Positions 1 through 64,000 of a stretch of DNA of 64,000 nucleotides are shown piece after piece. Both the position numbers and the translations under genes were made by a program. How positions within the stretch are numbered: the stretch's first letter is position 1; every line of letters starts with the position of its first letter. The stretch is taken from positions 27,212 to 91,211 of the forward strand of contig CAYMHT010000002.1 of the NCBI GenBank assembly GCA_964390305.1, in the 5' to 3' direction. The notes under the pieces were generated by a model. The model was not told where the DNA came from. It ran no database searches and was given only the letters and a program-made list of their open reading frames with translations. Origin of the DNA: an uncultured Anaerolineales bacterium (lineage in GTDB: Bacteria; Chloroflexota; Anaerolineae; B4-G1).

Positions 1-45
1 GACGAGACACGCGGCCTCCCCGCCAGCACATCCGCGGCAAACACG

Positions 46-1314
46 TTGGGCACGAGGCGGCCCGGCTGCACAGACCACTTGCTCGAGCCTCCCTTTATGT
101 TAGAATACCTGGGCGCTGTGGGGGCTTCGACGGTTGTGCGGCTGCAAATGGGACCATTCACGCAAAGGCGTTTACAGCTTGCTCTGATACTCGTTTCCTT
201 GTTCATGGGGGCCTATGCCACCGGATTCGGCGCATACGAATTCACAGGCCGCTTCCTGCCACCTGGTCGTCGCGGCATCGGACAATCGGAGCTGTTCTGG
301 GAGGCCTGGAACCACATAGAGGAGCACTTCTACGGTGCCGTCCCATCGGCGCGAGACCGCACGTACGGTGCTGTGCGCGCATCCTTGGGGCTTCTTGACG
401 CCCATACGGTACTCGTTGAGCCGACAGGCCGAGCGGGGGTACTGAATGAACCGCAGGGCCCGTATCAGGGGATCGGTGTCTCCCTGTGGCGTGACCGCGA
501 GGGACGGATCTTCCTAGATCCTTCCGCTCAGTCAGCAGCTGAGCGTGCTGGAGTCCGCAGGGGAGATGTGCTCCTGGCTGTTGACCGGGAGCCGGTGACC
601 GGCAAGACGACCGTTGCTGACGTAGAGCAGCGGCTCCAGGGTGAGCTGGGAAGCGAGGTGGTCCTCTCGGTGTCCCGCTCGCCCACCGGGACGGTCAAGC
701 TGACAGTCGTGCGGCTGGAGATGGCGGTCCCATCTGTCACTTGGCGGATGGCGACTCCCGACGTCGGCTACATGCGCCTCGAACGGGTTGCCCAGACGAC
801 CAGCCGCGAGGTGGCAGAGGCCCTCGTTGAGCTGGAACGAGCCGGTGCTTCTGCACTGGTGCTGGACCTCAGGGACACGACTGGGGCGCTGCTGGAATCG
901 GCTGTGGAGGTTGCCGCTCAATTCTTGCACAGACGTGACGTGGTTCTTCATCAGATGGATAGCGGTGTGGAGCGGACATTCCGGGCGAAGACTCGGGGCG
1001 ATGTCAGTCTGTCTCTGGCTGTCCTGGTCAATGGAGGCACGGCCAGGGGGGCAGAGGTTGTCGCCGCCGCGCTCCAAGACCACGGCCGGGCGGCCCTCAT
1101 TGGAGAGGTGTCCTCCGGCGAGGGATCGGTGCAGGAGGTCTACGAGCTGTCCGATGGGTCGTCGCTTCGGATCACCGCGGCTATGTGGCTCACTCCGCGA
1201 CGACGCCGCATTGACGAGAACGGCCTCATGCCTGACGTTGTCGTCTCTGATGACGCTGCTCCGGGAGACGAGCAACTCGACCGGGCCGTGCGTTACCTAG
1301 AATCGGGGTCATAG
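46..1314 (+). CDS. C-terminal processing peptidase (S41, CtpA-like), membrane-anchored; true start probably internal (ATG ~148)
   Basis: N-terminal TM helix, PDZ-like segment, S41 core motifs (LVNGGTARGAEVVAAALQDH...GSVQEVYELSDGSSLRITAAMWLTP); ORF begins 45 nt from window edge. Confidence 0.8.
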   Translation: MGTRRPGCTDHLLEPPFMLEYLGAVGASTVVRLQMGPFTQRRLQLALILVSLFMGAYATGFGAYEFTGRFLPPGRRGIGQSELFWEAWNHIEEHFYGAVPSARDRTYGAVRASLGLLDAHTVLVEPTGRAGVLNEPQGPYQGIGVSLWRDREGRIFLDPSAQSAAERAGVRRGDVLLAVDREPVTGKTTVADVEQRLQGELGSEVVLSVSRSPTGTVKLTVVRLEMAVPSVTWRMATPDVGYMRLERVAQTTSREVAEALVELERAGASALVLDLRDTTGALLESAVEVAAQFLHRRDVVLHQMDSGVERTFRAKTRGDVSLSLAVLVNGGTARGAEVVAAALQDHGRAALIGEVSSGEGSVQEVYELSDGSSLRITAAMWLTPRRRRIDENGLMPDVVVSDDAAPGDEQLDRAVRYLESGS

Positions 1315-2670
1315 ATGGATAGGACACTACGAACGGTTCTCAAGTTGTTCCTGATCGGAATCATTCTGCTGGCCGTTGCGGTGGGTATGTTTGCCGCGGG
1401 TTTTGGCTCGGCTTACCTGTTGACCGGGCAAGGGGATACGCGTGTACCGTCACCGACGGCCCGACCGTCTGCCACGCCCACTGCCCCAGCGTCCGCGACG
1501 CCTTCTCCCCCACCGCCCACTGAGCCTGCTCAGGCAGACGACCCGGAACCGACGGCGCAGCCCACCGACACCCCATCCCCCGTCTCGACGCCAGACGACG
1601 ATGCCAGGGAGGCCTTTGAGCTCTTCTGGGAGGTCTGGGATTTGGTGGAAGAGCACTACTACGGCAAGCTGCCAGACCTACGCGATATCACCTATGCGGC
1701 AATCCGCGGGATGCTCGATACCCTTGATGACAGGTATACCGCGTTCATTGAGCCAGACGTTGCAGCCATCCTGGAAGAGGACGCCAGCGGCGAGTTTGAA
1801 GGCATCGGCGCGTTTGTCGATACGGACGAATCTGGCACGTTGAGGATCGTCGACACCTTTGAACAAGGCCCGGCGGAAGAAGCAGGCCTTCAGGCTGGCG
1901 ACCGAGTCGTCGCCGTGGATGGGGAGTCCATCGTCGGTGCCCCGCTCTACGAGGCCATCGGGAAGATCCGAGGACCGGCTGGCAGTCAGGTGACGCTCAC
2001 GGTGGAGCGGGAAGGGATCGGGGAGCCCTTCCCGGTGACCGTGACTCGAGCGCGTCTGGAGATTCCCATCATCGAAGCCGAGGTCCGCGAGGATGGCGTG
2101 GGTTACATTCGACTCCGTGAGTTCAGCGCTACGGCGAGCAGCGCCCTGGAGGAGGGACTCGAGTCGCTCCTGGAACAGGATGCGGAGGGCGTCGTTCTCG
2201 ACCTGCGACAGAACCCGGGAGGGTGGCTTGACCAGGCCATTGAGGTGGCGGATCTCTTCCTGGGGGAGAGCTTGGTAGCAGTAGAACGCTTCAGCGACGG
2301 GACTGAGCGGAAGTTCTGGGCCCACGACGGCGACATCGCTGAGGGTGTCCCGCTCGTCGTGCTTGTGAATAACGGTTCAGCCAGCGCGTCGGAGATTGTT
2401 GCCGGCGCCCTCCAGGATCACGAAAGGGCGATCCTTGTGGGGGTTCCTACGTTTGGCAAGGGTTCCGTGCAGCGGCCCTTCGAGCTGAGCGATGGCTCTG
2501 AGCTTCGTGTTACCGTTGGACTCTGGTTCACGCCCGATGATCAGCGCATCCAAGGGGAGGGACTGATGCCTGATATCGAGGTACCATGGCCTGACGAGGA
2601 AAGACAGGAAGATCCTGACCGGGATCCCCAGCTGGAGCGCGCAGTTGAGTACCTTCTGGAAGGACGATGA
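1315..2670 (+). CDS. C-terminal processing peptidase (S41) paralog with N-terminal TM anchor and Pro/Thr/Ala-rich linker
   Basis: LVNNGSASASEIVAGALQDH...GKGSVQRPFELSDGSELRVTVGLWFTP; immediately follows the first ctpA copy (stop/start adjacent). Confidence 0.85.
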   Translation: MDRTLRTVLKLFLIGIILLAVAVGMFAAGFGSAYLLTGQGDTRVPSPTARPSATPTAPASATPSPPPPTEPAQADDPEPTAQPTDTPSPVSTPDDDAREAFELFWEVWDLVEEHYYGKLPDLRDITYAAIRGMLDTLDDRYTAFIEPDVAAILEEDASGEFEGIGAFVDTDESGTLRIVDTFEQGPAEEAGLQAGDRVVAVDGESIVGAPLYEAIGKIRGPAGSQVTLTVEREGIGEPFPVTVTRARLEIPIIEAEVREDGVGYIRLREFSATASSALEEGLESLLEQDAEGVVLDLRQNPGGWLDQAIEVADLFLGESLVAVERFSDGTERKFWAHDGDIAEGVPLVVLVNNGSASASEIVAGALQDHERAILVGVPTFGKGSVQRPFELSDGSELRVTVGLWFTPDDQRIQGEGLMPDIEVPWPDEERQEDPDRDPQLERAVEYLLEGR

Positions 2671-3137
2671 TGACCCAGAAGGGAGTCAGAGTCGTCGCCC
2701 GCAATCGAAAGGCTTACTACGACTACCATGTTGAGGATCGGTATGAAGCTGGCCTCGTGTTGCGTGGCTCGGAGATCAAGTCGATTCGTGAGGGACGCGT
2801 CAGTCTGCGTGAGGGGTACGTCCGACCACGTGATGGCGAGCTGTGGCTGCTCAACGTCCACATCGGATCCTACAAGCCGGCCGGTCGCTATTTTGATCAC
2901 GACCCGCGTCGCCCGCGGAAGCTGCTTCTCCATCGCTATGAGATCGATCGGCTGATCGGCGAGGTTGAGAGGAGCGGGTATACGATCATCCCTCTCCAGA
3001 TGTACCTGAAGAACGGGTTGGCAAAGGTCGAGATCGGCTTGGCGAGGGGCAAGGCCAAGCACGACAAGCGGCGTGTCATCGCTGAGCGCGAGGCCGAGCG
3101 GGAGATCGATAGGGCCATGAGAGATCGGCGTCAATGA
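2667..3137 (+). CDS. smpB: SsrA-binding protein SmpB
   Basis: Full-length match to SmpB family (KAYYDYHVEDRYEAGLVLRGSEIKS...YKPAGRYFDHDPRRPRKLLLHRYEI); 4-nt overlap with upstream ctpA. Confidence 0.9.
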   Translation: MMTQKGVRVVARNRKAYYDYHVEDRYEAGLVLRGSEIKSIREGRVSLREGYVRPRDGELWLLNVHIGSYKPAGRYFDHDPRRPRKLLLHRYEIDRLIGEVERSGYTIIPLQMYLKNGLAKVEIGLARGKAKHDKRRVIAEREAEREIDRAMRDRRQ

Positions 3138-3958
3138 GAAGGACCCTCGTGAGGCCCTCGCGGGTCCTGTCTGGGTTGGATCTCTATTCGATCGCGCAGG
3201 TCAACGCCTTGCCGCCCGAGCAGCGAGCCCGAGTCTACTGCAGCTTGATCCCCTTTGAGATCATTCTCCGCTTCGATATCGACCCCGACCTCCTGAACCC
3301 GCCGAGCCGCTCCTCCCTCTTCAGGATCTCCGCCAAGTCAAACTCAGTCGCGTTGTCCCTGAAGCATGTACCCGACGCCGACGATCCGCTCCTCTACCTC
3401 CAACTGGCAGATACGACGACGGGCCAGATCGAGGTCTTGCTGTTCATCGTCAATGACCCCCATGCGGAGAGGTTCGACACAGACCGCCTGCCTGATGGCA
3501 CCCCCACCCACTTCGGGACACACGGCAGGAACATCGCCGAGGAGATAAGAGCCATGAGAGCGGGGCTGGCCCCTGGACAGGTGCGCCGTGGACTGCGCCT
3601 GACGCGGGATCTCGTGCCCATCCTGGAGCGCTTCGTCACTCACCTTCACCACGACGCCGTCTACATTCAGCCGCTGGCCTACCACAACGCTATTCTCTTT
3701 GAACGTCTTGGATTCGGCTACGTGATGGGGCTGGGTCGTATGGAGTGGATCCACACCGAGTTCGCACCAGGTGGGCTGCTTCATCAGCGGCTTGATGGTT
3801 CTAACCCATTCCGGCAGCCCGGGGCCGAGAAGACGGTGCGCGGGCGGAGCTGGGCCATTCACGATGGCATCTTGGGTATGGCGTACGAGGGGATCAAGAT
3901 GTATAAGCGCGTTGGCATTCATGCCGGTCTGATCACGTTCCCCGACGCTGCTTGGTGA
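3134..3958 (+). CDS. hypothetical protein (weak GNAT-like C-terminal motif AILFERLGF), co-transcribed with smpB
   Basis: ATGA overlap with smpB stop; 274-aa ORF with no stop on a coding-dense strand; no confident family assignment. Confidence 0.4.
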   Translation: MRRTLVRPSRVLSGLDLYSIAQVNALPPEQRARVYCSLIPFEIILRFDIDPDLLNPPSRSSLFRISAKSNSVALSLKHVPDADDPLLYLQLADTTTGQIEVLLFIVNDPHAERFDTDRLPDGTPTHFGTHGRNIAEEIRAMRAGLAPGQVRRGLRLTRDLVPILERFVTHLHHDAVYIQPLAYHNAILFERLGFGYVMGLGRMEWIHTEFAPGGLLHQRLDGSNPFRQPGAEKTVRGRSWAIHDGILGMAYEGIKMYKRVGIHAGLITFPDAAW

Positions 3959-3984
3959 TCCGTCATACTACTATACGAAACGCA

Positions 3985-4012
3985 GCGGCTTGTCTTGACA
4001 AAGAAGGGATCT
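3985..4012 (+). promoter_or_regulatory. sigma70-type promoter (TTGACA-16-TAGAAT) for S1-domain protein gene
   Basis: TTGACA at 3985-3990, TAGAAT at 4007-4012; followed by GAGGAGG SD and GTG start at 4080. Confidence 0.5.
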
Positions 4013-4079
4013 GGAGTAGAATCAAAGTCCGCGTTTATGTGTGCGAACAGGTAAAGCTCATCGACCGAGGAGGTATTAA

Positions 4080-4805
4080 GTGACCGGAAGATCAGATGAT
4101 TCAGCGCTTTCCGTGAATGACCTTGAACCGAAGACCTGCCTGGAGGGAAGGGTCAAGGAGGTCGGTCTGCACGGTGCGGTGGTCGACATTGGTTTGCCGT
4201 ACGAAGGATTGCTGCACATATCTCAACTGACCGAGGACGGGGAGCTGGACGCAGTGACGGAGGCTGTAGAGGTCGGGGACGAGGTAACTGTATGGGTTAG
4301 CGAGGTGCATCCTGAGCAGAAGCGGGTCAGCTTGACCATGGTTGAACCCCCTGATGTGACGTGGGAGCAGTTGAACGAGGGGAAACTTCACACGGGCAGA
4401 GTGACCCGTATCGAACAGTACGGGGCGTTCGTGGATATCGGTGCCGAGCGCCCTGGGCTGCTCCACGTGCGCGAGATGTCGTCGGGGTACGTCGAACATC
4501 CGTCGGAGCTGGTGAGCGTCGGTGATGAGATCGAGGTCCGCGTTCTCAGAGTCGACCGTCAGAGGCAGCGCATCGACCTGACGCGGCAGGGGCTCGGCGA
4601 GGTTGTGGAAGAGCCCGAACCAGAGGAGGCGCCCGAGGAGGAAGAGGCGACGGCGCAGACGGCAATGGAGGCCGCAATGGAGCGGGCTCGTGCCGAGGGA
4701 TACCAGGGCGCGGGTGAAGGCCGCCGCGCCAAGATGCGCAAGCGTGAGGACGCGGAGCAGGAGGACATCCTGGAGCGCACGCTTGACCAGCATTCGGAGG
4801 AGTAA
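4080..4805 (+). CDS. S1 RNA-binding domain protein (two S1 domains, acidic C-terminal tail)
   Basis: Two S1-like segments (GRVKEVGLHGAVVDIGLPYEGLLHISQL; GRVTRIEQYGAFVDIGAERPGLLHVREMS...VGDEIEVRVLRVD); GAGGAGG RBS. Confidence 0.7.
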   Translation: MTGRSDDSALSVNDLEPKTCLEGRVKEVGLHGAVVDIGLPYEGLLHISQLTEDGELDAVTEAVEVGDEVTVWVSEVHPEQKRVSLTMVEPPDVTWEQLNEGKLHTGRVTRIEQYGAFVDIGAERPGLLHVREMSSGYVEHPSELVSVGDEIEVRVLRVDRQRQRIDLTRQGLGEVVEEPEPEEAPEEEEATAQTAMEAAMERARAEGYQGAGEGRRAKMRKREDAEQEDILERTLDQHSEE

Positions 4806-4896
4806 TCGCGCGCGCCAGTTCTCGTTTCTTGTCTGGGTACTAAGAAGCGTCTCCCTCTATCTGCCACGTGGAGACGCTTCCTCCCCTCCTCTCAGA

Positions 4897-7251
4897 TTAC
4901 TGCGTCACCTCGATCGAGCTGATTACGACACTGTCGGCTCCGTCTTGCCCTCCATCCCGTCGCTGGAGGCGGTCTCCTTCTGACCTGCGATACAGCCCCA
5001 CATTCAGTCTGTAGACTCCAGAGGGCATCTCGGCGGGGATACGAATCTTGTACTCGTCCCAGACGTACTTGTCGCGCGGCCAGCGTGACGTGGGCAGCCC
5101 TCCTGGATTCAGATGGTCCCCTTGGGCCCAGGCGACATCAAGTGGTTCTGCCACGTGGACGAACGACTGATAATTCTCCGCTACGTCCCTGATGGCACGC
5201 CAGTACAGAACGACAGAAAGCGTATCCCCGGGCCGCAGCCGGGTCTGACCCAAGTCGTATCCCAGAAGCGCGATCTTCCCTCCGAAGTCGGCATGAACCT
5301 GGTGCTGCGCGGGCAACGCTTGCCCGGGTGGGGAATCTTGGTACAGGCAGCCCAGCGGATCGAGTGCTGCCAGCTTGATACACACAACCAGTGCCAGTGT
5401 GCCTGCCAGCCATAACCAAGTACCGGAGGCACACGGCAAGCGCCGTGCCTTCTCGTGGCCGTCTTCCTGGCGGCGCCAGACGAGCATGATGACGGTCAGG
5501 ATGACGAGTGCTGCAGCCGATATGGCCGTACCTGCCTTGCGCGGCGGCGTGTCTTCATAGCGGACCAGCACGTCATGCTTCCCGGCCGGCACCCTCACCG
5601 TGATGAAACCCTCGGGGCGCGCGAGTTCGATGTCGACGTTCTCGCCGTCTACGTAGGCTTTCCAGCCGGGGAAGTAGAAGGTGTACAGCCGCAGCACGAA
5701 CGCCTCGGGAGTCTCGACGTAGAAGTGGTCGCGGTCTGGTCCGTGCTCAACGATGGTCACCGCCGTCGACTCCGGTAGCGTCGCCCGATTCACCTTGTCG
5801 ACTGGCCCATCGGATGCATAGGACTCGACCAGCGACTCCACTGGTTTGGGAATCATCTCCACCGTAGCTGGCAAGAAGTCCCCGGTCGACGTGGTGCCCA
5901 ATGCCCGCGTCTCTCGTTCCCAGCGTATGGTGTCGATCGGCGAGGTGCCGCCAAAATCGGAAGGCCACGGCGGGGGATAGAGCAGTGGCAGCGCTGTGAC
6001 CACAACCAGGGCAAAGATCGCTGCGATGATTGGCCGACGCCACGGTCCGTGCGGCAGCACGGCGACGCTGCCCGCCGTGCACATCGCCAGCATGAGATTC
6101 GCCGGGCCGAGGAGCCGCCAGGGGAACTGCATGTACGCCATCAGGGGAACCGACTCCCAGATCATGTTCGACATCGGCAGCGTGAGGAAGATGAGAGCCA
6201 TTGCGGCAGCTGAGAAGAAGAGCAGGCCCCTCCCCTTTTCGTTCCTCTCAAGCCCACTGAGGAGTCTTGCGACAACCACAACAGCCGGTACGGCCAGGAG
6301 CCACTGCGCCAGACCTAGGTTGTGGCGGTAGCGGGGACCCGTGGCGCCCCAGTCGATTAGGCGAGACGGAGCCAGGAGCTCCCCGAGAGACAGGAAGTGC
6401 TCCCGAAAGTCAAAATGCCCTGGTCCGATCACTTCGAGCTTGACCGCGTCGCTCTCCAGCCATGCCGGGAGCCAGAAGAAGGCGATCAGCGACGCAGCTA
6501 ACGTGAAGGCGATGGGCCCCCACACCGCATGCTGCCGCCTCCCCTCGACCACGACCTGCCACACCCAATAGCCCAGCAGCAGTCCCATGATGATCAGTCC
6601 GGTCAGATTATGGCTGAAGACAACTGCGCCTAGCGAGAGGATGCTTCCCAGCAGCTTCCATCGGGTCGGGGAGCTCATCATCCGACGGAAGAAGTAAAGG
6701 GCCAGTGGAATGAGGCAGACGGCGAAGTGCTCCGCCAAATCGCCGCGGGCGTGAGGGTCGATGAACAACACGTACGGCGAGAGGGTAAACGAGGCGGCAG
6801 CAAGTACCCCTGCTTCAGCGTCAAACAGGTCGCGACCCAGCAGGTACGCTCCCCCGGAGGCCAGCAAGAGTCCTACCACGAAGACTGCCTTGACACCGCC
6901 GACGACGTCCACGCCAGGGAGTGCGACTGCGAACAGATTAGCCAGGTAGTAAGTCAGTGGAGCGTAGTAGTTGAAGATCGGATACCCGTAGCCGAGGTAC
7001 AGATTCGGAGCCCAGCGGGGATAGAGTACACCCTCGCTGATCGCGTGCCCAATCTCGGCTGCGCGATACACGTGAAGTTCCGCATCCGTCTGGTGGGGAA
7101 GCCCTTGTCGAGAGAGGAACGGGATAGCGGCGAAAAGACCCAGGGCCAGCGCCAACAGGATGCCCCAGTCTAGTCGCGGGCCATGTTCACGGTCCAGGTC
7201 CAGGATCGACTCCCAGATCGATCGTGGGCGGGAGCGGGCGTTAGGACGCAA
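4897..7251 (-). CDS. large polytopic membrane protein, GT-C-like glycosyltransferase fold (PMT/ArnT/YfhO-like), with C-terminal soluble domain
   Basis: 784 aa; ~12 predicted TM helices in N-terminal 500 aa plus conserved loop (HVYRAAEIGHAISEGVLYPRWAPNLYLGYGYPIFNYYAPLTYY). Confidence 0.55.
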   Translation of the reverse strand: MRPNARSRPRSIWESILDLDREHGPRLDWGILLALALGLFAAIPFLSRQGLPHQTDAELHVYRAAEIGHAISEGVLYPRWAPNLYLGYGYPIFNYYAPLTYYLANLFAVALPGVDVVGGVKAVFVVGLLLASGGAYLLGRDLFDAEAGVLAAASFTLSPYVLFIDPHARGDLAEHFAVCLIPLALYFFRRMMSSPTRWKLLGSILSLGAVVFSHNLTGLIIMGLLLGYWVWQVVVEGRRQHAVWGPIAFTLAASLIAFFWLPAWLESDAVKLEVIGPGHFDFREHFLSLGELLAPSRLIDWGATGPRYRHNLGLAQWLLAVPAVVVVARLLSGLERNEKGRGLLFFSAAAMALIFLTLPMSNMIWESVPLMAYMQFPWRLLGPANLMLAMCTAGSVAVLPHGPWRRPIIAAIFALVVVTALPLLYPPPWPSDFGGTSPIDTIRWERETRALGTTSTGDFLPATVEMIPKPVESLVESYASDGPVDKVNRATLPESTAVTIVEHGPDRDHFYVETPEAFVLRLYTFYFPGWKAYVDGENVDIELARPEGFITVRVPAGKHDVLVRYEDTPPRKAGTAISAAALVILTVIMLVWRRQEDGHEKARRLPCASGTWLWLAGTLALVVCIKLAALDPLGCLYQDSPPGQALPAQHQVHADFGGKIALLGYDLGQTRLRPGDTLSVVLYWRAIRDVAENYQSFVHVAEPLDVAWAQGDHLNPGGLPTSRWPRDKYVWDEYKIRIPAEMPSGVYRLNVGLYRRSEGDRLQRRDGGQDGADSVVISSIEVTQ

Positions 7252-7275
7252 GAGGCCCTTTGGCCTTAGGTCGGG

Positions 7276-8151
7276 TTAGCGGCCCTGCTGCTCGACAAAA
7301 TCGGCCATCTGCTCTGGGTGCTCGGCCACTGGGACGCCGACCGCTTCGAAGGCAGCGATCTTGTCCGCGGCCGTCCCCTTCCCTCCTTGGATAATGGCGC
7401 CAGCGTGGCCCATGCGCTTGCCCGGAGGTGCCGTGCGCCCCGCGACAAAGGCTGTTATGGGCTTGGTCATCTCTTCGTCGATAAACGCTGCGGCGTCCTC
7501 CTCGGCGGTTCCCCCTATCTCCCCGATGAGCACCACTTGTTCAGTCTCCGAGTCTTCCTCAAACAGCTTGAGCACGTCAATGAAATCGGTTCCGATGATC
7601 GGATCGCCGCCGATTCCCACGCACGTCGTCTGTCCCAGTCCTCGGCCCGTGAGTGCGTACACAACCTCGTACGTGAGCGTTCCAGATCGAGAGACGACTC
7701 CCACAGGGCCGGGCGTACCAATGTGACCCGGCATAATCCCGACCTTCGTCTGCCCCGGTGACAGCAGCCCGGGGCAGTTGGGTCCGACCAGGCGAGAGCC
7801 CTGCTGATCCAGATACGCCCGCACGCGGATCATGTCCAGCACGGGAATCCCCTCCGTGATACACACGATCAACGGGATGCCTGCGTCCCCAGCCTCGATC
7901 ATAGCGTCAGGCGCGAATCGCGCGGGCACGTAGATGATGGATGCGTTAGCCCCGGTCTGCTCCACAGCCTCAGCCACCGTGTCGAAGACGGGGACGCGCC
8001 CGCCGCAGGCGCGCTGCCCCCCCTTCCCTGGCGTGACCCCCCCCACGATCTGTGTGCCGTATTCGATCATCTGTTCGCTGTGAAACTCGCCTTCGCGACC
8101 AGTGATGCCTTGCACGAGCAGCAGTGTCTCTCTGTCCACTAGAATTGCCAC
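7276..8151 (-). CDS. sucD: succinyl-CoA synthetase alpha subunit
   Basis: Full-length SucD match (CoA-binding and phosphohistidine region ...SRSGTLTYE...). Confidence 0.9.
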
Positions 8152-8159
8152 GATTCCCC

Positions 8160-9296
8160 CTAGTCCACAGCGGCAACGGCCTCTCGCGCCGCCGCCACGA
8201 GTGTCTCGGCAGTTACCAGATTGTACCCCGACCCCTCAAGCATCTCGCGGCCCTGCTCGTCGTTCGTACCCACCAATCGAGCCACCAGCGGCACAGTCGG
8301 CTGGACTTCCTCAAAGGCCTCCAAAATCCCCGCGGCGACTTCGTCACACCGGGTGATACCGCCGAAGATGTTGAACAGCACAGCCTCCACACGCTCGTCC
8401 TCCAGGATGAGTCGAAGAGCCGTTGCGACTGTGTTGGCCTGCGCGCCTCCGCCGATGTCCAGGAAATTGGCCGGCGATCCCCCGAAATGCTTGATGATGT
8501 CCATTGTCGCCATGGCCAGCCCCGCCCCGTTGACCATGCAGCCGATGGTCCCGTCGAGCTTCACGTAGCTCAATCCTGCTTCCCGCGCTTCCCGCTCAGC
8601 CTGGGCCTCGGCGTCGATGTCGCGCATTTCCACCAGGTCTGGATGGCGGAACAGGGCGTTGTCGTCAAGAACCATCTTCCCATCTACCCCCAGCAATTCA
8701 CCGTCGTCCGTGACGACCAGCGGGTTGATCTCGGCAAGCGAGGCATCATACGCCGTGAAGGCGTCATAGAGCCCCTGCGCAGTGCGCCCGAAGGGTCGAT
8801 GCTGCTCTTTCGATAGCGCGATGCCCTTGGCCAGCTGCAGCGTCTGGTATCCGCGGAGACCCAAGAAAGGGTCAATGGTCACCTTCTTTATCGCTTGCGG
8901 ATTGGTGCGTGCGACCTCTTCGATCTCCACTCCGCCCTCAGCGGACGCCATCATCGTTGCTCGACGGGCAGCGCGATCCACGACGATGCCGAGGTAGATC
9001 TCTCTTGTGATGTCGACCGCCTCGTCGATGAGAACCTTGCGCACAGGGAGTCCTTTGATCTCCATGCCAAGGATCTCCTTCGCGGATCTCTCGGTCTCGT
9101 CGGGAGTATGACTCAGTTTGATGCCTCCCGCCTTTCCGCGGCCGCCAACCAACACCTGCGCCTTCACGACGACCGGCCCCCCAAGCTCCTCGGCTGCCCG
9201 GCGCGCTTCGCTCGCTCTGGTCGCTACCTGACCGGAGGGGATAGGTACACCGTGCTTGGCGAACAGTCTCTTCGACTGATACTCGTGTAGTTTCAC
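8160..9296 (-). CDS. sucC: succinyl-CoA synthetase beta subunit
   Basis: [20 protein letters not shown]... ATP-grasp SucC; directly upstream of sucD on same strand. Confidence 0.9.
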
Positions 9297-9478
9297 GTGC
9301 TGACCTCCTGCTGGCTGTAGGATCTGTTGTTCTGTGTCTGGCCCAAAGCGGTTAGTGGGCCAGAGTGAGTCTCTGGCTACCGTATGACGATGCTCATCGT
9401 GGGCTCCCCTGACGCCTACAGGACACCCGCCAGCAAGATGCCCGAGAAGCCCCGAATGACCTTCAGGTGCAGCAGTCG

Positions 9479-10805
9479 TCAGCTGCGCTCGACTGCTCTC
9501 TTCGTCCCTCGAAAGCGTCCGACAAGCCTTCGAGGGATCAGGCCTGCGATATGGGTGCCGTTGTGGGTGTGCTGTTCCTGCTGAATGAGCCCCCGCCGAT
9601 GGAACAGGTCCACCAGCTCCCCCTGATCGTAAGGGATAAGCACGTCGACTTGAGCCATCTGGCTTTGCAGGATCTCCTGAACTCGCATCAGCAATCTCGG
9701 CAGGCCATGACCTGTGACGGCGGAGATTGCGACGGCGTCCGAGAACCCATCCGCGGCCGGTGTGGCCTCAGGCGAGGACAGGAGGTCGATCTTGTTCAGG
9801 GCGTTTACCGTCGGCTTGTGAGCGGCGTTGAGCGTCTCGAGGGTGTGTTGCACACTCTTTGTCTGCCTGACCAACTGCGGATGGGTGACGTCCATCACGT
9901 GCACGAGCACGTCGGCCTCGGTGACCTCTTCCAACGTCGCGTGAAACGCGGCCACCAGTTGCGTCGGTAGCTTCTGAATGAAGCCTACGGTGTCTGTGAA
10001 GAGCGCATTCCCTCCACCAGGGAGCTCAACCCGGCGTGTCGTCGGGTCGAGCGTTGCGAAGAGTTGATCCACCACCAGCACATCAGCGTCGGCCAGTGTA
10101 TTCAGTAATGTCGACTTCCCTGCGTTTGTATAACCCACCAGAGCGACGGTCGGCATGCCGGCTCTGCGGCGGCGCGCCCGATGGCGCTCGCGGTGAGCTC
10201 GCACCTTCTCGAGTTGCTCCTTCAGGTATGTAATACGTCTGCGGATCATCCGCCGGTCAGTCTCTAGCTGCGACTCACCGGGGCCGCGAACACCGACGCT
10301 CCCCCTGGCACCGGCGGCCCGCCCGCCAGCCTGACGTGCGAGGTGTGTCCACGCCCGTGTCAGACGCGGTAGCCTGTACTCATATTGGGCTAGCTCGACT
10401 TGAAGGGCTCCTTCTCGCGTGTGCGCATGCTGGGCGAAGATGTCCAAGATCAGAGCCGTTCGGTCAAGCAGCCTGACGTCGTCTGGAAAGATCTCCTCCA
10501 GCTCGCGCTGGTGGCGTGGAGAAAGCTCATCGTCGAAAAGGATGACGTCAGCAGCCATCTCCTCTACCTTGGCGTGCATCTGCTTGGCTTTTCCAGGGCC
10601 GATGAACGTAGCTGGGTGCGGGTGCACCAGCTGTTGGATCTCGTAGCCCACGACCGTCATCCCAGCCGTGTGGGCCAAACGCTCCAACTCGGCCAGCGAC
10701 TCCCTTACCGGCCAGCTGTCATCTCCTCCAAAGGAAGCGGGGCCTTTTGGCTCCACGCCCACCAGGAAGGCGCGCTCCTTGGTAGCTCCAGTCGCTTCTG
10801 TCATA
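9479..10805 (-). CDS. hflX: GTPase HflX
   Basis: HflX N-domain plus GTPase G1-G4 ([21 protein letters not shown]); start re-set to internal ATG (MTEATG) with GGAGG upstream; long ORF extension is non-homologous. Confidence 0.85.
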
Positions 10806-11053
10806 CTCGGTATATATGTCCTCCACATTCTAGCAACGGACTTACGTGAGCGAATTATAAAGGATTTGGGCTCCAGCAACAAATCATCTCTCGTGTGCGG
10901 AACCGACTTCCACGGCCAGAGTTGTGTCGAACCCTGCGGCCCAGACCGAATATGACTGAGACGCGCGGCTCTCGGGCCCCAGCAGGCTGTACGCGCTGTC
11001 CATGTCGCGGTCGTCAAGCGCCAGATAGAAAGGGATAACCGCTTCGGTTAGTC

Positions 11054-11820
11054 CTAGCTGGCAGGTTCAACTCTTATCCGATAGAGGTGTTGCCAGCGCT
11101 TCCCGGTCACAAAGATCCCTCGGCCTCTCCTGGCGATCCCGTTCAATACGCCGGCAGGTTCCTTTTCAACTAACGCGGACAGGTCAATCCAGCCCAGCAC
11201 CTCTCCCGTCTCAGCGTCGATGCGCGCGATCTGTGGGGTCTGCCACACATTCGCCCACACCTGACCGCGTATCCATTCCAGCTCGTTTAGGCGCTCCACA
11301 GGCGTCCCCTTGTCCACGACCTGGACTCGGCCTGCTTCCTGAAACGTGTCCGGGTGAAGGAATCGCAGGTAGCTGGTGCCGTCACTCATAATCAGGCGCT
11401 CTCCATCGTGCGTGATCCCCCACCCTTCTCCGTCATAGGTGAACTGGCTCTCAATGGCAAAGCTGTCCTTGTCGTAGACGAATGCTACGCCAGCTTTCCA
11501 CGTGAGTTGGATGATCTGTTGGCCCCAGACGGTGCACCCTTCGCCAAAATACCGGGCTGGTAGCTGTCGGAGCTGTAGTACCTCTCCCGTTTCCAGATCT
11601 ACCCGACGGAGCGTTGATTCCCCGTACAGGCCGGTCGACTCGTAGAGTTCGCGGCCGTCGAACACCAGCCCCTGGGTGAAGGCGTCGGTCGCGTGCGGGT
11701 ATGCGCGCACTACCTCGCCCCTGGCCTCGTAGGGGAGTCCTGGTGCGCAGGCAGCGATGAGCAGAGCCAGCACTGCGCCCACCGTGGCTGCGACGCGTTG
11801 ACCCTTGATTGTGCTCTCCA
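11054..11820 (-). CDS. glutaminyl-peptide cyclotransferase-like beta-propeller protein, probable lipoprotein
   Basis: Similarity to plant/bacterial-type glutamine cyclotransferase (FTQGLVFDGRELYESTGLYGES...WANVWQT); N-terminal signal with LIAAC lipobox; start ambiguous (ATG 11820 or TTG 11905). Confidence 0.6.
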
Positions 11821-12381
11821 TTGCCTGCGGCGATGTTCGTCGCCGGAGGAGTATGGGATCAGCGTAGGGTTTTTCCACTATATGAAATCCCGCGCACGAG
11901 CCCAAACACAGCTACAGAGAAGTTGCCAAGTTCTATGGGTGGCACGATCAGACTCAATGCCGCGGTCGCCAGCATGACGGCGGCCACGAACCCCAAGACT
12001 GCGTCGAGAGCGCATTCTCACACCTCCGTGATGCAGAGCACCCGAATGCTCCCTAGCCCGGTCGCCACGCTCGCCACCAAGGCTGCTTCAACTCCCATCA
12101 GGCTTCAATGATCGCCCAGAAGCTAGACGAGAAATTGTTGCATACTGCAAGTATGTCAGTGTATGCCGAATCTGTCAAATGCCTGTTGAGCTAGCCGGGC
12201 TCTGAGGGTACTGGGGTTTACCTTGTTTCGCATAGGCAAGGCATGGGGTATAAGGAGGGGGGGGTGAAAGGGAGGGGTGTTGGGAAATGACTACACGAAG
12301 CGCGCCGGCATCAAAGATGCACCACTCACCGTGGCGATATGACTTGCTTGTGCTCGGACTTTGTGTTAGGATGAGTTTCAG

Positions 12382-12801
12382 ATGGACAACACCGTGGAGG
12401 CGCAATTTGAGGAACTAGATCACACCGCCGATATCGCCATCCGTGTGTGGGGGGAGGATCTGCCCGAGCTCTTTGTCGCCGCAGCGTATGGAATGGCAGC
12501 GCAACTGGCCGACGTCGACGAGATCCGGCTTGAGGCCGACACGGAGGTGGAGGTCGCCGCCGACGATGTGGACAGGCTCTTGGTGGAGTGGCTCAGTGAG
12601 CTGCTTTACCTGGGCAAGCGGCTAGATGTCGTGTTCACAGAGTTCGACGTGCTCGAGTTCAGTGTTAACGGATTGCGGGCCCTTGCTCGCGGGGGTCGTG
12701 TGCAGGAGTATCAAACACACATCAAGGCAGTAACTTTCAGCGAGCTGGACATCAGGGAGACGGACAAAGGGTACGAGACCGTCATCGTGTTTGACGTATG
12801 A
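12382..12801 (+). CDS. archease (RtcB activator)
   Basis: Archease family (EELDHTADIAIRVWGEDLPELF...); stop overlaps rtcB start region. Confidence 0.85.
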   Translation: MDNTVEAQFEELDHTADIAIRVWGEDLPELFVAAAYGMAAQLADVDEIRLEADTEVEVAADDVDRLLVEWLSELLYLGKRLDVVFTEFDVLEFSVNGLRALARGGRVQEYQTHIKAVTFSELDIRETDKGYETVIVFDV

Positions 12802-12826
12802 GAACCACTCGTTGCTGGGGAGGGGC

Positions 12827-14284
12827 ATGAACATGGTTGATACGAAAGATTTCCGACGCTTAGACAAATTCATCTGGGAGTTGCCAAAGGAGTACAGGGA
12901 TGACATGAGGGTTCCCGTGAGGCTGTTCGCCGACTCCCAGCTTTTTGAGGCGGCCTTCGGGGACCGATCGATAGAACAGCTGATCAACACGTCCACACTG
13001 CCGGGCATCGTCAACTACGCCATGGCCCTGCCGGACGTCCACCAGGGCTACGGCTTTCCCATCGGCGGCGTGGCCGGGATCGACGCCGCGACGGGAGTCA
13101 TATCGCCCGGCGGTGTCGGGTACGACATAAACTGCGGCGTGCGGCTCCTGGCCTCACCCTTGGACGCGGAAGAGATCCTCCCTTACGGCGAGGATCTGAT
13201 GACCGCCCTCAATCAGTCCTGTCCCAGCGGCTTGGGGGGAGACGGACGTGTGCGGGTGAGCAAGGCTGAACTCGACAACTTGGTGACCGATGGCGCGTCC
13301 TGGGCGCTGCAACAAGGCCTGGCCCGCAAGGACGATGTCCAGCACACGGAGGAACAAGGGAAGCTGCCCGGAACTGACCCCAGCCAGGTCAGCCAACGTG
13401 CCAAGGAGCGCGGCCTCAGCCAGGTGGGGTCACTGGGCTCGGGAAACCACTTCCTCGAGCTCGACGTCGTCCGGACTCTGTACGACTCAGACGTGGCAGA
13501 GACCTTCGGTCTGCGCGAGGGTCAGCTCGTCGTCCAGATCCATTGTGGTTCCCGAGGCTTTGGTCATCAAGTATGTGACGACTACGTCAAGAGCCTCCAG
13601 TCCGCAGTCAAGAAATACGACATCTATCTGCCGAGTCGACAGCTCGTGTGCGCGCCCATCGACTCCCGAGAAGGTCGGGCGTATTACGGCGCCATGGCCT
13701 GTGCCGTCAACTACGCGTTTGTCAATCGGCAGGTCCTTGCAATGGGAGCCCGAGAGGCCTTTGAGCGCGTCCTTGCCGGAAAAGTGAGCGATTTCGACCT
13801 CCACCAGATCTACGACGTGGCCCACAATATCGCCAAGTTCGAGGAACACGTCGTAAACGGCAGCCCGAAGAAGCTGTGCATTCATCGCAAGGGTGCCACA
13901 CGCTGTTTCCCCCCAGGTCATGAGGGCGTTCCCGCTGCTTACCGCGACGTCGGCCAACCGGTTCTCGTGCCTGGCTCCATGGGAACCGCGTCCTACGTGC
14001 TCGTCGGTCAGCAGGAAGCCATGGACCTCACCTTTGGTTCCACCTGCCATGGCGCCGGCCGCACCATGAGCCGCACCCAGGCCCGCAAGGAGGTCTGGGG
14101 CCACGACCTCCGGGAGGAATTGGAGGCTGGCGGCATCACGGTCCGCGCAGGCAGCATGAAAGGCCTCGCGGAAGAGGCCCCCCTCGCTTACAAGGACGTC
14201 AGCCGCGTGGTCGACACCGTCCACGGGCTGGGCATCGCTCGCAAGGTCGCCCGGCTGGAGCCCATCGGGGTGATCAAGGGCTGA
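12827..14284 (+). CDS. rtcB: RNA-splicing ligase RtcB
   Basis: RtcB core (PDVHQGYGFPIGGVAG..., HNIAKFEEHVV..., CHGAGR); start set to ATG after GGGGAGGGG. Confidence 0.9.
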   Translation: MNMVDTKDFRRLDKFIWELPKEYRDDMRVPVRLFADSQLFEAAFGDRSIEQLINTSTLPGIVNYAMALPDVHQGYGFPIGGVAGIDAATGVISPGGVGYDINCGVRLLASPLDAEEILPYGEDLMTALNQSCPSGLGGDGRVRVSKAELDNLVTDGASWALQQGLARKDDVQHTEEQGKLPGTDPSQVSQRAKERGLSQVGSLGSGNHFLELDVVRTLYDSDVAETFGLREGQLVVQIHCGSRGFGHQVCDDYVKSLQSAVKKYDIYLPSRQLVCAPIDSREGRAYYGAMACAVNYAFVNRQVLAMGAREAFERVLAGKVSDFDLHQIYDVAHNIAKFEEHVVNGSPKKLCIHRKGATRCFPPGHEGVPAAYRDVGQPVLVPGSMGTASYVLVGQQEAMDLTFGSTCHGAGRTMSRTQARKEVWGHDLREELEAGGITVRAGSMKGLAEEAPLAYKDVSRVVDTVHGLGIARKVARLEPIGVIKG

Positions 14285-14404
14285 CCACCCACTTCCGCTG
14301 GGGTGTAAAACACCGAAACGGGGTCCTGCACTCACCTCGCCTGAATGCCTGACCCCGCTTTCAAACCCGTCGCCCGCTAATAAGGGGTTTGATCGCTCCT
14401 AGCG

Positions 14405-15118
14405 CTATTCCTGCCGTGCCTCCGTCACACCCAGAGCCACTACCAGTTCCCGCCTCAGGCCGTCGGGCAGCGGTTCCAGGTCACCCGGCCCTCGCAGCCA
14501 GTCCTTCACCTTCTTCCTGTAAAACACGGGAACCGGCGCCTTGTCAGCCTCGACCTGCACTTTCTCGTTGACGAAGACAATCACCCCGCGCACAGGCACC
14601 TCGTCGGCACGTTCCATCTGCTCGTCCAGGTACTGCTCCAGTCTGGTCGCCTGCTTCTGGGCCTCTTTGTGTGGCTTTCCCAGCGGCTCCTGCCCCACCA
14701 GCCGGCGGAAGAATTTCCCTCGCTGCTCATGCTTCCAGCGGCCGTCCTCCCCGTCTTCGTACCTCACCTCGCCACCCTGCGTCTTGACGACGAAGCACGT
14801 GCACCCACCCGGCTCCACCAGCACGTGATCAGCGGGTAGGCGATACTGGATCAGGGTGTGACGATAGTCCAGACCTTTGAGCATCTCTGCCAGTGCCTGG
14901 TGATGGGCAAGGGGTCCGGCATATCGATCGGCGAAGAAGCCACCGATGACCGACAGAACGAACCCCAGCCCCATGCTCACCATCAGGGCAACCACCCAGG
15001 TCGGCCTGACAAACGAGAGAACGAGTCCGATCATCAAGATCACTAGCCCACCCAGCGTGGCGTATCGACCCACTGAACTGAGCACGCTGATACGACGTTC
15101 GTCACGGACAATGCGCAT
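14405..15118 (-). CDS. membrane-anchored NERD-like (nuclease-related domain) protein
   Basis: Two N-terminal TM helices followed by cytosolic domain with NERD-like pattern (HVLVEPGGCTCFVVKTQGGEV...GVIVFVNEKVQVE); family call tentative. Confidence 0.4.
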   Translation of the reverse strand: MRIVRDERRISVLSSVGRYATLGGLVILMIGLVLSFVRPTWVVALMVSMGLGFVLSVIGGFFADRYAGPLAHHQALAEMLKGLDYRHTLIQYRLPADHVLVEPGGCTCFVVKTQGGEVRYEDGEDGRWKHEQRGKFFRRLVGQEPLGKPHKEAQKQATRLEQYLDEQMERADEVPVRGVIVFVNEKVQVEADKAPVPVFYRKKVKDWLRGPGDLEPLPDGLRRELVVALGVTEARQE

Positions 15119-15120
15119 CT

Positions 15121-16416
15121 CTACTCCTCAAAACCGCCCAGGACCAGACAGGCGTTCTGGCCTCCGAGCCCGAAGGAGTTGGAGAGCGCGACGCGCACGT
15201 CCGCCCTCCTGGGCCCGTCAGGCACGTAGTCCAGATCGCACTCAGGATCCGGGTTCTCCAGGTTCGCTGTGCGATGGATGACCCCGTCCTCAATCGTGCG
15301 AACACAAACCGCTGCCTCAATCGCACCTGCTCCACCCATTGGATGACCAATCATCGATTTCGTAGAGCTGATGGGAACGTCGTATGCATACTCCCTGAAC
15401 ACCCGCTTGATGGCGAGCGTCTCTATCGGATCACTGATCGGTGTCGAGCTACCATGGGCGTTGATGTAGTCAACCTCCGACGGCCCCACGCCTGCCGCCT
15501 CCAGCGCCCACTTCATAGCCCGGCTCGCGCCCCTGCCCTCAGGGTCCGGCTGCGCCACGTGAAAAGCGTCCGATGACGACGCGTATCCCAGCACCTCCGC
15601 ACGGATCCTCGCTCCCCGATCCCGCGCATGGTCAAGCTCCTCCAACACAAACACTGCTGCCCCTTCGCTTAGCACGAACCCGTCGCGGTCGGCGTCAAAC
15701 GGACGGCTGGCCCGCTCCGGCTCATCGTTCCGCACCGAGAGCGCTCGCATAGCACAGAAGCCCACCACCAAGGTGAAGTGAACCATCGCATCCACCCCGC
15801 CACAGATCATCACATCGGCGGATCCTCGGCGAATGTACTCCGCGGCCTCTCCAATGGCCTGCGTACCGGTTGCGCACGCAGCGACCACCGTGCTGATCGG
15901 CCCCATTGCCCCAGACCAGTGGCTCACGTGGTGCGACGGCATGTTCACCAACATGGAGATCGGTACGAAAGGGTTTACACGGCGCAATCCCTTCTCACGG
16001 AACGTATCAACGCCCTCGATCGCGCGCTCATAGCCGCCCACGCCACTTCCAATCAGCGTGCCCACGCGCTCCGCTCCTTCCAGCGGGAGCTCAAGCCCTG
16101 CGTCCGCCAGCGCCTGCTGTGCCGTGGCCAGCGCCACCGTCGAGCAGCGCGCCATTCTGCGAGCCTCTTTTTCGTCCACGTATTCCGTCGGATCGAAACC
16201 TTTGAGTTCCCCTGCAATCTGCACGGGCAAGTCAGATGGATCGAACTGAGCAATTCGATCAATACCCGATTCCCCGGCCAACAGATTCTGCCAGGTCTCT
16301 TCCATGCTCAGTCCCAGCGGCGTCATGGCACCCACGCCCGTCACAACAACGCGTCCTTCTCCCCTCATGGCCCGCCTTCCTTCACCCTCCGCCGTCCCGC
16401 CCTCCGGGTCCTTCAC
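15121..16416 (-). CDS. fabF: 3-oxoacyl-ACP synthase II
   Basis: KAS II with active-site Cys (ACATG) and His/His motifs (HGSSTPISD, GHPMGGAG). Confidence 0.9.
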   Translation of the reverse strand: MKDPEGGTAEGEGRRAMRGEGRVVVTGVGAMTPLGLSMEETWQNLLAGESGIDRIAQFDPSDLPVQIAGELKGFDPTEYVDEKEARRMARCSTVALATAQQALADAGLELPLEGAERVGTLIGSGVGGYERAIEGVDTFREKGLRRVNPFVPISMLVNMPSHHVSHWSGAMGPISTVVAACATGTQAIGEAAEYIRRGSADVMICGGVDAMVHFTLVVGFCAMRALSVRNDEPERASRPFDADRDGFVLSEGAAVFVLEELDHARDRGARIRAEVLGYASSSDAFHVAQPDPEGRGASRAMKWALEAAGVGPSEVDYINAHGSSTPISDPIETLAIKRVFREYAYDVPISSTKSMIGHPMGGAGAIEAAVCVRTIEDGVIHRTANLENPDPECDLDYVPDGPRRADVRVALSNSFGLGGQNACLVLGGFEE

Positions 16417-17405
16417 TCACCAAGCCCCCCACGAATTGCCTCCACCACTCCGCCCTCCACAGCCTGCCGCGCCTGACCAACGGCGTTCTTGATCGCCCGG
16501 GCGTTCGAGCGCCCGTGCGCCACAATCACCACACCGTTCACACCCAGCAACGGCCCCCCGCCCACTTCAAAAGGATCTACACGCTTCGCCACCCGCCCGA
16601 AGGCGGGTTTCGCCAGGAGCCCCCCCAGGGCCGACAACGGGGCGCTCTTGATTTCGTCGCGGATCAGATTCGTCAACATGCTGGCGGTCGCCTCGATCGT
16701 CTTGATGAAGATGTTCCCGGTGAAACCATCGTGCACCACCACATCCGCCTCAAACCCCATCGCTTCCTTCGCCTCCACGTTGCCAGTGAAGGTCAGACCT
16801 GAGTCCTCAAACAGTTTGCTCGCCTCCTTCACCAGCTGATTCCCCTTGCCGCGTTCCTCTCCGTTCGAAAGGAGAGCTACCCGGGGCTCCGCAGCCCCCA
16901 GCACAGCCCGCGCGTAAAGTGACCCCATCAGCCCAAACTGAACCAGGTACTCGGGCTTGCAGTCCGCGTTCGCCCCGATATCAAGGGTGATGAACTGCCC
17001 TGCAGGTAAAGGCATGATCGCCGCCAACGCTGGTCGCCTTACCCCGCGGATGCGTCTCAGCGTGTGTAGGGTCGCCACCGCCAGCACACCGCCAGTATTG
17101 CCCGCCGACACGTATGCGTCCGCCTCTCCATCCCGCAGGAGCCGCATGCCGATGTGCATCGACGACTGCTCTTTCTCCCGCGCTGCCCAGGCAGGGTCAT
17201 CGTCCATCTCGATCACGTCGGGGGCGTGCACAATCTCGAGCCCAAGGCCGCTCGTATCGAAGTCCGCCAACTGCTCCTCGATAGCATCTGCCCGCCCCAC
17301 CAGCACGATTTGATCGTCCGGCCACGCCTCGGCTGCCGCCACAGCGCCAGCTACATCAGGCACCGGGTAGTTGTCTGAGCCCATAGCATCCACCACAATC
17401 TTCAT
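16413..17405 (-). CDS. plsX: phosphate acyltransferase PlsX
   Basis: MKIVVDAMGSDNYPVPDVAGAVAAA... PlsX family; 4-nt overlap with fabF. Confidence 0.9.
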   Translation of the reverse strand: MKIVVDAMGSDNYPVPDVAGAVAAAEAWPDDQIVLVGRADAIEEQLADFDTSGLGLEIVHAPDVIEMDDDPAWAAREKEQSSMHIGMRLLRDGEADAYVSAGNTGGVLAVATLHTLRRIRGVRRPALAAIMPLPAGQFITLDIGANADCKPEYLVQFGLMGSLYARAVLGAAEPRVALLSNGEERGKGNQLVKEASKLFEDSGLTFTGNVEAKEAMGFEADVVVHDGFTGNIFIKTIEATASMLTNLIRDEIKSAPLSALGGLLAKPAFGRVAKRVDPFEVGGGPLLGVNGVVIVAHGRSNARAIKNAVGQARQAVEGGVVEAIRGGLGE

Positions 17406-17475
17406 TCGCTCACCCTCCTCTTCTCGTGTTCAACGCGCGCCTCCTGCACGCAGCACGAAGGGTAGGAGGAGCGAG

Positions 17476-17503
17476 TTGACAAGCAAGGCATGCAGAGTAT
17501 AAT
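17476..17503 (+). promoter_or_regulatory. consensus sigma70 promoter (TTGACA-16-TATAAT) for tRNA-Leu
   Basis: TTGACA 17476-17481, TATAAT 17498-17503, tRNA begins 17515. Confidence 0.6.
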
Positions 17504-17514
17504 TGAGGCGTCGT

Positions 17515-17597
17515 GCCCCGGTGGCGGAATAGGCATACGCGGCAGGTTGAGGGCCTGTGCCCGCAAGGGCGTGGAGGTTCGACTCCTCTCCGGGGCA
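17515..17597 (+). tRNA. tRNA-Leu (anticodon GAG), type II with long variable arm
   Basis: Manual fold: 7-bp acceptor GCCCCGG/CCGGGGC, D-arm, anticodon stem GCAGG/CCTGT with loop TTGAGGG, long variable arm, T-loop TTCGACT; no encoded CCA. Confidence 0.75.
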
Positions 17598-17665
17598 TCT
17601 CTATCCCCTCCGGGCAACCCTTCCCGAAGACCAACTCTCGAGAAGGTTTGTGGACACCCCAGTGC

Positions 17666-19123
17666 TCAGCGGTTTCGCTCCGAGCGGGGCCGCTTCCGCG
17701 GCCTGAAAAGCAGCCGAACTGGGGTGCCCGGAAATTCATGTGCCTCTCTCAGGCGGTTCTCCAGGTAGCGCTCATAGCTGAAATGCACCAGATCCGGATC
17801 GTTCACGTGGAATACGAACGTCGGTGGATCGACCTCGGGCTGGCTCGCGTAGTAGATCTTCAGTCGCCGCCCTCGCTTGCTCGGCGGCGCGTGTCGTGCC
17901 AGCGCGTCCTGAACAATCCGGTTCAGTTCACTCGTCGGGATGCGATCGAACCGCGCCTGCCACACCTCAAGCGCCGTAGGCAGCACCCGATGCACCCCCT
18001 CACCGGTCAGGGCAGAGATGAACAAGATCGGCACGTAGTCCAGGAACCGTAGCGCATGTCGGACCCATCGAGTGTACTCCGTCACGGTGTCAGGGTCTCG
18101 CTCAACAAGATCCCATTTGTTGATCAGCACGACAACACTCGCCCATTGCTTGAGGATAGCCCCGGCGATGTGCGTGTCCTGACCCCTGACTCCCTCCCAT
18201 CCGTCGATGACCAACAAGCCGACATCCGCCCGCCGCAGCGCACGCAGGGCACGCAGGACACTGTAGTACTCCACACCCTGGGCGACTTTTCCCCGACGCC
18301 GGATGCCAGCAGTGTCGACCAGCGTGATCGGCGTTCCCTCCCACTCCAGGAACGTGTCGACGGCGTCACGCGTCGTACCGGGTACGTGGCTCACGATCAC
18401 CCGCTCCTCGCCAAGCAGCCTGTTCAGGAGCGACGACTTGCCCACGTTCGGCCGGCCCACGATGGTCAACTCCACGCGCTTCTCAGCTGCCTCAGCCTCG
18501 GCACGCCCCACCTGTGGCCCTGGCGCTGTCTCTCTCAACGCGTCGACGACGGCATCGAGAAGGTCAGCCACACCACGCCCATGGAGGGCGGAGATCGGGT
18601 GGACCTCACCCAATCCAAGCGCGTAGAACTCCATCGCCTCGTGCTCCAGACGCTCGTTGTCCGCCTTGTTTGCTGCCAAGAAGACAGGACACTTAGCCTT
18701 GCGCAAGACCTGCGCCACCTCCTGATCGCCCGCCGTGAGCCCGCTGATGGTGTCGGTCAGAAAGATCACAGCGTCTGCCTCCTCGACGGCCACCTCCGCC
18801 TGGCCCCGCATCAACGCGACATAAGGGGCCGAATCCTGCACCAGAACCCGCTCCGGCCCCGGCCGGCGCCCTGATTCAACAGTCTCTGGTAGCAGCTCCA
18901 GACCGCCGGTATCTATCACCGTGAAGGGGAGACCGTTCCATTCAGCTTCCGCATACAACCGATCCCGCGTCGTGCCAGGATCCTTGTGCACCACCGCTAT
19001 CCGCTGCCCGACAATCCGGTTGAAGAGCGTCGACTTGCCGACGTTCGGCCGTCCCACCAGACATACAATCCCGCGCTCAGAGCCCTCAGGCGCATTAATC
19101 CCTCGCGGATCGAGCCCATTCAT
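17666..19123 (-). CDS. der: ribosome-biogenesis GTPase Der (EngA), tandem GTPase domains plus KH-like domain
   Basis: Two G-domains (GRPNVGKSTLFN ... GRPNVGKSSLLN) and C-terminal KH domain. Confidence 0.9.
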   Translation of the reverse strand: MNGLDPRGINAPEGSERGIVCLVGRPNVGKSTLFNRIVGQRIAVVHKDPGTTRDRLYAEAEWNGLPFTVIDTGGLELLPETVESGRRPGPERVLVQDSAPYVALMRGQAEVAVEEADAVIFLTDTISGLTAGDQEVAQVLRKAKCPVFLAANKADNERLEHEAMEFYALGLGEVHPISALHGRGVADLLDAVVDALRETAPGPQVGRAEAEAAEKRVELTIVGRPNVGKSSLLNRLLGEERVIVSHVPGTTRDAVDTFLEWEGTPITLVDTAGIRRRGKVAQGVEYYSVLRALRALRRADVGLLVIDGWEGVRGQDTHIAGAILKQWASVVVLINKWDLVERDPDTVTEYTRWVRHALRFLDYVPILFISALTGEGVHRVLPTALEVWQARFDRIPTSELNRIVQDALARHAPPSKRGRRLKIYYASQPEVDPPTFVFHVNDPDLVHFSYERYLENRLREAHEFPGTPVRLLFRPRKRPRSERNR

Positions 19124-19125
19124 CG

Positions 19126-20406
19126 CTAGTCAGTTGCCGCCGGCGTGCCAGTGATCGTCCCCGTTATCTCAGGCGTTGCCGTCAGCTCCGTGACCTCCGA
19201 TATCCTAACCTGCACCGTCGCCGGTATCACACCTTGCGACTCGATGGCATCGGGTACGACCACCTCCGGCTCAATCTGATGCGTACCAACCGGTAGTTCG
19301 AACAACTCAAGCACCACCCGCACGTCGTTCGACGTCAGCGACTCCAGCCTCGGCAGCGGCCCGCTCAAGATCACCTGTACCGTGTCTGGGGAGACGGTGG
19401 CCGTGTAGCCCGGTTCCAGCCCCTGGATCTCCGGCGTGCTCGTGATCGTCGTGCTGCTCTGGATCGCTTCGATGAACACCCGCACCTCAACTCGCTCGCC
19501 CGGCACGAGGCTGACCTTGGGCGGAGTGCTGAGACCGGGCCGTACCACGACGTCCTCCTCCGCTCCCTCCACCACCACCGGCCTTGTCTCGATGAACCCT
19601 TGCTCCAGGGCCCCCAGGTCCTGCGGGCTACCAAACACGGTCACTGTTGGCGGATTGATGGCAATATCCGTAATTCGGTACCCCGACGCAACTTCGCCGG
19701 TCAGCACCGCCTTGACCGCCAGCGTCGCATGATAACCCGATGGCTCGATCGGTATGCGAACGTTCACTGTCTCCGGCGTCAAGGAGACGTTCGGGACCAC
19801 GTTCCCCTCCTCATCCCTCGGTCGCACAGTCAGGGCCTCTTCGACGTCCGCTTCGGCGCCCTGCATCGAAAGCGACGCATGGACCTCCACCACTTGGCCT
19901 ACGAAGCTGCTCGGCCCCGTCACCATCACCTCCCGCGGCTCCACCGTTTCCGCGCCCGGAACATAACCGATAGCTGGTCTGCCTTCCGTCTCAATACGCA
20001 CAGGTACTTCCTGACTCGCCTTGGAATCCAGCTCGATCGTCACCGTCTGCGGATCGACGTCCACGACCCTCGACGGCTGCTCATCCAGATCGACGTCGAC
20101 CTCTACCTCGTGAACCCCGCTACCCAGACCACCAACATCCGCTACCGCGGAGAAGTCGTCCACGCTCAACGAGTCCCACACCGCCTGCGTCGTCCGCACC
20201 GTCACCCGGACCTCTTCGTCAAATCTCCCCACAATCACTAGATCTTCCGCAAGCCCAGCGGTCCTGACGGGAATCGACTGCGCAAACTGTCTCTCCACGG
20301 TCGGATTGGACTGCTCAACGGCCACAAACCACGCCAACACGGCCAGCATAAGTGCCATCACGATCAAAGGCAGATTGGCGACCAGCCAGCGCGCTGCCTG
20401 TCTCAT
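19126..20406 (-). CDS. cdaR: YbbR-domain protein (CdaR-like regulator of diadenylate cyclase)
   Basis: N-terminal TM anchor followed by repeated YbbR-like beta domains; 4-nt overlap with cdaA. Confidence 0.75.
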   Translation of the reverse strand: MRQAARWLVANLPLIVMALMLAVLAWFVAVEQSNPTVERQFAQSIPVRTAGLAEDLVIVGRFDEEVRVTVRTTQAVWDSLSVDDFSAVADVGGLGSGVHEVEVDVDLDEQPSRVVDVDPQTVTIELDSKASQEVPVRIETEGRPAIGYVPGAETVEPREVMVTGPSSFVGQVVEVHASLSMQGAEADVEEALTVRPRDEEGNVVPNVSLTPETVNVRIPIEPSGYHATLAVKAVLTGEVASGYRITDIAINPPTVTVFGSPQDLGALEQGFIETRPVVVEGAEEDVVVRPGLSTPPKVSLVPGERVEVRVFIEAIQSSTTITSTPEIQGLEPGYTATVSPDTVQVILSGPLPRLESLTSNDVRVVLELFELPVGTHQIEPEVVVPDAIESQGVIPATVQVRISEVTELTATPEITGTITGTPAATD

Positions 20407-21239
20407 GATCCTCCCAGCCTCTGACGCAGCTGCCGAATTCGCTGTGACCAGCCTCGTTCAAGCATCGGTTGGTAGAAAGCGTGCAGAACCTTTTCCAGCC
20501 GCTTGGCATCCAGATTCCGGATAATGCGCCCATTGTGCGCAATTGAGATGGCGCCTCTCTCCTCAGAGACGACGACTGCAATCGCGTCACTCTCCTCTGT
20601 CACCCCGATCGCCGCTCGGTGACGCAGACCCAGCTGACGGTCCGCCAGAAAGGCCGTGGACAGCGGCAGCACGCACCCGGCCGCGAGCACCCGTCCTTCA
20701 CGAACGATCACTGCCCCATCGTGCAATGTGGTGCTGGGATTGAAGATGGTGAGTAGCAGTTCGTACGACACCTCAGCATCCAGCTCCACGCCACTGTCCA
20801 CAAACTCCTGGAGCCCTGTTCGCCGCTCCAAGACGATCAGTGCCCCGTGGTGACGCTGGGCCAGCGTCTGCGCTACCTCGGTGACGGTGGACAGCGCAAA
20901 TTCCACCTCCTCCCGTCTCCCCACTCTCCGGCCAAACAGTGTCCCTGGGCGCCCCAGCTGTTCCAGCGCGCGCCGTAGCTCCGGCTGAAAGATGACCGGG
21001 ATCGCCACCAGCAAGGCGGGGAGCGTGCTCTCGATCAACCACCCGAAAGCTCGGAGCTCGATCAGCCCGCCCAGCAGCAGCACGACAATCACCAAGAAGA
21101 TAAGGCCGCGGAGCAGGGGAACGGCTCGAGTGCCCCGGACGAGATAGAAGAGCCAGAAGAAGATCAAGGCCACGAGCAGAATGTCGACAGCATCCACCCA
21201 TCCGAGCCTCTGAAGGTACCAAAACAGATCAGGGATCAT
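20403..21239 (-). CDS. cdaA: diadenylate cyclase CdaA (DAC domain) with three N-terminal TM helices
   Basis: DisA_N/DAC motifs (LHDGAVIVREGRVLAAGCVLPLS...RHRAAIGVTEESDAIAVVVSEERGAIS). Confidence 0.85.
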   Translation of the reverse strand: MIPDLFWYLQRLGWVDAVDILLVALIFFWLFYLVRGTRAVPLLRGLIFLVIVVLLLGGLIELRAFGWLIESTLPALLVAIPVIFQPELRRALEQLGRPGTLFGRRVGRREEVEFALSTVTEVAQTLAQRHHGALIVLERRTGLQEFVDSGVELDAEVSYELLLTIFNPSTTLHDGAVIVREGRVLAAGCVLPLSTAFLADRQLGLRHRAAIGVTEESDAIAVVVSEERGAISIAHNGRIIRNLDAKRLEKVLHAFYQPMLERGWSQRIRQLRQRLGGS

Positions 21240-21306
21240 AGATCAATGCCGATCCATCTACGACACCGCTGGACCTCACCCTCGACACCCCTTCTAGAAT
21301 GAGACA

Positions 21307-23667
21307 TCAGGCGCCGGCCTGTCCCGTCGTCCCCATCGTCTCCAGTAGGTCCTGGTAGCCATCCACGCCCGGCGGATTCAGGGCGATGATCGCCCGAATA
21401 GTTGCCTTAGCTTCTTCGCGCTGTCCGGCGTCGAGCTGTAGATGCGCCAGCCTCTCCATGTGCTCCACAGCCACCTCCGTGTCTCCCACGTCGAGATGCA
21501 CCTCGGCCACCCGCCCCCGCAGGGGGATGCTGTCGGGCCACCTCTCGACCAGATCACTCAAGACACTGAACATCCGCTCTGCCCGACCCCTCTCCCGGTA
21601 CAGTTGAAGAAGCCCGTCGAGTTCCTGAATCGCCCTCTCCGGTCGATTGAGTCGATGGTAAAGCTCCGTCAACGACCTACGCGCTCGCTCATCGCCGGGC
21701 GCTTCGTCCCGAATCCGTTCGTACACCGACACCGCACGCCTCCAGTCTACGCGCTGCGTATCGATGTCGGCGATCCTGTGGAGAATACGCACCGTCCAGT
21801 CCCGCGCCTCGTCACTCCTGTGCGCCAGTCGAAGCGCCTCCTCGTAGGCCTCGCGCGCCAGGCCCATCTGCGCAAGACGGTAGTGGCTATCCGCCAGCAT
21901 CAGGTATTCTCTCAACGCGTCATCGATATTTCCGTCGCTGACGAGCAAGTCAATAACCTTGGCTCGCACGCCTGCGTCCATAGGCGCCAGGTCAAGGGCC
22001 CGCTCGTACATTGCCACAGCCTGGCGTGGCAGCCCACGAGTCCGATACGTGTCGCCTATCACCACGAACTTATTGACTGCCTCCTCCACGTCCCCCATCG
22101 CGAGACACACATCGGCAAGCTGCCGATGGACAGGCAGGCAGGTGGGCGTCGACTCCAGCGCGTAATGGCATTCTTCCATCGCCGAGTAGTACAGACCTCG
22201 TCTGACGTATTCTCGGGACGTCGCAATCGACTCCAGCGTCCGCTCCCAGTGCGGGACCGTCAACGCCTCCGCCAGGCTCACGCCTGTCCCCTGTCCGGCC
22301 AGCGTGTCGAGTATCTGGCGCGCCGCCCTGACTCTGTCCTCCCAATCCTCATCCTTCAGCAAGCTCACCAGTGAGTTGACGAAATCGAGCGCCTGGGACC
22401 GGTGGCCTTCAACCAAGTAGCCATCACTCAGGTGCTCGTACAGACTGAGCAGATCATCAGTATGCTCTTCCCGGGCGTTCGCCACATCGATGGTCTTCAA
22501 CACCTCGATGAAGTGCTCTAGTGCCTCATTCACGCGCCCGCGAGCACGGTAGCACTCCCCAAGAGCAAAGCAGCTACCCAGCCTGTAATCAGAATGCGCG
22601 GCGGCACGCTTAAACTCCGCCACTGCATCGTCAAACCGGCGCAACTCCTGATAGAGGTACCCCAGGCTAAACTGCAGCGCCGCACAGTCTCCACCAGCCT
22701 CGATCACCTTCTCATACGCTGTCACCGCCTCCGCGGCCTTCCCACGAGCTTGCAGGTCGATCGCCTCGCTGATAAGGGCGTCAACCGCCCTCCTACCGCG
22801 CCCTCCGGCTCCCATTCCGAAGGGTTCTTGTTCCCTGAAGATGCTCTCCGCCAGCTCCGAAAGCGCCTTGCGTCGCGTGACCTCCGCCGGGCTCCCTTTT
22901 TCTTCCCTCTGCTCATACGCCTCCGCAGCCTCGAAATCCAGGCCTACCACCTCGGCAAGTTCCGGTTCCACCGCAGCTTCAGACGCCGACCGAGTCCCAG
23001 CATCAGCTCCCGCCCTCATCTCACCGTCCTGACGCAGTTCATCGAGCATGCTCGACACGTCAGGATTGTCTGGCGCCAGCCGTTGCGCGTGTTCGCAGAG
23101 GCGAATCGCATAGTCGGGCCGCTGTCGATCCCGGTATAGCCCTGCCAGCGCCAGGCATTCGCCAACCGCTTTCCCCGTTCGCCCTTCACGCTGATACTGC
23201 TTCAGCAACGCCACCCGCACGTCCACGCAGGACGGGTCCAGGTCAGCGGCTGCCTCCCAGCACCCCGCCGCCAGCTGGGGCGCCCGCTGCTGCTCGATAT
23301 ACTGCCTGCCACAGGCCAGGAACGCTCTGGCAGCCTCCTTCTTGTGGCCAACCTCCTCCAGTGCTTTCGCCAGTTGCTGCAGCAACACTGGGTCTTCAGG
23401 CTCGATTTCGCTCGCCCGCCTGTAGATCTCCAATGCCTTTCCTGGTCGCCCCACACTCCGATAGGCCATACCCAGGCCCGAAAGCGCCGGAACGCTCTCT
23501 GGGAACTCCTCGAGCGCCCGTTCATAGGCCGAGATGGCCTCCAACCAGTCCCCCTCCCACGCAACCCCAGTGGCGGCTCGCATTGCCTTCTCGAACACTT
23601 CCCGGTCTCCTGCCACCATCGGACCTCTCAGTCTCTCTGAGTCGGCTTGGCCCTTCTCTCGATCCAT
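21307..23667 (-). CDS. large tetratricopeptide-repeat (TPR) protein
   Basis: 786 aa, many ~34-aa repeats with the A/Y/L pattern of TPRs (e.g. ...AYRSVGRPGKALEIYRRASEIEPED...). Confidence 0.7.
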   Translation of the reverse strand: MDREKGQADSERLRGPMVAGDREVFEKAMRAATGVAWEGDWLEAISAYERALEEFPESVPALSGLGMAYRSVGRPGKALEIYRRASEIEPEDPVLLQQLAKALEEVGHKKEAARAFLACGRQYIEQQRAPQLAAGCWEAAADLDPSCVDVRVALLKQYQREGRTGKAVGECLALAGLYRDRQRPDYAIRLCEHAQRLAPDNPDVSSMLDELRQDGEMRAGADAGTRSASEAAVEPELAEVVGLDFEAAEAYEQREEKGSPAEVTRRKALSELAESIFREQEPFGMGAGGRGRRAVDALISEAIDLQARGKAAEAVTAYEKVIEAGGDCAALQFSLGYLYQELRRFDDAVAEFKRAAAHSDYRLGSCFALGECYRARGRVNEALEHFIEVLKTIDVANAREEHTDDLLSLYEHLSDGYLVEGHRSQALDFVNSLVSLLKDEDWEDRVRAARQILDTLAGQGTGVSLAEALTVPHWERTLESIATSREYVRRGLYYSAMEECHYALESTPTCLPVHRQLADVCLAMGDVEEAVNKFVVIGDTYRTRGLPRQAVAMYERALDLAPMDAGVRAKVIDLLVSDGNIDDALREYLMLADSHYRLAQMGLAREAYEEALRLAHRSDEARDWTVRILHRIADIDTQRVDWRRAVSVYERIRDEAPGDERARRSLTELYHRLNRPERAIQELDGLLQLYRERGRAERMFSVLSDLVERWPDSIPLRGRVAEVHLDVGDTEVAVEHMERLAHLQLDAGQREEAKATIRAIIALNPPGVDGYQDLLETMGTTGQAGA

Positions 23668-23669
23668 AC

Positions 23670-24629
23670 CTAGACTCCGGACGCCCTCTCCTCGTCTCCC
23701 ATCAGGCTGACCAGCAACGCCTTCTGGGCATGCATCCGGTTCTCAGCCTGATCCCACAGGACCGAGTGTGGGCCATCGCAGACCGCATCTGTGATCTCCT
23801 GCCCTCGATGCGCAGGCAGGCAGTGCATAACGATGACGTCGGACTTGGCGTTCTCAAGCAACGCCTGATTCACCTGGTAAGGCGCGAAGATCCGAGCCCG
23901 CTCCGTTGCCTCTTCTTCCTCACCCATCGACGCCCACACGTCCGTATAGACCACATCTGCGTCCGTGACGGCCTCCTCCGGTTCGTGGGTCGCAAATACC
24001 TCGCTGCCGCTCGTCGCAGCGAACCGCTGACCCTGCTTCCAGACGTCATGCGCCAGCTCGTATCCCGCAGGGTTGGCAATCGCGAAGTCCATTCCCACGA
24101 GCGTGGCGCCGAACAACAGTGACGTAGCTACGTTGTTCCCGTCCCCCACGAAAGCCAGCTTGTGCCCCGTGAGATCGTCCCCCTTCTTCTCGACCATCGT
24201 GAGCAGATCAGACAACCCTTGACACGGATGATTATAGTCAGACAGACCGTTGATCACCGGGACCGACGAATACACTGCCAGGGTCAATACATGGTCGTGA
24301 TCAAAGACCCGCGCCATGATCCCGTCCACGTACCGAGAGAACACCCGTGACACATCGGGCACACCCTCCCGTTCGCCCAACTGAATCTCAAAAGGAGAGA
24401 AGTAGAGCGCCTGGCCGCCGAGGTGGAGCATCCCCATCTCAAAAGAGGCTCGAGTTCGAAGAGAAGGCTTCTGAAAGATCATGCCGAGGGTCTTGCCCCC
24501 CAACAAAGGACGGTTTCCTCCACGCTTCCACTCTCTCTTCAACTGCGCGGCTAGGTCGAGCAGAGCGCGAATCTCCTCAGACGTAAGGTCAGCCAGACTA
24601 AGAAAATGTCGCATCGGAATCCCCTCCAC
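23670..24629 (-). CDS. argF: ornithine carbamoyltransferase
   Basis: STRTR carbamoyl-phosphate motif ([11 protein letters not shown]), HPCQ and HCLP motifs of OTCases. Confidence 0.85.
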
Positions 24630-24742
24630 TGAATCTCGGTGACTGTTGGAGACAGGCCAGAGCAGACACGCGCAAGTATACCATAAGGAACGCCCCGTTC
24701 AAAATCCCTGCCCACTCAAACCAGTGCCTGCTCCTGCCCCTT

Positions 24743-24925
24743 TTACCCGCGCTCTTCCAGCCGCTCCTCCATCGCCTTGATCTCTAGCTCGATCCGCCGC
24801 TGCCGCGCCCAGATCGAGAACACGAGGACAAACGTAAACGCCCAAAACACCGCGTAGGCCGCCACCAGATAGACAGACATCACAGCCTCCCCTGCTCCTC
24901 CACTAGCCGTTTCACCTCCGTTCAA
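24743..24925 (-). CDS. ccmD: heme exporter protein CcmD-like small single-TM protein
   Basis: 60 aa, one TM helix, positioned right after ccmC with 14-nt overlap. Confidence 0.5.
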   Translation of the reverse strand: MNGGETASGGAGEAVMSVYLVAAYAVFWAFTFVLVFSIWARQRRIELEIKAMEERLEERG

Positions 24926-25604
24926 GGTTCACCCGCAACCGAACCACCTCTTCCCTCGCTCGCTCGAGAGACACCCGCAAGCGGAGCGTCGTCGCGTACA
25001 GCAGCGTGAAAGCCCCAATGGCCACCAACAACGTCTGCGTCATCCGCGGCGTGATGGCCATTCCCTCACCCCCCGTCAGAACGTCTGGATGAATCGTCCG
25101 CCACCATCGAATCGCGAACCAGGACAACGGCACGGTGACGAAAGCCACAATGCCGTAGACAGCACCGAACCGCGCCTTCTGCTCGGAGCTCTCCACCGAT
25201 GCGCGCAGCATCCCGTACGCCACGTAGATCAGAAACTGGACGACAGAGATCGTCAGCCGCGGCTCCCAGGTCCAGTAGGTGCCCCACACCGGCTTCGCCC
25301 ACAGCGACCCTGTGACGACGGTCATGGCGATGAACGTGAGCCCCACCTCAACCGACGAGAGGCTTACCATGTCCCATCGGCGCCCCCCCGTCGCGAGGTA
25401 GCCAATCCCTGTTACAAGGGTCACGAAGAAGGCAAAGAATCCCACCCATGCAGAAGCCACGTGGAAGTAAAAGATGCGCTGCACATCGCCCATCGTGGCC
25501 TCGCGCGGGGCGTAGAGAAACACCATCCCCAAAGCCGCGATCACAGCCGCCCCGGTCCCGGCCGTAAGGACAACGTCCCACACCCGTCGTCTCCACTTGC
25601 TCAT
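24912..25604 (-). CDS. ccmC: heme exporter protein CcmC
   Basis: WWD-domain signature (WAKPVWGTYWTWEPRL) and conserved His. Confidence 0.85.
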   Translation of the reverse strand: MSKWRRRVWDVVLTAGTGAAVIAALGMVFLYAPREATMGDVQRIFYFHVASAWVGFFAFFVTLVTGIGYLATGGRRWDMVSLSSVEVGLTFIAMTVVTGSLWAKPVWGTYWTWEPRLTISVVQFLIYVAYGMLRASVESSEQKARFGAVYGIVAFVTVPLSWFAIRWWRTIHPDVLTGGEGMAITPRMTQTLLVAIGAFTLLYATTLRLRVSLERAREEVVRLRVNLERR

Positions 25605-25621
25605 CGCTTCTCGCCCCTTCC

Positions 25622-26308
25622 CTACTCCTCGACGACGTACCCGAACGTCAGCACGGAGATAGCCATGACGGCCAGATCATACGCAACCAGGATGCGGACC
25701 CAGCCTCTCACCTCACTCAGCGTCGCCCCCCCTATCAGCCCCCCGGTCGCTTGAACGGCTCCGATGAGAACGGGGACCGCCAGCGGTAGAAGGAGCACCG
25801 GAAGCATCACCTCTCTCGCCCGTGTGTTCACAGCGATCGCAGCCAGCAACGTCCCCACCGCTGCGTAGCCCACCGTTCCCAGCGCCAGCACCACGACAAT
25901 GCCCGCACGCAGCAACGGTACGTCAAACAAGGCAGCGAAGAAGGGCAGCAGAACCACTTCCACGACCGCCATAAACAGCATGTTGCTCGCTGCCTTGCCG
26001 AAGAAGACCGCCGAGCGGTCCATCGGCGCCAGCAGGAGTCCGTCGATGCACCCATTGAGCTCCTCGACCGCCAGCGAGCGGCTCAGCCCCAGCGTGCCTG
26101 CGAAGGCCACCGTGGCCCAGAGCACACCCGGCGCCGCCGCCTCTGCCATCTCCCCACGCAGATCCAGTGTGAAGCTGAAGATCATGAGCGCCAGGGCCGA
26201 GAACACCAGCATCGCGCTCACCAACTCCTTGCTGTGGACCTCAGCAGCGATGTCCTTCTCAACGATGGCCAGCACCTGTCCCAGAAAACGCAATCTCCTG
26301 ACCCCCAA
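25622..26308 (-). CDS. ccmB: heme exporter protein CcmB
   Basis: CcmB-type six-TM ABC permease, placed between ccmA and ccmC. Confidence 0.8.
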   Translation of the reverse strand: MGVRRLRFLGQVLAIVEKDIAAEVHSKELVSAMLVFSALALMIFSFTLDLRGEMAEAAAPGVLWATVAFAGTLGLSRSLAVEELNGCIDGLLLAPMDRSAVFFGKAASNMLFMAVVEVVLLPFFAALFDVPLLRAGIVVVLALGTVGYAAVGTLLAAIAVNTRAREVMLPVLLLPLAVPVLIGAVQATGGLIGGATLSEVRGWVRILVAYDLAVMAISVLTFGYVVEE

Positions 26309-26317
26309 CCTCGACGC

Positions 26318-27013
26318 CTACGTCGTCATGGCCCGGTACGTATCCGCGAACGTCTGTGCCGAAATTGCCTCACGCGGCTGGTCGTAGATCAAACGACCTC
26401 GGTGGAGAACCAGGACTCGCTCGCCCACCGCCAGACCCCGGCTCATCCGATGCGTCGCGAGCAGCATTGTCCGTCCTTCTCCGGTCAGATTCACGAGCAT
26501 GTCGGTCAACGTCTCCACCGCCACTGGGTCGAGCCCTGCGTAAGGCTCATCCAGCAGCAGAACCTGCGGCCCATGAAGCACCGCTCGAGCAATCGCAAGC
26601 CGTTGCTTCATCCCTCCCGAGAATGTGCGTACTCTATCACGCCGCCGGGCCCCAAGACCCAGCTGCTCCAGGAGGTCCCCGATCCGCACCGAAGCCTCCG
26701 CAACAGCGTACATCCGGGCGTAGAACCGCAGGTTCTGCTCAGCGGTGAGGTCATCGTAGAGCAGCGTCCGGTGAGACAGGAAGCCGATCTGCCCACGCAC
26801 CCGCTCTCCCCGGCGACCCGGGTCTACCCCGCCGATACGCACGCTCCCGCTGCTCGGCCGAGCGATAGTGGCTAGGACCCGGAGCAGAGTCGTTTTTCCC
26901 GCCCCGTTAGGCCCCACCAACGTGACGAACTCGCCCTCACGGATCAAGAGATCGATGCCCGCCAGAGCAGTGCGGGGGCCGAAGCTCTTGGTCAGGTTCC
27001 AGGTCTCAATCAT
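26318..27013 (-). CDS. ccmA: heme exporter ATP-binding protein CcmA
   Basis: Walker A GPNGAGKTT, signature FSGGMKQRLAIA, Walker B LLLDEP. Confidence 0.85.
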   Translation of the reverse strand: MIETWNLTKSFGPRTALAGIDLLIREGEFVTLVGPNGAGKTTLLRVLATIARPSSGSVRIGGVDPGRRGERVRGQIGFLSHRTLLYDDLTAEQNLRFYARMYAVAEASVRIGDLLEQLGLGARRRDRVRTFSGGMKQRLAIARAVLHGPQVLLLDEPYAGLDPVAVETLTDMLVNLTGEGRTMLLATHRMSRGLAVGERVLVLHRGRLIYDQPREAISAQTFADTYRAMTT

Positions 27014-28245
27014 CCACGCCGACCCGACAGTTTCTCGCCCAACCGCCGTTTCAGGGCCTCCCGCTTCTCTCGGTACACCCTCTCCGAAACGTACCCCCTC
27101 TCAAAATCACGATCTAGCGCAGCAATCACTTCGACCTCGGTCCGTACCTGCCTGGGGACCGATCCAGGCAACGGCGATCGCCACAGCCAGTACACTGCCG
27201 CGCCGGACAGGGCCAGCGCAGCGATCCCCACCGCCACATCCGCCAGCTCATCGGTACGCTCTGTCTCCGCAGCACCGACCCCGGTGCCAACCACTGCGAA
27301 GGACAGCGGCTCACCCGCATCCAGCGGCCCTCCCGTGTACGAAGTCGCAGGTCCCATCTGGGTCTCCAGTGGACCCTCCGCAGACAGACCGGCTCCCTCC
27401 AACCTGGCGCCTTCCCCTATCAGCACCACAACGAACCCATCCACCGGCAAATCGAACGCCTCTTCAATCGGCTGTCCCTCGGAATAGGCCACTTCGTAGG
27501 TGAATGAGATTTCCACACTCCCCCGCCCCGGAGGGATCGCTCTCGTATCGCCGAATCCGTCGCCCATCGCGACGAAACGCCCGCCAAGCTCCCCTCCGTC
27601 GAAGCCAAGCCTTTCGGCCCCGCCCGGCAGCGCCACAGCCCACGTTGTGGGGCTGCCGGACCCGGAGCGCGACGACCCGACGTAGGTACGCGCACCGTCG
27701 TTGCTGATCACACAGTGCTGCCCAACGCGCAGCCGGTCCTCTACCCTCTCCACGAATACGTGAAGCTGATCCACGCTCACCTCTCGGGCATCCTCTGTGG
27801 CCTCGTAGACGGTGATGGGTAGCGAGACCTCCTCCTCGCCCGGCTGAACAGTGACCATCTCAGACACGTACATCACGCCCTCGTAAACGGCCCGTGCGAC
27901 GAGGACCTGACCCGCCTGCACTGGGACCTGCCCGAAACGGAACCGGCCCTCCGAGCTCAGCGTCGTCGCATAAACGTCCGTCTCCTGCGTGCCGGAGAAG
28001 ATGTGCAGCGTCACCTCCAGGTCATCTGGAACCACCCCATCCGGGGTCCCGTTGACGACTTCGCCGACCACGGTCCTGACGAGATTCTGCGAGTCATACG
28101 CATTCGAGACACACGCATCGCACTCATACGTCCAGGAGTCATCCGTCCAGCCGATAGAGAGTGATGCCGTGACTAACGCGAGCGCCACAAGGGGCCAACG
28201 CGTCCAGGCCGTCTCGCGGTGTACGGGTGTCCAATGCTCGCTCAC
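27010..28245 (-). CDS. ccm-operon embedded protein: signal peptide, CxxC near N-terminus, large periplasmic beta-rich domain, C-terminal TM helix and SHOCT-like cytoplasmic tail
   Basis: 4-nt overlaps with ccmA and with upstream zinc-ribbon gene; motif TYECDACVSNAYDS after signal; tail ...ALDRDFERGYVSERVYREKREALKRRL. Confidence 0.5.
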   Translation of the reverse strand: MSEHWTPVHRETAWTRWPLVALALVTASLSIGWTDDSWTYECDACVSNAYDSQNLVRTVVGEVVNGTPDGVVPDDLEVTLHIFSGTQETDVYATTLSSEGRFRFGQVPVQAGQVLVARAVYEGVMYVSEMVTVQPGEEEVSLPITVYEATEDAREVSVDQLHVFVERVEDRLRVGQHCVISNDGARTYVGSSRSGSGSPTTWAVALPGGAERLGFDGGELGGRFVAMGDGFGDTRAIPPGRGSVEISFTYEVAYSEGQPIEEAFDLPVDGFVVVLIGEGARLEGAGLSAEGPLETQMGPATSYTGGPLDAGEPLSFAVVGTGVGAAETERTDELADVAVGIAALALSGAAVYWLWRSPLPGSVPRQVRTEVEVIAALDRDFERGYVSERVYREKREALKRRLGEKLSGRRG

Positions 28246-28511
28246 CGAGAGCCCCCCCTCAGTCTCTCCCCGCAGCCGGAGCAGAACCGGTCATCGGCAG
28301 CAACACGACGATCACACCGTGGACAGAAGCTGACGGTTTCACCGTCCGCCCCAACCGTCTCTCTCTCCCGCACCTGGACCACCCAGGTTTCGATCGCCCG
28401 ATCCAAATCGGCCGTTCGCGTCCCTCTACGGAACGGTCGCGCCACGTACGCCGCCACCACAGCGAACGCACCAATACCCACCAATACAGCGCCGATGCTC
28501 ATCGTCACCAC
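28242..28511 (-). CDS. small membrane protein with C-terminal C4 zinc-ribbon (CPRC...CSGC)
   Basis: 89 aa, N-terminal TM helix, CxxC-x12-CxxC; 4-nt overlap with downstream gene, inside ccm operon. Confidence 0.45.
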   Translation of the reverse strand: MVTMSIGAVLVGIGAFAVVAAYVARPFRRGTRTADLDRAIETWVVQVRERETVGADGETVSFCPRCDRRVAADDRFCSGCGERLRGGSR

Positions 28512-28559
28512 CTCACGCTGCGACTCCCCTCTCCAACTCCCTCTTCAGCCCACCGGCGG

Positions 28560-30626
28560 TCATCGGACCAACGGCCTCGCCGGCCCCCACATCGCCCAGA
28601 CAGCCACCACCAGCAGAGCCGCCCCGACAATTAGTCCTGCGGTGCTCCACAGTCTTCGTCGCCGTGCGCCGGATCTGGGTACATCCGCCGCCCTTGCCGC
28701 TGGCCAGCCAGCGACGGCTCCACCCGTCACGAACACCAGCCCACCCAGCCACAGGAACGACACCAGCGGATTGATCAGGACTTTCAACGTCACCGTCCCG
28801 TCCCCCTCCGCCCAGCCGGCCAGCACGACGTAGAGGTCCTCTCTCGCCCCTGACCAAACCGCCGGGGCTGCCACCGTCTGACCGAAGTTACCATACGCCT
28901 CCAGCCGGGGTTCCAGCCTAGTCAGCTGTCTCCCTCCGCGATACACAGAGACCATAGCCTCCGTCGTCACACGGTCACTCAGCGCCTCGCGCCTCAACTC
29001 CTCAAAGACCACCGTGTACCCCTGGACGTCCACCGACTCACCCGCTCCCAGCACCGCGTCTGTCTCAACTGAATAAAAGCGCGTGCCGATCACCCCAATC
29101 GCCATCAGAATCACCCCGGCGTGCACCACGTAGCCGCCGTACCGGCGACGGCCCCGGCCAAACAGGTGCCACACAGCCCTCAGCACCCCCTCGCCCTGGC
29201 GCCTCCGCACAGCCACGCCGCGTGCGATCTCCGCTAGCGCGGTCCCCCCCGCCAGCCCAACCAGGGCAAAGCCCACCAGCGAAGACGGGCGCGTGAAGCC
29301 CGACAGAGCCGCGCCAAGCGTCACGATCAGGCCACCTGAGATCGCTCCCAGCCCTCGCTTCGGCAAGCCGCGCACTGCGGTTACTGCCCGTCCCAGCAAC
29401 GGGCAAACCCCCATCACCAGCACCAGAGCGGCGAACTGCGGCCCTGTGACGCGATCGAACCAGCTCGGCCCCGCCTCAAACCGCTGGCCGGTCAAAGCTT
29501 CTGTAAGTGTCGGCAGGAGACTCCCGATCAGCACCGAGCCGGTGATGGTCAAGAAGAGGATCAACGTCAGCGTGAACGTCCCTTCACGGGAGAAGAGTTC
29601 GTCCGACGCCCTAGGACTGCTCAGTAGCGATCGGCGGCTGTAGAACAGCGCTAACGAGCCCAAGACCGTCACGCCGATAGCACCCAGGAAGTAGACGCCC
29701 AGGTTTGACCGGGCGAAGGCATGGACCGACTGGATCAGCCCGCTCCTCGTCGCGAACGTCCCGAACAGCACCAGCGTGAACGAAATCAGCACCAGACTCA
29801 CATTCCACCAGCGGAACCCGCGCCGCTCATCCTGCATCACCAGACAGTGAAGCAGCGCGGTCGCCGTGAGCCACGGCATAAGGCCCGCGTTCTCCACCGG
29901 ATCCCAGCCCCAGTACCCTCCCCACCCCAGGACGTCGTACGCCCAGCGCATGCCCAGGAAAACCCCCACGCCCAGAAACAGCCATGCCCACAGAGTCCAC
30001 CCCCGCGCAGCCTTCGGCCATTCCTTCATACGTCCGGTAACCAACGCAGCCAGCGCCAGCGCGAAAGGCACCGCGAGCCCCACATACCCCAGATACAGCG
30101 CCGGTGGATGGAAGATCATCCCCGGATGCCGCAGCAGCGGGTTCAGCCCCCGGCCATCGACGGGCACGCCCTCAGACATTCGGAAGGGGTTCGAGAGAAA
30201 CAGGGTCACGAATACGAAGAAAGCGGTGATCAGGCTCAGGAACACAGCTGCCCAGGCGACGAGCGGCTGGCTCTTCTTCGACGCTCCCCCCGCCACCAAC
30301 GCGCCAAACAGCCCCTGCAGAAACGCCCACACCAGCAGCGACCCGGTCTGACCTCCCCATACGGCCGAGACCTTCAGGTACAGGGGGAGATCACGACTCG
30401 AGTGCTCCATCACGTAGTCGATGGCGAATCGATCAGCCAGAAACGCACCCACCAGGGCCAGCACGGCCAGCCCCAAGAGACCCGCAGCGGCGAAGACTGC
30501 GTTGCGACCACTCTCCCACCAGCGCCCATCTCCGCTCCGAATGGACCAAAATATGACAGCGGCGGCGTAGAGGACCGTCATCAGCGCCAGCCCGATAAGG
30601 ATCGACCCAACCTCTGCGAGCATCAA
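28560..30626 (-). CDS. ccmF: cytochrome c-type biogenesis protein CcmF
   Basis: WWD domain (WGGYWGWDPVENAGLMPWL), multi-TM, 688 aa. Confidence 0.85.
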   Translation of the reverse strand: MMLAEVGSILIGLALMTVLYAAAVIFWSIRSGDGRWWESGRNAVFAAAGLLGLAVLALVGAFLADRFAIDYVMEHSSRDLPLYLKVSAVWGGQTGSLLVWAFLQGLFGALVAGGASKKSQPLVAWAAVFLSLITAFFVFVTLFLSNPFRMSEGVPVDGRGLNPLLRHPGMIFHPPALYLGYVGLAVPFALALAALVTGRMKEWPKAARGWTLWAWLFLGVGVFLGMRWAYDVLGWGGYWGWDPVENAGLMPWLTATALLHCLVMQDERRGFRWWNVSLVLISFTLVLFGTFATRSGLIQSVHAFARSNLGVYFLGAIGVTVLGSLALFYSRRSLLSSPRASDELFSREGTFTLTLILFLTITGSVLIGSLLPTLTEALTGQRFEAGPSWFDRVTGPQFAALVLVMGVCPLLGRAVTAVRGLPKRGLGAISGGLIVTLGAALSGFTRPSSLVGFALVGLAGGTALAEIARGVAVRRRQGEGVLRAVWHLFGRGRRRYGGYVVHAGVILMAIGVIGTRFYSVETDAVLGAGESVDVQGYTVVFEELRREALSDRVTTEAMVSVYRGGRQLTRLEPRLEAYGNFGQTVAAPAVWSGAREDLYVVLAGWAEGDGTVTLKVLINPLVSFLWLGGLVFVTGGAVAGWPAARAADVPRSGARRRRLWSTAGLIVGAALLVVAVWAMWGPARPLVR

Positions 30627-31108
30627 GACTCCCCGGCCTGGCCTGGAACAGCTTCCTCATACCGCGTCGGGCATTTCAGCAGAACCTCGTCAGCGTAGAA
30701 ACGACCATCCCCCCTGAGCTCACCCCGAATGATGGCCTGAGCCTCGTGCTGCAGAAGACCAGGTTTGACGTCCGCCAGTACCACCTCGATCCGCGGTGTG
30801 TCAGGGTCGCTCACGGCGTCGTGAAGCACCGCTGTCAATCCCCCTGCCCGCTCGACCTCCCTCGGGTCCCCCGGAACCTGAGCGATCGTGAACGTCACCA
30901 TCGGCTTCGACGCATCATAGGAGATCGTGTCCCCCAGGACAGCTCCCGAGATCGTGATGCGCCGCCCGCGCGCATCGCCTCCCATCGCTCTTAGCTCGTC
31001 GATGGTCAGGAAATAACGAGCACTTTCCCCGGTGCTGCTGACAATAAGGTACACCACCGCCACCACAATCAGCAAGCCGGCTACCACGACCTTTGGCCTA
31101 CTCACCAT
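30623..31108 (-). CDS. ccmE: cytochrome c maturation heme chaperone CcmE
   Basis: N-terminal TM anchor plus OB-fold CcmE core (...FTIAQVPGD...GRFYADEVLLKCPTRYEE). Confidence 0.85.
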   Translation of the reverse strand: MVSRPKVVVAGLLIVVAVVYLIVSSTGESARYFLTIDELRAMGGDARGRRITISGAVLGDTISYDASKPMVTFTIAQVPGDPREVERAGGLTAVLHDAVSDPDTPRIEVVLADVKPGLLQHEAQAIIRGELRGDGRFYADEVLLKCPTRYEEAVPGQAGES

Positions 31109-31535
31109 GAGTCACGTTCTCCAACCCATCCAAGAGGAGGTCTCGCTCCTCGTCCACGGCTACACGAAGGGAGTTGGCGCGATCTGCGTCCGCCTGACAG
31201 CCCTTTGCCCAATCACTCAAGCTCGTAAGCAATCTACCACGAGTGATCACCACTGTCAACGCACCACCCAGCCGTGCTTCAACCCCGCCAGAACCTCAAC
31301 ATTCATTGCTGCCTCACCATCGTGCAAGCCGGGACTTGCCCGGGAGAGCACCGCTCTGACAGCCGGTATCGTGGGCACCTGGCAACTACGCAGCGCCCAG
31401 TGGCGCCGGGGCTGGGCCCGGTGGGCCCGTCTACTGAGGGGCAACGACGAGGGGACGGAAGGCTGAACCGGCCTCGTTCTTTGGTCCTCTGGCTGTGCGG
31501 CGGGTTGGGGTAGCGTCTCTTACACGCGCTCGCCG

Positions 31536-33713
31536 TCAGCCATCGCGCGCCATGATCGGAAACAGCAGGCTCGAGCGGTGGGGAAGGAGCCCGATCGCTC
31601 GCAGATTAAGCGTAAGCGTGCCATCCCCGGGTCCCACCGCGACCGGCAGGTGCCGCGGCAGCCACCCTGGCGGGAAGAATGAGGGCCAGTCTGCCGGGGT
31701 GATCACCAGGACGTAGTCCCCCACGTCAACCACTTCCGTAAACGCCCACGACGAGCCGCTGCCTGTCACGACGTCCCGCCCACGCTCGTCCACGAAACGG
31801 AACGTGAGGCCACTCATCGTCGGCTCGTCCTTCTCGTCGCCCTGTATCCCGTTGCCGTCTTGGTCCCCAAACACAGAGGTCACCTCGATCTGCACAGTCC
31901 GCGTCTTCTGCGTCGGGCCAAGCGTCGTGCACGGCTCCTGATCCGCCCAGGGGCCCGGATTTCCCGCCCGATCCCAGGCACGCACTCGGAAGCAGTACGT
32001 CGCCCCCTCCTCTCCCGTGAAAGCGATCGGGGCGGACCGCAGACTACCCCATCTCTCCCAGGGCCCGCCGTCTTTCTGTAGCTCCACCTCGTAGCCCCAG
32101 ATCCCCGCCGCATCGTCGCTCGCGGTGCAGTGAATCGTCACAGTCGACGAGTCGCTCGTTGCAGGTAGAGGGTCAACGACCGCCTTCGACGGCGGTACAG
32201 TGTCCTCCTCAACGAGCAGGTACGGCTCCCCCCCGATCAAATAGTCCTCAGGATCACTCTGCAGGTTGGCGGTCGCGCCAGGCAGGCTGACCCGGTACAC
32301 ACCGTCCCTCGCCTCAACCATCTCTTGACCGCCGCGACGATCGATCACTCTCGCGCTCGGCAGCGTCGCCGGGTAATCAAAGACGTGCCCCGACGGCGTG
32401 GTGTTCCACAGGACGCTCACCTTCCCTCGCGGCGTCCCCCATAGCGTCACCCGGCGCGTGCCGTCGCCGTACGTCCAGTTTGTCACCATCGTCGGCCTCA
32501 CCAGGTACGTGGTCGCTACCTGGTAGGCCGCATACGCCGGCCGCACAGAACGGTCGTTCCGCACCAGCCCAAAATACTCCACCATATCGGCGTCGTGCGT
32601 GCGAAAGAAGAAGTACCGCTCGACGCCCGAGGCCCAGGCGTTCGCGTAAGACTGGATCGCGTAGGCGGCCGCCTCCTCCTGCGTCGCAGCGTAATCGTAC
32701 CTGTTCGGGTCAGGATCCACGGACCCGTCATCCCAGACCGGCACCCCCGTCTCCGTGAGCCACACGGGATGATCGGACACCCGACGCCTCATATCGCTGC
32801 GGATTTCGTTCACCACCTCGTACGTGTTAGACGAGCGGCTGTAGAGATGCACGGACATCACATCGAAGAAATAGTTGCTCGCTGCCGCCTCAGGATCGTC
32901 CCGCAGCACGTTCAACACCCACTTATAGTAGTCCTGGTTCGCCCAGTAGTGGAGGCCTCCGAAAAGCACCTGACAGTCGCTGCAGGCCGCTTTCGTCGCT
33001 CGGTAGCCTACCTTCAGCAACCGCGCGTAGTCGCTGGAGCTCCCGGTCCAGAAGTACGTCCATTCCGGTTCGTTCCACATCTCCCAGTGTTTGACCCGGT
33101 CGCCGTATCGCTCCACCACCTTATGTACGAAACGCCCCCAAGTGTTTATTGGGTCCCCATCCCCCGTGGTCCAGTCGTTCCACGCCTCGTAGAGCCCCCT
33201 CGGCGGCGACGAGGCCGCGCTCGCCACGCTCACCGCCCCCAGCGACTCCACACCCCCCGGCACCGGCGCGTACCACCCAGGCGGTCGCTCATACGTCTTG
33301 GGGGCAGCGAGCGCCGCGGTCCCCCCGGTCGCCGCCCAATCCGGCGTCCACAGCAGGATGCCCACCATATTGAAACCCGCACCGTCGAGATCGTCCACCA
33401 GCGTGTCGTACGCCTGGAGAGCTTCATTGCTCCAATTCCCCTCGCTCGGTTCCAATCTCGGCCACACGAAATCGAACCGGTCCCATCGCGACCCGGCCTC
33501 ATACGCAAGAGACATGTACAGACGCTCTGAACCCCCGTCGGGATAGAAGGAGTAGCACATGCCTCCACGGCCATCCGTGGCAGCTGACGGAGCCAGAGCT
33601 GACGGAGCCAGAGGAGTCATCTCGGTCAGCTCGGCAGCACTGGAATTGGAGACTGTCCCCGGCAAGATCAGGAGAGCAAGAATCGGCACTATGAGCAGCA
33701 GCGTGCGTTTCAT
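31536..33713 (-). CDS. secreted glycoside hydrolase (clan GH-A TIM barrel, GH5/GH39-like) with fibronectin type III and C-terminal beta-sandwich domains
   Basis: Signal peptide MKRTLLLIVPILALLILPG; catalytic-acid region WEMWNEPEW; Fn3-like segment (...YCFRVRAWDRAGNPGPW); start re-set to MKRT. Confidence 0.65.
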   Translation of the reverse strand: MKRTLLLIVPILALLILPGTVSNSSAAELTEMTPLAPSALAPSAATDGRGGMCYSFYPDGGSERLYMSLAYEAGSRWDRFDFVWPRLEPSEGNWSNEALQAYDTLVDDLDGAGFNMVGILLWTPDWAATGGTAALAAPKTYERPPGWYAPVPGGVESLGAVSVASAASSPPRGLYEAWNDWTTGDGDPINTWGRFVHKVVERYGDRVKHWEMWNEPEWTYFWTGSSSDYARLLKVGYRATKAACSDCQVLFGGLHYWANQDYYKWVLNVLRDDPEAAASNYFFDVMSVHLYSRSSNTYEVVNEIRSDMRRRVSDHPVWLTETGVPVWDDGSVDPDPNRYDYAATQEEAAAYAIQSYANAWASGVERYFFFRTHDADMVEYFGLVRNDRSVRPAYAAYQVATTYLVRPTMVTNWTYGDGTRRVTLWGTPRGKVSVLWNTTPSGHVFDYPATLPSARVIDRRGGQEMVEARDGVYRVSLPGATANLQSDPEDYLIGGEPYLLVEEDTVPPSKAVVDPLPATSDSSTVTIHCTASDDAAGIWGYEVELQKDGGPWERWGSLRSAPIAFTGEEGATYCFRVRAWDRAGNPGPWADQEPCTTLGPTQKTRTVQIEVTSVFGDQDGNGIQGDEKDEPTMSGLTFRFVDERGRDVVTGSGSSWAFTEVVDVGDYVLVITPADWPSFFPPGWLPRHLPVAVGPGDGTLTLNLRAIGLLPHRSSLLFPIMARDG

Positions 33714-33925
33714 CGCTGGTTCCTCGACTCGTCGACGAGACCGTGACACTGAACTGTATTCTATCATAAATCGCAGAAAACAACAGCCACGCAGGGGTGC
33801 ACGATCCCCTCAGCACTCGTGGTCAACACCCAGCTCCTTATCACCCCGGTCGTACTCGGGCACCCAGAAAAAAGAGGAGTGTGATGCCTCTGGCTTCTGA
33901 GGGGCACTGCCCAGTTGTAGTGTGG

Positions 33926-33953
33926 TTGACACCGTGGTGGTGTTGGCTACAAT
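33926..33953 (+). promoter_or_regulatory. sigma70-type promoter (TTGACA-16-TACAAT) for DUF2085 membrane-protein gene cluster
   Basis: TTGACA 33926-33931, TACAAT 33948-33953. Confidence 0.45.
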
Positions 33954-33989
33954 GTGTGAGGAGGTCAGGAGAAGTTGCTTCTATTTACT

Positions 33990-34856
33990 ATGCGAAACAG
34001 AGCTCTCGACCCGGAATCCACGCATCCCGCCCGGACCGGCGCATCAGCTGATCAGCGTCGCCTCGCCCCGTCTCTGCCCTGGCTCGCACCGCTCCTGTTG
34101 TCCGCAGCCGTCGTCACCTTCTTCATCGCTACGCCGGGCGGGCTGCTCAAGAAGGCAGACATGGTCGGCTACGCCGTTTGCCACCAGATCGAGCCCCACT
34201 CCTTCACTCTGGCCGGCCGGCAGCTCCCCCTCTGTGCCCGCTGCACCGGGACGTTCCTCGGCGCCCTGGTCGGTCTCTTCGGCCAGGCCTTCGCTCTGCG
34301 CCGTCGCCGGGCCGCCGAGTTCCCACCTCCGCCCGTCCTCGCCATCTTGATCTGCTTCACGGTCGCCTGGGTCGCCGATGGAGCAAACTCCTATCTGGCC
34401 CTGCTCGGCGTCCCTCATCTCTACGAGCCGACGAACGCCGTCCGCCTCATAACCGGTGCTTTCAACGGCCTGACCATGAGTGCCCTCATCTACCCCATCC
34501 TCAACGTCAGCCTCTGGCAGTCCCACGTTGCGAAGCCAGCGCTGCGGGACCTGCGTGACCTTGGTCTCCTTTCGGCGATGGAGATCACCCTCGTCCTCCT
34601 CGTCCTCTCTCGTTGGGTTCTCCTCCTCTACCCCGTCGCCTTGCTCAGTGCCGCCGCCGTGCTCACGTTGCTAACCGGCGTCAACACCGTCATTGCCGTG
34701 ATCGTGCTCCGCCGCGAGAACTCGGCGCAGACCTGGCGCCAGGCCCTCCTGCCGGTCTCCATCGGGCTGACCCTGAGCCTGATTCAGATCGCCGCCATCG
34801 ACTTGCTCCGCTACGCGCTGACGGGCACCCTAGATGGCATCCCCACGTTCCGGTAG
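33990..34856 (+). CDS. DUF2085 family membrane protein
   Basis: Motif AVCHQIEPHSFTLAGRQLPLCARCTGTFLG typical of DUF2085; multi-TM. Confidence 0.6.
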   Translation: MRNRALDPESTHPARTGASADQRRLAPSLPWLAPLLLSAAVVTFFIATPGGLLKKADMVGYAVCHQIEPHSFTLAGRQLPLCARCTGTFLGALVGLFGQAFALRRRRAAEFPPPPVLAILICFTVAWVADGANSYLALLGVPHLYEPTNAVRLITGAFNGLTMSALIYPILNVSLWQSHVAKPALRDLRDLGLLSAMEITLVLLVLSRWVLLLYPVALLSAAAVLTLLTGVNTVIAVIVLRRENSAQTWRQALLPVSIGLTLSLIQIAAIDLLRYALTGTLDGIPTFR

Positions 34857-34929
34857 GTTGCATGGGAGCCTCTTAGAGGATATAATGGACACCCAGGGTA
34901 ACCGGCACATCCAGCGGGGAGGAGACGCA

Positions 34930-35655
34930 ATGAACGTCAACAAAGCCATCACATTCGTCTTCGAAGACAATGAGTGGGTCAGCAAAGTCCTGCTGGGCAC
35001 GATGATCTCTCTGATCCCTCTCTTCGGCAGCATCGCACTCACCGGGTACGCCATTGCTGTCCTCCGAAACGTCAGACACGGTGCGCCGCGCCCCCTGCCA
35101 ACCTGGGAGCGCCTGGGCGAGCTGTTCGTCGACGGGTTGTTGTTCTGGGTCGCCCTCCTGGTCTACGCCATCCCGCTGATCATTCTCTTGTGCCCCGTTG
35201 GCACGGTCTGGATCCCACCCGCCATCGCGCGGGACAGCCAGGACCTCACCGCCATCCTGACCGTCGTAGCAGCCGTCATAAGCGCCGGTGTTGGTTGCTT
35301 GGCTCTCCTCTACGCCCTTCTGCTCTGGGTGTTGTCGCCCGTGCTGCAGATCAGGTACGCTGAAGCCGAAAAGTTCGCAGCCTGCCTCCGTTTCGGCGAC
35401 GTCTTTCGTTTCCTGTCTGACAATATCGGAAAAGTCGTCATCGCACAGGCTCTCGTCTGGGCGGTCGGCTTCCTGATCACGTCTCTCGCGAGCGCCCTCA
35501 TCGGTGCCTTCACCCTGGTGCCCCTCTGCGGGTGGGTGGTTGCTGGCCTGCTCGGCCTGGGCTTTCTGCCCCTCGGCATCTGGCTGATGCTCTTCGCCGC
35601 CTACCTGTACGGTGATATCGCCCGCACAGCTACAGCCGACACCCGCACGGCCTAG
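34930..35655 (+). CDS. DUF4013-like polytopic membrane protein
   Basis: GGGAGGAG RBS before ATG 34930; 6 TM helices; N-terminal KAITFVFEDNEWVSKVLLGTMISLIPLFG pattern. Confidence 0.55.
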   Translation: MNVNKAITFVFEDNEWVSKVLLGTMISLIPLFGSIALTGYAIAVLRNVRHGAPRPLPTWERLGELFVDGLLFWVALLVYAIPLIILLCPVGTVWIPPAIARDSQDLTAILTVVAAVISAGVGCLALLYALLLWVLSPVLQIRYAEAEKFAACLRFGDVFRFLSDNIGKVVIAQALVWAVGFLITSLASALIGAFTLVPLCGWVVAGLLGLGFLPLGIWLMLFAAYLYGDIARTATADTRTA

Positions 35656-35662
35656 CCTTCTA

Positions 35663-36229
35663 ATGACCGCACGAGCTTTCCTGACCCTGGCCACCGCCTT
35701 CGGGCTTTCCACGGCCGCGGGGCTCAACGCCTATATCCCCCTCTTCCTCGTCGCCCTCCTGTCCAGAACTACCTCTCTTGTCACCCTAAGCGAGCCCTAC
35801 ACGGCCCTGAGTAGCTGGTGGGTCATCGGCACCCTGGGCGTGCTGATGTTGATCGAGATTCTGGTAGACAAGATACCCGCCCTAGATACGATCAACGACA
35901 TCGTCCAGACGTTCATTCGGCCGGCGGCCGGGGCCATCCTCTTCGCCGCCTCCACCAACGTGATCGGCCTCCACCCGGCCCTCGCGGGCGTCTGCGGCGT
36001 CATCGTCGCTGGCGGCGTACACGTCGCCAAGACAGTCGAGCGCCCCGTCGTCACCGCTACCACCGCCGGGCTCGGCGATCCCGTCGTCAGTACCGTCGAA
36101 GACGCAGTCTCCTTCGTCACCTCCGTCATGGCCATCGTCGCCCCCTACCTGATCATAGCTCTGGTCGTCACCGCCGTCTCCCTGGTCATCTGGTGGGCTG
36201 AACGGCGTCGCCGCCGTCGAGACCGCTAG
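35663..36229 (+). CDS. DUF4126 family membrane protein
   Basis: AAGLNAYIPLFLVALL signature; start ATG 35663 just after upstream stop. Confidence 0.6.
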   Translation: MTARAFLTLATAFGLSTAAGLNAYIPLFLVALLSRTTSLVTLSEPYTALSSWWVIGTLGVLMLIEILVDKIPALDTINDIVQTFIRPAAGAILFAASTNVIGLHPALAGVCGVIVAGGVHVAKTVERPVVTATTAGLGDPVVSTVEDAVSFVTSVMAIVAPYLIIALVVTAVSLVIWWAERRRRRRDR

Positions 36230-36257
36230 ACGGTCCATTCCGGAAAGGAGCCAACTC

Positions 36258-36590
36258 ATGGATCAGCAATCGTACCCTCACCACCCGAGCGCTGAGCAGG
36301 AGACCAGCGTCCTCGCCATCGTCAGCCTGGTCGCCAGCATCTTGGGGCTCACCGCCGTCCCGACGGTGGGCAGCGTCATCGGCCTCGTCCTCGGCTACGT
36401 CGCCCGCGCCGAGATCCGCCGTTCCGACGCCCTCACCGGAGACGGCTTTGCCACCGCCGGGATCGTCCTCGGTTGGATCGGCGTCGCCCTGGGTCTCCTC
36501 GCCATGGCGCTCGTGCTGCTGGTCATCGTGTTCGGTTTCGTTGCCCTCCCTGGCATCAGCGCCTGCGCCATCCTCGGCCGCGGCTTCTAG
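36258..36590 (+). CDS. DUF4190 family small membrane protein
   Basis: AAAGGAG RBS; two TM helices with Gly-rich pattern typical of DUF4190. Confidence 0.6.
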   Translation: MDQQSYPHHPSAEQETSVLAIVSLVASILGLTAVPTVGSVIGLVLGYVARAEIRRSDALTGDGFATAGIVLGWIGVALGLLAMALVLLVIVFGFVALPGISACAILGRGF

Positions 36591-36658
36591 GAAGTCTTCT
36601 AGGACCTCACATTCTAACCGTGCGTCACGGTCAAACGGCCCAAGGGAGTCGGAACGCA

Positions 36659-37987
36659 GTGCACACCGGTAAGGTGATCATCTCGGCCGTCGGGTTGGTG
36701 AGCACTGCATTTCTCATCCTCTCTACGCTGGGCCCAGCTCAAGCCTCTGTGCCACAGGCCGATGAGGATCTCAAACCACGTGCCTACCTGCCCTTCCTCG
36801 CCCGGTCCTACGTCCAGGCGAGATACCCCGGAGACCCTCACTATGCGCACCAGTGGGCGCTGCCGAAGATAAACGCCCCCCACGCGTGGGGTCTTTCGAC
36901 TGGCGACGACGTCGTCATCGCCATCTTGGATACCGGCGTCGACCTCGATCACCCAGACCTTAGCAGCAAGGTGCTCACGCATTTGGACAAGAACTTCCTG
37001 AACGGCAACCCAAGCGCGGAAGACGATCACGGTCACGGCACCCACGTCGCGGGCACCGCCGCAGCCACCACGGACAACGCCATCGGCATCGCCGGGATGG
37101 GATGGCACGCAGCCATCTTACCGCTGAAGGTGCTTGACGCTTCGGGGAACGGAACAGCCGAAGACATCGCCGAGGCGATTCGCTATGCCACGGATCATGG
37201 CGCCGGCGTGATCAACATGAGCCTGGCAGGGACGACGGACCCGTGCTGCCATTGCCCTTCCGTCATCCAGCAGGCGGTAGACTACGCGTATGCCAAAGGC
37301 ACGCTGCTGACAGCCGCAGCGGGAAACGACCTCGGAGCCACCGAGATGTTTCCCGCGAACTGTGAGCATGTGTTGGGCGTTGCGGCTACCGACGCCAACG
37401 ACGCAATCGCCTCCTACTCCAACTACGGCACCCACGTCAGCGTCGCGGCACCTGGCTCGGGGATCTATAGCACGATCATAGGTGGATCCTACTACCACCT
37501 GAGCGGCACCTCAATGGCCACGCCCCACATCTCCGGCCTCGCCGCCCTCCTCCTCGCCCGCTACCCGGCCTACTCCCCCGACCAGGTCGCCTCGGCCATC
37601 CTCGACAACGCGCTCGATCTCGGACCCACCGGCTGGGACGCGGACTCCGGCTGCGGGCGCATCGACGCCTTTCAGGCTCTCTCCAACGGGGCACTGGCCA
37701 CCGCGCCGCTCTGCCTCCAGGGGATAACGACCTCCACTAAGGCACACCAGCACACCGCTCCCGATGCCGCCTTCGCACCGGGGGAGATCATCGTCGAGTT
37801 CGACATCGACAGCGCCGCAGAGTCACTCTGGCCCCGCTACACGAAAGACGCCGAGTTCCTCCCCTCTCTCCGCGTCTGGCGCCTCCGGGTCCCCATCGGT
37901 CAGGAACTCGTCATCCTGCCCCGCCTGAATGCCGATCCCGACGTCCTCCACGCCGATCTCAACTACCTGGTCGTCGCCCAGGACTGA
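36659..37987 (+). CDS. secreted subtilisin-like serine peptidase (S8)
   Basis: GTG start after AAGGGAG; signal peptide; catalytic triad motifs ILDTGVD, HGHGTHVAGT, GTSMATPHISG. Confidence 0.85.
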   Translation: MHTGKVIISAVGLVSTAFLILSTLGPAQASVPQADEDLKPRAYLPFLARSYVQARYPGDPHYAHQWALPKINAPHAWGLSTGDDVVIAILDTGVDLDHPDLSSKVLTHLDKNFLNGNPSAEDDHGHGTHVAGTAAATTDNAIGIAGMGWHAAILPLKVLDASGNGTAEDIAEAIRYATDHGAGVINMSLAGTTDPCCHCPSVIQQAVDYAYAKGTLLTAAAGNDLGATEMFPANCEHVLGVAATDANDAIASYSNYGTHVSVAAPGSGIYSTIIGGSYYHLSGTSMATPHISGLAALLLARYPAYSPDQVASAILDNALDLGPTGWDADSGCGRIDAFQALSNGALATAPLCLQGITTSTKAHQHTAPDAAFAPGEIIVEFDIDSAAESLWPRYTKDAEFLPSLRVWRLRVPIGQELVILPRLNADPDVLHADLNYLVVAQD

Positions 37988-38009
37988 TGGTCTCCCTTCC
38001 TCCTTCCCT

Positions 38010-41000
38010 CTATCGACCCCGCTGCATCGCAACCGGGAGGAAGACGGGCCACGGCCACACCTCCAGCCAGGTCGGTCTCTCCCACCTGCCCCCGCCCCCG
38101 TCGTCGAGGAACGCGATTCCATACACCGTCCGTCTCACCGGTTCGCCCGGCAGCAGGAGCGAAAACGTCAACACCGCCTCGCCTCCAGCTGGCAGCGGCC
38201 CCGTCCAATAGATCCCGTCCTCCCTCGCCTCCCAGGCCCCACCTCCGCTCACCGACACCGACTCGGGCGCCGGCATCCGCCCATCCGGCGGCCACACCAG
38301 CGCGCTTGCCGCATCCGCATCCGCAACCCCGGCGTTGATCAGGCGCAACGTGCACGTCACCTCACCGCCCGGCCGCACCACCCCCGGCGCGCAGCCGAAG
38401 CTCGACGCCGACAGGTCAGGGCGGTCGACGCGCACCTCTGCCCTCCGGCTGAACCCGATTGTGTGCTCCTCCAGCGACACCCGGGCCGTGTTGACCACGA
38501 CCTCACCCGGCGCCGTCCCGCCCACCACGCTCGCCCGGTAGCCCAGAACCACGACCCCGCCAGGATCCACAAGCCCGCGCCACCACAACCGCCTCTCCGT
38601 CGGATCGTAACGGCCCGGCCCGACGACGCTCCCGCGCTCCAGGCTAAGCTCGGCGGGCAGCGTGTTCGACACCGACGCCGTCACGGGCTCCCAACCGTCG
38701 TTCCGCACGCTGATGGTGTACGAAACCACGTCGCCTGCGGCCACGCTCCCCCGGTCCGCCTCGAAGGTCGTTCCCCCCACCCACGATAGCCAGCCCACGA
38801 CCCGCTCCATGACCTCCGCCTGCACACTTCCCGGTGACGCCTCGAAGGGGAACGCGAAAAACACCGTCGACCCCCCGCCCTGTTGCCGAGTCAGCGCCAC
38901 CCCTCGTAAGTCCTGATCCCGGAGCGCCACCCCTGTGCCCGCTGTTGGCACCAGGCTGTCTGACCAGTTCCGATAGCCAGTCGGAAACTCGAGGGACCAG
39001 GGCCCGAGTCCATCGCCGACCAGGTTCTCTGGGACACCCGTGACCCCCGTCGGCGTGACATCCTCGGTGTGACTCAGAACACCCAGGTGCTCACGGCTGA
39101 ACGCATCGTCACCATGGTAGGTGAGGAAGTCCTGCGAGGAGAGGAACAGACGTCCACCCCCATCCACATACGCCCCCAGCCACCTCATTTCGTCGGTCGT
39201 GACTGGCGCGTACCAATCATAGCCCGTCCACCACACGACCACCGGATACATCCCCAGGGTCTCCACAGATGGGCCCGCACCGTGTCCCCCTCCCTCCGGC
39301 GGAGAGTTCTCCCAGAGATCGTAGGCCAACCCCGCATCGTCCATCGCCCCCGTGTACGTGGCCTGTTGATCGTACCACCGATCGTCGTCCACCAGGAGGA
39401 TCGGGGCCGGGGCTTTCGACTCCAGCCTGGCGCTCACGCTCAGACTCGTCGACAGCGATGACTGTGCCGTCAGGGTCACCACATCGCGGCTATCCCAGGT
39501 CGCCGTCACCGGCACCCTGACAGTCACCGTCACGCTGGCGGACGCGCACGGAGACAGCGTCAGCGACGGCGCGCTGAGCTCCGTCGGCCAGGACGCGGCC
39601 GTCACCGTCAGGTCAATCTCGTCGTCGCCACCGCCCTGCCCGATGTGACTCACCCGCACGGCGTGCGTGATGAGGGACCCGGGCACCCCGATCCCCAGCT
39701 GAGACGTCGGCGCCAGCCTCAAGCCCGCCGTCGGAGCCGGGGCCTCGAGCCACTCGATCGCGCTCTCCATCACCTGCCGTCGTCTCACCCGGTCGTTGAT
39801 CGCCTCAAACCCAAAGGCGAAGTAGAGCACCCGATAATCGACGCACGTTCCCACCCGCACGCCGCCACAGCCGTCATCGCGATACACCATCACCGGCCCC
39901 GCCGCCTCCGGGTCCGCCAGCGACACCACATCAGGGTAGTCCTGGTTGTCGGCTCCCCCGGTCCCCGCGATCGTGACCGTCGTTCCCGCGAAGATGTCGC
40001 CCGCCACCCCGTCGAGAACCCGCGTCGGCGCGTCGTCACCCACGAACTGCGCCTTCAGGTAGTCTCTGTAGTATGGGCTCCAGGACACCCCCGATCCCCC
40101 CCCGTCCCAGAACCCGACGTCCTGACCGCTCAGCAGCAACCGACCGCCGGCCTCCAGGTACCCCGTGATGATCTCTCCGGCGCCAATGTAGCCCGGCGCG
40201 TCTCGCGGGGCGCTCCACACCACGATGTCATAACCCCCCAGGTCAGACACCGCCGGGATATCCTCAGGAAGCCGTCGGATCGACCATTCGTGGTAGGCAT
40301 ACGCGCCGTCGTCCAGCGCCTGACGGTAGTACCGCATCTGGCTCTCATAATACCAGCTCCCGCTGTCCACCACCAACACCGCCGGCGCTTCTGGCAGACG
40401 GAGCACCACACTGCTGGTCTCTCCCACCGACACGACGGCCGTCGCCGTGACCACCCGGTAGCCCAGACGCCTCGCCCGCACCGGGTACGTCCCGCTCGGA
40501 AGCTCGAAACTGCAGGTATGAGTCGTCACTTCGTAAGGCGTATCCAGCACCGCCACTGTCGCCGTCACCGGCTCGCCACTCGACGCATCCACCACCTGGA
40601 CATTCAGGCTCCCCGTGAGCTGGGCCACCAGCGTCACGTCCTCCGACGTCACCGCGTCCCTGACAACACGCACACCGCCAACGCTCGCCGGCTCGTAGCC
40701 AAAGGCCGACACACTGAGCTCGTAAACGCCCGACGACAGGGCCAGCAAGTACCTGCCGTCCGCGTCGGTCTCTGTCTCGGCCGACGCGTCCCCTCCCCGG
40801 GACATCGCCCGTACCCTGGCACCGGCTATAGGCAGGTCAGTTGCTCCATCCTTCACCGTTCCGGCGATGAACCCGGGGCGCGCCAGAGCCGTGACAGCTG
40901 CGAACGCGTCCACTCGCCCCCACCCGGTGTCGTTGTTCGGCACCTCCTCTCCCAGAGCCAGAGCCGTGCTCGTGATGACCGCCGTAGCCCGGGTGATACT

Positions 41001-42398
41001 CAGCGTCGAGCTCACCGAGCGCAGCAGCGCCGCCACGCCCGAGACGTGCGGCGCCGCCATTGAGGTGCCGTTCATCGTCGCATACGCGCCGCCCGGTACG
41101 CTCGAACGGACGCGGACGCCTGGCGCCGCGACGTGGGGCCGCACCTCCTCCCAGGGCGACGGGCCCCGGCTCGAGAACGTGGCCACCTCATTGTATTCGT
41201 CGACCGCACCCACCGCGAAGGCCTCGGGTAGAGAGGCCGGCGAGGTGACCGTACCCACACCCGGCCCATTGTTCCCGTTCGAGAACACTGGCAGGATACC
41301 GCCCGCTCGCAGCGCCCGCAGGTCGTCCTGGAACGTCGTCAGGTACGCGCTACTGCTGCCCCAGGAACAGTTGACCACGTCAGGCGCTCGCGACGGGTCA
41401 CCACCCGGCGCCAGAACCCACTCAAAGCCAGCGTGGATCCACGAATCGTACCCGTACCCCTGGTTGTTCAGCACCCTGACCCCGATCCACCTGGCCCCAG
41501 GAGCGACACCGATTCCCCCTCGCCCCACCGTCGTGCCCATGGTGTGGCTCCCGTGCCCGTGACCGTCCACCGGGTAGCCCGCACCTCCGTCCGTCGCGTC
41601 GTACCAGTTGTAGGCGTGATTCGACGGACCGTGTGGGTTGTAGCCCCGGTAGTTCCTCTCCAGCGCCGGATGCAGCCAGTCCACGCCCGTGTCCATCCCC
41701 GCCACCACCGCCCCCGTGCCCGAGATCTGGAGCGAGGCCCACACCTCATCCGCGCGGATACGCTCGATGTTCCATTCCACCTGCTCGGCCGCTTCAGCCT
41801 CGGCGCCGACCGCCGGTTCTCCGCTCTCAAACCACCGACGCCAGTGATCAAGGGTGATGACCGCCACAGACGGCTGACGGGCCAGGCCACGCACCACCGA
41901 CGGGCGCGCGTCCACGGCGATCGCGTTTGTGATCCAGAACGGGCGATAGGAAGACACGGTCCCCCTCACGCGCTCCCTTTCCAGATAGGCCCGCACCGAC
42001 CGCTGCGCCCTGTCTGCCGCACCCTGAAGCCGCGAGACGAGCCTGGCGCGCTCCTGCCCGTCCGCCGCCGGGGCAAAGCCTTCTCCCCCGGCACCGCTGG
42101 GCTCGTCCATGTGGACGATGACCCGCACGCTCCTCTCTGCGTCAGCGCTCGCCAGCACGCGCCTTACTTCCGGGTCGAGCGGCAGCTCCCCACCCCCATC
42201 ACCCAGCAACCCCACGCCGATCCCCTTCACCCCCGAGCCAGCAGAGCTACCAGTCATCACGTCCGCCGCCAGCCACGCAGCGGGTGCGGCCTGCACCATC
42301 TGAACCCCCTCACCGACCCGCAGACCGGATGCTGAGACCCCGTTTGCCAACACCAAGAACAGGAGTATCATACCCGCTACCCGATACAGCTTGTGCAT
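38010..42398 (-). CDS. giant secreted multidomain S8 serine peptidase (prodomain, S8 catalytic, CarboxypepD_reg-like repeats, DUF11-type repeat)
   Basis: Start re-set to MHKLYRV (GGGGAG RBS, signal peptide); S8 motifs VAGMDTGVD, HGHGSHTMGT, GTSMAAPHVSG; DUF11-like SYTISVRNDGWEPVTASVSNTLPAEL. Confidence 0.8.
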   Translation of the reverse strand: MHKLYRVAGMILLFLVLANGVSASGLRVGEGVQMVQAAPAAWLAADVMTGSSAGSGVKGIGVGLLGDGGGELPLDPEVRRVLASADAERSVRVIVHMDEPSGAGGEGFAPAADGQERARLVSRLQGAADRAQRSVRAYLERERVRGTVSSYRPFWITNAIAVDARPSVVRGLARQPSVAVITLDHWRRWFESGEPAVGAEAEAAEQVEWNIERIRADEVWASLQISGTGAVVAGMDTGVDWLHPALERNYRGYNPHGPSNHAYNWYDATDGGAGYPVDGHGHGSHTMGTTVGRGGIGVAPGARWIGVRVLNNQGYGYDSWIHAGFEWVLAPGGDPSRAPDVVNCSWGSSSAYLTTFQDDLRALRAGGILPVFSNGNNGPGVGTVTSPASLPEAFAVGAVDEYNEVATFSSRGPSPWEEVRPHVAAPGVRVRSSVPGGAYATMNGTSMAAPHVSGVAALLRSVSSTLSITRATAVITSTALALGEEVPNNDTGWGRVDAFAAVTALARPGFIAGTVKDGATDLPIAGARVRAMSRGGDASAETETDADGRYLLALSSGVYELSVSAFGYEPASVGGVRVVRDAVTSEDVTLVAQLTGSLNVQVVDASSGEPVTATVAVLDTPYEVTTHTCSFELPSGTYPVRARRLGYRVVTATAVVSVGETSSVVLRLPEAPAVLVVDSGSWYYESQMRYYRQALDDGAYAYHEWSIRRLPEDIPAVSDLGGYDIVVWSAPRDAPGYIGAGEIITGYLEAGGRLLLSGQDVGFWDGGGSGVSWSPYYRDYLKAQFVGDDAPTRVLDGVAGDIFAGTTVTIAGTGGADNQDYPDVVSLADPEAAGPVMVYRDDGCGGVRVGTCVDYRVLYFAFGFEAINDRVRRRQVMESAIEWLEAPAPTAGLRLAPTSQLGIGVPGSLITHAVRVSHIGQGGGDDEIDLTVTAASWPTELSAPSLTLSPCASASVTVTVRVPVTATWDSRDVVTLTAQSSLSTSLSVSARLESKAPAPILLVDDDRWYDQQATYTGAMDDAGLAYDLWENSPPEGGGHGAGPSVETLGMYPVVVWWTGYDWYAPVTTDEMRWLGAYVDGGGRLFLSSQDFLTYHGDDAFSREHLGVLSHTEDVTPTGVTGVPENLVGDGLGPWSLEFPTGYRNWSDSLVPTAGTGVALRDQDLRGVALTRQQGGGSTVFFAFPFEASPGSVQAEVMERVVGWLSWVGGTTFEADRGSVAAGDVVSYTISVRNDGWEPVTASVSNTLPAELSLERGSVVGPGRYDPTERRLWWRGLVDPGGVVVLGYRASVVGGTAPGEVVVNTARVSLEEHTIGFSRRAEVRVDRPDLSASSFGCAPGVVRPGGEVTCTLRLINAGVADADAASALVWPPDGRMPAPESVSVSGGGAWEAREDGIYWTGPLPAGGEAVLTFSLLLPGEPVRRTVYGIAFLDDGGGGRWERPTWLEVWPWPVFLPVAMQRGR

Positions 42399-42529
42399 TT
42401 TCTCCCCTTGCCCAGATATGTTACGGCAGATCGTGCCCAGGTGCGCTTCACCTTCCATCGGAAGACCACCGTCCAGCGCATCTGCCCGATTATACATCCA
42501 CAGTCTGATTACTGAAATCGGAGGTAACC

Positions 42530-43513
42530 ATGCTGACCGACCATCTGCCCCGCGTCACCATTGCCCACTTGCCCACTCCTCTCGAGCCCTTGCCGCGGCT
42601 CACCAGCGAGCTTGGCGGCCCAGAGCTGTGGGTCAAGCGAGACGACCAGACCGGACTGGCGACCGGAGGCAACAAGACGCGCAAGCTCGAGTTCCTCGCC
42701 GCCGACGCCCTGCGGCAGGAAGCCGACACCCTCATCACCTGCGGCGCTGATCAGTCAAATCACGCCCGCCAGACCGCAGCTGCAGCCGCCAAGTTCGGAC
42801 TCGACCGCGTGCTTGTGCTCCGCGGTGAGCGCCCACTCAAGACCCAGGGCAACTTGCTCCTCGACCACCTCCTGGGCGCCGACATCGTCTGGGCTGGAGA
42901 CGAGCCGCTGCACGAAAAGCTGGACCAGGTCGCCCAGCAGTTGCGTAAGAAAGGCCGCCACCCGTATATCGTCCCCTACGGGGGGAGTAACCCCGTCGGC
43001 ATTACCGGCTACGTATCAGGGATGGAGGAGCTACTCGCCCAATGCGAGGATCGCGACCTCGCCTTCGACCACATCGTCTTCGCCTCTTCCAGTGGCGGGA
43101 CCCAGGCCGGCTTGGTCGTCGCAGCGCGAGCCCTCGACTACCAGGGCCGCATCCTGGGCATCAGCGTCGATCTGCCAGCGGACGCGCTCCGCGAGACGCT
43201 GGCCGACCTGGCCACAGCGACGGCCCAGCACCTTGGACTGGAGCTCGCCCTGGAGCCAATCGAGTTCGCCGTCAACGACGACTACCTTGGCGGTGGCTAC
43301 GGCGTGGTCGGCGACCTGGAGCGGGACGCCATCAACACCCTGGCTCGTCTCGAGGGTTTGCTGCTTGATCCCGTCTACACAGGCCGGGCCTTCGGTGGCC
43401 TGCTGGATCTGATCCAGGGCGGCGCCTTCCGGCCCGACGAGAAGGTGCTCTTCTGGCATACGGGCGGCACGGCTGGCCTCTTCGGCAAGGCCGAGACTCT
43501 CCTCCCGGCCTGA
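42530..43513 (+). CDS. PLP-dependent D-cysteine desulfhydrase / ACC deaminase family enzyme
   Basis: GGAGG RBS; PLP-lysine motif GGNKTRKLEFL and fold-type II pattern. Confidence 0.8.
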   Translation: MLTDHLPRVTIAHLPTPLEPLPRLTSELGGPELWVKRDDQTGLATGGNKTRKLEFLAADALRQEADTLITCGADQSNHARQTAAAAAKFGLDRVLVLRGERPLKTQGNLLLDHLLGADIVWAGDEPLHEKLDQVAQQLRKKGRHPYIVPYGGSNPVGITGYVSGMEELLAQCEDRDLAFDHIVFASSSGGTQAGLVVAARALDYQGRILGISVDLPADALRETLADLATATAQHLGLELALEPIEFAVNDDYLGGGYGVVGDLERDAINTLARLEGLLLDPVYTGRAFGGLLDLIQGGAFRPDEKVLFWHTGGTAGLFGKAETLLPA

Positions 43514-43532
43514 GGGGGCTGAATACCGGACG

Positions 43533-43560
43533 TTGACATACATCCCAGGGTAGGTATAAT
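43533..43560 (+). promoter_or_regulatory. consensus sigma70 promoter (TTGACA-16-TATAAT) followed by ~150-nt leader before opu operon
   Basis: TTGACA 43533-43538, TATAAT 43555-43560; first opu gene starts 43719. Confidence 0.55.
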
Positions 43561-43718
43561 AGGACTTGGTGGCGACGAAAATCTGCTGAGCCTGCCGCGC
43601 CCACGCGGCCTCGCTCCCGTCGACCCGGTAGCACGTAGCTCTACGAATGAAAGCACCTGAGCCGATCTGGCTTCGCCCAGGCACAAAAAACACGCCCCGC
43701 TAGCCGTCAGCGCAGGAG

Positions 43719-45140
43719 GTGAACATGGTTGGAGAGCTGTTCAGCAGCTGGATGAGAGCATTCACTCAGCCCACTGTCGAGTCGTTCGCGGCGGAGAACG
43801 CGCACGCCACGGCGTCAAAGCTGCTCCTTGGCCTTGCGATTCTAGGCCTTGCGATCGGACTGGCCAAAATACCTATGGGCACGGCGTCTGTGCCCGCCCT
43901 TCTCAGCCTCCTCACGACCATCCTCACTGTCGTCGTCGACTTCGTCGTCATTGCCTTTATCCTGTTCATCGTCGTCCAGCTCGCCGGCGGCCAGGGGAGC
44001 TTCCTCACCCACTGCTACGCGCTGTCGCTGCCCCTCGTCCCCACCGTCATCATCGTAGCGCTCTTCGGTCGGGCCGTGGGGCTGGCCACGCCCATTCTGG
44101 GTCCCCTGGCCCCGTTGGGCGTTGACCGCGTCATCCAGGTCGCCCTTGCCATCTACGGCTCTTTCCTCGGGCTTCTCGCCCTTCAGGCGGCCCACGGGCT
44201 GAGAGCCAGCCACGCTGTCAATGTCGTCCTCGTCACCCTCGTCATATGGGCCGCCCTCAACGCCGCAGCCATGTTCGTCGCTCAGGCTGACAACGTCGTG
44301 ACCAAGACGGGACGGTTCACCTGGAGCAACAGAGCCCGATTGTTCGACCAGGCCCTCTCGCACGCTTGGCTGGTCGTCTTCTCGATGGTTATCGCCATCG
44401 TGCTGGGTGTGGTCATGGGCATCCTCATCACACTCCCGTCTCGGCGTCCGCGGCTTTCCCATCTCTGGGCGCTGGCACCCTTGGCCTTCTTCCTCTTCAT
44501 CTATCTCGGCGGCGGTGGCACGTTCGGCCCGGGGATAGAAAGCACGTTGAGGACAATCACCAGAAGGGCACAGGGGCTTGGCCTGCTCGGTCTGGTGTTG
44601 ACGATTCTCCTCTACGTCCTGTTCATCTTCGGAGACCGCGCCGCTGAGCCGGTCCTCTACGCAGCCGGCATCATGCTCACCTTCCCGAGCATCGGGTTGT
44701 TCGGCCTCTTCATTCCTCTCTTCGGCATCGGATTCATGAACGCGGCGCTGGCGCTGATCCTCTATGCCCAACTCCCCATCCTCCGCAACACCTATACCGG
44801 GATCAACGAGGTGCCGGACCCAGTCATCGAGTCTGCGCGGGGCATGGGGATGACGGAGTGGGAGATTCTGCGTAAGATCAAGGTGCCCATGACCGTGCCG
44901 GTCATCATGGCCGGTGTCAGGATATCCATGGTCATGATCGTCGGCATCGCGGCCATCGCCAAGTTGATCGGCGTCAAGACGTTGGGTAAGTACATCTTCG
45001 ACGGCATCGGCCGTGGCAGCGATCCGATGGTGCTCGCCGGCGCCATCGGCGTCTCGATCTTCGCTCTGATCGTCGATGCTTTGCTCGGCTGGGCCCAGGA
45101 CGTCTTTACGCCCGCTGGCTTGCGCGAGCGTTCTTCGTAA
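43719..45140 (+). CDS. osmoprotectant (glycine betaine/choline/carnitine, OpuC/OpuB-type) ABC permease fused to an N-terminal extra multi-TM (Yip1-like) domain
   Basis: C-terminal half matches BPD permease EAA-loop (ILYAQLPILRNTYTGINEVPDPVIESARGMGMT); N-terminal ~220 aa is an additional 5-TM domain. Confidence 0.75.
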   Translation: MNMVGELFSSWMRAFTQPTVESFAAENAHATASKLLLGLAILGLAIGLAKIPMGTASVPALLSLLTTILTVVVDFVVIAFILFIVVQLAGGQGSFLTHCYALSLPLVPTVIIVALFGRAVGLATPILGPLAPLGVDRVIQVALAIYGSFLGLLALQAAHGLRASHAVNVVLVTLVIWAALNAAAMFVAQADNVVTKTGRFTWSNRARLFDQALSHAWLVVFSMVIAIVLGVVMGILITLPSRRPRLSHLWALAPLAFFLFIYLGGGGTFGPGIESTLRTITRRAQGLGLLGLVLTILLYVLFIFGDRAAEPVLYAAGIMLTFPSIGLFGLFIPLFGIGFMNAALALILYAQLPILRNTYTGINEVPDPVIESARGMGMTEWEILRKIKVPMTVPVIMAGVRISMVMIVGIAAIAKLIGVKTLGKYIFDGIGRGSDPMVLAGAIGVSIFALIVDALLGWAQDVFTPAGLRERSS

Positions 45141-45171
45141 TGGTTATCGCTGGCGAGAGGAAAGGAACACC

Positions 45172-46290
45172 ATGATTACACTAGAAAACGTGACCAAGAT
45201 CTACCCCGGTCAGGCAGAGCCCGCCGTCGAGGATCTCTCCCTGGTCGTACCGGAAGGACAGATATGCGTCCTGGTCGGCCCCTCTGGCTGCGGCAAGACC
45301 ACCACCATGAAGATGGTCAACCGCCTGATCGAGCCCACGAGCGGCAAGATTTACGTCGAGGAAAGAGACGTGACCCAGATGGATCCCATCCAGCTGCGCC
45401 GCAGCATCGGCTACGTCATCCAGGAGATCGGTCTCTTCCCCCATATGACCATCGCCGAGAACATCGGCACCGTCCCCAAGCTCGTGGGGTGGGAGCAGGC
45501 CCGCATCGACCGGCGCGTCGACGAGCTTCTGGGCATCATGGGGATGGATGCTGCCGAGTTTCGCGATCGCTATCCCAGGGAACTCTCTGGAGGTCAGCGA
45601 CAGCGCATCGGCGTGGCCCGCGCCATGGCAACGGATCCCCCCGTTATGCTCATGGACGAGCCCTTTGGCGCCATCGATCCCATCACTCGCGATCGGCTCC
45701 AGCATGAGTTCTTGCGCCTCCAGCAGAAGATCCACAAGACCATCATCTTCGTTACCCACGACATCAACGAGGCCATCAAGATGGGTGACAAGATCGCCAT
45801 TATGAACGTCGGCGGAGTCCTGGAGCAGTATGGCTCCCCGGGCGAGATCCTCTCCCACCCCAACAACGAATTCGTCGAGGACTTCGTGGGCGCTGATCGC
45901 ACGCTGAAGCAGCTCAATCTGGTACGCGTCGAAGAGGTGATGGACGCCCATCCGTCGCTCGTCCTCGATACCCAGACCGTCCGCGAAGCCAGACGGTTCA
46001 TGGATGAGAAAGGACTTGAGTACGTCTACGCCACTGGCGCCGATCGTAAGCTCAAGGGCTACCTCGATATCACCGACCTGGAAGGGGAGGAAGGGTGGGT
46101 GGACGAGTTCGTGAAGCCGGCCGCCGTCAGCATCCAGATGGGCACCAGCTTGAGGGACGCCTTGTCGCAGTTGATCGCCTCCGACTACCAGAACGCGTGC
46201 GTCGTGGACGAAGAGGAGCGAGTGCGCGGACTCATCGATCTGGCCATGATTCAAGAGGCCCTCAGCCATAGGGAGGAACAGAGCAGATGA
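45172..46290 (+). CDS. osmoprotectant ABC transporter ATP-binding protein with tandem C-terminal CBS domains (OpuCA-like)
   Basis: Walker A GPSGCGKTT, signature LSGGQRQRIGVARA, Walker B LMDEPFGA; CBS pair at C-terminus; start re-set to MITLENV. Confidence 0.85.
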   Translation: MITLENVTKIYPGQAEPAVEDLSLVVPEGQICVLVGPSGCGKTTTMKMVNRLIEPTSGKIYVEERDVTQMDPIQLRRSIGYVIQEIGLFPHMTIAENIGTVPKLVGWEQARIDRRVDELLGIMGMDAAEFRDRYPRELSGGQRQRIGVARAMATDPPVMLMDEPFGAIDPITRDRLQHEFLRLQQKIHKTIIFVTHDINEAIKMGDKIAIMNVGGVLEQYGSPGEILSHPNNEFVEDFVGADRTLKQLNLVRVEEVMDAHPSLVLDTQTVREARRFMDEKGLEYVYATGADRKLKGYLDITDLEGEEGWVDEFVKPAAVSIQMGTSLRDALSQLIASDYQNACVVDEEERVRGLIDLAMIQEALSHREEQSR

Positions 46291-47078
46291 CAGCCAGTGC
46301 GCTCGAGCGTTCGCCGCTCCTGAAGGCAATGTCAACCCTCAAGAACATCCTAGATTGGATAGGCATCCCTCTTGTCCTGACCGTCGTGATGATTCTCCTT
46401 TACACCCAGGTCGTCTACGAGATCGAGCCAGGGACGATGAGCTACACCGCCTTCTTCGACGAGGCGGGCAAACCCAGCAAGCTGACCCAATACATCCTCA
46501 ATCACATCGAGATAGTATTCGTCTCTGGCGTCGTCGCCATGCTGACCGCTATCCCGGCGGGCATCCTGATCACCCGGGAAGGGTTTCGCGACTTCTCCGG
46601 CCTCATCCTCGGCATCGCCAACATCGGGCAGACCGTGCCCAGCATGGCCATTCTGGGCCTCTCTCTCGCCTTCTTGGGCATCGGTTTCAAACCCTCCCTC
46701 CTCGCCCTCTGGTTCTACTCGCTCCTGCCCATCGTGCGCAATGCGGCCACCGGCATCGACGAGGTGGATCCGGCCATCATTGAGTCAGCGCGCGGCATGG
46801 GGATGACCAAACGCCAAATCCTGTTCCGCATCGAGCTTCCACTTGCCCTCAACGTCATCGCTGCCGGCGTCCGCACATCCCTGGTGATCAACGTGGGGAC
46901 TGCCGCGCTGACCACCTTCATCGGTTGGTCGAGCCTGGGCCGTCCCATGGCCACCGGACTCCGGGTCAGGCGCTTCGACATGGTCGCCATTGCAGCGGTG
47001 ATCACCGCCGTCTTTGCCATCGGTCTCGACTTCGTCATGGGCAAGGTCCAGCAAGCCCTTGCACCGCGTGGCACTTAA
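46287..47078 (+). CDS. osmoprotectant ABC transporter permease (OpuCD-like)
   Basis: BPD permease with EAA motif (IDEVDPAIIESARGMGMTKRQILFRIELPLAL); 4-nt overlap with ATPase gene. Confidence 0.8.
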   Translation: MTASALERSPLLKAMSTLKNILDWIGIPLVLTVVMILLYTQVVYEIEPGTMSYTAFFDEAGKPSKLTQYILNHIEIVFVSGVVAMLTAIPAGILITREGFRDFSGLILGIANIGQTVPSMAILGLSLAFLGIGFKPSLLALWFYSLLPIVRNAATGIDEVDPAIIESARGMGMTKRQILFRIELPLALNVIAAGVRTSLVINVGTAALTTFIGWSSLGRPMATGLRVRRFDMVAIAAVITAVFAIGLDFVMGKVQQALAPRGT

Positions 47079-47194
47079 TCCAGACCAGATGACGCCGATC
47101 ACGGAAGGGAGGTGATGCCTAAGAGACTCGCAGGCCTCAGTCCGAGAAACAGAACGCTTTTCGCGAGACAAGTGCTACAGTAAGGAGGCAGAAG

Positions 47195-48127
47195 ATGAAG
47201 AGGCTATTCAGTGTTCTCGCTCTACTGGTCGTCGCAGCCATGCTGATGACAGCCTGTGGAGGGGGGGCAGAAGAAATCACCGTCGGTTCCAAGAACTTCA
47301 CCGAGCAGTACTTGCTCGGATGGATGAGCGTCCTCGCTCTCGAGGATGCCGGCTTGACCGTCAACAACAGGGTTGACCTCGGCGGCACCATGGTCAACCG
47401 CGAGGCCCTGGAAGCCGGAGAAATAGATCTGTACTGGGAGTACACCGGCACCGCCTTGCTGACCCACCTGGGTCACGAGGAGGCCATCACCGATCCTCAG
47501 GAATGCTACCAGGTGGTCAAGGACGAGGACGAGGGCAACGGCATCATCTGGCTCGACTACGCCCCGTTCAACAACACCTACACGCTGATGATGACGCAGG
47601 AGGCTGGCCAGGAGTACGGAATTTCCAAGATATCCGAGCTGGGTCAGCTCTTGGAGCAGAAGCCAGACGCCGTGCTCTGCTCCGACCAGGAGTGGACGGT
47701 GCGGCCTGACGGCTATCCGGCGCTCCAGGACAAGTACGGCTTCGCCTTCAAGGAAGAGAACGTCAAGACTATGGAGATCGGGGTGACCTACAAGGCTCTG
47801 CGCGACGGCGAGTGCGACGTGGCAATGGGCTTTGCCACCGATGGGCGCATCGCCGCCTGGGGGCTGTTCAACCTGGAGGACGATAAGCAGTTCTTCCCCG
47901 TCTACAACCCCGCCCCGAACGTGCGCGAGGAGGCGGTGAGCGACGCCGCCAGGAACGCTTTGAACCCCGTCGCCGCCGCGCTTGATACCGAGACGATGAC
48001 CTATCTCAACAGCCTCGTCGATGTCGGAGAGGATGGGGAGTTGGACACCGGCGACGAGCAGGATCCGGAGGACGTGGCCTGCAATTTCCTGCTCGAGAAT
48101 AACTTGATCGAAAGCTGCGGTGACTAG
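47195..48127 (+). CDS. osmoprotectant ABC transporter substrate-binding lipoprotein (OpuAC/OpuCC family)
   Basis: Lipobox LMTAC; OpuAC-family pattern (ITVGSKNFTEQYLLG...YWEYTGT); AAGGAGG RBS. Confidence 0.8.
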   Translation: MKRLFSVLALLVVAAMLMTACGGGAEEITVGSKNFTEQYLLGWMSVLALEDAGLTVNNRVDLGGTMVNREALEAGEIDLYWEYTGTALLTHLGHEEAITDPQECYQVVKDEDEGNGIIWLDYAPFNNTYTLMMTQEAGQEYGISKISELGQLLEQKPDAVLCSDQEWTVRPDGYPALQDKYGFAFKEENVKTMEIGVTYKALRDGECDVAMGFATDGRIAAWGLFNLEDDKQFFPVYNPAPNVREEAVSDAARNALNPVAAALDTETMTYLNSLVDVGEDGELDTGDEQDPEDVACNFLLENNLIESCGD

Positions 48128-48154
48128 CCCCTCACCGCCTTAGACTCGGCATAA

Positions 48155-48190
48155 GGGCCGACCACGAATCGCTGGTCGGCCCTTTCTTCG
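48155..48190. terminator. bidirectional rho-independent terminator between convergent opu SBP gene and clpP
   Basis: Perfect 10-bp stem GGGCCGACCA / TGGTCGGCCC with 8-nt loop, followed by TTTCTTC. Confidence 0.65.
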
Positions 48191-48329
48191 CCCCCCGCAT
48201 TCCCGTCGTCGAGTGTCGCCCTTCCACGGTCACACAGCCGTTGGCGGGCGGCAAACCGTGCTAAGACCACAATGACGTCACCCGGAGCAGCTCCAGGCGA
48301 CGCCTTGTATCTGCCAACGAGGCCGTCGC

Positions 48330-48932
48330 TTACTCCTCTTCCTCCCGGGCCCTCTCCAGGATCTGATCCACCAGTCCGTATTCCACTGCCTCTTCAGCTG
48401 TCATGAAACGATCCCGCTCGAAGTCGGACGCGATCTGTTCCACGCTCTGTCCCGTGTGCCTCGACAGAAGTCGATGAAGGAGATCCTCCACCCGCTTCAG
48501 CTCCTTGTACTGAATCTCTACGTCCGGCGCATACCCCTGCGCGCTGCCCCCAGCCGGGTGCATGTGGACGGTGGCGTGAGGCAGCGCGTATCGATGTTCC
48601 GGATCGCCCGATGCCAGGAGCACCGTGCCCATGCTGGCCGTCACCCCCACCGCGTACGTGTGTACCGGCGCCTCGACGTGACGCATGGTGTCGTAGATCG
48701 CCAGACCGTGATAGATCACCCCTCCCGGACAGTTGATGTACAGCGAGATCGGTCTCTCCGGGTCCTCGCTCTGCAAGTACAGCATCTGCGCCACCACCAG
48801 GTTCGCCACCTGGTCGTTGATCGGCGTGCCGATGAAAATGATGCGGTCTTTCAGCAACCGCGAATAGATGTCATACGCGCGCTCACCACGTCCCGTCGAC
48901 TCGACCACCATTGGAACTAATGGCATCTTCAA
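48330..48932 (-). CDS. clpP: ATP-dependent Clp protease proteolytic subunit
   Basis: ClpP fold and active-site Ser context ([11 protein letters not shown]), His (VHMHPAGG) and Asp regions. Confidence 0.85.
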
Positions 48933-48946
48933 ACCTCCTCAAAGGG

Positions 48947-50311
48947 CTACGTGTCAGCCTCTTCGTTCTCTTCTGATCTTTCTGGCTCTCCGGCCTCACC
49001 GGGTTCGTCCTCAGCAGCCGTACGCTCGGCTTTCCCCTTGGCGATGGTCACGAGCTGTTTGGCGGCCTTGCTCGCCAGCATACGGTTCCGTATGTCCCGC
49101 TGCCGCTCGGGCGCTCTGAGGGCCTCTCGCACCGCCTCTGCCCGCTCTCCGTACTGCTCGCTCGATTCGGCGATCTGGATGTCCAACTCCTCGTCGCTCA
49201 CCGCAAGGCCTTCGCGCTCCACCACCTCACCCAGCACCAGTGAACGCACAAGGGACTTCTCCACCTCTGGCCGCAGCTCCTCGCGGAGATCGTCCATCGT
49301 CTTACCCTGAATCCGCAGATAGTCCCTCAGCATCATGTGCTCACGGCGCTCGACCTGCGCCTCGTATTCCTCGACAGCGCTATCCAGCGCTTCCTCCAGC
49401 ATCATAGGCGGGTAGGACACCTCGGCCTGGTCGATGATCGCCTCCAGCACCTTCTCGGCGTACTCACCCTCAGCCTCGGCCCGCTGCCTCTCCCGCAGTC
49501 GCTCGCGAACGTCCTCCTCCAACTCCGCGAAGCTGTCATACTTCCCCACCGTGCGCGCCAGATCATCATCCAGCTCGGGAAGGATCCGCTCGTAGACGCT
49601 CTCCACGTCGGCGCTGAACGCGGCCTCCTCTCCCTGCAACGCCTCCACCTCGAAGTCCTCGGGCAAGGTCAGATCGAACCTCCGCTCTTCGCCCGCCTCC
49701 ACACCGATCAGGGCATCGACCAGCCCCGGGATAGGCCCATCATCCTCAGTCTCCAGCAGGATACGCGCCTCCTCCTCCTCCACAAAGACTCCCCCATCCG
49801 GTCCTCGACCCTCCAGCCAGCCCACCACAACATCCCCGGCAGCCGCCGGGCCATCGACAGGATTGAGAACCGCGTTCTGCTCCCGGATGCTCTGCAGGGC
49901 GCGCTCCACCGCCTCCTCCGCCACCTCCACGTTCGGGAACTCCCGACGGTAGTCCCGATAGCCGCCGAGGTCGACCTCAGGGGTCAGGGGGACGACGAAT
50001 TGTAGTCTGAGGGGCTCGAACTCCACCTCCTCCAGCGTCCCCGGGGCATACGGGACCAGCTCCTCTTTGTCCAGCGCCTCGCGATACACGTCTTGTGCCA
50101 GGCTGTTGACCAGCTCCTGGCGCACCACATCTCGACCAAGACGCTGCACTACGACGTCGTAAGGCGCCTTTCCCTTCCGGAAGCCAGGGATGTCCACCTC
50201 TCTGGAGATCTGGCGCGCGGTCTCTCGTTGCGCCCGCTCCACACGCTCTTCATCTACCTCGATCGTCAGCGCTAGCTGACGCTCGCCGATGGCTTCACTA
50301 CTGATCTTCAA
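48947..50311 (-). CDS. tig: trigger factor
   Basis: Ribosome-binding signature GFRKGKAPYDVV, PPIase and C-terminal arm; start re-set to TTG (LKISSE) 9 nt after GGAGG because the longer ORF overlaps the tRNA gene. Confidence 0.85.
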   Translation of the reverse strand: MKISSEAIGERQLALTIEVDEERVERAQRETARQISREVDIPGFRKGKAPYDVVVQRLGRDVVRQELVNSLAQDVYREALDKEELVPYAPGTLEEVEFEPLRLQFVVPLTPEVDLGGYRDYRREFPNVEVAEEAVERALQSIREQNAVLNPVDGPAAAGDVVVGWLEGRGPDGGVFVEEEEARILLETEDDGPIPGLVDALIGVEAGEERRFDLTLPEDFEVEALQGEEAAFSADVESVYERILPELDDDLARTVGKYDSFAELEEDVRERLRERQRAEAEGEYAEKVLEAIIDQAEVSYPPMMLEEALDSAVEEYEAQVERREHMMLRDYLRIQGKTMDDLREELRPEVEKSLVRSLVLGEVVEREGLAVSDEELDIQIAESSEQYGERAEAVREALRAPERQRDIRNRMLASKAAKQLVTIAKGKAERTAAEDEPGEAGEPERSEENEEADT

Positions 50312-50471
50312 TGGACTCTGCCTCCTGTCAATGCCGATGCTAACGGAGCCCTCAACCGCTGCCTCGCACCGTTCATCAACTTCAGGGGTCCGACCCGTCT
50401 CTTGAACGCGGCCTGAGCCCTGCACACCAGTAGGCGCGCATTCCACGCGCCTACTCACCTCGTCGGGCAAT

Positions 50472-50553
50472 GGGGAAGGCGGGATTCGAACCCGCACGGG
50501 TCTCCCCACGTGATCCTAAGTCACGCTCGTCTGCCCATTCCGACACTTCCCCG
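50472..50553 (-). tRNA. tRNA-Leu (anticodon UAG), type II
   Basis: Manual fold of reverse complement: acceptor GGGGAAG/CTTCCCC, D-stem TCG/CGA, anticodon stem CGTGA/TCACG loop CTTAGGA, long variable arm, T-loop TTCGAAT. Confidence 0.75.
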
Positions 50554-50566
50554 CTTGCCACCGGGA

Positions 50567-50595
50567 TTATAACGCCTTGCACCGTTTCATGCAAG
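50567..50595 (-). promoter_or_regulatory. sigma70 promoter (TTGCAT-17-TATAAT) for tRNA-Leu(UAG)-tig-clpP
   Basis: On minus strand: TTGCAT (plus 50590-50595) and TATAAT (plus 50567-50572); tRNA 5' end at 50553. Confidence 0.55.
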
Positions 50596-50601
50596 CAAGC
50601 T

Positions 50602-50630
50602 TGACAGGCCACCACACCGTTGGTATCATC
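50602..50630 (+). promoter_or_regulatory. sigma70 promoter (TTGACA-17-TATCAT) for pgi/pmi, divergent from and 6 bp away from the tRNA promoter
   Basis: TTGACA 50602-50607, TATCAT 50625-50630. Confidence 0.5.
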
Positions 50631-50694
50631 TCTCGAAGACCACCGTGCACCGATGGGCACCCAAGCCCGCCGACTACCGGGGAGGATACGCCCA

Positions 50695-51774
50695 ATGAAC
50701 CTCAATGACACCCAGGCCATCAGACACCTCGATTCCGACAACATGCTCGAGCGTATCCAGGCGCTGCCACAACAGTGCGCCGCGGCCTGGGAGCAGTCCG
50801 AGCAGCTCACCCTCCCGCCAGACTACGGTCTCGTCCGCCGCGTCACCATCGCTGGAATGGGAGGCTCCGCCATCGGAGGCGCACTTCTGCAAGGTCTCGT
50901 GGCCGATGAGTGCGACGTTCCCATTGATGTCGTACGCGGCTACGCCCTGCCCGCCTTCATCGAGGGGCCGGACAACCTGGTCGTCGCCTGCAGCTATTCC
51001 GGGAACACCGAAGAGACCCTCTCCTGCTTTCGGCAGGCACAGACGCGCGACGCCCGCGCGATAGCCATCACGACGGGCGGCAAGCTCGCCGACCTGGCCC
51101 ACCAGGCGGGCGCACCTGTCGTCCAGTTCGACTACCAGTCCCAGCCCAGGGCGGCCATCGGCTACTCCTTCCTCCTCCTCTTCGGCCTCATCCACCAGTT
51201 GGGATTCATCCGCGACTACTCCGACCAGCTCGCTGACTCAATTCGGATCATGTCCACCTGGCAGGAGCAGATCGGGGCCGCCGTGCCGCTGGCTCGCAAC
51301 GACGCCAAGCAGCTGGCGCGACGGATTGAAGGGCACTTGCCTCTCATCTACGGCGCTCAATTCCTGGCCGCCGTCGCCAACCGCTGGAAGACGCAGTTCA
51401 ACGAGAACGCCAAACAGTGGGCCTTCTTCGAAGTTCTTCCCGAGCTGCACCACAACGCTGTCGTCGGCTTCGGAATCCCCGATCGGATCCGCGAGAACGC
51501 CATCGTCCTCATGCTCCGTTCCCCCCTCGATCCACAGCGCATCCAGGAGCGCTGGGATGCCACACGCGAGCTCCTCGCACGCGAAGGCGTGACAGCCGAG
51601 GAGATCTACGGCCACGGCGAGAGCGCCCTCGCCCAGATGCTTTCCCTCATACACTTCGGCGACTTCGTCAGCTTCTACGTCGCCATGCTCAACGAGGTCG
51701 ACCCGACCCCCGTCGAGACCATCGCCTTCCTCAAACAGCGCCTTGCCCAACCGCGAACGACCCCCGACGGATAG
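50695..51774 (+). CDS. bifunctional phosphoglucose/phosphomannose isomerase (SIS-domain PGI/PMI family)
   Basis: GGGAGG RBS before ATG 50695; SIS domain pattern (VTIAGMGGSAIGGALL...VVACSYSGNTEETL). Confidence 0.75.
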   Translation: MNLNDTQAIRHLDSDNMLERIQALPQQCAAAWEQSEQLTLPPDYGLVRRVTIAGMGGSAIGGALLQGLVADECDVPIDVVRGYALPAFIEGPDNLVVACSYSGNTEETLSCFRQAQTRDARAIAITTGGKLADLAHQAGAPVVQFDYQSQPRAAIGYSFLLLFGLIHQLGFIRDYSDQLADSIRIMSTWQEQIGAAVPLARNDAKQLARRIEGHLPLIYGAQFLAAVANRWKTQFNENAKQWAFFEVLPELHHNAVVGFGIPDRIRENAIVLMLRSPLDPQRIQERWDATRELLAREGVTAEEIYGHGESALAQMLSLIHFGDFVSFYVAMLNEVDPTPVETIAFLKQRLAQPRTTPDG

Positions 51775-51828
51775 AAATCCCGACACCTTTCGCGCCGTGG
51801 GCCTCAGCCGTGTATGTTCCCCAATTCC

Positions 51829-51857
51829 TTGACAAATTATCTACATTCGGGTACACT
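51829..51857 (+). promoter_or_regulatory. sigma70 promoter (TTGACA-17-TACACT) overlapped by three ~10/11-bp-spaced ACA direct repeats resembling a CarH-type operator
   Basis: TTGACA 51829-51834; TACACT 51852-51857; ACA at 51832, 51843, 51853, the first two preceded by T at -3 (nnnnTnnACAn-like). Confidence 0.45.
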
Positions 51858-51893
51858 CTAACTCGAAGCTCAACAGAGGAGCGGACTGACGCG

Positions 51894-53225
51894 ATGCCGA
51901 GAGAGACCTACCGGGAGCCAATCTTCAACCTGAAAGCCGTGGTGGAGGCAACAGGCGTCACGGCCGACGCCCTGCGCGCGTGGGAGCGCCGCTACGATCT
52001 CCCCCGGCCAGACCGCACCGAGGCCGGCCACCGCATCTACTCCCAGCGCGATATCGATACCGTCAGGTGGCTGGTCGCCCGGCAGGAAGAGGGGCTCAGG
52101 ATCGGCAGGGCCGTTGACCTGTGGCGCAGCCTGGAAGAACGAGGCCAGGATCCTCTTCGCAAGATGCCCCTCTCCTCACAACCTGCAGGCATGCCCACCG
52201 GGCAAGGGACCGCCGACCTGCGCGAAGAATGGGTGTCCGCTTGCCTCGCTTTCGATGATCGGCGAGCGGACCAGGCCCTCACCCGGGCCTTCGCCCTCTT
52301 CTCTCCAGAGCTGGTCGTCCTCGATATTGTACGGGAGGGAATCGCGGAGATTGGTCGGAGGTGGTACCAGGGCGAGGTTACGGTACAGCAGGAACACTTT
52401 GCGTCCCAGGTCGCCATGCGCCGTCTCAAAGCCCTGATGACCGGCGCGCCACCGCCCACCCGCCGAGGCCGCGTCGTGATCGCATGCTCACCACACGAGG
52501 AGCACGCCGTCGGCCCCTTCATCTTGGCGCTGCTGCTCCGCAGAGCGAGCTGGGACGTGGTCTACCTGGGCACCGACGTTCCGCTCGAGCGGATGGAACA
52601 GACGGTCGACGCTACGGGGCCCGACCTCGTTGTCCTCGCTGCACAGCAGCTCCACACGGCAGCTACGCTCCTCAGAATGGCCCAGCTCTTGCAGCGCAAG
52701 GCCGTCTGCGTCGGGTTCGGGGGCGGCATCTTCAACCGCATCCCCGACCTGCGAAAGCGCGTGCCCGGCCATTTCCTGGGCCCGACCCTGACGAAGGCGA
52801 TGGAACGGACCGAGCGCCTCATTGTGACCAGCCCCCAGCCTCCCGCCGCAGAGAGCCGGTCGCCCGCCTACGACGAGGCCCTCGCGCATTACTTGGATCA
52901 TCAGCTCGCCGTGGAGGCCCAGGTCTGCCAGTCCCTCGCGGTCGAAGGGCTGCCTCCCCAGACCATGCATCAGGTCGCCGACGCATTCTCTGGTGCTCTC
53001 CTGGCCGCCCTCCAGTTCGGCGAGATCGACCTGCTCGGTGACTACGTAGACTGGGTGGAACGCCGGGACGTCCAACAGCAGACTTCGGTGCAAGGGCTCC
53101 GCCAGGTGCTTGAGGCCTATCACGAGGCTGTAAGAGACCAGTTGGACGAGCGTGCCGCGCCCATTGCCAGCTGGCTCCGCGAGCGGCTCGGTCAGACAGC
53201 CCACAACCTGGGAGAAAGGGAATGA
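51894..53225 (+). CDS. CarH/LitR-type MerR-family transcription regulator with AdoB12-binding light-sensor module (Wx9EH helical bundle plus Rossmann B12 domain) and ~150-aa C-terminal extension
   Basis: MerR HTH (FNLKAVVEATGVTADALRAWERRYDLPRPDRTEAGHRIYS); exact Wx9EH motif (RRWYQGEVTVQQEHF); B12-binding (D/E)xHxxG (SPHEEHAVGPFILALLL...VVYLG); AGAGGAG RBS. Confidence 0.75.
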   Translation: MPRETYREPIFNLKAVVEATGVTADALRAWERRYDLPRPDRTEAGHRIYSQRDIDTVRWLVARQEEGLRIGRAVDLWRSLEERGQDPLRKMPLSSQPAGMPTGQGTADLREEWVSACLAFDDRRADQALTRAFALFSPELVVLDIVREGIAEIGRRWYQGEVTVQQEHFASQVAMRRLKALMTGAPPPTRRGRVVIACSPHEEHAVGPFILALLLRRASWDVVYLGTDVPLERMEQTVDATGPDLVVLAAQQLHTAATLLRMAQLLQRKAVCVGFGGGIFNRIPDLRKRVPGHFLGPTLTKAMERTERLIVTSPQPPAAESRSPAYDEALAHYLDHQLAVEAQVCQSLAVEGLPPQTMHQVADAFSGALLAALQFGEIDLLGDYVDWVERRDVQQQTSVQGLRQVLEAYHEAVRDQLDERAAPIASWLRERLGQTAHNLGERE

Positions 53226-53692
53226 GCCGTCTGCGACCGGAGAACCTTCATGTCACCCACTCCCCGCGCGTCAGCGCTGACGGTCCCATAACACCGCGCT
53301 TCTACACCCTCACCCACTCCGACCTCACCGGCGATCTCTTCCTCACCATCGACTCCGCCTACGACACCGAGCAGATCTCCGGCCTGTACACGCGCCTCAT
53401 GCGCGACGAGGTACTAGCCGAATGGAAGGACGAAGAGCCAGGCCCAGTTCTTCACGTCCACTGTCACGTCAGTGGCGGACTGGCCCTGGGCCCGGCGGGC
53501 ACGCGATTCGCAATCTTCAAGACGGAGTTGCCCCTGGTCTTGCAGGCGCTCCGCTATGGCGACAGAGGCCTGTTCGAGGCGCACCCGGCGCTCGACCAAG
53601 CAACCATAGAGGTACACTTCCACGCGACTCAGCCTCGCTACGACCGGGTCGAGCGCTGGGGCGTCCCTGGTGACCATCGACACGAGAGTTGA
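53222..53692 (+). CDS. Stay-Green (SGR) family protein, bacterial homolog of chlorophyll Mg-dechelatase
   Basis: Strong similarity across SGR core: RFYTLTHSDLTGDLFLTI, YTRLMRDEVLAEWKD, LHVHCHVSGG, RFAIFKTELPLVLQALRYGD, IEVHFHATQPRYDRVERWG; ATGA overlap with regulator stop. Confidence 0.75.
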   Translation: MSRLRPENLHVTHSPRVSADGPITPRFYTLTHSDLTGDLFLTIDSAYDTEQISGLYTRLMRDEVLAEWKDEEPGPVLHVHCHVSGGLALGPAGTRFAIFKTELPLVLQALRYGDRGLFEAHPALDQATIEVHFHATQPRYDRVERWGVPGDHRHES

Positions 53693-53723
53693 CCGTCATC
53701 TCTCCACCGTGTGCTGAGTGCCT

Positions 53724-54497
53724 ATGAAGTCGAGAGCAGAGAGAACCGTGCGCTATATCAAGCGATGGTGGTGGGTGCTGCTTCTTATCCCGCTCCTGGC
53801 GGCCGTCGGCTTCGTCGTCTGGGCCGAATCCACATCCAGCCCAATGCCCGGAGGGGAGGCCGCCTTGGAGGCACCCATGAGTGCCGACGACGTATTGGTG
53901 ACGAGGCACGATTGGCTCACATTCCGCCCCACAGCCCAGGAGCCCTCCACCGGCCTCGTCTTCTATCCCGGCGGGCGCGTCGATCCGCGCGCCTACGGCC
54001 CGCCTGCCCGCGCCATCGCTGGCCGGGGCTATCTCGTGGTCGTCGTGCCCATGCCGCTCAACCTTGCGGTCTTCGCGCCAGATCGCGCGGCCGCTGTGAT
54101 CGACTCGTTTCCACAAGTAACGCGGTGGGTCGTCGGAGGACACTCGTTGGGCGGAGCGATGGCGGCCCGTTTTGCTCACAGGCATCCGGGGACGGTGGAG
54201 GGGCTCCTGCTCTGGGCCTCCTACCCGGCACAGAGTGACGACCTCTCCGAGCAGGATCTTTCTGTCACCGCCGTATACGCCACCAACGACGGGCTGGCTA
54301 CCCCCGAGGAGATCGCTGCCTCGCGGCACCTCCTCCCTTCGGGGACCCAATGGATCGAGATTGAGGGCGGCAATCACGCACAATTCGGCTGGTACGGCTC
54401 GCAGGCCGGGGACGTGCCAGCCACGATCAGCCGCGAAGCACAGCAGCACCAGGTGACGGCTGCAACCCTGGCCCTGCTCCAAGAGGTGGAGAGATGA
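53724..54497 (+). CDS. membrane-anchored alpha/beta hydrolase (GHSLGG nucleophile elbow)
   Basis: N-terminal TM helix; alpha/beta-hydrolase motifs GHSLGG, catalytic Asp/His candidates; alternative GTG start at 53718. Confidence 0.7.
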   Translation: MKSRAERTVRYIKRWWWVLLLIPLLAAVGFVVWAESTSSPMPGGEAALEAPMSADDVLVTRHDWLTFRPTAQEPSTGLVFYPGGRVDPRAYGPPARAIAGRGYLVVVVPMPLNLAVFAPDRAAAVIDSFPQVTRWVVGGHSLGGAMAARFAHRHPGTVEGLLLWASYPAQSDDLSEQDLSVTAVYATNDGLATPEEIAASRHLLPSGTQWIEIEGGNHAQFGWYGSQAGDVPATISREAQQHQVTAATLALLQEVER

Positions 54498-54651
54498 GAC
54501 GCGGAGCCGAGGCCGGCCACCAGCGCGATACGTCCGGGGTTCACCAGCCGGGCGGCATCCCTGCTCGTCACGAAGAGGCCTGGGAATCCAGAGGGGCCGG
54601 GCCACGTCAACCGACGACGTCCCGGGGCAGAGAGCGCGGCAGGAGCGAGAG

Positions 54652-55623
<972 letters not shown>

Positions 55624-55780
55624 TGAACGGGCGAGCGCTCTCCGCAGTTGCCTCACAAACGTTGACGCGACGGGAAAGGCCCGAGCACAAACAGTGGGTC
55701 GCAGTGCACCGCTCGGTCTAGGGAAAGGAACCGAGGCCGCCGAATCAGACGAGCAAGATGCTAAGCGAAGGACACCATAT

Positions 55781-56128
55781 ATGGACAACAAACTCGCACA
55801 CACGAAGTCTTCGGGCAGTCGTGGCGATGCCCGCGTCCTGACTGAGGAGAAGATGAAGGAGATGATGCCTCAGGTTCCCGACTGGGAGATTGTTGAGGAG
55901 GACGGCGCGAAGAAACTGAGACGCGATTTCGAGTTCGGCAATTTCGTCGAAGCCCTCCAGTTTGCCAATGAGATCGGCGAGATTGCAGAGGAACAGGGAC
56001 ATCACCCCATCATCATCCTGACCTGGGGCCGCGCCACGATCACCTGGTACACCCACGACATCAAGGGGCTGCACGAGAACGACTTCCTTATGGCCGCCAA
56101 GAGCGATAAGCTGTATTCACCTGAGTAG
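55781..56128 (+). CDS. pterin-4a-carbinolamine dehydratase (PCD/DCoH family)
   Basis: PCD signature (DFEFGNFVEALQFANEIGEIAEEQGHHPIIILTWGRATITWYTHDIKGL). Confidence 0.8.
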   Translation: MDNKLAHTKSSGSRGDARVLTEEKMKEMMPQVPDWEIVEEDGAKKLRRDFEFGNFVEALQFANEIGEIAEEQGHHPIIILTWGRATITWYTHDIKGLHENDFLMAAKSDKLYSPE

Positions 56129-56161
56129 TCAACTCGCTCACTTACCCCGTCGAGGATACCC

Positions 56162-57004
56162 ATGTCAGTAAAGATTGTCACCGATAGCACCTGCGACCTG
56201 CCCGAGGAGATCACGGCCGATCTCGGAGTCACCGTCGTGCCGCTGTACATCAACGTGGGCCAGAAGAGCTACCTGGATGGCGTTGAGATGTCACGGCAGG
56301 AGTTCTATGAACGCCTGCCTACGTTTGAGGACCATCCTCAGACGGCCTCGCCCGGCCCAGAGATGTTTCGCGAGACCTACGAGAGGCTAGCGAACGAGGG
56401 CGCTCAAGAGATTCTCTCCATCCACATCTCCATCAGCCTCAGCGGGACGCTCAACACGGCGCAGCTGGCTGCCGAGGCAACAGACGCCGTGCCGGTCACG
56501 GTCTTCGACTCGGGGCAGTTGAGCGTCGGAACCGGGTTCCTGGTCAAGACAGCCGCCAAGGCGGCCGCGGCGGGGCGCTCCATCGCCGAGATCGTTGACG
56601 AGCTCAAGGAGAGGACCCGGCGAACACATCTGTTTGCAGCCCTGGACACCCTCGAGTTTCTTCAGCGGAGCGGGCGGATGAACTGGGCAGTCTCGAAGAT
56701 TGGGGGCCTGCTGAGGATCAAACCGCTACTGACGATGCACGACGGCGAGCCCAACGTTCAGCAGGTGCGCACGACAAAACGCGCCGTGCAGCGACTGCTC
56801 GACATGTTGGAGGATCTGGCGCCGCTTGAGGAGTTGGCGTTGGTGCATACCCAGGCACCAGAGACGATCAGGGAGCTTCGTGAGCGTGCCAGACATCTCT
56901 TCCCCGAGGGCAAGGAGCCGATTGAGGCCGAGGTGACGCCCGTGATTGGAGCTCACATCGGACCAGGGGCCGCAGGCTTCGCGTGCGTGGCCGCCAGCAG
57001 ATGA
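56162..57004 (+). CDS. DegV family fatty-acid-binding protein
   Basis: MSVKIVTDSTCDLPEE... DegV fold pattern throughout. Confidence 0.85.
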   Translation: MSVKIVTDSTCDLPEEITADLGVTVVPLYINVGQKSYLDGVEMSRQEFYERLPTFEDHPQTASPGPEMFRETYERLANEGAQEILSIHISISLSGTLNTAQLAAEATDAVPVTVFDSGQLSVGTGFLVKTAAKAAAAGRSIAEIVDELKERTRRTHLFAALDTLEFLQRSGRMNWAVSKIGGLLRIKPLLTMHDGEPNVQQVRTTKRAVQRLLDMLEDLAPLEELALVHTQAPETIRELRERARHLFPEGKEPIEAEVTPVIGAHIGPGAAGFACVAASR

Positions 57005-57085
57005 GCAGATTGTCGCCACAATGCGCTGCGTCCTGTTGCCAGAGCGACGAATCGCAGAGCAGCTCGGTTTGCGGAGGTGTTCGAC

Positions 57086-57535
57086 GTGATAGCCATCCGA
57101 GAATACTGTGACGAAGACTGGCGGGCGATATGTCGCATTCACGACCGCGCCCGGCCGGATGAGTTGAGAGGTTCTTGTGATCCACGTGCCTTCGTGCCGA
57201 TCGAGCAGGACAAAGAGGTAGAGGATCTGCGCCTGGCACATGAGCTCGTGGCCCGCAACGGCGAGCGCGTGGTCGGGTTTGTGGGGATCGACGGCGACTG
57301 TCTGGCGTGGCTCCACGTAGATCCCGAGTATTACGAACAGGGGATAGGACGAGCCCTTCTGCGGAAGGGTCTCGCGGAGATCGGTCCGCGGGCGTGGACG
57401 ATTGTGCTGGATGGAAAGGAGCCAGCCCGCCACCTGTACGAAAGCGAGGGGTTCAGAGAGGTACTTCGCTTTGACAGCGACAATGCCGGATACCCGTGCC
57501 GGTGCATCCGAATGGAGCGATATGAAGTGGGTTGA
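57086..57535 (+). CDS. GNAT family N-acetyltransferase
   Basis: GNAT motifs (VVGFVGIDGDCLAWLHVDPEYYEQGIGRALL); GTG start 8 nt after GGAGG (alternative GTG at 57077). Confidence 0.7.
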   Translation: MIAIREYCDEDWRAICRIHDRARPDELRGSCDPRAFVPIEQDKEVEDLRLAHELVARNGERVVGFVGIDGDCLAWLHVDPEYYEQGIGRALLRKGLAEIGPRAWTIVLDGKEPARHLYESEGFREVLRFDSDNAGYPCRCIRMERYEVG

Positions 57536-57884
57536 AGTGGTAGCGAAAGACGATCTTCCAAAGGGCACGCGCCAGGTGCTTGACGTGACCGGGCGAGATA
57601 TCCTCCTCATCAATCACGAGGGGCAGATTCACGCCGTGGGGAACCGCTGCCCCCACATGGGCGCGAAGCTGGAGCACGGTGAGGTGACCGCGGACAGTAG
57701 CATCGTGTGCCCGCGCCATCACAGCGTGTTCGATCTGACCACAGGTGCAGTGGAGGATTGGGTACCCTGGCCACCCCTGGTCGGGCGCGCTCTAGGCGCC
57801 GTCTCCCAGGAGAGGGCCCTCCCCGTGTACCCCACGAAGGTGGAGGAAGGTAGCATTTGGGTGGCCATCGAGGATTCTGGATGA
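57522..57884 (+). CDS. Rieske [2Fe-2S] domain protein (small ferredoxin-like)
   Basis: CPH...CPRH Rieske ligand boxes (NRCPHMGAKL; CPRHHSVFD); start overlaps GNAT end. Confidence 0.75.
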   Translation: MKWVEVVAKDDLPKGTRQVLDVTGRDILLINHEGQIHAVGNRCPHMGAKLEHGEVTADSSIVCPRHHSVFDLTTGAVEDWVPWPPLVGRALGAVSQERALPVYPTKVEEGSIWVAIEDSG

Positions 57885-58942
57885 GCGGCAGGGACACGTG
57901 GACGGTGATCGACGTGGACGACCTGCCGTATGTCACAGCGGATCTGGCGGGGATCGGCGGGGAGATCAAGATCGAGCCGGCCCAGTTCGTGGTGGAGGAG
58001 ATACCGCTGTACGAACCATCCGGCGAAGGGCAGCACGTCTACGTCCGCCTGACCAGGGAGGGATGGACCACCCGCGCTCTGGAGCGAGAGCTGCGGAAGC
58101 TGTTCGATCTACGGGAGGTGGACGTCGGCTGCGCCGGTCGGAAGGACAAGCACGCCCGCACCACGCAGACGTTCTCCCTCAACTTGCCCGGGACCGATGA
58201 GGACGCCGTCGCCCACCGGATTCACGAGAACCTGCCGGTCGAGGTCGAGTGGGTGCGGCGCCACCGCAACAAGATCCGAGCCGGACACCTCCTCGGCAAC
58301 CGCTTCCGCATCGTGGTCGTGGATGCGCACGAGGACGCTCTCGCTCGATCCCAGACCATCGCCGAGGCGCTGAAAGATCACGGGCTGCCGAACTTCTACG
58401 GTCCGCAGCGATTTGGCACGTACGGTGACAACGCAGAGCGCGGTCGGGACATTCTGCTGACGGGGAAGGGACCGCGCAAGCGCTGGCTGCGACGTCTCCT
58501 GTTGCGTGCCTATCAATCGGCGCTGTTTAACACGTGGCTCGTCCGGCGGCTGGAGCGTGATTGGTTCGAACGCCTGTTGACTGGCGACATTGCCAAGAAA
58601 CTCGATACGGGCGGCCTGTTCGAAATAGAGGACGCGGCAGCGGAACAGCCTCGCTTTGACCGCCGCGAGATCACGTACACGGGCCCGATCTACGGGTCCA
58701 GAATGTGGTGGGCGGGCGGTCCGCCGGGTGAGCTGGAGCGCGATGTGCTCGAACAGGCGCAGGTGACAGAGGAGATGCTGGAGCGAGAGCGCCTGAGTGG
58801 GAGTCGCCGCCGCGCGCGACTGCTGCTGGAGGACCTTGAGGTGGAGAGTCACCCTGACGGCATACTGTTCACGTTTAGCCTCCCCAAGGGGGCATACGCG
58901 ACGACCTTGCTGCGGGATTTCATGAAGCAGGTCGTCACCTGA
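57881..58942 (+). CDS. truD: tRNA pseudouridine synthase TruD/Pus7 family
   Basis: TruD core with catalytic Asp context (GRKDKHA) and overall family pattern; ATGA overlap with Rieske gene. Confidence 0.7.
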   Translation: MSGRDTWTVIDVDDLPYVTADLAGIGGEIKIEPAQFVVEEIPLYEPSGEGQHVYVRLTREGWTTRALERELRKLFDLREVDVGCAGRKDKHARTTQTFSLNLPGTDEDAVAHRIHENLPVEVEWVRRHRNKIRAGHLLGNRFRIVVVDAHEDALARSQTIAEALKDHGLPNFYGPQRFGTYGDNAERGRDILLTGKGPRKRWLRRLLLRAYQSALFNTWLVRRLERDWFERLLTGDIAKKLDTGGLFEIEDAAAEQPRFDRREITYTGPIYGSRMWWAGGPPGELERDVLEQAQVTEEMLERERLSGSRRRARLLLEDLEVESHPDGILFTFSLPKGAYATTLLRDFMKQVVT

Positions 58943-59056
58943 GGCGGAGCCCACGACTGGAGAAGGGCCCCGCTGGCACGCGCCGGTCGTGCCCTGCACG
59001 GGCGGGTTGGCCCTGTTGTGGGTACATGCGTGCCTAGCCAAGAATGGGAGAGATCT

Positions 59057-59392
59057 ATGAGACTCGCAAAGATATTGGCCTTGCTCGGGGCGGCTGCAAT
59101 GACAGCGGTTCTCGTCTACGCGTTCAGCACCGGCGACTTGGGCAAGGAGGGAAGCGCGCTTCTGTCCATGCCCTGGGGCATCGTATCGCTGGTCGACCTG
59201 TACGTGGGATTCTTTCTCTTCTCCGGGTGGATCGCCTACCGGGAGAAGTCCTTCATCCGCTCGGTCGTGTGGATCGTGTTGATGATGGTCCTGGGTTTTT
59301 TCACCGCCAGCGTGTACACCCTGGTCGCGCTGCAGACCAGCGGGGGCGACTGGCGCCGCTTCTGGATGGGAAGGCGCTGGGAGGATGAGTAG
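59057..59392 (+). CDS. DUF1475-like small membrane protein
   Basis: Three TM helices; GGGAGAG RBS before ATG 59057. Confidence 0.5.
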   Translation: MRLAKILALLGAAAMTAVLVYAFSTGDLGKEGSALLSMPWGIVSLVDLYVGFFLFSGWIAYREKSFIRSVVWIVLMMVLGFFTASVYTLVALQTSGGDWRRFWMGRRWEDE

Positions 59393-60371
59393 CCTGTTCT
59401 GGGCCAGGTGCCTGGACGAAGAACCGACCATTCGCCTGGGAGTGAGCACGTGCCTGATGGGGGAGAACGTCCGCTACGACGGCGGACACAAACGGGACCC
59501 CTTTCTGATCGAAACCCTCGGCCAGTTCGTCGAGTGGGTGCCCGTCTGTCCCGAGGTGGAGATTGGCCTACCCATTCCTCGGGAGGCGATGCATCTGCAG
59601 GGCGACCCCGACGCCCCTCGCCTGGTGACCATCCGGACCGGCAAGGACTACACGGAGCGCATGCGGACATGGGCCAGAGAGCGACTCGACGAGCTCGCTG
59701 AGGCCAATCTGCACGGCTTCGTCTTCAAGAGCCGATCCCCCAGCTCCGGCCTCTATCGGGTCAAGGTCTACGACCAGCATGGCATGCCCAGCCGCGTCGG
59801 CACCGGGATCTTCCCCAGCGAGGTCATGCGCCGCTTCCCCCTGCTCCCTCTGGAGGAGGATGGGCGTCTCCACGATATGGGCCTCAGGGAGAACTTCATC
59901 GAGCGACTCTTCGTCTACTACCGCTGGACCTGTATGCTCCAAGAGCGCCCCGCGCCCGGTGGCCTTGTCGCGTTCCATACGGCACACAAACTGACCATGA
60001 TGGCGCATAGCCCGCAACATTACCAGAAGATGGGCCGCTTGGTCGCCGATGCGGGCACCCTACCCTGGCCCGAGCTTCGGAGCCGCTACGGGCAACTCCT
60101 CATGGAGGGACTGGAGGTAATGGCTACCACGGGGCGACATGTCAACGTGCTGCAACACCTGATGGGCTTCCTCAAGGAGTTCCTCTCTAAGGACGACAAG
60201 GCCGAGCTCCTCGGTCTCATCAGCGATTACCAGGATGGTCTGGTTCCCCTCATCGTCCCCCTGACCTTGCTGAAGCATCACCTGAGCCGCTATCCGGTGG
60301 CCCACTGGGTCCATCAGCAGGTCTACCTCAAGCCCTACCCCAAGGAGCTCATGCTCCGCAACCACGTATAG
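59385..60371 (+). CDS. DUF523 (TudS-like Fe-S thiouracil desulfidase fold) fused to DUF1722 (YbgA-like) protein
   Basis: N-terminal DUF523 pattern (IRLGVSTCLMGENVRYDGGHKRDPF...WVPVCPEVEIGLPIPRE); C-terminal YbgA/DUF1722 helical domain. Confidence 0.7.
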   Translation: MSSLFWARCLDEEPTIRLGVSTCLMGENVRYDGGHKRDPFLIETLGQFVEWVPVCPEVEIGLPIPREAMHLQGDPDAPRLVTIRTGKDYTERMRTWARERLDELAEANLHGFVFKSRSPSSGLYRVKVYDQHGMPSRVGTGIFPSEVMRRFPLLPLEEDGRLHDMGLRENFIERLFVYYRWTCMLQERPAPGGLVAFHTAHKLTMMAHSPQHYQKMGRLVADAGTLPWPELRSRYGQLLMEGLEVMATTGRHVNVLQHLMGFLKEFLSKDDKAELLGLISDYQDGLVPLIVPLTLLKHHLSRYPVAHWVHQQVYLKPYPKELMLRNHV

Positions 60372-60384
60372 GGCACGGTCCGCG

Positions 60385-60714
60385 ATGAGGATCTGGGACG
60401 TTCCGCCGGAGAAGCTCTGCCGTAATCATCTCCTTGGCGAGCATAGCGAGCTCCACGCCGTCTGGTCCATCCTGACCCAGGGCAAGAAGGGCTACGCAAA
60501 TCATCCGGAGGTCCTGCGTTGGAAGGGAAAGCTCAAAGCGCTCTATCGGAAACACGAGCAGATTGTCGCCGAGATGCAACGGCGCGGCTACCGCCACCGG
60601 AGCCCCCTCGACCCCGCCCTAGCCACCGGCGCCGCTCACCAGGACGAGCTCGTCGACTCCCTCGAGAAGCAGGCTCAAATCCTCAGGCAGAAAGGCTGCG
60701 GCTGCCACGTCTGA
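60385..60714 (+). CDS. pyrimidine-dimer DNA glycosylase (T4 endonuclease V / Pyr_excise family)
   Basis: MRIWDVPPEKLCRNHLLGEHSELHAVW matches the N-terminal catalytic region of T4 endoV (QHLMAEYRELPRV). Confidence 0.7.
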   Translation: MRIWDVPPEKLCRNHLLGEHSELHAVWSILTQGKKGYANHPEVLRWKGKLKALYRKHEQIVAEMQRRGYRHRSPLDPALATGAAHQDELVDSLEKQAQILRQKGCGCHV

Positions 60715-60917
60715 CCGACCCACCCTAGCTGGGCCGTGATCCTGATCTTGTCCTGAGAGCAGTACGTATAACGCCACGGGCGCGCCACATCATCCCAGGT
60801 GTGGGTCGCCCTTCCATAGCCGACGATTCCTCACTATGGCCGCCTCCACTTGACCTATCCCGCGCACCGTGTATAATATCTCCACTGTCTCGAACAACAA
60901 CTGCATACAAGGCCTGT

Positions 60918-61055
60918 TCTCCGACCCAGCCCCCTAACGAGAGCCAAGACGCGATCTATGGGAGCTGGGCGATAGGGCTTGGCTGGAAACGGCCAACGTC
61001 TCGTGGACGACGACGTCGTCCCGAGACCGCGCCTCCCGCGTTTGGAAAGGAGAAT
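60918..61055 (+). ncRNA. Moco-riboswitch-like element, copy 1 (contains an extra internal hairpin); its 3' end carries AAGGAG-ATG of a 28-codon uORF
   Basis: Conserved blocks UCUCCGACCCAG...CUGGGCG.UAGGG...GGCUGGAAACGGCC...GCCUCCCGCGUUUGGAAAGGAG; internal hairpin GUCUCGUGGACGACGACGUCGUCCCGAGAC. Confidence 0.55.
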
Positions 61056-61140
61056 GGACGACAGAAAGTCGACACACCGGCGTCCACTTCTTTCCAGTGG
61101 GCGCCGGTTTCTGTGTTCAGGTCTCACAAGAGAAGTCTGA

Positions 61141-61232
61141 TCTCCGACCCAGGCCCCTAAAGGCTGGTCCCAAGGGTCCTGGGCGTTAGGGTGAGGCTGG
61201 AAACGGCCCCGCCTCCCGCGTCTGGAAAGGGG
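61141..61232 (+). ncRNA. Moco/Tuco-riboswitch-like element, copy 2 (lacks the extra hairpin)
   Basis: Same conserved blocks as copy 1 (UCUCCGACCCAGG..., GGCUGGAAACGGCC, CGCCUCCCGCGUCUGGAAAGG) minus the 36-nt hairpin; begins right after the uORF stop. Confidence 0.55.
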
Positions 61233-61400
61233 ATCGATACACGTGGGTCTTCTTCTCACGTGACGTGCATCGCGGCCCTTCCGGCGCTTCTGGGTCGAAG
61301 GGAGGTGATGAACGTCGAGCCGAGGATGATGAACTGTCACGAAACTGCAAGGACACCGAATCACCGAGACCGTGACCGCATATCAAAGGAGAGAGACCCA

Positions 61401-62432
61401 ATGACTGCAAAGCACCTACTCTGGACGCTGACGGCCTTCATTTTCGTACTCGTCTCAGCAGCTGGCTGTACAGAGACCACGCCCGCACCCGCGCCGACAG
61501 CAGTGCCGGAATCATACACCGAATCAGAGCGGACCGAACTGGAGGGCAAACTGGTCATCTTCCACGCTGGCAGCCTTACGGTGCCGGTCGACGAACTGAC
61601 GGCAGCCTTCCAGGAGGTCCACCCTGACGCGAGGTTTGAGACCGAGGCCTCTGGCAGCAACGCAGCTGCCCGCAAGATTAGCGAGTTGGGCCGGGAAGCG
61701 GACCTGATGATGTCCGCCGACTACACCGTCATCTACGAGTTGCTGATTCCGGGCTTCGCGGACTGGAACGTGCGCTTCGCCCGGAACACGATGGTGATCG
61801 CGTACACTGATCAATCGCACTATGCCGGGGAGATCAACAGCGACAACTGGTACGAGATCCTCCTCCGGGACGGCGTCATCTACGGGCACTCCGAACCCGA
61901 CGCAGATCCTTGCGGCTATCGCACGCTGATGGTGTGGCAGCTGGCGGAGGCATACTACGACGAACCAGGACTATACGAAAGACTGGAGGCGAGTTGTCCG
62001 CCGGAGAACGTGCGCCCCAAGTCAGTGGAGCTGATCGCGCTGCTGGAGTCGGGCGATATGGATTACGCCTATGAATACCGCTCGGTCGCGGTGCAGCACG
62101 GGCTCAACTTCATCGAGCTCCCGGATGAGATCAACCTGAGCATGGTCGAGCACGCTGATTTCTACAGCCAGGCCAGTGTAGAGATCGCCGGCGCAGAACC
62201 GGGAGAGCAGATGACGATGGTAGGAAAGCCCATCGTCTACGGCGTGACCATCCCGAGCAACGCTCCCAGCCCCGATCTCGCCGAGGAATTTGTCAAGTTC
62301 CTCCTGGGCCCCGAAGGCCAGGCGATCATGGAAGACCAGGGCCAGCCACCCATCTTGCCACCGGTGTCCGGCGAGGTGGACAATCTGCCCGATGCGCTCA
62401 AGGGGATGGTTGAGTCCCCACCTCAGAGCTAG
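61401..62432 (+). CDS. molybdate/tungstate ABC transporter substrate-binding lipoprotein (ModA/WtpA family)
   Basis: Lipobox LVSAAGC; ModA/WtpA pattern (KLVIFHAGSL...EASGSNAAARKI...ADLMMSADYT); AAAGGAGAG RBS before ATG 61401. Confidence 0.8.
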   Translation: MTAKHLLWTLTAFIFVLVSAAGCTETTPAPAPTAVPESYTESERTELEGKLVIFHAGSLTVPVDELTAAFQEVHPDARFETEASGSNAAARKISELGREADLMMSADYTVIYELLIPGFADWNVRFARNTMVIAYTDQSHYAGEINSDNWYEILLRDGVIYGHSEPDADPCGYRTLMVWQLAEAYYDEPGLYERLEASCPPENVRPKSVELIALLESGDMDYAYEYRSVAVQHGLNFIELPDEINLSMVEHADFYSQASVEIAGAEPGEQMTMVGKPIVYGVTIPSNAPSPDLAEEFVKFLLGPEGQAIMEDQGQPPILPPVSGEVDNLPDALKGMVESPPQS

Positions 62433-62528
62433 AGGGGACAGAAGGATGACGGGGAGTGCGCAAGACGTGATGCGTGGAGCGAGTGAGACGCCTCCGCTTT
62501 GCGTCTCACTCGCTCCACTGGAGTCACC

Positions 62529-63338
62529 ATGAAGAACCTGGTCGCCAACCGCATGCAGGCACTCTTCACCGCTCTCGGCGGTCTGCTGATCTTCTTCATC
62601 GCTTGGCCGCTGCTGCGGACAGTGACCGGCGCCCAGCCGGGCATCATCTGGGAAACCCTGCTGGAGGGCGACGTAAGGCGCTCAATCCTGCTGACTTTCT
62701 ACAGTTCGGCCCTGGCGACGGTGATTGCCTTCTTCGGCGGCGTGCCGCTGGCCTACCTGTTGGCCCGCGTCGACTTCCCGGGCAAGCGGCTGATTGAGGG
62801 CATCGTCGACGTGCCCATCGTGGTGCCACACTCAGCGGCCGGTATCGCGCTGCTGATGACCTTCGGGCGCCAGTCCTTTCTGGGGAGGGTGTTCGGGCTA
62901 ATCGGGGTGAGGTTCGTCTCGAGCACACCAGGCATCATCATCGCTATGCTGTTCGTCAGCCTGCCCTTCCTGGTCGACTCCGCCCGGGAGGGCTTCGAGG
63001 GCGTGGATCCACGCCTGGAGCGGGTGGCGCGTACGTTGGGAGCCTCGCCCTGGCAGGCGTTCTGGCGCGTGTCGTTCCCGTTGGCGTGGCGCGGCATCCT
63101 ATCGGGTATGATCCTCATGTGGGCGCGGGGTCTGAGCGAGTTCGGCGCCGTGGTCATCCTGGCATATCACCCGATGATCGCGCCGGTGCTGCTCTATGAG
63201 CGTTTCGAGTCCTTCGGGCTGACGTATGCCCGCCCAGTGGCGACGCTCATCATCTTGATCTGCTTGCTCACGTTCGTGGTGCTGCGGCTGACGGCACAGG
63301 AGGATGGAGGGCGGGGGAGCAGGGGGCAAGGAGAATGA
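62529..63338 (+). CDS. molybdate/tungstate ABC transporter permease (ModB/WtpB-like)
   Basis: BPD permease EAA-type loop (VDSAREGFEGVDPRLERVARTLGASPWQAFWRVSFPLA). Confidence 0.8.
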   Translation: MKNLVANRMQALFTALGGLLIFFIAWPLLRTVTGAQPGIIWETLLEGDVRRSILLTFYSSALATVIAFFGGVPLAYLLARVDFPGKRLIEGIVDVPIVVPHSAAGIALLMTFGRQSFLGRVFGLIGVRFVSSTPGIIIAMLFVSLPFLVDSAREGFEGVDPRLERVARTLGASPWQAFWRVSFPLAWRGILSGMILMWARGLSEFGAVVILAYHPMIAPVLLYERFESFGLTYARPVATLIILICLLTFVVLRLTAQEDGGRGSRGQGE

Positions 63339-64000
63339 AGAGGAGGGGCAAGATTGCGATCAGGGATCTGTGGGTGGATCTGAGGGAGTTTCACCTGCGG
63401 GAGGTGAATCTCGATATCGCCCCTGGGGAGTACTTCGTGATACTGGGCCCCACCGGGGCAGGAAAGACGGTGCTGCTGGAGACCATCGCTGGCCTGTTCC
63501 AACCGCACAAAGGGAGCGTGTGGATAGATGGACAGATGGTCACAGACCTCCCGCCGGAGCGTCGAGGCATCGGCTTCGTCTATCAGGATTACGCGCTGTT
63601 CCCACACCTCAGCGTGGCCGAGAACATTGCCTTCGGCCTGGATCTCAAGCAAGGCCGGCCGGCGGAATCGGCGCGGCGATTCTTTAGACGTCTCCTGGAT
63701 CCCCTCGGATGGGCGGCCGGCGGAGACGGGGACGGGGGGGGACACGGCAACATCGGACACCGGGTTGAGGAGGTCAGCCAGCTGCTGAACATCGACCACC
63801 TGCATCACCGGGAACCCGAGACGCTCAGTGGGGGCGAGCAGCAGCGAGTGGCACTGGCACGGGCTCTGATGGTCGAGCCGCGAGTGCTGCTGCTGGACGA
63901 GCCGCTCAGCGCGCTGGACCCGCAGACGCGCGAGGGGTTGCAGCGGGAGCTGGCCCACGTGCACGAGGAACTGCGGACGACCACGCTCCACGTGACGCAC
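63335..64000 (+). CDS. molybdate/tungstate ABC transporter ATP-binding protein (ModC/WtpC-like), 3'-partial at window end, with Gly/Asp-rich insertion
   Basis: Open frame (not in the six-frame track; no stop before window end); ATGA overlap with permease; Walker A GPTGAGKT, signature LSGGEQQRVALARAL, Walker B LLLDEP. Confidence 0.8.
   Translation, partial: MKRRGKIAIRDLWVDLREFHLREVNLDIAPGEYFVILGPTGAGKTVLLETIAGLFQPHKGSVWIDGQMVTDLPPERRGIGFVYQDYALFPHLSVAENIAFGLDLKQGRPAESARRFFRRLLDPLGWAAGGDGDGGGHGNIGHRVEEVSQLLNIDHLHHREPETLSGGEQQRVALARALMVEPRVLLLDEPLSALDPQTREGLQRELAHVHEELRTTTLHVTH

What the first reader, a model, noticed from the sequence alone, without database searches (positions are those of the whole stretch)
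24743..31108. Atypical System I ccm operon: ccmE-ccmF-[Zn-ribbon TM protein]-[CxxC/SHOCT-tailed 411-aa protein]-ccmABCD, with no recognisable ccmG/ccmH
Sequence: all genes are on one strand with 4-nt overlaps (ccmE/ccmF, Zn-ribbon/411-aa, 411-aa/ccmA), so the two unknown genes are true operon members. The 411-aa protein has a signal peptide, then TYECDACVSNAYDS, a large beta-rich periplasmic region, a C-terminal TM helix and a SHOCT-like cytoplasmic tail. The 89-aa protein has one TM helix and a CPRC...CSGC zinc ribbon. Established knowledge: System I requires a thioreduction arm (CcmG/DsbE plus CcmH with an LRCxxC motif) to keep apocytochrome CXXCH cysteines reduced. Inference: the CxxC protein may be a divergent CcmH-like apocytochrome reductant, fused to extra domains, or a new accessory pair.
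Basis: partly seen in the sequence, partly recalled or inferred. Interest (0 to 1): 0.55.

Follow-up and report, generated by a model that had tools for sequence, protein, structure and literature searches.

The report
Cytochrome-c maturation operon with two extras
This is a known cysteine-type ("System I*") cytochrome c maturation operon from an Anaerolineae (Chloroflexota) bacterium; its two unknown genes are a conserved, uncharacterised membrane-protein pair typical of that class, and the eye-catching CxxC motif is a recent lineage-specific accident rather than a hidden CcmH.

Summary
The gene order is real. On the minus strand it runs ccmE, ccmF, a TM + zinc-ribbon protein (Z), a 411-aa protein (X), then ccmA, B, C and D, with overlapping stop and start codons.

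CcmE carries CPTRY instead of HxxxY. The operon is therefore the published System I*, which can lack CcmH and CcmG and has been noted in Chloroflexi.

The CcmH-like reading of X fails:
- The CxxC lies in a 15-residue insertion made by 15-nt microduplications.
- It occurs only in this organism and a 98%-identical relative, out of about 100 loci and 142 family representatives.
- It falls in a segment the model treats as disordered.
- X is all-beta, with no thioredoxin or CcmH fold.
- Heme-less X sits beside genuine ccmH and ccmG in related operons.

Close relatives carry a CcmG-like thioredoxin domain fused to CcmF. The window lineage deleted it, leaving an orphan anchor helix and possibly an out-of-frame remnant.

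Z and X do form a conserved Anaerolineae pair in this operon slot:
- About 70 of 78 X-centred loci have ccm genes alongside.
- 25 of 26 ccmE-centred loci have X.
- X is often fused to a mono- or diheme cytochrome c, once to Z, and once to CcmF::Trx.

I read Z and X as a clade-specific accessory module of the heme-ligation step. Its mechanism is unproven.

The parts
30623..31108 (-). ccmE, the cysteine-type heme chaperone. Its C-terminal motif is LLKCPTRY (CxxxY, not HxxxY).
   Evidence: PF03100, E 1e-16. The motif is read from the translation. Every related locus where the motif could be read has LKCP[ST][RK][YF].
28560..30626 (-). ccmF, the holocytochrome c synthase core, 688 aa, with WWD motif WGGYWGWDPVEN. 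The likely true start is the ATG at 30623.
   Evidence: CcmF_C 9.6e-45, Cytochrom_C_asm 6.5e-34, TIGR00353 3e-125. Junction read.
28563..28664 (-). An extra C-terminal TM helix of CcmF (RRRRLWSTAGLIVGAALLVVAVWAMWGPARPLVR). It is the orphaned membrane anchor of a CcmG-like thioredoxin domain that is fused here in relatives.
   Evidence: It matches 'RRRRAWNTAGLVVGLILLGLAAWAMWG' of L089. It also matches the equivalent helix in L001 and L003, which is followed there by a Redoxin/AhpC-TSA domain with WCPPC.
28519..28572 (-). Possible out-of-frame remnant (GPMTAGGLKRELERGVAA*) of the last 18 codons of the deleted thioredoxin domain. It straddles the ccmF stop and the ccmF/Z spacer.
   Evidence: tblastn against L003 'GPVTAGRLREELDSLVAE*' gives 10/18 identities with the stop at the same place, E 0.39. 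It is the best hit of a 19-sequence Trx HMM in the six-frame window, but only 2.3 bits, E 7.9. This is suggestive only.
28242..28511 (-). Z, a small single-pass membrane protein. It has an N-terminal TM helix, an ARPFR motif, a DRAIEtWV motif and a C-terminal (predicted cytoplasmic) CxxC...CxxC zinc ribbon. The likely start is the ATG at 28502 (86 aa).
   Evidence: PF13240, 25.6 bits against 25. The alignment with 22 type-1 orthologs has all four Cys invariant. An identical 86-aa protein, P0206, is in public assemblies.
27010..28245 (-). X, 411 aa. It has an N-terminal signal/anchor helix (aa 16-31), three beta-sandwich-like regions (aa 54-146, 156-253, 259-320), a TM helix (334-355) and a cytoplasmic helical hairpin related to SHOCT (365-410).
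   Evidence: AF2 mean pLDDT 85.6, with residues 55-320 above 90. There are 58 word-index homologs. The profile finds 7,903 50%-cluster representatives. No Pfam or NCBIfam family matches.
28102..28146 (-). A lineage-specific 15-residue insertion, TDDSWTYECDACVSN (C42, C45), at the signal-peptide boundary of X. It is built from diverged 15-nt tandem copies.
   Evidence: It is absent from all other homologs. pLDDT is below 50. TRF finds period 15, 1.9 copies, 85% matches at 28090-28118. The units are read directly.
26318..27013 (-). ccmA, the heme-exporter ATPase.
   Evidence: TIGR01189, 136.1 bits against a cut-off of 131.6.
25622..26308 (-). ccmB
   Evidence: PF03379, 8.2e-32.
24912..25604 (-). 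ccmC
   Evidence: TIGR01191, 6.8e-36; PF01578, 5e-25.
24743..24925 (-). ccmD (alternative CcmD family).
   Evidence: TIGR04391, 24.2 bits against 24.

Best explanation
The locus is a complete System I* (cysteine-CcmE) cytochrome c maturation operon of an Anaerolineae-class Chloroflexota bacterium.

The two unknown genes are not a disguised thio-reduction arm. They are a clade-specific pair that belongs to the heme-ligation half of the machinery.
- X has a three-part beta-sandwich ectodomain, then a TM helix, then a cytoplasmic SHOCT-related hairpin.

Shown:
- The pair occupies the same slot, after ccmF/ccmH/ccmG and before ccmA, across the class.
- In most lineages X is the C-terminal two-thirds of a lipoprotein-type mono- or diheme cytochrome c.
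- The heme domains were lost several times while X stayed in the operon.
- X can be fused to Z, or to CcmF::CcmG.

Inferred:
- Z and X associate in the membrane through their TM helices and cytoplasmic tails, and sit next to CcmF.
- There the X ectodomain acts as a non-catalytic platform that holds or positions apo- or holocytochrome c on the outer face.
- This role would resemble that of CcmI, or of ribophorin I in oligosaccharyltransferase. It is not redox chemistry.

The layout seen in most related operons also had ccmH and ccmG. The subclade containing the window lost ccmH from the operon and fused the CcmG thioredoxin domain to CcmF. The window lineage then deleted that domain.

The CxxC in X is a recent by-product of microduplication plus point mutations.
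For: System I* identity:
- CcmE has CPTRY.
- Every related ccmE whose motif could be read has LKCP[ST][RK][YF].
- The literature defines System I* by Cys-CcmE, notes Chloroflexi among its carriers, and shows function without CcmH and CcmG (PMC3601427; PMC9084895).

Synteny:
- About 70 of 78 X-centred genome loci have ccm genes alongside X.
- Of 26 ccmE-centred metagenome loci with at least 6 kb downstream, 24 have X in the slot and one more has it fused to CcmF::Trx.
- The stop and start codons of Z/X and X/ccmA overlap.

Fusions:
- L106 is one 1165-aa ORF, CcmF::Trx::X domains 2-3.
- 74 of 142 family representatives carry one or two CxxCH motifs N-terminal to X (Pfam and NCBIfam).

Retention without heme:
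- Heme-less X forms one large clade and appears sporadically inside heme-bearing clades, still within ccm operons.

Not a CcmH substitute:
- L039, L040, L081, L082 and L029/L038/L042/L077 have CcmH, CcmG and heme-less X together.

Structure:
- The all-beta ectodomain model is confident.
- Best whole-length Foldseek matches are Ost1/ribophorin I, E 1.9e-9 to 1e-7.

Shared motif:
- Long Z and the X tail share a SHOCT-like motif, 41% identity over 34 aa, E 0.001.

Thioredoxin loss:
- The orphan anchor helix and the weak remnant support it.
Against: - No experiment or interaction prediction links X or Z to CcmF. The inference rests on synteny and three kinds of fusion, and two of those are single cases that could be assembly or deletion artefacts.
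- X and Z evolve faster than the core Ccm proteins. Median identity to type-1 orthologs is 46-50%, against 66-75%.
- Between the window and its 98%-identical relative, dN/dS for X is 0.58, against 0.18-0.29 for ccmABC. That fits weak constraint.
- A clade of mono-heme Y::X paralogs lies outside ccm operons. The X module can therefore serve simply as a cytochrome anchor.
- One related locus (L094) has ccmE-ccmABCD with no ccmF, Z or X nearby.
- L106 lacks Z and the first X domain, so those parts are dispensable at least there.
- The fold matches are to very common beta-sandwich architectures, with TM-scores below 0.3.
Confidence: 0.55

Rival explanations
1. X is not a machine part. It is the leftover stalk and anchor of a client cytochrome. 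In this reading, the diheme cytochrome c::X lipoprotein found in most related operons is simply a respiratory electron carrier encoded beside its maturation genes. In the window's subclade it lost its heme domains, and X persists as a structural envelope protein or a decaying relic.
For: - About half of the family carries cytochrome c domains.
- Mono-heme paralogs sit in non-ccm contexts.
- dN/dS for X is relatively high, at 0.58.
Against: - Heme-less X is retained, with a conserved ectodomain (59% mean column identity among close orthologs).
- It stays translationally coupled inside the operon across a large clade and after several independent heme-domain losses.
- It stays paired with Z, and is fused to Z or to CcmF::Trx in some lineages.
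Confidence: 0.25
2. X is a divergent CcmH-like (or CcmG-like) apocytochrome thiol reductant that acts through its CxxC and replaces the missing thio-reduction arm.
For: A CxxC (C42, C45) is present on the predicted outer face of the membrane. No ccmG or ccmH is found in the window.
Against: - The CxxC is found only in the window organism and its 98%-identical relative. Many orthologs have no cysteine at all.
- It lies in a segment with pLDDT below 50.
- There is no thioredoxin or CcmH fold and no PF03918 match.
- X co-occurs with real CcmH and CcmG.
- System I* does not need CcmH or CcmG (PMC3601427).
Confidence: 0.03
3. This is lineage-specific compensation. After the window lineage deleted the CcmG-like domain of CcmF, the newly created membrane-proximal CxxC in X was selected as a makeshift thiol-disulfide site.
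For: - The Trx deletion and the CxxC insertion are both confined to the same shallow lineage: the window plus L005 and L084-L087.
- Both cysteines arose by point changes in duplicated units. TAT became TGT, and TCC/TCG became TGC, giving exact CxxC spacing.
Against: - There is only one lineage, so no statistics are possible.
- Two other Trx-less operons, L016 and L107, have no CxxC in X.
- The motif sits in a disordered linker with no thioredoxin scaffold.
- A free-standing CcmG/ResA may exist elsewhere in the genome; this was not testable.
- The insertion DNA shows no relation to Trx active-site DNA.
Confidence: 0.08
4. Z and X form a trans-membrane signalling or regulatory pair, in the style of an anti-sigma factor or a sensor, that controls ccm expression or activity rather than taking part in heme ligation.
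For: Z has a cytoplasmic zinc ribbon. X has a large extracytoplasmic domain and a small cytoplasmic tail.
Against: - No sigma factor or other regulator is conserved next to the pair.
- Z has its TM helix at the N-terminus and its zinc ribbon at the C-terminus, which is not the usual zinc anti-sigma layout (my own knowledge).
- X is fused to cytochrome c domains, or to CcmF::Trx, in other lineages.
Confidence: 0.05

Closest known systems
System I* (variant Ccm system with cysteine-type CcmE; Desulfovibrio and archaea)
   Same: - CcmE has CxxxY in place of HxxxY.
- ccmA, B, C, D, E and F are present.
- ccmH and ccmG are absent from the operon.
- Chloroflexi are listed among carriers of Cys-CcmE (PMC3601427).
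- About a third of such bacteria still have CcmH (PMC3601427). That matches the related Anaerolineae operons here that keep ccmH and ccmG.
   Different: - Two further conserved genes, Z and X, are embedded between ccmF and ccmA.
- Close relatives have a CcmF::thioredoxin fusion.
- I found no description of either feature in the searched literature.
CcmH (PF03918) / CcmG-DsbE thio-reduction arm
   Same: Only this: X in this organism has a CxxC on the predicted outer side of the membrane.
   Different: - There is no sequence or fold similarity.
- The CxxC is not conserved.
- Genuine CcmH (FCPVCE..., PF03918 3.5e-24) and CcmG (WASWCxPC, ResA/DsbE-like) exist as separate genes next to X in related operons.
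CcmI / CycH (apocytochrome c chaperone of System I)
   Same: - Both are non-catalytic, membrane-anchored accessories encoded with ccmF/H.
- Both combine a large extracytoplasmic domain with a cytoplasmic helical segment.
- No TPR-type CcmI is present in these operons, so the role may be vacant. This is inference.
   Different: - CcmI's outer domain is TPR (alpha-helical), whereas X is all-beta.
- No CcmI-family match appeared for Z or X in NCBIfam, even at E<=10.
- Any resemblance is functional analogy only.
Ost1 / ribophorin I, a non-catalytic subunit of eukaryotic oligosaccharyltransferase
   Same: - The overall plan is the same: beta-sandwich domains outside, one TM helix, and short cytosolic helices.
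- Both accompany a polytopic enzyme that modifies unfolded secreted polypeptides. This last point is my own knowledge.
   Different: - TM-scores are only 0.27-0.29 and sequence identity about 10%.
- There is no Pfam Ribophorin_I match.
- The beta-sandwich folds involved are common, so homology is not established.
Membrane-anchored diheme cytochromes c (CcoP-like, QcrC-like)
   Same: The N-terminal domains fused to X in about half the family match Cytochrome_CBB3/Cytochrom_C and TIGR00782 CcoP.
   Different: The window's X has no heme-binding motif at all. The X module itself is not part of any described cytochrome family.

Membership tests
System I* (Cys-CcmE variant of the Ccm system) | [quoted passage not shown] | tested here: met
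   LLKCPTRY at the CcmE C-terminus. The same motif is present in every related locus where it could be read. The definition comes from PMC3601427 and PMC9084895.
System I* (Cys-CcmE variant of the Ccm system) | The core genes ccmA, B, C, (D), E and F are present. | tested here: met
   Pfam and NCBIfam matches for all six.
System I* (Cys-CcmE variant of the Ccm system) | CcmH and CcmG are absent. Per PMC3601427 this is frequent but not obligatory. | tested here: inconclusive
   None found in the 64-kb window by tblastn or HMM. The rest of the genome could not be searched.
CcmH (PF03918), tested on X | A match to the CcmH profile, with a conserved (L)RCxxC motif in a small helical domain. | tested here: not met
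   No PF03918 match at E<=0.1. The CxxC is absent from all orthologs outside the window lineage. The model is all-beta.
CcmG/DsbE/ResA thioredoxin-like, tested on X | A thioredoxin fold with a WCxxC active site. | tested here: not met
   [not shown]
Zn_Ribbon_1 (PF13240), tested on Z | Two CxxC knuckles that match the profile above the gathering score. | tested here: met
   25.6 bits against a cut-off of 25, residues 62-83. All four Cys are invariant in 23 sequences.
SHOCT (PF09851), tested on the X tail | A match to the 28-residue SHOCT profile at the C-terminus. | tested here: inconclusive
   The window tail has no SHOCT match at E<=10; its best match is GvpG at 0.049. The aligned tail of homolog P0056 scores 31.4 bits against 27.
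CarboxypepD_reg (PF13620), tested on the first X domain | A profile match above the gathering score, and a transthyretin-like beta-sandwich. | tested here: inconclusive
   [not shown]
CcmI / CycH, tested on Z and X | A CcmI N-terminal module plus a periplasmic TPR domain. | tested here: not met
   No CcmI or TPR family match for Z (short or long form) or for X. X is all-beta.
Ribophorin I / Ost1 | Sequence-family membership (Pfam Ribophorin_I) together with the fold. | tested here: not met
   Structural resemblance only: Foldseek E 1.9e-9, TM 0.29. No Pfam match.

The most novel reading that the evidence does not exclude
Z and X are bona fide, previously unrecognised subunits of the holocytochrome c synthase module in Anaerolineae. 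They would form a beta-sandwich 'apocytochrome platform' with a zinc-ribbon partner that takes the place of CcmI. In their cytochrome-fused form they might also wire electrons to the ligation site. System I would then have a clade-specific accessory architecture not seen in proteobacteria, archaea or mitochondria.
Probability: 0.35. Interest if true: 0.65.

Novelty: new variant of a known kind. Interest (0 to 1): 0.45.

Why it matters
How System I and System I* deliver and hold apocytochrome at CcmF when CcmH, CcmI or CcmG are missing is still open. PMC9084895 explicitly raises the possibility of non-orthologous replacements.

A pair of genes conserved inside the ccm operon across a whole bacterial class is a concrete candidate for such an accessory. 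The supporting points are:
- The family has thousands of cluster representatives and no Pfam or NCBIfam family.
- It shows natural fusions to cytochrome c, to Z and to CcmF::CcmG.

The same comparison documents a stepwise reduction of the thio-reduction arm in nature. It runs from separate ccmH and ccmG, to a CcmF::Trx fusion without ccmH in the operon, to deletion of the Trx domain. That bears on which Ccm parts are truly essential.

The specific claim of a hidden CcmH should be dropped.

Tried and rejected
- **CxxC as a conserved redox motif.** Rejected by alignments of 19, 43 and 142 homologs and by about 83 loci.
- **Insertion as a transplanted piece of the deleted Trx active site.** blastn-short of the 69-nt region against all loci found nothing beyond itself and L005. 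The resemblance WTYECDAC / WATWCPPC is limited to W, C and C.
- **Long Z or the X tail as a CcmI N-terminal module** (a lead from memory). There was no CcmI-family match in NCBIfam at E<=10. Not supported.
- **Trx remnant as significant on its own.** The HMM score is only 2.3 bits, E 7.9. I kept it as suggestive because of its position and the matching stop. The deletion rests mainly on the orphan anchor helix.
- **Sequence relatives of X in the PDB.** None found; best E 0.033, spurious.
- **AFDB50 fold search.** The library was unavailable.
- **Pfam scan of all 142 representatives.** Replaced by CxxCH counting.
- **First related-loci scan, with the divergent alignment A1.** It failed for lack of conserved stretches. 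Repeated with A2.
- **DNA-level alignment of the scar region to L089.** Too diverged; only the start of Z aligned.
- **Anti-sigma or regulator reading.** No regulator is conserved nearby.

Full report
**Observation**

All eight ORFs lie on the minus strand at the coordinates given. Profile searches identify:
- ccmE (PF03100)
- ccmF (CcmF_C plus Cytochrom_C_asm; TIGR00353, 3e-125)
- ccmA (TIGR01189, above its cut-off)
- ccmB (PF03379)
- ccmC (TIGR01191, below its own cut-off, and PF01578)
- ccmD (TIGR04391, just above its cut-off)
- an 89-aa protein, here called Z, whose C-terminus matches Zn_Ribbon_1 just above the gathering score

The 411-aa protein, here called X, matches no Pfam or NCBIfam family. 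Its only trace is a sub-threshold CarboxypepD_reg hit.

The junctions show overlapping stop and start codons for ccmE/ccmF, Z/X and X/ccmA. The descriptive part of the finding is therefore correct.

Four independent metagenome assemblies contain the same operon with the same 687/688-aa ccmF. The layout is not an assembly artefact.

**This is System I\*, which is already known**

CcmE ends in LLKCPTRYEE. It has the CxxxY motif instead of the HxxxY motif of classical System I.

The literature defines this as System I*. It is found in archaea, Desulfovibrio and other bacteria, explicitly including Chloroflexi. It was shown to make holocytochrome c without CcmH or CcmG, and only about a third of carriers keep CcmH (PMC3601427; PMC9084895).

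'No recognisable ccmG/ccmH' is not in itself surprising.

**The CxxC**

I aligned X with its homologs (58 from the word-indexed search; alignments).
- TDDSWTYECDACVSN is a 15-residue insertion exactly at the signal-peptide boundary.
- It is present only in the window and in P0001/L005, a relative 98% identical at DNA level.
- Across 83 loci only L005 shares it, and many orthologs have no cysteine at all.
- Among the 142 best 50%-cluster representatives, the window is the only one with a non-heme CxxC in the extracytoplasmic part. One other, P0105, has two CxxC motifs, but they belong to its fused zinc ribbon.
- The AlphaFold model is confident for residues 55-320 (pLDDT above 90) but below 50 for residues 33-49, which contain the motif.

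At DNA level the insertion consists of diverged 15-nt tandem units. TRF finds period 15 with 85% matches, and the units are read directly. The two Cys codons are single-base derivatives of Tyr and Ser codons of the repeated unit. The insertion shows no relation to thioredoxin active-site DNA.

**Fold of X**

No thioredoxin or CcmH-like fold appears among the listed matches. There is no sequence relative in the PDB.

**What the relatives show**

X belongs to a large family. The profile finds 7,903 cluster representatives at E<=1e-3 and 2,821 at E<=1e-30.

A pattern scan of one genome per species returned 78 loci. All but two are labelled Chloroflexota, mostly Anaerolineae-class orders (Anaerolineales, Thermoflexales, Caldilineae, Aggregatilineales). 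I mapped the window's proteins and related queries onto these loci. Two main layouts emerged.

- **Type 1**, the closest relatives (X 38-62% identical): ccmE, then ccmF fused to a C-terminal thioredoxin domain (Redoxin/AhpC-TSA, WCPPC-type site), then Z, X and ccmABCD. No ccmH lies within 8 kb.
- **Type 2**: ccmE, ccmF, ccmH (PF03918, 3.5e-24), ccmG (ResA/DsbE-like), a longer Z (about 180 aa), X and ccmABC.
  - In type 2, X is usually the C-terminal part of a roughly 620-aa lipoprotein-type protein.
  - Its N-terminus has one or two CxxCH cytochrome c domains that are CcoP-like.

Heme-less X also occurs together with ccmH and ccmG, in L039, L040, L081, L082 and L029/L038/L042/L077. X is therefore not a substitute for CcmH.

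A reciprocal scan centred on ccmE in metagenomes gave 26 loci with at least 6 kb downstream.
- 24 have X in the expected slot. Three of these were detected only with an HMM.
- One (L106) has X fused to CcmF::Trx.
- One (L094) has ccmE-ccmABCD with no ccmF, Z or X.

**Fusions and heme-domain losses**

- L106 encodes a single 1165-aa ORF: CcmF, anchor helix, thioredoxin domain, X domains 2-3, TM helix and tail.
- Of the 142 best representatives, 68 have no heme motif, 7 have one and 67 have two.
- A neighbour-joining tree of the X core places heme-less X in one large clade that includes the window. Heme-less X also appears sporadically inside heme-bearing clades, always still inside ccm operons.
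- Mono-heme copies with no ccm neighbours form a separate paralogous clade.
- In its long form, Z shares a SHOCT-like motif with the X tail (41% identity over 34 aa, E 0.001).

**Loss of the thioredoxin domain in the window lineage**

The window's CcmF does not stop after the canonical last helix. It continues with ARRRRLWSTAGLIVGAALLVVAVWAMWG and ends eight residues later.

In L089, L001 and L003 the same helix (for example RRRRAWNTAGLVVGLILLGLAAWAMWG) is the anchor that leads into the fused thioredoxin domain.

Immediately downstream, in another frame and ending in a stop just before Z, the window reads GPMTAGGLKRELERGVAA*. This resembles the end of the thioredoxin domain (GPVTAGRLREELDSLVAE* in L003). 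It is the best hit of a thioredoxin-domain HMM anywhere in the six-frame window. However, it scores only 2.3 bits, so on its own it is merely suggestive.

Taken together, the window lineage most likely deleted a CcmG-like domain that its ancestors had fused to CcmF.

Two other operons, L016 and L107, also lack the domain, and they have no CxxC in X. This argues against the CxxC being a general compensation.

**How it most likely works**

Shown:
- operon membership
- class-wide conservation of the Z-X pair in one slot
- fusion of X to cytochrome c domains, to Z and to CcmF::Trx
- retention of X after repeated loss of the heme domains
- an all-beta ectodomain with a TM helix and a cytoplasmic hairpin

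Inferred:
- Z and X form a membrane complex adjacent to CcmF, using their TM helices and the cytoplasmic zinc ribbon and SHOCT-like tail.
- The X ectodomain serves as a non-catalytic docking or holding platform for apo- or holocytochrome c at the ligation site. This would be analogous to CcmI, or to ribophorin I in oligosaccharyltransferase.

I put this at about 0.55.

The main rival, at about 0.25, is that X is merely the stalk and anchor of a client cytochrome and has become a relic here. In its favour:
- non-ccm paralogs exist
- X and Z evolve faster than the core proteins (46-50% against 66-75% identity)
- dN/dS is 0.58 against the nearest relative, compared with 0.18-0.29 for ccmABC

A lineage-specific compensation role for the new CxxC cannot be excluded but has only coincidence in its favour, at about 0.08.

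**Novelty and verdict**

The operon type is known. The missing thio-reduction arm is explained partly by System I* biology and partly by a documented secondary loss. The CxxC is an accident of microduplication.

What remains interesting is the Z-X pair. It is a large family without Pfam or NCBIfam coverage, and I found no paper describing it. It is embedded in the ccm operons of a whole bacterial class.

I rate this a new variant of a known kind, of moderate interest.

Noticed in passing
L106:10344-13841 (metagenome contig Ga0101944_10000495): A single stop-free 1165-aa ORF encodes CcmF, an anchor helix, a thioredoxin domain (WATWCPSC), X domains 2-3, a TM helix and a SHOCT-like tail. Z and the first X domain are missing. 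It looks like a natural three-way fusion of the synthase, the reductase domain and X.
   Followed up: partly
[not shown]
   Followed up: partly
window 28090-28158 (minus strand): The CxxC insertion in X is made of diverged 15-nt tandem units (TGGACGGATGACTCC / TGGACGTATGAGTGC / GATGCGTGTGTCTCG / AATGCGTATGACTCG). Both Cys codons are one-base derivatives of Ser and Tyr codons of the unit.
   Followed up: yes
window 19126-24629 (minus strand): The genes downstream of ccmD are an ornithine-carbamoyltransferase-like gene, a 786-aa TPR protein, a diadenylate cyclase (CdaA-like) and a YbbR-domain protein. This order is conserved in L001, L003 and L005, going by the precomputed Pfam labels of those loci. 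They are probably unrelated to ccm.
   Followed up: no
L001:11258-11840 and L002:1702-2284: In one relative a PemK-type toxin gene and a small partner gene, on the opposite strand, are inserted between X and ccmA. This breaks the otherwise tight operon.
   Followed up: no
L067, L073, L075, L078 (about 7.3-9.1 kb in L067): Mono-heme cytochrome c::X paralogs in Aggregatilineales-like genomes sit in a different conserved neighbourhood, with no ccm genes. The upstream gene begins with a motif that looks like a tRNA-dihydrouridine synthase (my reading; not tested), and another CxxCH protein lies nearby.
   Followed up: partly
L094:10001-12959: A related operon has ccmE followed directly by ccmABCD. 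There is no ccmF, Z or X within 10 kb. A thioredoxin-like gene lies on the opposite strand about 6 kb further on.
   Followed up: no
L016:5489-7450 and L107:10498-12456: Two further type-1-like operons lack the thioredoxin domain on CcmF. These appear to be losses independent of the one in the window lineage, and neither X has a CxxC.
   Followed up: partly
window 38010-42497 (minus strand) and 31536-33767 (minus strand): A 1495-aa ORF, and a 743-aa ORF with a hydrophobic N-terminal segment immediately upstream of ccmE, were not characterised. In L084 the ortholog of the latter has no Pfam hit on record.
   Followed up: no

What the first reader, a model, noticed from the sequence alone, without database searches (positions are those of the whole stretch)
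59385..60714. UV-damage module: DUF523-DUF1722 (TudS/YbgA-like) fusion immediately followed by a T4 endoV-like pyrimidine-dimer glycosylase
Sequence: 59385-60371 fuses a DUF523 Fe-S domain (VSTCLMGENVRYDGG...VCPEVEIG) to a YbgA-type DUF1722 domain. 13 nt downstream, 60385-60714 has the N-terminal catalytic signature of the pyrimidine-dimer glycosylase family (MRIWDVPPEKLCRNHLLGEHSEL). Established knowledge: DUF1722 (YbgA) genes are classically linked to photolyase (phr). DUF523 proteins (TudS) desulfurate thiouracil. PDG/endoV-like enzymes excise cyclobutane pyrimidine dimers. Inference: here a light-independent CPD glycosylase takes the place of photolyase next to YbgA. This hints at a shared role in UV-photoproduct or modified-base repair for the DUF523-DUF1722 fusion.
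Basis: partly seen in the sequence, partly recalled or inferred. Interest (0 to 1): 0.5.

Follow-up and report, generated by a model that had tools for sequence, protein, structure and literature searches.

The report
Light-regulated tRNA-desulfidase plus UV-glycosylase gene pair
The two genes are real: a variant of the known tRNA 4-thiouridine eraser RudS followed by a small T4-endoV-like DNA glycosylase, at the end of a gene string headed by a B12 light-sensor regulator, so this is a new variation on a known bacterial light/UV-stress module and not a new system.

Summary
Both ORFs exist exactly as described. ORF 59385-60371 is a TudS/DUF523 + DUF1722 fusion. ORF 60385-60714 matches Pyr_excise (E 2e-27), and its model has the T4 endoV fold, the catalytic Glu and a fixed N-terminus.

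RudS is a [4Fe-4S] desulfidase that removes the UVA-sensitive s4U8 from tRNA, and it is often found in LitR/photolyase operons.

Three things are new here:
- **Repair-gene slot.** The glycosylase sits 8-13 nt after RudS in all 10 informative close relatives. In other RudS lineages the same slot holds UvdE, class I or II photolyase, or an endonuclease IV-like gene.
- **Light-sensor regulator.** A CarH/LitR B12 photoreceptor regulator with a CarH-type operator heads the 12-gene co-directional string (51.8-60.7 kb).
- **Cys-to-Ser ligand change.** This RudS clade has Ser in place of the third Fe-S cysteine. The change arose at least twice and has no compensating Cys.

From the glycosylase side the link is not general: 0 of 80 genomes carry RudS nearby. 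No biochemical activity has been tested. Verdict: a new variant of a known kind, of moderate interest.

The parts
51825..51857 (+). Sigma-70-like promoter (TTGACA-17-TACACT, 51829-51857) overlapped by two perfect and one imperfect tandem 11-bp nnnnTnnACAn repeats, read as a CarH-type operator
Evidence: This is the only 3xACA (10-11 nt spacing) site on either strand of the 64-kb window. The stricter two-repeat TnnACA pattern hits 3 sites in the window, this one included. The repeat consensus is from PMC9304148. A similar TTGACA-overlapping repeat lies upstream of DUF1295-LitR-DUF1475-RudS in L085/L086.
51894..53225 (+). CarH/LitR-type AdoB12 photoreceptor transcription regulator (443 aa)
   Evidence: Pfam finds MerR_1, B12-binding_2 and B12-binding. 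The motifs RAWERRY (aa 28), Wx9EH (aa 157) and EEHAVG (aa 202) are present. It is 49% identical to the MerR+B12 gene directly upstream of DUF1475-RudS in L085.
53222..57884 (+). Seven co-directional genes between the regulator and TruD: Staygreen 53222-53692, Abhydrolase_5 53718-54497, Abhydrolase_1 54652-55623, Pterin_4a 55694-56128, DegV 56162-57004, GNAT 57077-57535, Rieske 57402 (more likely 57522)-57884
   Evidence: Pfam assignments are and intergenic gaps of -134 to 154 nt. Staygreen, DegV and Rieske recur beside RudS-like genes in L081, L082 and L085.
57857..58942 (+). TruD, tRNA pseudouridine-13 synthase
   Evidence: Pfam TruD E 3.5e-74, with NCBIfam TruD models. It is conserved 1-3 kb upstream of DUF1475-RudS in the clade with at least 79% identity.
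59018..59392 (+). DUF1475 small membrane protein whose stop overlaps the RudS-like start by 8 nt
   Evidence: Pfam PF07343 E 1e-11. It lies immediately upstream of the RudS-like gene in the loci with 69-84% RudS identity that have upstream sequence. In L001 it is adjacent to the PDG-like gene without RudS.
59385..60371 (+). RudS-like TudS-DUF1722 fusion with Ser121 (codon TCC) in place of the third [4Fe-4S] cysteine ligand
   Evidence: Pfam is. The alignment to TudS 6Z92 is, and to the characterised RudS_TT, which pairs C23 with Cys16, C55 with Cys47 and S121 with Cys111. All 120 nearest homologues have SPSSG. Among 136 sequences (the window protein plus 135 cluster representatives), 131 have Cys and 5 have Ser.
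60385..60714 (+). PDG-like protein, a 109-aa Pyr_excise / T4 endoV-fold family member; last gene of the string
   Evidence: Pfam is. The AF2 model has pLDDT 93.6. The top Foldseek hit is 2END, prob 0.99, TMq 0.65. hhalign pairs E22 with Glu23.

Best explanation
The finding is the 3' end of a light/UV-stress gene string in a Chloroflexota (Anaerolineae-like) genome.

A CarH/LitR-type AdoB12 photoreceptor repressor (51894-53225) sits behind a promoter that carries a CarH-type tandem-repeat operator. Eleven co-directional genes follow, ending in DUF1475, RudS-like and PDG-like.

Proposed mechanism:
- In the dark, the B12-bound regulator blocks the promoter; light releases it. This is inferred.
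- The RudS-like enzyme uses the free iron of a [4Fe-4S] cluster to pull sulfur off 4-thiouridine at tRNA position 8. That removes the chromophore that crosslinks to C13 under UVA and stalls translation. This function was shown for RudS homologues and is inferred here. In this protein the cluster would be held by Cys23, Cys55 and, unusually, Ser121 or only two cysteines.
- The PDG-like enzyme uses its N-terminal alpha-amino group (Met1, in the register of T4 endoV Thr2) and Glu22 to cut the glycosyl bond at cyclobutane pyrimidine dimers and nick the DNA. This starts light-independent base-excision repair and is inferred from homology.

The two genes are linked by co-expression in a UV response, not by acting on the same substrate. 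The glycosylase fills a slot that other RudS lineages fill with photolyase, UvdE or an endo IV-like gene.
For: - **Domains and fold:**
- **PDG-like catalytic register:** E22 aligns with Glu23, E19 with Glu20 and H15 with His16. Ungapped extension of that alignment puts M1 on Thr2 and R2 on Arg3 (using a T4 sequence verified as identical to 2END). E22 and R2 are invariant in 200 of 200 family members, and 114 of 120 proteins start exactly at (M/V)R(I/V)W.
- **RudS function and its LitR/photolyase association:** PMC11417400.
- **RudS-like catalytic residues:** C23 is conserved in 135 of 136 sequences (the other has a gap) and C55 in 135 of 136 (one Tyr). E57, R66 and S118 are invariant in all 136, and position 120 is Ser or Thr.
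- **Adjacency:** PDG follows RudS by 8-13 nt in all 10 loci (72-84% RudS identity) that keep sequence 3' of RudS.
- **Slot replacement:** the gene 3' of RudS is UvdE, class II photolyase, class I photolyase or AP_endonuc_2 in other lineages.
- **Regulator:** motifs and operator are. In L085-87 the same regulator type is directly fused to DUF1475-RudS and has the same operator type.
- **Independent light and UV links for the PDG-like family:** in L075 a MerR+B12 regulator overlaps the PDG-like start. In 12 Methanosarcinales loci a class II photolyase lies 2.5-5 kb away.
Against: - No activity was measured for any part.
- The third cluster ligand of RudS is missing, and Cys mutants of characterised RudS mostly lose activity.
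- From the PDG side the link is weak: 0 of 80 genomes with a PDG-like gene have TudS or DUF1722 within 6 kb.
- The 10 loci with the pair belong to one lineage, so they represent one evolutionary event.
- Whether the 8.8-kb string is one transcript is unknown. There are gaps of up to 154 nt and no operator upstream of DUF1475.
- The PDG-like protein lacks T4 endoV's C-terminal segment, and Arg26 is not conserved.
- ThiI, the s4U synthase, was not found among the window ORFs that were examined.
Confidence: 0.6

Rival explanations
1. The adjacency has no functional meaning. The PDG-like gene is a free-standing housekeeping repair gene that landed once behind RudS in one Anaerolineae lineage and has stayed there by descent.
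For: 0 of 80 PDG-like genome loci have RudS nearby, and no neighbour is conserved across phyla. All loci with the pair share wider synteny (Rieske-TruD...DUF1475-RudS-PDG), which indicates one origin.
Against: Independent RudS lineages carry other UV-lesion repair genes in exactly the same 3' position. That is far more often than expected for gene classes that are a tiny fraction of a genome. The PDG-like gene is also coupled to a MerR+B12 regulator in L075.
Confidence: 0.2
2. The Ser121 RudS-like protein is not a tRNA s4U desulfidase. Loss of the third cysteine abolishes or changes the cluster, and the protein acts as a tRNA-binding or sensing factor or catalyses different chemistry.
For: S121 replaces the Cys that is conserved in every characterised TudS and RudS. 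No compensating Cys is conserved. Most Cys-to-Ala RudS mutants are inactive.
Against: All other catalytic residues are retained: E57, R66 and S118 are invariant and position 120 is Ser or Thr. Ser is held through all four TCN codons in one clade and is AGC in most of another, so it was selected at least twice. Two larger Ser clades and three singletons appear in the NJ tree. The Ser clades keep the same photolyase, UvdE and LitR context as canonical RudS. RudS_TT C47A remains active.
Confidence: 0.15
3. The 109-aa PDG-like protein does not act on DNA cyclobutane dimers. It acts on another substrate, for example other UV or oxidative lesions, AP sites, or the s4U8-C13 photo-crosslink in tRNA.
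For: This subfamily is uncharacterised, and only sub-threshold NCBIfam hits were found. It lacks the endoV C-terminal recognition segment. It has an invariant Cys12/Cys105/Cys107 triad plus several invariant His residues, none of which has an aligned counterpart in T4 endoV (C12 aligns with Ala13; the C-terminus is not alignable). In this window it sits directly after a tRNA s4U enzyme and near TruD.
Against: Its slot equivalents are all DNA UV-repair enzymes. The endoV fold and catalytic Glu are retained. It usually occurs without RudS. In Methanosarcinales it lies near a CPD photolyase.
Confidence: 0.1

Closest known systems
RudS (TudS-DUF1722 tRNA 4-thiouridine desulfidase; P. putida PP_0741, T. 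thermophilus TTHB112; PMC11417400)
   Same: The architecture is the same, and the alignment to RudS_TT is full length (37% identity, E 1e-51). The first two Cys ligands, the catalytic Glu, Ser, Ser and Arg are conserved. The light-responsive genomic context with a LitR/CarH regulator and a UV DNA-repair gene is also shared.
   Different: The third cluster ligand is Ser, not Cys. The partner repair gene is a dimer glycosylase, not a photolyase. There is a tightly coupled upstream DUF1475 membrane protein. Activity is untested.
T4 endonuclease V / Chlorella virus PDG (Pyr_excise, PDB 2END)
   Same: It matches the Pfam family and has the same fold. It shares the N-terminal register, an Arg after the first residue, and the Glu20/Glu23 pair.
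   Different: It is 109 aa against 138 aa. The C-terminal third is not alignable. The N-terminal residue is Met, not Thr. Arg26 is not conserved. It has an invariant Cys triad and multiple invariant His residues. It is cellular (bacteria and archaea) and extremely conserved, at 61-84% identity across phyla.
Pseudomonas LitR-PhrB-RudS operon and E. coli ybgA-phr operon
   Same: A DUF1722-containing gene is co-located with a CPD repair gene, under a B12/MerR light regulator in Pseudomonas.
   Different: Here repair is light-independent (a glycosylase). The regulator is a class I CarH type with Wx9EH. It sits 6 kb upstream, at the head of a much longer string that includes Staygreen, DegV, Rieske and TruD.
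CarH (T. thermophilus, M. xanthus, B. megaterium)
   Same: It has MerR with RxWERRY, Wx9EH and ExHxxG, and tandem 11-bp TnnACA repeats over the -35 element.
   Different: It has a C-terminal extension of about 140 aa. Its target genes are not carotenoid genes. Only two perfect repeats and one imperfect repeat are present.

Membership tests
Pyr_excise / T4 endoV pyrimidine-dimer glycosylase | Match to PF03013 above the gathering score | tested here: met
   95.9 bits against a cut-off of 23, E 1.9e-27, aa 1-75.
Pyr_excise / T4 endoV pyrimidine-dimer glycosylase | endoV all-alpha fold | tested here: met
   The AF2 model has pLDDT 93.6. The top four Foldseek PDB hits are all T4 endoV: 2END prob 0.99, TMq 0.65.
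Pyr_excise / T4 endoV pyrimidine-dimer glycosylase | Free N-terminal alpha-amino nucleophile one residue before the conserved Arg (Thr2-Arg3 in T4) | tested here: met
   M1-R2 is in ungapped register with T2-R3. No earlier start codon exists in the ORF. 114 of 120 homologues start at this residue and R2 is invariant in 200 of 200. The chemistry itself is untested.
Pyr_excise / T4 endoV pyrimidine-dimer glycosylase | Catalytic Glu23 | tested here: met
   E22 aligns with Glu23 and is invariant in 200 of 200.
Pyr_excise / T4 endoV pyrimidine-dimer glycosylase | DNA and dimer recognition residues Arg22, Arg26 and the C-terminal Arg117/Lys121/WYKYY segment (residue list from my own knowledge of T4 endoV) | tested here: not met
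   S21 (Arg in many homologues) and A25 sit at the Arg22 and Arg26 positions. hhalign covers only aa 8-72, so the C-terminal third is not alignable and instead ends in GCxC.
Pyr_excise / T4 endoV pyrimidine-dimer glycosylase | CPD-specific glycosylase/AP-lyase activity | not testable with these tools
   This needs an enzyme assay.
RudS (TudS-DUF1722 tRNA s4U desulfidase) | TudS domain followed by DUF1722 in one polypeptide | tested here: met
   PF04463 at aa 19-159 and PF08349 at aa 202-319.
RudS (TudS-DUF1722 tRNA s4U desulfidase) | Three conserved Cys ligands of the [4Fe-4S] cluster | tested here: not met
   C23 and C55 are present. The third position is Ser121, aligned to Cys104 of TudS and Cys111 of RudS_TT. 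No alternative conserved Cys exists.
RudS (TudS-DUF1722 tRNA s4U desulfidase) | Catalytic Glu, two Ser and Arg (RudS_KT Glu51, Ser111, Ser113, Arg60) | tested here: met
   E57, S118, S120 and R66 are present. E57, S118 and R66 are invariant in all 136 sequences and position 120 is Ser (124) or Thr (12). Residue roles are from PMC11417400.
RudS (TudS-DUF1722 tRNA s4U desulfidase) | Light-responsive or UV-repair genomic context | tested here: met
   A CarH/LitR regulator heads the string. The 3' neighbour is a UV-repair gene here and in relatives.
RudS (TudS-DUF1722 tRNA s4U desulfidase) | tRNA s4U8 desulfidase activity, and ThiI in the same genome | not testable with these tools
   No assay is possible, and only 64 kb of the genome is available. 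No ThiI was found among the ORFs scanned.
CarH/LitR class I AdoB12 photoreceptor regulator | MerR HTH with RxWERRY, Wx9EH in the helical bundle, and D/ExHxxG B12 motif | tested here: met
   RAWERRY is at aa 28, W-x9-EH at aa 157 and EEHAVG at aa 202. Motif definitions are from PMC9304148. The long spaced B12 regular expression did not match.
CarH/LitR class I AdoB12 photoreceptor regulator | Operator of tandem 11-bp nnnnTnnACAn repeats overlapping the promoter | tested here: met
   Positions 51825-51846 hold two perfect repeats (TTGACA lies within the first), and 51847-57 holds an imperfect one. This is the only 3xACA (10-11 nt spacing) site in the window. Binding is untested.

The most novel reading that the evidence does not exclude
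The 109-aa MRIWD...GCxC proteins form a distinct, metal-binding branch of the endoV fold whose real substrate is not, or not only, DNA cyclobutane dimers. In this operon it would work with a Ser-ligated, possibly more oxygen-tolerant RudS as a two-enzyme system that both erases s4U8 and clears the s4U8-C13 photo-crosslink or related UVA photoproducts from nucleic acids. TruD (position 13) would belong to the same tRNA-core programme.
Probability: 0.1. Interest if true: 0.75.

Novelty: new variant of a known kind. Interest (0 to 1): 0.4.

Why it matters
RudS was described only in 2024, and its physiological role (protecting translation during UVA exposure) rests mainly on overexpression in E. 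coli and on its association with photolyase. This finding adds four points.

- **Support for the UV link.** The gene slot after RudS is repeatedly filled by four mechanistically unrelated UV-lesion repair enzymes, under a CarH-type light switch. That strengthens the link and suggests a general design of "erase the tRNA photosensor and repair the DNA".
- **A natural experiment on the Fe-S cluster.** The recurrent, selected Cys-to-Ser replacement at a cluster ligand bears on how the substrate-binding [4Fe-4S] cluster of TudS-type desulfidases is held.
- **A cheap biochemical target.** The 109-aa glycosylase subfamily is very widespread in bacteria and archaea, unusually conserved and uncharacterised.
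- **Limits.** None of this overturns current knowledge.

Tried and rejected
- **PDB sequence search.** phmmer of the PDG-like protein against PDB sequences found nothing meaningful. The relationship to endoV shows only by profile and by fold.
- **RudS next to PDG-like genes.** I searched 80 genomes at E values up to 10 and found none.
- **Neighbour clustering.** Unbiased clustering of neighbours around the PDG-like gene found no partner conserved across phyla, only Methanosarcina-specific synteny.
- **Compensating third Cys.** I looked for one in the Ser clade, including C183 and C9. Neither is conserved.
- **Repair genes in the window.** tblastn for class I and II photolyase, UvdE and endo IV found nothing.
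- **ThiI and Uvr.** None appeared among the larger ORFs scanned.
- **Second operator.** There is no second CarH operator directly upstream of DUF1475 or elsewhere in the string.
- **B12 motif.** The long spaced B12 motif regular expression did not match.
- **Source organism.** It could not be named.
- **Literature.** Searches found no report of RudS with PDG or UvdE, none on bacterial DUF1475, and none on this short PDG subfamily.
- **My own error.** My first greedy gene call placed two spurious minus-strand ORFs over the regulator gene. This was corrected by tblastn.
Full report
**Observation.** The window holds ORFs at 59385-60371 (328 aa) and 60385-60714 (109 aa) on the + strand, separated by 13 nt. 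Pfam assigns the first to 2-thiour_desulf/DUF523 (aa 19-159, E 4e-40) plus DUF1722 (aa 202-319, E 1e-39). It assigns the second to Pyr_excise (aa 1-75, E 1.9e-27).

**The fusion protein.** The only solved relative by sequence is TudS, 6Z92. The literature shows that TudS-DUF1722 fusions were characterised in 2024 as RudS. RudS enzymes are [4Fe-4S] desulfidases that remove the UVA-reactive 4-thiouridine at tRNA position 8. They reduce UVA growth delay and are often encoded with photolyase under LitR regulators (PMC11417400). The window protein aligns over its full length with the characterised T. thermophilus RudS_TT (37% identity, E 1e-51).

**The Cys-to-Ser change.**
- The alignments with TudS and RudS_TT place Ser121 (codon TCC) where the third cluster cysteine should be. 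C23, C55, E57, R66, S118 and S120 are retained.
- All 120 nearest homologues read SPSSG.
- In an alignment of 136 sequences (the window protein plus 135 representatives of 50%-identity clusters), 131 have Cys and 5 have Ser at this position.
- No compensating Cys is conserved.
- A neighbour-joining tree gives two larger Ser-only clades and three singletons.
- The window clade uses all four TCN codons, whereas most of the second clade uses AGC. Ser is therefore selected, not a sequencing error, and arose from TGC at least twice.
- The RudS paper reports that most Cys mutants are inactive, but that one two-Cys variant (RudS_TT C47A) keeps its activity.
- I therefore call this a RudS-family variant and treat its activity as likely but unproven.

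**The small protein.**
- It belongs to a very large family with more than 3,280 hits. Identity is 61-84% across Chloroflexota, Acidobacteriota, Omnitrophota, Methanosarcinales, Thermoplasmata and Nitrosopumilaceae.
- An AlphaFold model is confident (pLDDT 93.6). Its only significant PDB neighbours are T4 endonuclease V structures (2END, prob 0.99, TMq 0.65).
- Profile alignment to T4 endoV, using a sequence verified as identical to 2END, pairs E22 with the catalytic Glu23, E19 with Glu20 and H15 with His16.
- Without gaps, that alignment puts Met1-Arg2 in the register of Thr2-Arg3.
- The N-terminus is fixed. No earlier start codon exists, and 114 of 120 homologues begin at this residue.
- Three features differ from T4 endoV: the C-terminal third is not alignable, Arg26 is not conserved, and Cys12, Cys105, Cys107 and several His residues are invariant in 200 of 200 members. 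This hints at a metal site that I could not check.
- No curated NCBIfam model covers this subfamily, and I found no paper on it.

**Is the adjacency meaningful? The glycosylase side.** From this side it is not general.
- None of 80 genome loci carries TudS or DUF1722 within 6 kb, and no neighbour is conserved across phyla.
- There are still independent UV and light links. A class II photolyase lies 2.5-5 kb away in 12 Methanosarcinales loci.
- In a Thermomicrobiales MAG (L075), a MerR+B12-binding regulator overlaps the start of the PDG-like gene.

**Is the adjacency meaningful? The RudS side.** From this side the picture is clear.
- All 10 loci (72-84% RudS identity) that retain downstream sequence have the PDG-like gene 8-13 nt after RudS.
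- More distant RudS lineages have other repair genes in the same position:

| Gene 3' of RudS | Loci |
|---|---|
| UvdE | L084 |
| Class II photolyase | L099, L117 |
| Class I photolyase | L106, L108 |
| AP_endonuc_2 gene with an endo IV-like N-terminus | L101 |

- Others have a Rieske oxygenase, DUF1846 or nothing in that slot.
- The slot after RudS is thus repeatedly taken by mechanistically unrelated UV-lesion repair enzymes.

**Wider context.**
- tblastn with the regulator from L085 revealed a 443-aa CarH/LitR-type protein at 51894-53225. My first crude gene call had missed it.
- It has MerR, B12-binding_2 and B12-binding domains. It also has the RxWERRY, Wx9EH and ExHxxG motifs that define AdoB12-dependent CarH.
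- Its promoter (TTGACA-17-TACACT, 51829-51857) is overlapped by two perfect and one imperfect 11-bp nnnnTnnACAn repeats. That arrangement occurs nowhere else in the window.
- The same TTGACA-overlapping repeat precedes DUF1295-LitR-DUF1475-RudS in L085/86.
- Eleven co-directional genes follow with gaps of -134 to 154 nt: Staygreen, two hydrolases, Pterin_4a, DegV, GNAT, Rieske, TruD, DUF1475, RudS-like and PDG-like.
- The DUF1475 stop overlaps the RudS start by 8 nt.
- After the PDG-like gene a new unit begins. It has a strong promoter-like site and two tandem Moco riboswitches ahead of an ABC transporter.
- Whether the whole string is one light-controlled transcript is inferred, not shown.
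- No photolyase, UvdE, endo IV, ThiI or Uvr gene was found in the window. This says little about the whole genome.

**Conclusion.**
- The finding is a genuine, well-conserved gene pair that belongs to a known kind of system, the light-responsive RudS plus UV-repair module.
- It differs from published examples in three ways: the repair partner is a dimer glycosylase, the cluster ligand is Ser instead of Cys, and a CarH-headed string includes TruD and DUF1475.
- The mechanism I propose is light-released CarH repression, s4U8 erasure from tRNA, and light-independent incision at pyrimidine dimers. It rests on homology and gene context only.
- I rate it a new variant of a known kind, with moderate interest.

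Noticed in passing
window 60850-61401: A promoter-like site (TTGACC-16-TATAAT, 60850-60877) is followed by two tandem Moco/tungsten riboswitch aptamers (60907-61068, 39 bits; 61130-61248, 64.9 bits). A terminator-like hairpin with a 13-bp stem (61076-61108) lies between them. Both precede a molybdate/tungstate-type ABC transporter. The listed ORF start at 61191 overlaps the second aptamer, so the real start is probably the ATG at about 61401, just before a lipoprotein-like signal.
   Followed up: partly
window 57857-58942; L081, L088-L096: TruD (tRNA pseudouridine-13 synthase) is conserved 1-3 kb upstream of DUF1475-RudS-PDG throughout the close clade. Position 13 is the crosslink partner of s4U8, so two enzymes that act on the same tRNA core are co-located. 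TruD is not seen next to more distant RudS genes.
   Followed up: partly
window 60385-60714 (aa C12, C105, C107, H15, H20, H24, H40, H57): A Cys triad and five His residues are invariant in 200 of 200 family members. None has an aligned counterpart in T4 endoV except H15, which pairs with His16. They may form a structural or redox metal site.
   Followed up: partly
window 59018-59392; L001 292-946: The DUF1475 small membrane protein is translationally coupled to RudS here (8-nt overlap). It lies directly upstream of RudS in all close relatives. In one Anaerolineales MAG it is followed directly by the PDG-like gene with no RudS. There is no literature on bacterial DUF1475.
   Followed up: partly
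L085 7425-8012: A second, stand-alone DUF1722 ORF (195 aa, 68% identical to the window's DUF1722 half) lies 1.4 kb downstream of the full RudS-like gene in the same locus.
   Followed up: no
window 53222-53692: A Staygreen-family gene (the family of the plant Mg-dechelatase) starts 4 nt inside the end of the CarH-like regulator gene. It recurs beside DUF1475 and RudS in L082. Its role in a presumably non-phototrophic Chloroflexota light regulon is unexplained.
   Followed up: no
window 12382-14284: An archease-like ORF (identified from its N-terminal sequence only, not scanned) and an RtcB RNA ligase (Pfam E 5e-169) form a pair, another RNA-repair element in the same window. It is far from the finding.
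   Followed up: no
L120 (T. thermophilus HB8 pTT27) 3832-15431: The characterised RudS_TT lies about 9 kb from the carH-ldrP and crtB-phr light-inducible genes on the megaplasmid. It is separated from them by carotenoid genes.
   Followed up: no

What the first reader, a model, noticed from the sequence alone, without database searches (positions are those of the whole stretch)
60918..61400. Tandem Moco/Tuco-riboswitch-like elements (one with, one without an extra hairpin) separated by a uORF, upstream of a molybdate/tungstate ABC transporter
Sequence: two copies of a conserved RNA-like unit (60918-61055 and 61141-61232) share the blocks UCUCCGACCCAG, CUGGGCGnUAGGG, GGCUGGAAACGGCC and GCCUCCCGCGUyUGGAAAGG. 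Copy 1 has an extra 36-nt perfect hairpin (GUCUCGUGGACGACG/ACGUCGUCCCGAGAC). Copy 1 ends in AAGGAG-N3-ATG, which opens a 28-codon uORF (61054-61140) whose stop abuts copy 2. Copy 2 is followed by a ~170-nt leader containing a CACGTG-N11-CACGTG palindrome and a GGGAGGTGATG in-frame alternative start, then the ModA/WtpA-like gene. Established knowledge: the Moco RNA motif precedes molybdate transporter and Moco biosynthesis genes and ends in a conserved CCUCC...GGAAAGG-type block overlapping the RBS. Variants lacking the P3 stem were proposed to sense the tungsten cofactor (Tuco). Inference: this is a tandem Moco(+P3)/Tuco(-P3) sensor pair giving two-input control of one Mo/W transporter, with a riboswitch-controlled leader peptide between them. 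That arrangement would be unusual.
Basis: partly seen in the sequence, partly recalled or inferred. Interest (0 to 1): 0.82.

Follow-up and report, generated by a model that had tools for sequence, protein, structure and literature searches.

The report
Two tungsten-cofactor riboswitches in tandem
The leader of a tungstate-uptake operon in an uncultured Chloroflexota bacterium carries two real copies of the Moco/Tuco riboswitch, but both are the same (P3-less, tungsten-cofactor) type, an arrangement described in 2008, so this is a sound but ordinary new example.

Summary
Both repeat units pass Rfam's threshold of 36 bits for RF01055: copy 2 scores 64.9 bits and copy 1 scores 39.0. They lie upstream of wtpABC, and WtpA passes its NCBIfam equivalog cut-off.

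- Both copies lack P3. The extra hairpin of copy 1 (60998-61027) branches from the 3' side of P4, not from the P3 site. It is a covarying, clade-specific stem found in nine relatives.
- The pair is therefore homotypic (Tuco class), not a Moco+Tuco two-input sensor.
- The "uORF" segment is the expression platform of copy 1: an intrinsic terminator (61076-61108 plus a U-rich tail) and an antiterminator. In 20 homologues the terminator is 96% paired, with compensatory changes in 8 of 12 pairs.
- The uORF ATG is present in only 8 of 20 homologues and lies 1 nt after AAGGAG.
- Downstream of copy 2, a conserved long-range helix pairs 61244-61255 with the wtpA ribosome-binding site (61388-61400). How aptamer 2 controls this helix is unresolved.

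Such pairs occur in eight other Chloroflexota genomes examined here. Tandem and triple P3-less Moco RNAs were reported by Regulski et al. 2008. Verdict: new member of a known kind, modest interest.

The parts
60850..60877 (+). Sigma-70-type promoter, TTGACC-16-TATAAT (11 of 12). The equivalent TGTAGAAT -10 box is conserved upstream of copy 1 in relatives.
60907..61068 (+). Riboswitch copy 1: P3-less RF01055 aptamer (39.0 bits). P1 is about 60914-60922 paired with 61050-61058. P4 carries a GAAA tetraloop.
60998..61027 (+). Extra hairpin of copy 1 ('P4b'): 13 bp, one bulge, branching from the 3' side of P4. It is not at the P3 site.
   Evidence: The same position holds a 9-13 bp hairpin of different sequence in L001 and L081-L087.
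61043..61096 (+). Antiterminator: the 3' strand of P1 (UGGAAAGGAG-aa-UGGAC, 61043-61059) pairs with GUCCACUUCUUUCCA (61082-61096).
   Evidence: (I7). It is the minimum-free-energy (MFE) fold of the nascent RNA 61040-61096, at -20.8 kcal/mol.
61076..61118 (+). Intrinsic terminator of copy 1: a 13-bp GC-rich stem (61076-61108) with a 7-nt loop, then UUCUGUGUUC. The U tract is weaker than in relatives.
61054..61140 (+). It is judged incidental because it overlaps the terminator/antiterminator.
61130..61248 (+). Riboswitch copy 2: P3-less RF01055 aptamer (64.9 bits). P1 is GAUCUCC (61139-61145) paired with GGGGAUC (61229-61235).
61244..61255 (+). Anti-SD strand (UGGGUCUUCUUC) immediately 3' of copy 2. 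It lies inside a 6-codon ORF, GTG 61243 to TGA 61263.
61276..61305 (+). Inner leader hairpin, CCCUUCC (61276-61282) with GAAGGG(AGG) (61297-61305). It is followed by an ATG at 61308 that is in frame with wtpA.
61388..61403 (+). wtpA ribosome-binding site (RBS), GGAGAGAGACCCA, which pairs with the anti-SD strand, and the start codon ATG at 61401.
61401..62432 (+). wtpA, the tungstate ABC-transporter substrate-binding lipoprotein.
   Evidence: NF003196, 408 bits against a cut-off of 355
62529..63338 (+). wtpB-like permease gene.
   Evidence: NF040839, 303 bits, below its cut-off of 340
63335..64000 (+). wtpC-like ATPase gene, cut by the end of the window.

Best explanation
This is a homotypic tandem of two P3-less (Tuco-class) Moco-family riboswitches in one leader. 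The leader is transcribed from the promoter at 60850-60877 and controls the tungstate transporter operon wtpABC.

Copy 1 is a transcriptional OFF switch. When ligand closes P1, the strand UGGAAAGGAG is held in the aptamer and the terminator 61076-61108 forms. Without ligand, that strand pairs with the 5' arm and loop of the terminator (the antiterminator), and RNA polymerase reads through.

Copy 2 acts on transcripts that escape termination, at the level of translation. The wtpA ribosome-binding site is held in a conserved long-range helix with an anti-SD strand placed directly after aptamer 2.

Both aptamers presumably bind the same pterin cofactor. Two switches in series would then give a steeper, two-level (transcription then translation) shut-off of tungstate uptake.

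Shown here: aptamer identity, absence of P3, the terminator and its covariation, the sequestor helix and its covariation. Inferred: the ligand, the OFF logic, the coupling of aptamer 2 to the sequestor, and the sharper response.
For: - Both copies pass the RF01055 gathering score, and the model's P3 positions are deleted in both.
- WtpA passes its equivalog cut-off.
- Terminator: the scan finds a 13-bp stem. Across 20 homologous platforms, 96.1% of cells are paired, against 32-52% when the partners are slid. Eight of 12 pairs show compensatory changes, and 0 of 500 shuffles reach the observed score.
- Antiterminator: 86.6% of cells are paired, against 37-54% when slid. It is the MFE fold of the nascent RNA before the 3' arm of the terminator appears.
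- Sequestor: RNAalifold recovers the anti-SD:RBS helix and the inner hairpin in 11 leaders. There, 87.4% of cells are paired against 47-58% when slid, with 9 compensatory pairs. The duplex energy is -14 to -27.5 kcal/mol in 11 of 11 leaders.
- In the closest relative (L001), the GGAG of copy 2 sits 9 nt before the wtpA ATG, which is direct SD occlusion.
- The same tandem layout occurs in L001, L005, L006, L009, L011, L012 and L028.
- Published precedent: a triple array of P3-less RNAs in Syntrophomonas wolfei (S. wolfei) with terminators and a long final gap (PMC2408646), and Tuco riboswitches with terminator or RBS-sequestor platforms (PMC11725836).
Against: - Copy 1 scores only 39 bits because of the 35-nt insert.
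- Its U tract (UUCUGUGUUC) is weaker than the UUUUU of relatives.
- The antiterminator shows no covariation, because the aptamer side is invariant.
- Equilibrium folding predicts that the wtpA RBS is sequestered whether or not the P1 3' strand of copy 2 is blocked. No thermodynamic switch is demonstrated for copy 2.
- No consistently placed antisequestor was found.
- No ligand has ever been shown to bind this class in vitro. The Tuco assignment rests on the correlation between P3 absence and gene context.
Confidence: 0.75

Rival explanations
1. One reading: a heterotypic Moco(+P3)/Tuco(-P3) pair giving two-input control, with a riboswitch-controlled leader peptide between the two aptamers.
For: Copy 1 does carry an extra stem that copy 2 lacks. 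An ATG follows AAGGAG and opens a 28-codon ORF. A truly heterotypic P3+/P3- tandem exists in a relative, L010.
Against: The extra stem is inserted after the P4 hairpin, not between P2 and P4, and the P3 positions are deleted in both copies. Singles with this stem precede wtpA and a TupB-like permease. The ATG is absent in 12 of 20 homologues, including the closest one. The SD-to-ATG spacing is 1 nt. The segment is a covarying terminator.
Confidence: 0.04
2. Copy 2 controls wtpA indirectly. Its P1 3' strand serves as the SD for a tiny leader ORF (GTG 61243 to TGA 61263; a start-stop RUG-UGA in several relatives). That ORF lies on the anti-SD strand, so a ribosome loaded there in the absence of ligand melts the anti-SD:RBS helix and switches wtpA translation on.
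For: All 11 leaders have an ATG or GTG 9-13 nt after the GGRG of copy 2. This matches the 9-nt spacing of the real wtpA ATG in L001. Five of the 11 are start-stop ORFs. Equilibrium folding gives a constitutively closed RBS, so an active opener is needed.
Against: The U and G of the start codon, and the UGA, are part of the conserved helix strand UGUGAG, which pairs with CUCACA. Only the purine before them is free of that constraint, and 8-9 purines out of 11 is not significant. The ORF lengths vary from 1 to 44 codons, and two read on past the stretch examined.
Confidence: 0.2
3. Only one of the two aptamers is still functional. The other is a decaying duplicate: either copy 1, which has a low score and a weak U tract, or copy 2, which is separated from the RBS by about 150 nt.
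For: The lineage gains and loses copies. L007 keeps only a remnant of copy 2, L018 has lost it, and L001 has deleted the whole leader after copy 2. Copy 1 scores 39 bits. No thermodynamic switch is seen for copy 2.
Against: The core blocks of both copies are intact, and both are kept in eight other species-level genomes. The platform of copy 1 covaries. Copy 2 scores 64.9 bits, and the leader after it is conserved with covariation.
Confidence: 0.1

Closest known systems
Tandem and triple P3-less Moco RNA arrays of Syntrophomonas wolfei and Geobacter metallireducens (Regulski et al. 2008, PMC2408646)
   Same: Several complete P3-less aptamers lie in series in one leader before an operon that includes Mo/W transport. 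Intrinsic terminators follow the upstream copies, and a long gap separates the last copy from the first ORF.
   Different: This example has two copies rather than three, in Chloroflexota (Anaerolineae), before wtpABC alone. Copy 1 carries a side-stem on P4. The 'long gap' is shown here to hold a covarying long-range RBS sequestor.
Tuco riboswitches of Eubacterium limosum (PMC11725836)
   Same: They are P3-less RF01055 aptamers before tungstate transport genes (tupABC). Their platforms are either terminators or RBS-sequestor hairpins.
   Different: Those are single aptamers. Their antisequestor overlaps an aptamer helix, and no such consistent element was found here.
E. coli moaA Moco riboswitch
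   Same: It belongs to the same RNA family. The P1 3' strand contains the SD, giving translational OFF control. The relative L001 uses copy 2 in exactly this way.
   Different: The E. coli RNA has P3, is single, and is proposed to sense Moco. In the window the RBS is about 150 nt downstream of the aptamer.
Homotypic tandem riboswitches with separate expression platforms (for example the tandem TPP riboswitches of Welz and Breaker 2007, as cited in PMC2408646)
   Same: Two complete switches for the same ligand act in series, which is predicted to give a more digital response.
   Different: Here the two platforms act at different levels, termination and then translation. The response curve is untested.

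Membership tests
Rfam RF01055 (Moco/Tuco riboswitch aptamer) | Covariance-model score at or above the gathering threshold of 36 bits | tested here: met
   Copy 2 scores 64.9 bits and copy 1 scores 39.0 bits. Both match the full model, positions 1-135.
Rfam RF01055 (Moco/Tuco riboswitch aptamer) | P1 encloses a multi-stem junction, P4 is capped by a GAAA tetraloop, and the 3' block CCUCCC...GGAAAGG is conserved | tested here: met
   Both copies have GGCUGGAAACGGCC and GCCUCCCGCGUyUGGAAAGG. P1, P2 and P4 appear in the MFE fold of copy 1. For copy 2, the MFE fold shows P2 and P4, and P1 appears only in the centroid.
Rfam RF01055 (Moco/Tuco riboswitch aptamer) | Tetraloop receptor (CCUAAG...UAUGG) in the P2 bulge | tested here: inconclusive
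   Copy 1 has CCUAAC...CUAUGG, which matches. Copy 2 has CCUAAA...CCAAGG, which deviates on the 3' half. No tertiary-structure test was possible.
Moco subclass (P3-containing) | A P3 stem between P2 and P4 | tested here: not met
   Model positions of about 66-80 are deleted in both copies. The extra hairpin of copy 1 is an insert after the P4 hairpin. Compare copy 1 of L010, which does align to P3.
Tuco subclass (P3-lacking) | P3 is absent and the aptamer is associated with tungsten-related genes | tested here: met
   P3 is absent in both copies. The downstream gene is WtpA, above its equivalog cut-off.
Tuco subclass (P3-lacking) | Binding of the tungsten cofactor | not testable with these tools
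   Ligand assignment in the literature is by correlation only (PMC2408646).
Tandem riboswitch with independent expression platforms | Each aptamer is followed by its own expression platform | tested here: inconclusive
   For copy 1, a covarying terminator and an antiterminator are present. For copy 2, a covarying RBS sequestor is present, but its coupling to the aptamer is not demonstrated.
Riboswitch-controlled upstream ORF / leader peptide | A conserved start codon at workable SD spacing and a conserved reading frame | tested here: not met
   The ATG is present in 8 of 20 homologues and is ACG in the closest relative. The spacing from the SD is 1 nt.

The most novel reading that the evidence does not exclude
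The second aptamer does not act on the wtpA ribosome-binding site directly. Instead it gates ribosome loading on a minimal (start-stop to 6-codon) ORF that lies on the anti-SD strand. Translation of this ORF opens a long-range sequestor helix about 150 nt away. This would be a riboswitch-controlled 'ribosome as helicase' relay, and it could also explain the unexplained 'long gap' after the last aptamer of the S. wolfei array.
Probability: 0.2. Interest if true: 0.55.

Novelty: new member of a known kind. Interest (0 to 1): 0.3.

Why it matters
The finding extends tandem Tuco-class riboswitches to Chloroflexota (Anaerolineae), where they recur in wtpABC leaders. It corrects a tempting misreading: an extra stem is not P3. 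It also gives a concrete, covariation-supported anatomy for both expression platforms: a terminator/antiterminator, then a long-range RBS sequestor. Two by-products could be useful for riboswitch annotation and for experiments on Moco versus Tuco discrimination. One is a clade-specific side-stem on P4. The other is a truly heterotypic P3+/P3- tandem in a relative (L010). As a discovery in its own right, the finding is modest.

Tried and rejected
(1) Exact look-up of the WtpA protein to find the source contig found nothing on record.

(2) uORF as a functional element: rejected, because the ATG is not conserved and lies 1 nt from the SD.

(3) Extra hairpin as P3: rejected on its position in the cmscan alignment.

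(4) Dispersed or REP-type repeat: rejected, because the window holds only two copies.

(5) The roughly 160-nt segment after copy 2 as a mobile insertion, suggested by its absence in L001: rejected. Ten other relatives have a homologous leader of similar length (about 145-180 nt from the copy-2 GGRG to the wtpA ATG), so L001 is the deletion.

(6) A thermodynamic switch for copy 2, tested by blocking or freeing the P1 3' strand: the unpaired probability of the RBS did not change in 10 of 11 leaders.

(7) Search for a consistent antisequestor in the aptamer: the best partner is the P2 3' arm in most relatives but the 5' flank in the window, so there is no consistent site.

(8) CACGTG-N11-CACGTG as an operator: it is not conserved and not clearly above chance.

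(9) The in-frame ATG at 61308 as an alternative WtpA start: in relatives the equivalent ATG opens ORFs of 3-6 codons (18 in L028). The conserved feature is the 3' arm of the hairpin.

Full report
**Observation.** A repeat search recovers three collinear direct-repeat families between the units. The 3' block CCTCCCGNNNNTGGAAAGG occurs only at 61032 and 61212 in the 64-kb window, so this is not a dispersed repeat. Rfam cmscan places both units in RF01055 above the gathering score of 36. Copy 2 (61130-61248) scores 64.9 bits with E 2.5e-13. Copy 1 (60907-61068) scores 39.0 bits with E 9.9e-06. Three details need correcting. The extra hairpin is 30 nt with one bulge (60998-61027). The ATG at 61054 follows AAGGAG after 1 nt, not 3. 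The in-frame ATG of GGGAGGTGATG is at 61308.

**Context.** The downstream genes are wtpA (61401-62432; NF003196, 408 bits against a cut-off of 355), a wtpB-like permease (62529-63338) and a wtpC-like ATPase (63335 to the window end). The closest WtpA homologues come from uncultured Chloroflexota, mostly Anaerolineae. The best is 88% identical (L001). A strong sigma-70-type promoter, TTGACC-16-TATAAT, lies at 60850-60877. A matching TGTAGAAT box is conserved upstream of copy 1 in relatives.

**Are the two copies different classes?** No. In the cmscan alignments both copies delete the model's P3 positions. Both have the short P2-P4 junction GGGCG-AU/UU-AGGG. The extra hairpin of copy 1 is a 35-nt insert after the P4 GAAA hairpin, which turns P4 into a three-way branch. 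A metagenome scan for P3-less aptamers with an insert at exactly this place found seven more loci. Together with L001, all nine carry a 9-13 bp hairpin there. The sequences differ: GUCUCG.../...CGAGAC in the window, GGGCUAG.../...CUAGCCC in most others, and GGCCUGGU/ACCAGGCC or GGCUGGAG/CUCCAGCC in two. The stem is therefore a conserved, clade-specific decoration. Single riboswitches that carry it precede wtpA, a TupB/ModB-like permease and a small lipoprotein with an Oxidored_molyb domain. That is the same regulon as the plain P3-less form. By the published criterion, P3 present means Moco and P3 absent means Tuco (PMC2408646; PMC11725836). Both copies are therefore Tuco class, which fits a tungstate transporter.

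**The segment between the copies.** The promoter/terminator scan finds a 13-bp GC-rich stem at 61076-61108 followed by UUCUGUGUUC. It is the MFE fold of 61040-61120. Twenty homologous platforms were aligned: the copy-1 units of the tandems (excluding the divergent L010), terminator-type singles, and the metagenomic loci (alignment A3). In that alignment the 12-bp terminator is 96.1% paired, against 32-52% when the partners are slid. Eight of the 12 pairs show compensatory changes, and 0 of 500 shuffles reach the observed score. Most relatives have a clean UUUUU tail. The 5' arm and loop of the terminator (GUCCACUUCUUUCCA) are complementary to the P1 3' strand of the aptamer (UGGAAAGGAG-aa-UGGAC). 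This helix is 86.6% paired across the 20 sequences, against 37-54% when slid. It shows no covariation because the aptamer side is invariant. It is the MFE fold of the nascent RNA up to 61096 (-20.8 kcal/mol). This is the classic anatomy of a transcriptional OFF switch.

**The uORF.** It lies on top of this platform. Its ATG is ACG in the closest relative. The ATG is present in only 8 of the 20 homologues, and it sits 1 nt from the SD-like sequence. I judge the uORF incidental.

**The segment after copy 2.** In L001 the GGAG of copy 2 is 9 nt from the wtpA ATG. That is direct SD occlusion, as in E. coli moaA. L001 is the exception. The window and ten relatives have a homologous leader between copy 2 and the wtpA start, about 145-180 nt from the copy-2 GGRG to the ATG. 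RNAalifold on these 11 leaders predicts two elements. The first is a long-range helix between a strand directly after the aptamer (window 61244-61255; GUGAGUCUUCCUC in most relatives) and the wtpA RBS up to the start codon (window 61388-61400; GAGGAAGACUCAC). The second is an inner hairpin, CCCCUUUCC with GGAAAGGGGG (window 61276-61282 with 61297-61305). Counting gives 87.4% of cells paired against 47-58% when slid, with 9 compensatory pairs. The anti-SD:RBS duplex is -14 to -27.5 kcal/mol in all 11 leaders. The RBS sequestor is therefore well supported.

**Coupling of the sequestor to aptamer 2.** This is not established. Blocking or freeing the P1 3' strand left the predicted RBS accessibility unchanged in 10 of 11 leaders. 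No consistently placed antisequestor was found. One attractive possibility is that the SD in P1 loads ribosomes on a tiny ORF over the anti-SD strand. In the window this ORF runs from GTG 61243 to TGA 61263. It is a start-stop RUG-UGA in five relatives, and the spacing is 9-13 nt, as in L001. However, most of that start/stop signal is explained by the helix sequence UGUGAG itself. I give this possibility about 0.2. The CACGTG pair is not conserved. The 'alternative start' at 61308 is the conserved 3' arm of the inner hairpin, and in relatives the equivalent ATG opens ORFs of only a few codons.

**How common, and how new?** RF01055 was scanned over 80 wtpA loci. Tandem pairs directly upstream of wtpA occur in L001, L005, L006, L009, L010, L011, L012 and L028, all Chloroflexota. 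Another pair lies further upstream in a Dehalococcoidales genome (L060). Other relatives are single, and some show remnants of a lost copy 2 (L007, L018). Regulski et al. 2008 already reported tandem Moco RNAs in S. wolfei and G. metallireducens. They also reported a triple array of P3-less RNAs before an operon for molybdopterin synthesis and Mo/W transport. That array has terminators after the first two RNAs and a long gap after the third, and the authors proposed a more 'digital' response to Tuco. The window has the same design with two copies.

**Verdict.** This is a genuine, well-formed homotypic tandem Tuco-class riboswitch controlling wtpABC. Copy 1 acts by termination. Copy 2 acts on a long-range RBS sequestor, and its coupling is unresolved. 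The two-input Moco/Tuco reading and the leader-peptide reading are not supported for this window. It is a new member of a known kind. Interest is about 0.3.

Noticed in passing
L010:1899-2316 (Chloroflexota MAG JAUWOY010000083): A truly heterotypic tandem lies upstream of wtpA. Copy 1 (68.1 bits) aligns to the P3 positions of RF01055, with a long P3 loop, CCCCCCG and ACGG variants, and its own terminator. Copy 2 (77.8 bits) is P3-less.
   Followed up: partly
L001:1990-2035: In the closest relative the whole leader after copy 2 is missing. The GGAAAGGAG of copy 2 is fused to the wtpA RBS and ATG. This looks like a deletion between the two similar AAAGGAG sequences, and it converts copy 2 into a direct SD-occluding switch.
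   Followed up: partly
L007:2365-2500 and L018:2285-2500: These leaders show decayed tandems. L007 keeps only GUCUCCGA...GAAAGGAGG fragments of copy 2. L018 keeps the inner hairpin of the leader but has no second aptamer. The lineage therefore gains and loses copies.
   Followed up: no
L005, L006, L011, L012 (between the terminator and copy 2, and between the inner hairpin and the wtpA RBS): There is an extra conserved hairpin, GGACGCAGAU...AUCUGCGUCC, after the terminator. There are also runs of CGAAUGA-like heptamer repeats (several copies in L011 and L012) before the wtpA RBS. The window has neither.
   Followed up: no
window:61290-61300: CUGGGUCGAAG in the leader after copy 2 is complementary at 10 of 11 positions to the conserved CUCCGACCCAG at the 5' core of both aptamers (60919-60929 and 61142-61152). 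This may be an alternative pairing or may be chance. It was not seen in relatives.
   Followed up: partly
window:63677-63760 (within wtpC): The WtpC-like ATPase matches its family profiles in two stretches, residues 7-114 and about 140-221. Between them is an insert of about 25-30 residues rich in Gly, Asp and Arg (…RRFFRRLLDPLGWAAGGDGDGGGHGN…) inside the ABC domain.
   Followed up: no
L060:3608-3691: A c-di-GMP-II riboswitch (RF01786, 59 bits) lies just downstream of the wtpA match in a Dehalococcoidales genome. The same genome has a tandem P3-less Moco RNA pair about 2 kb upstream.
   Followed up: no
L015:160-299, L016:199-338, L043:330-466, L050:211-348, L062:343-477: In Dehalococcoidia, P3-containing (Moco-type) RF01055 hits of 135-140 nt lie about 2 kb upstream of wtpA, before other genes. 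There, wtpA appears to sit inside a longer riboswitch-headed operon.
   Followed up: no
window:17514-17599 (+) and 50471-50552 (-): Two tRNA-Leu genes, with anticodons GAG and TAG.
   Followed up: no
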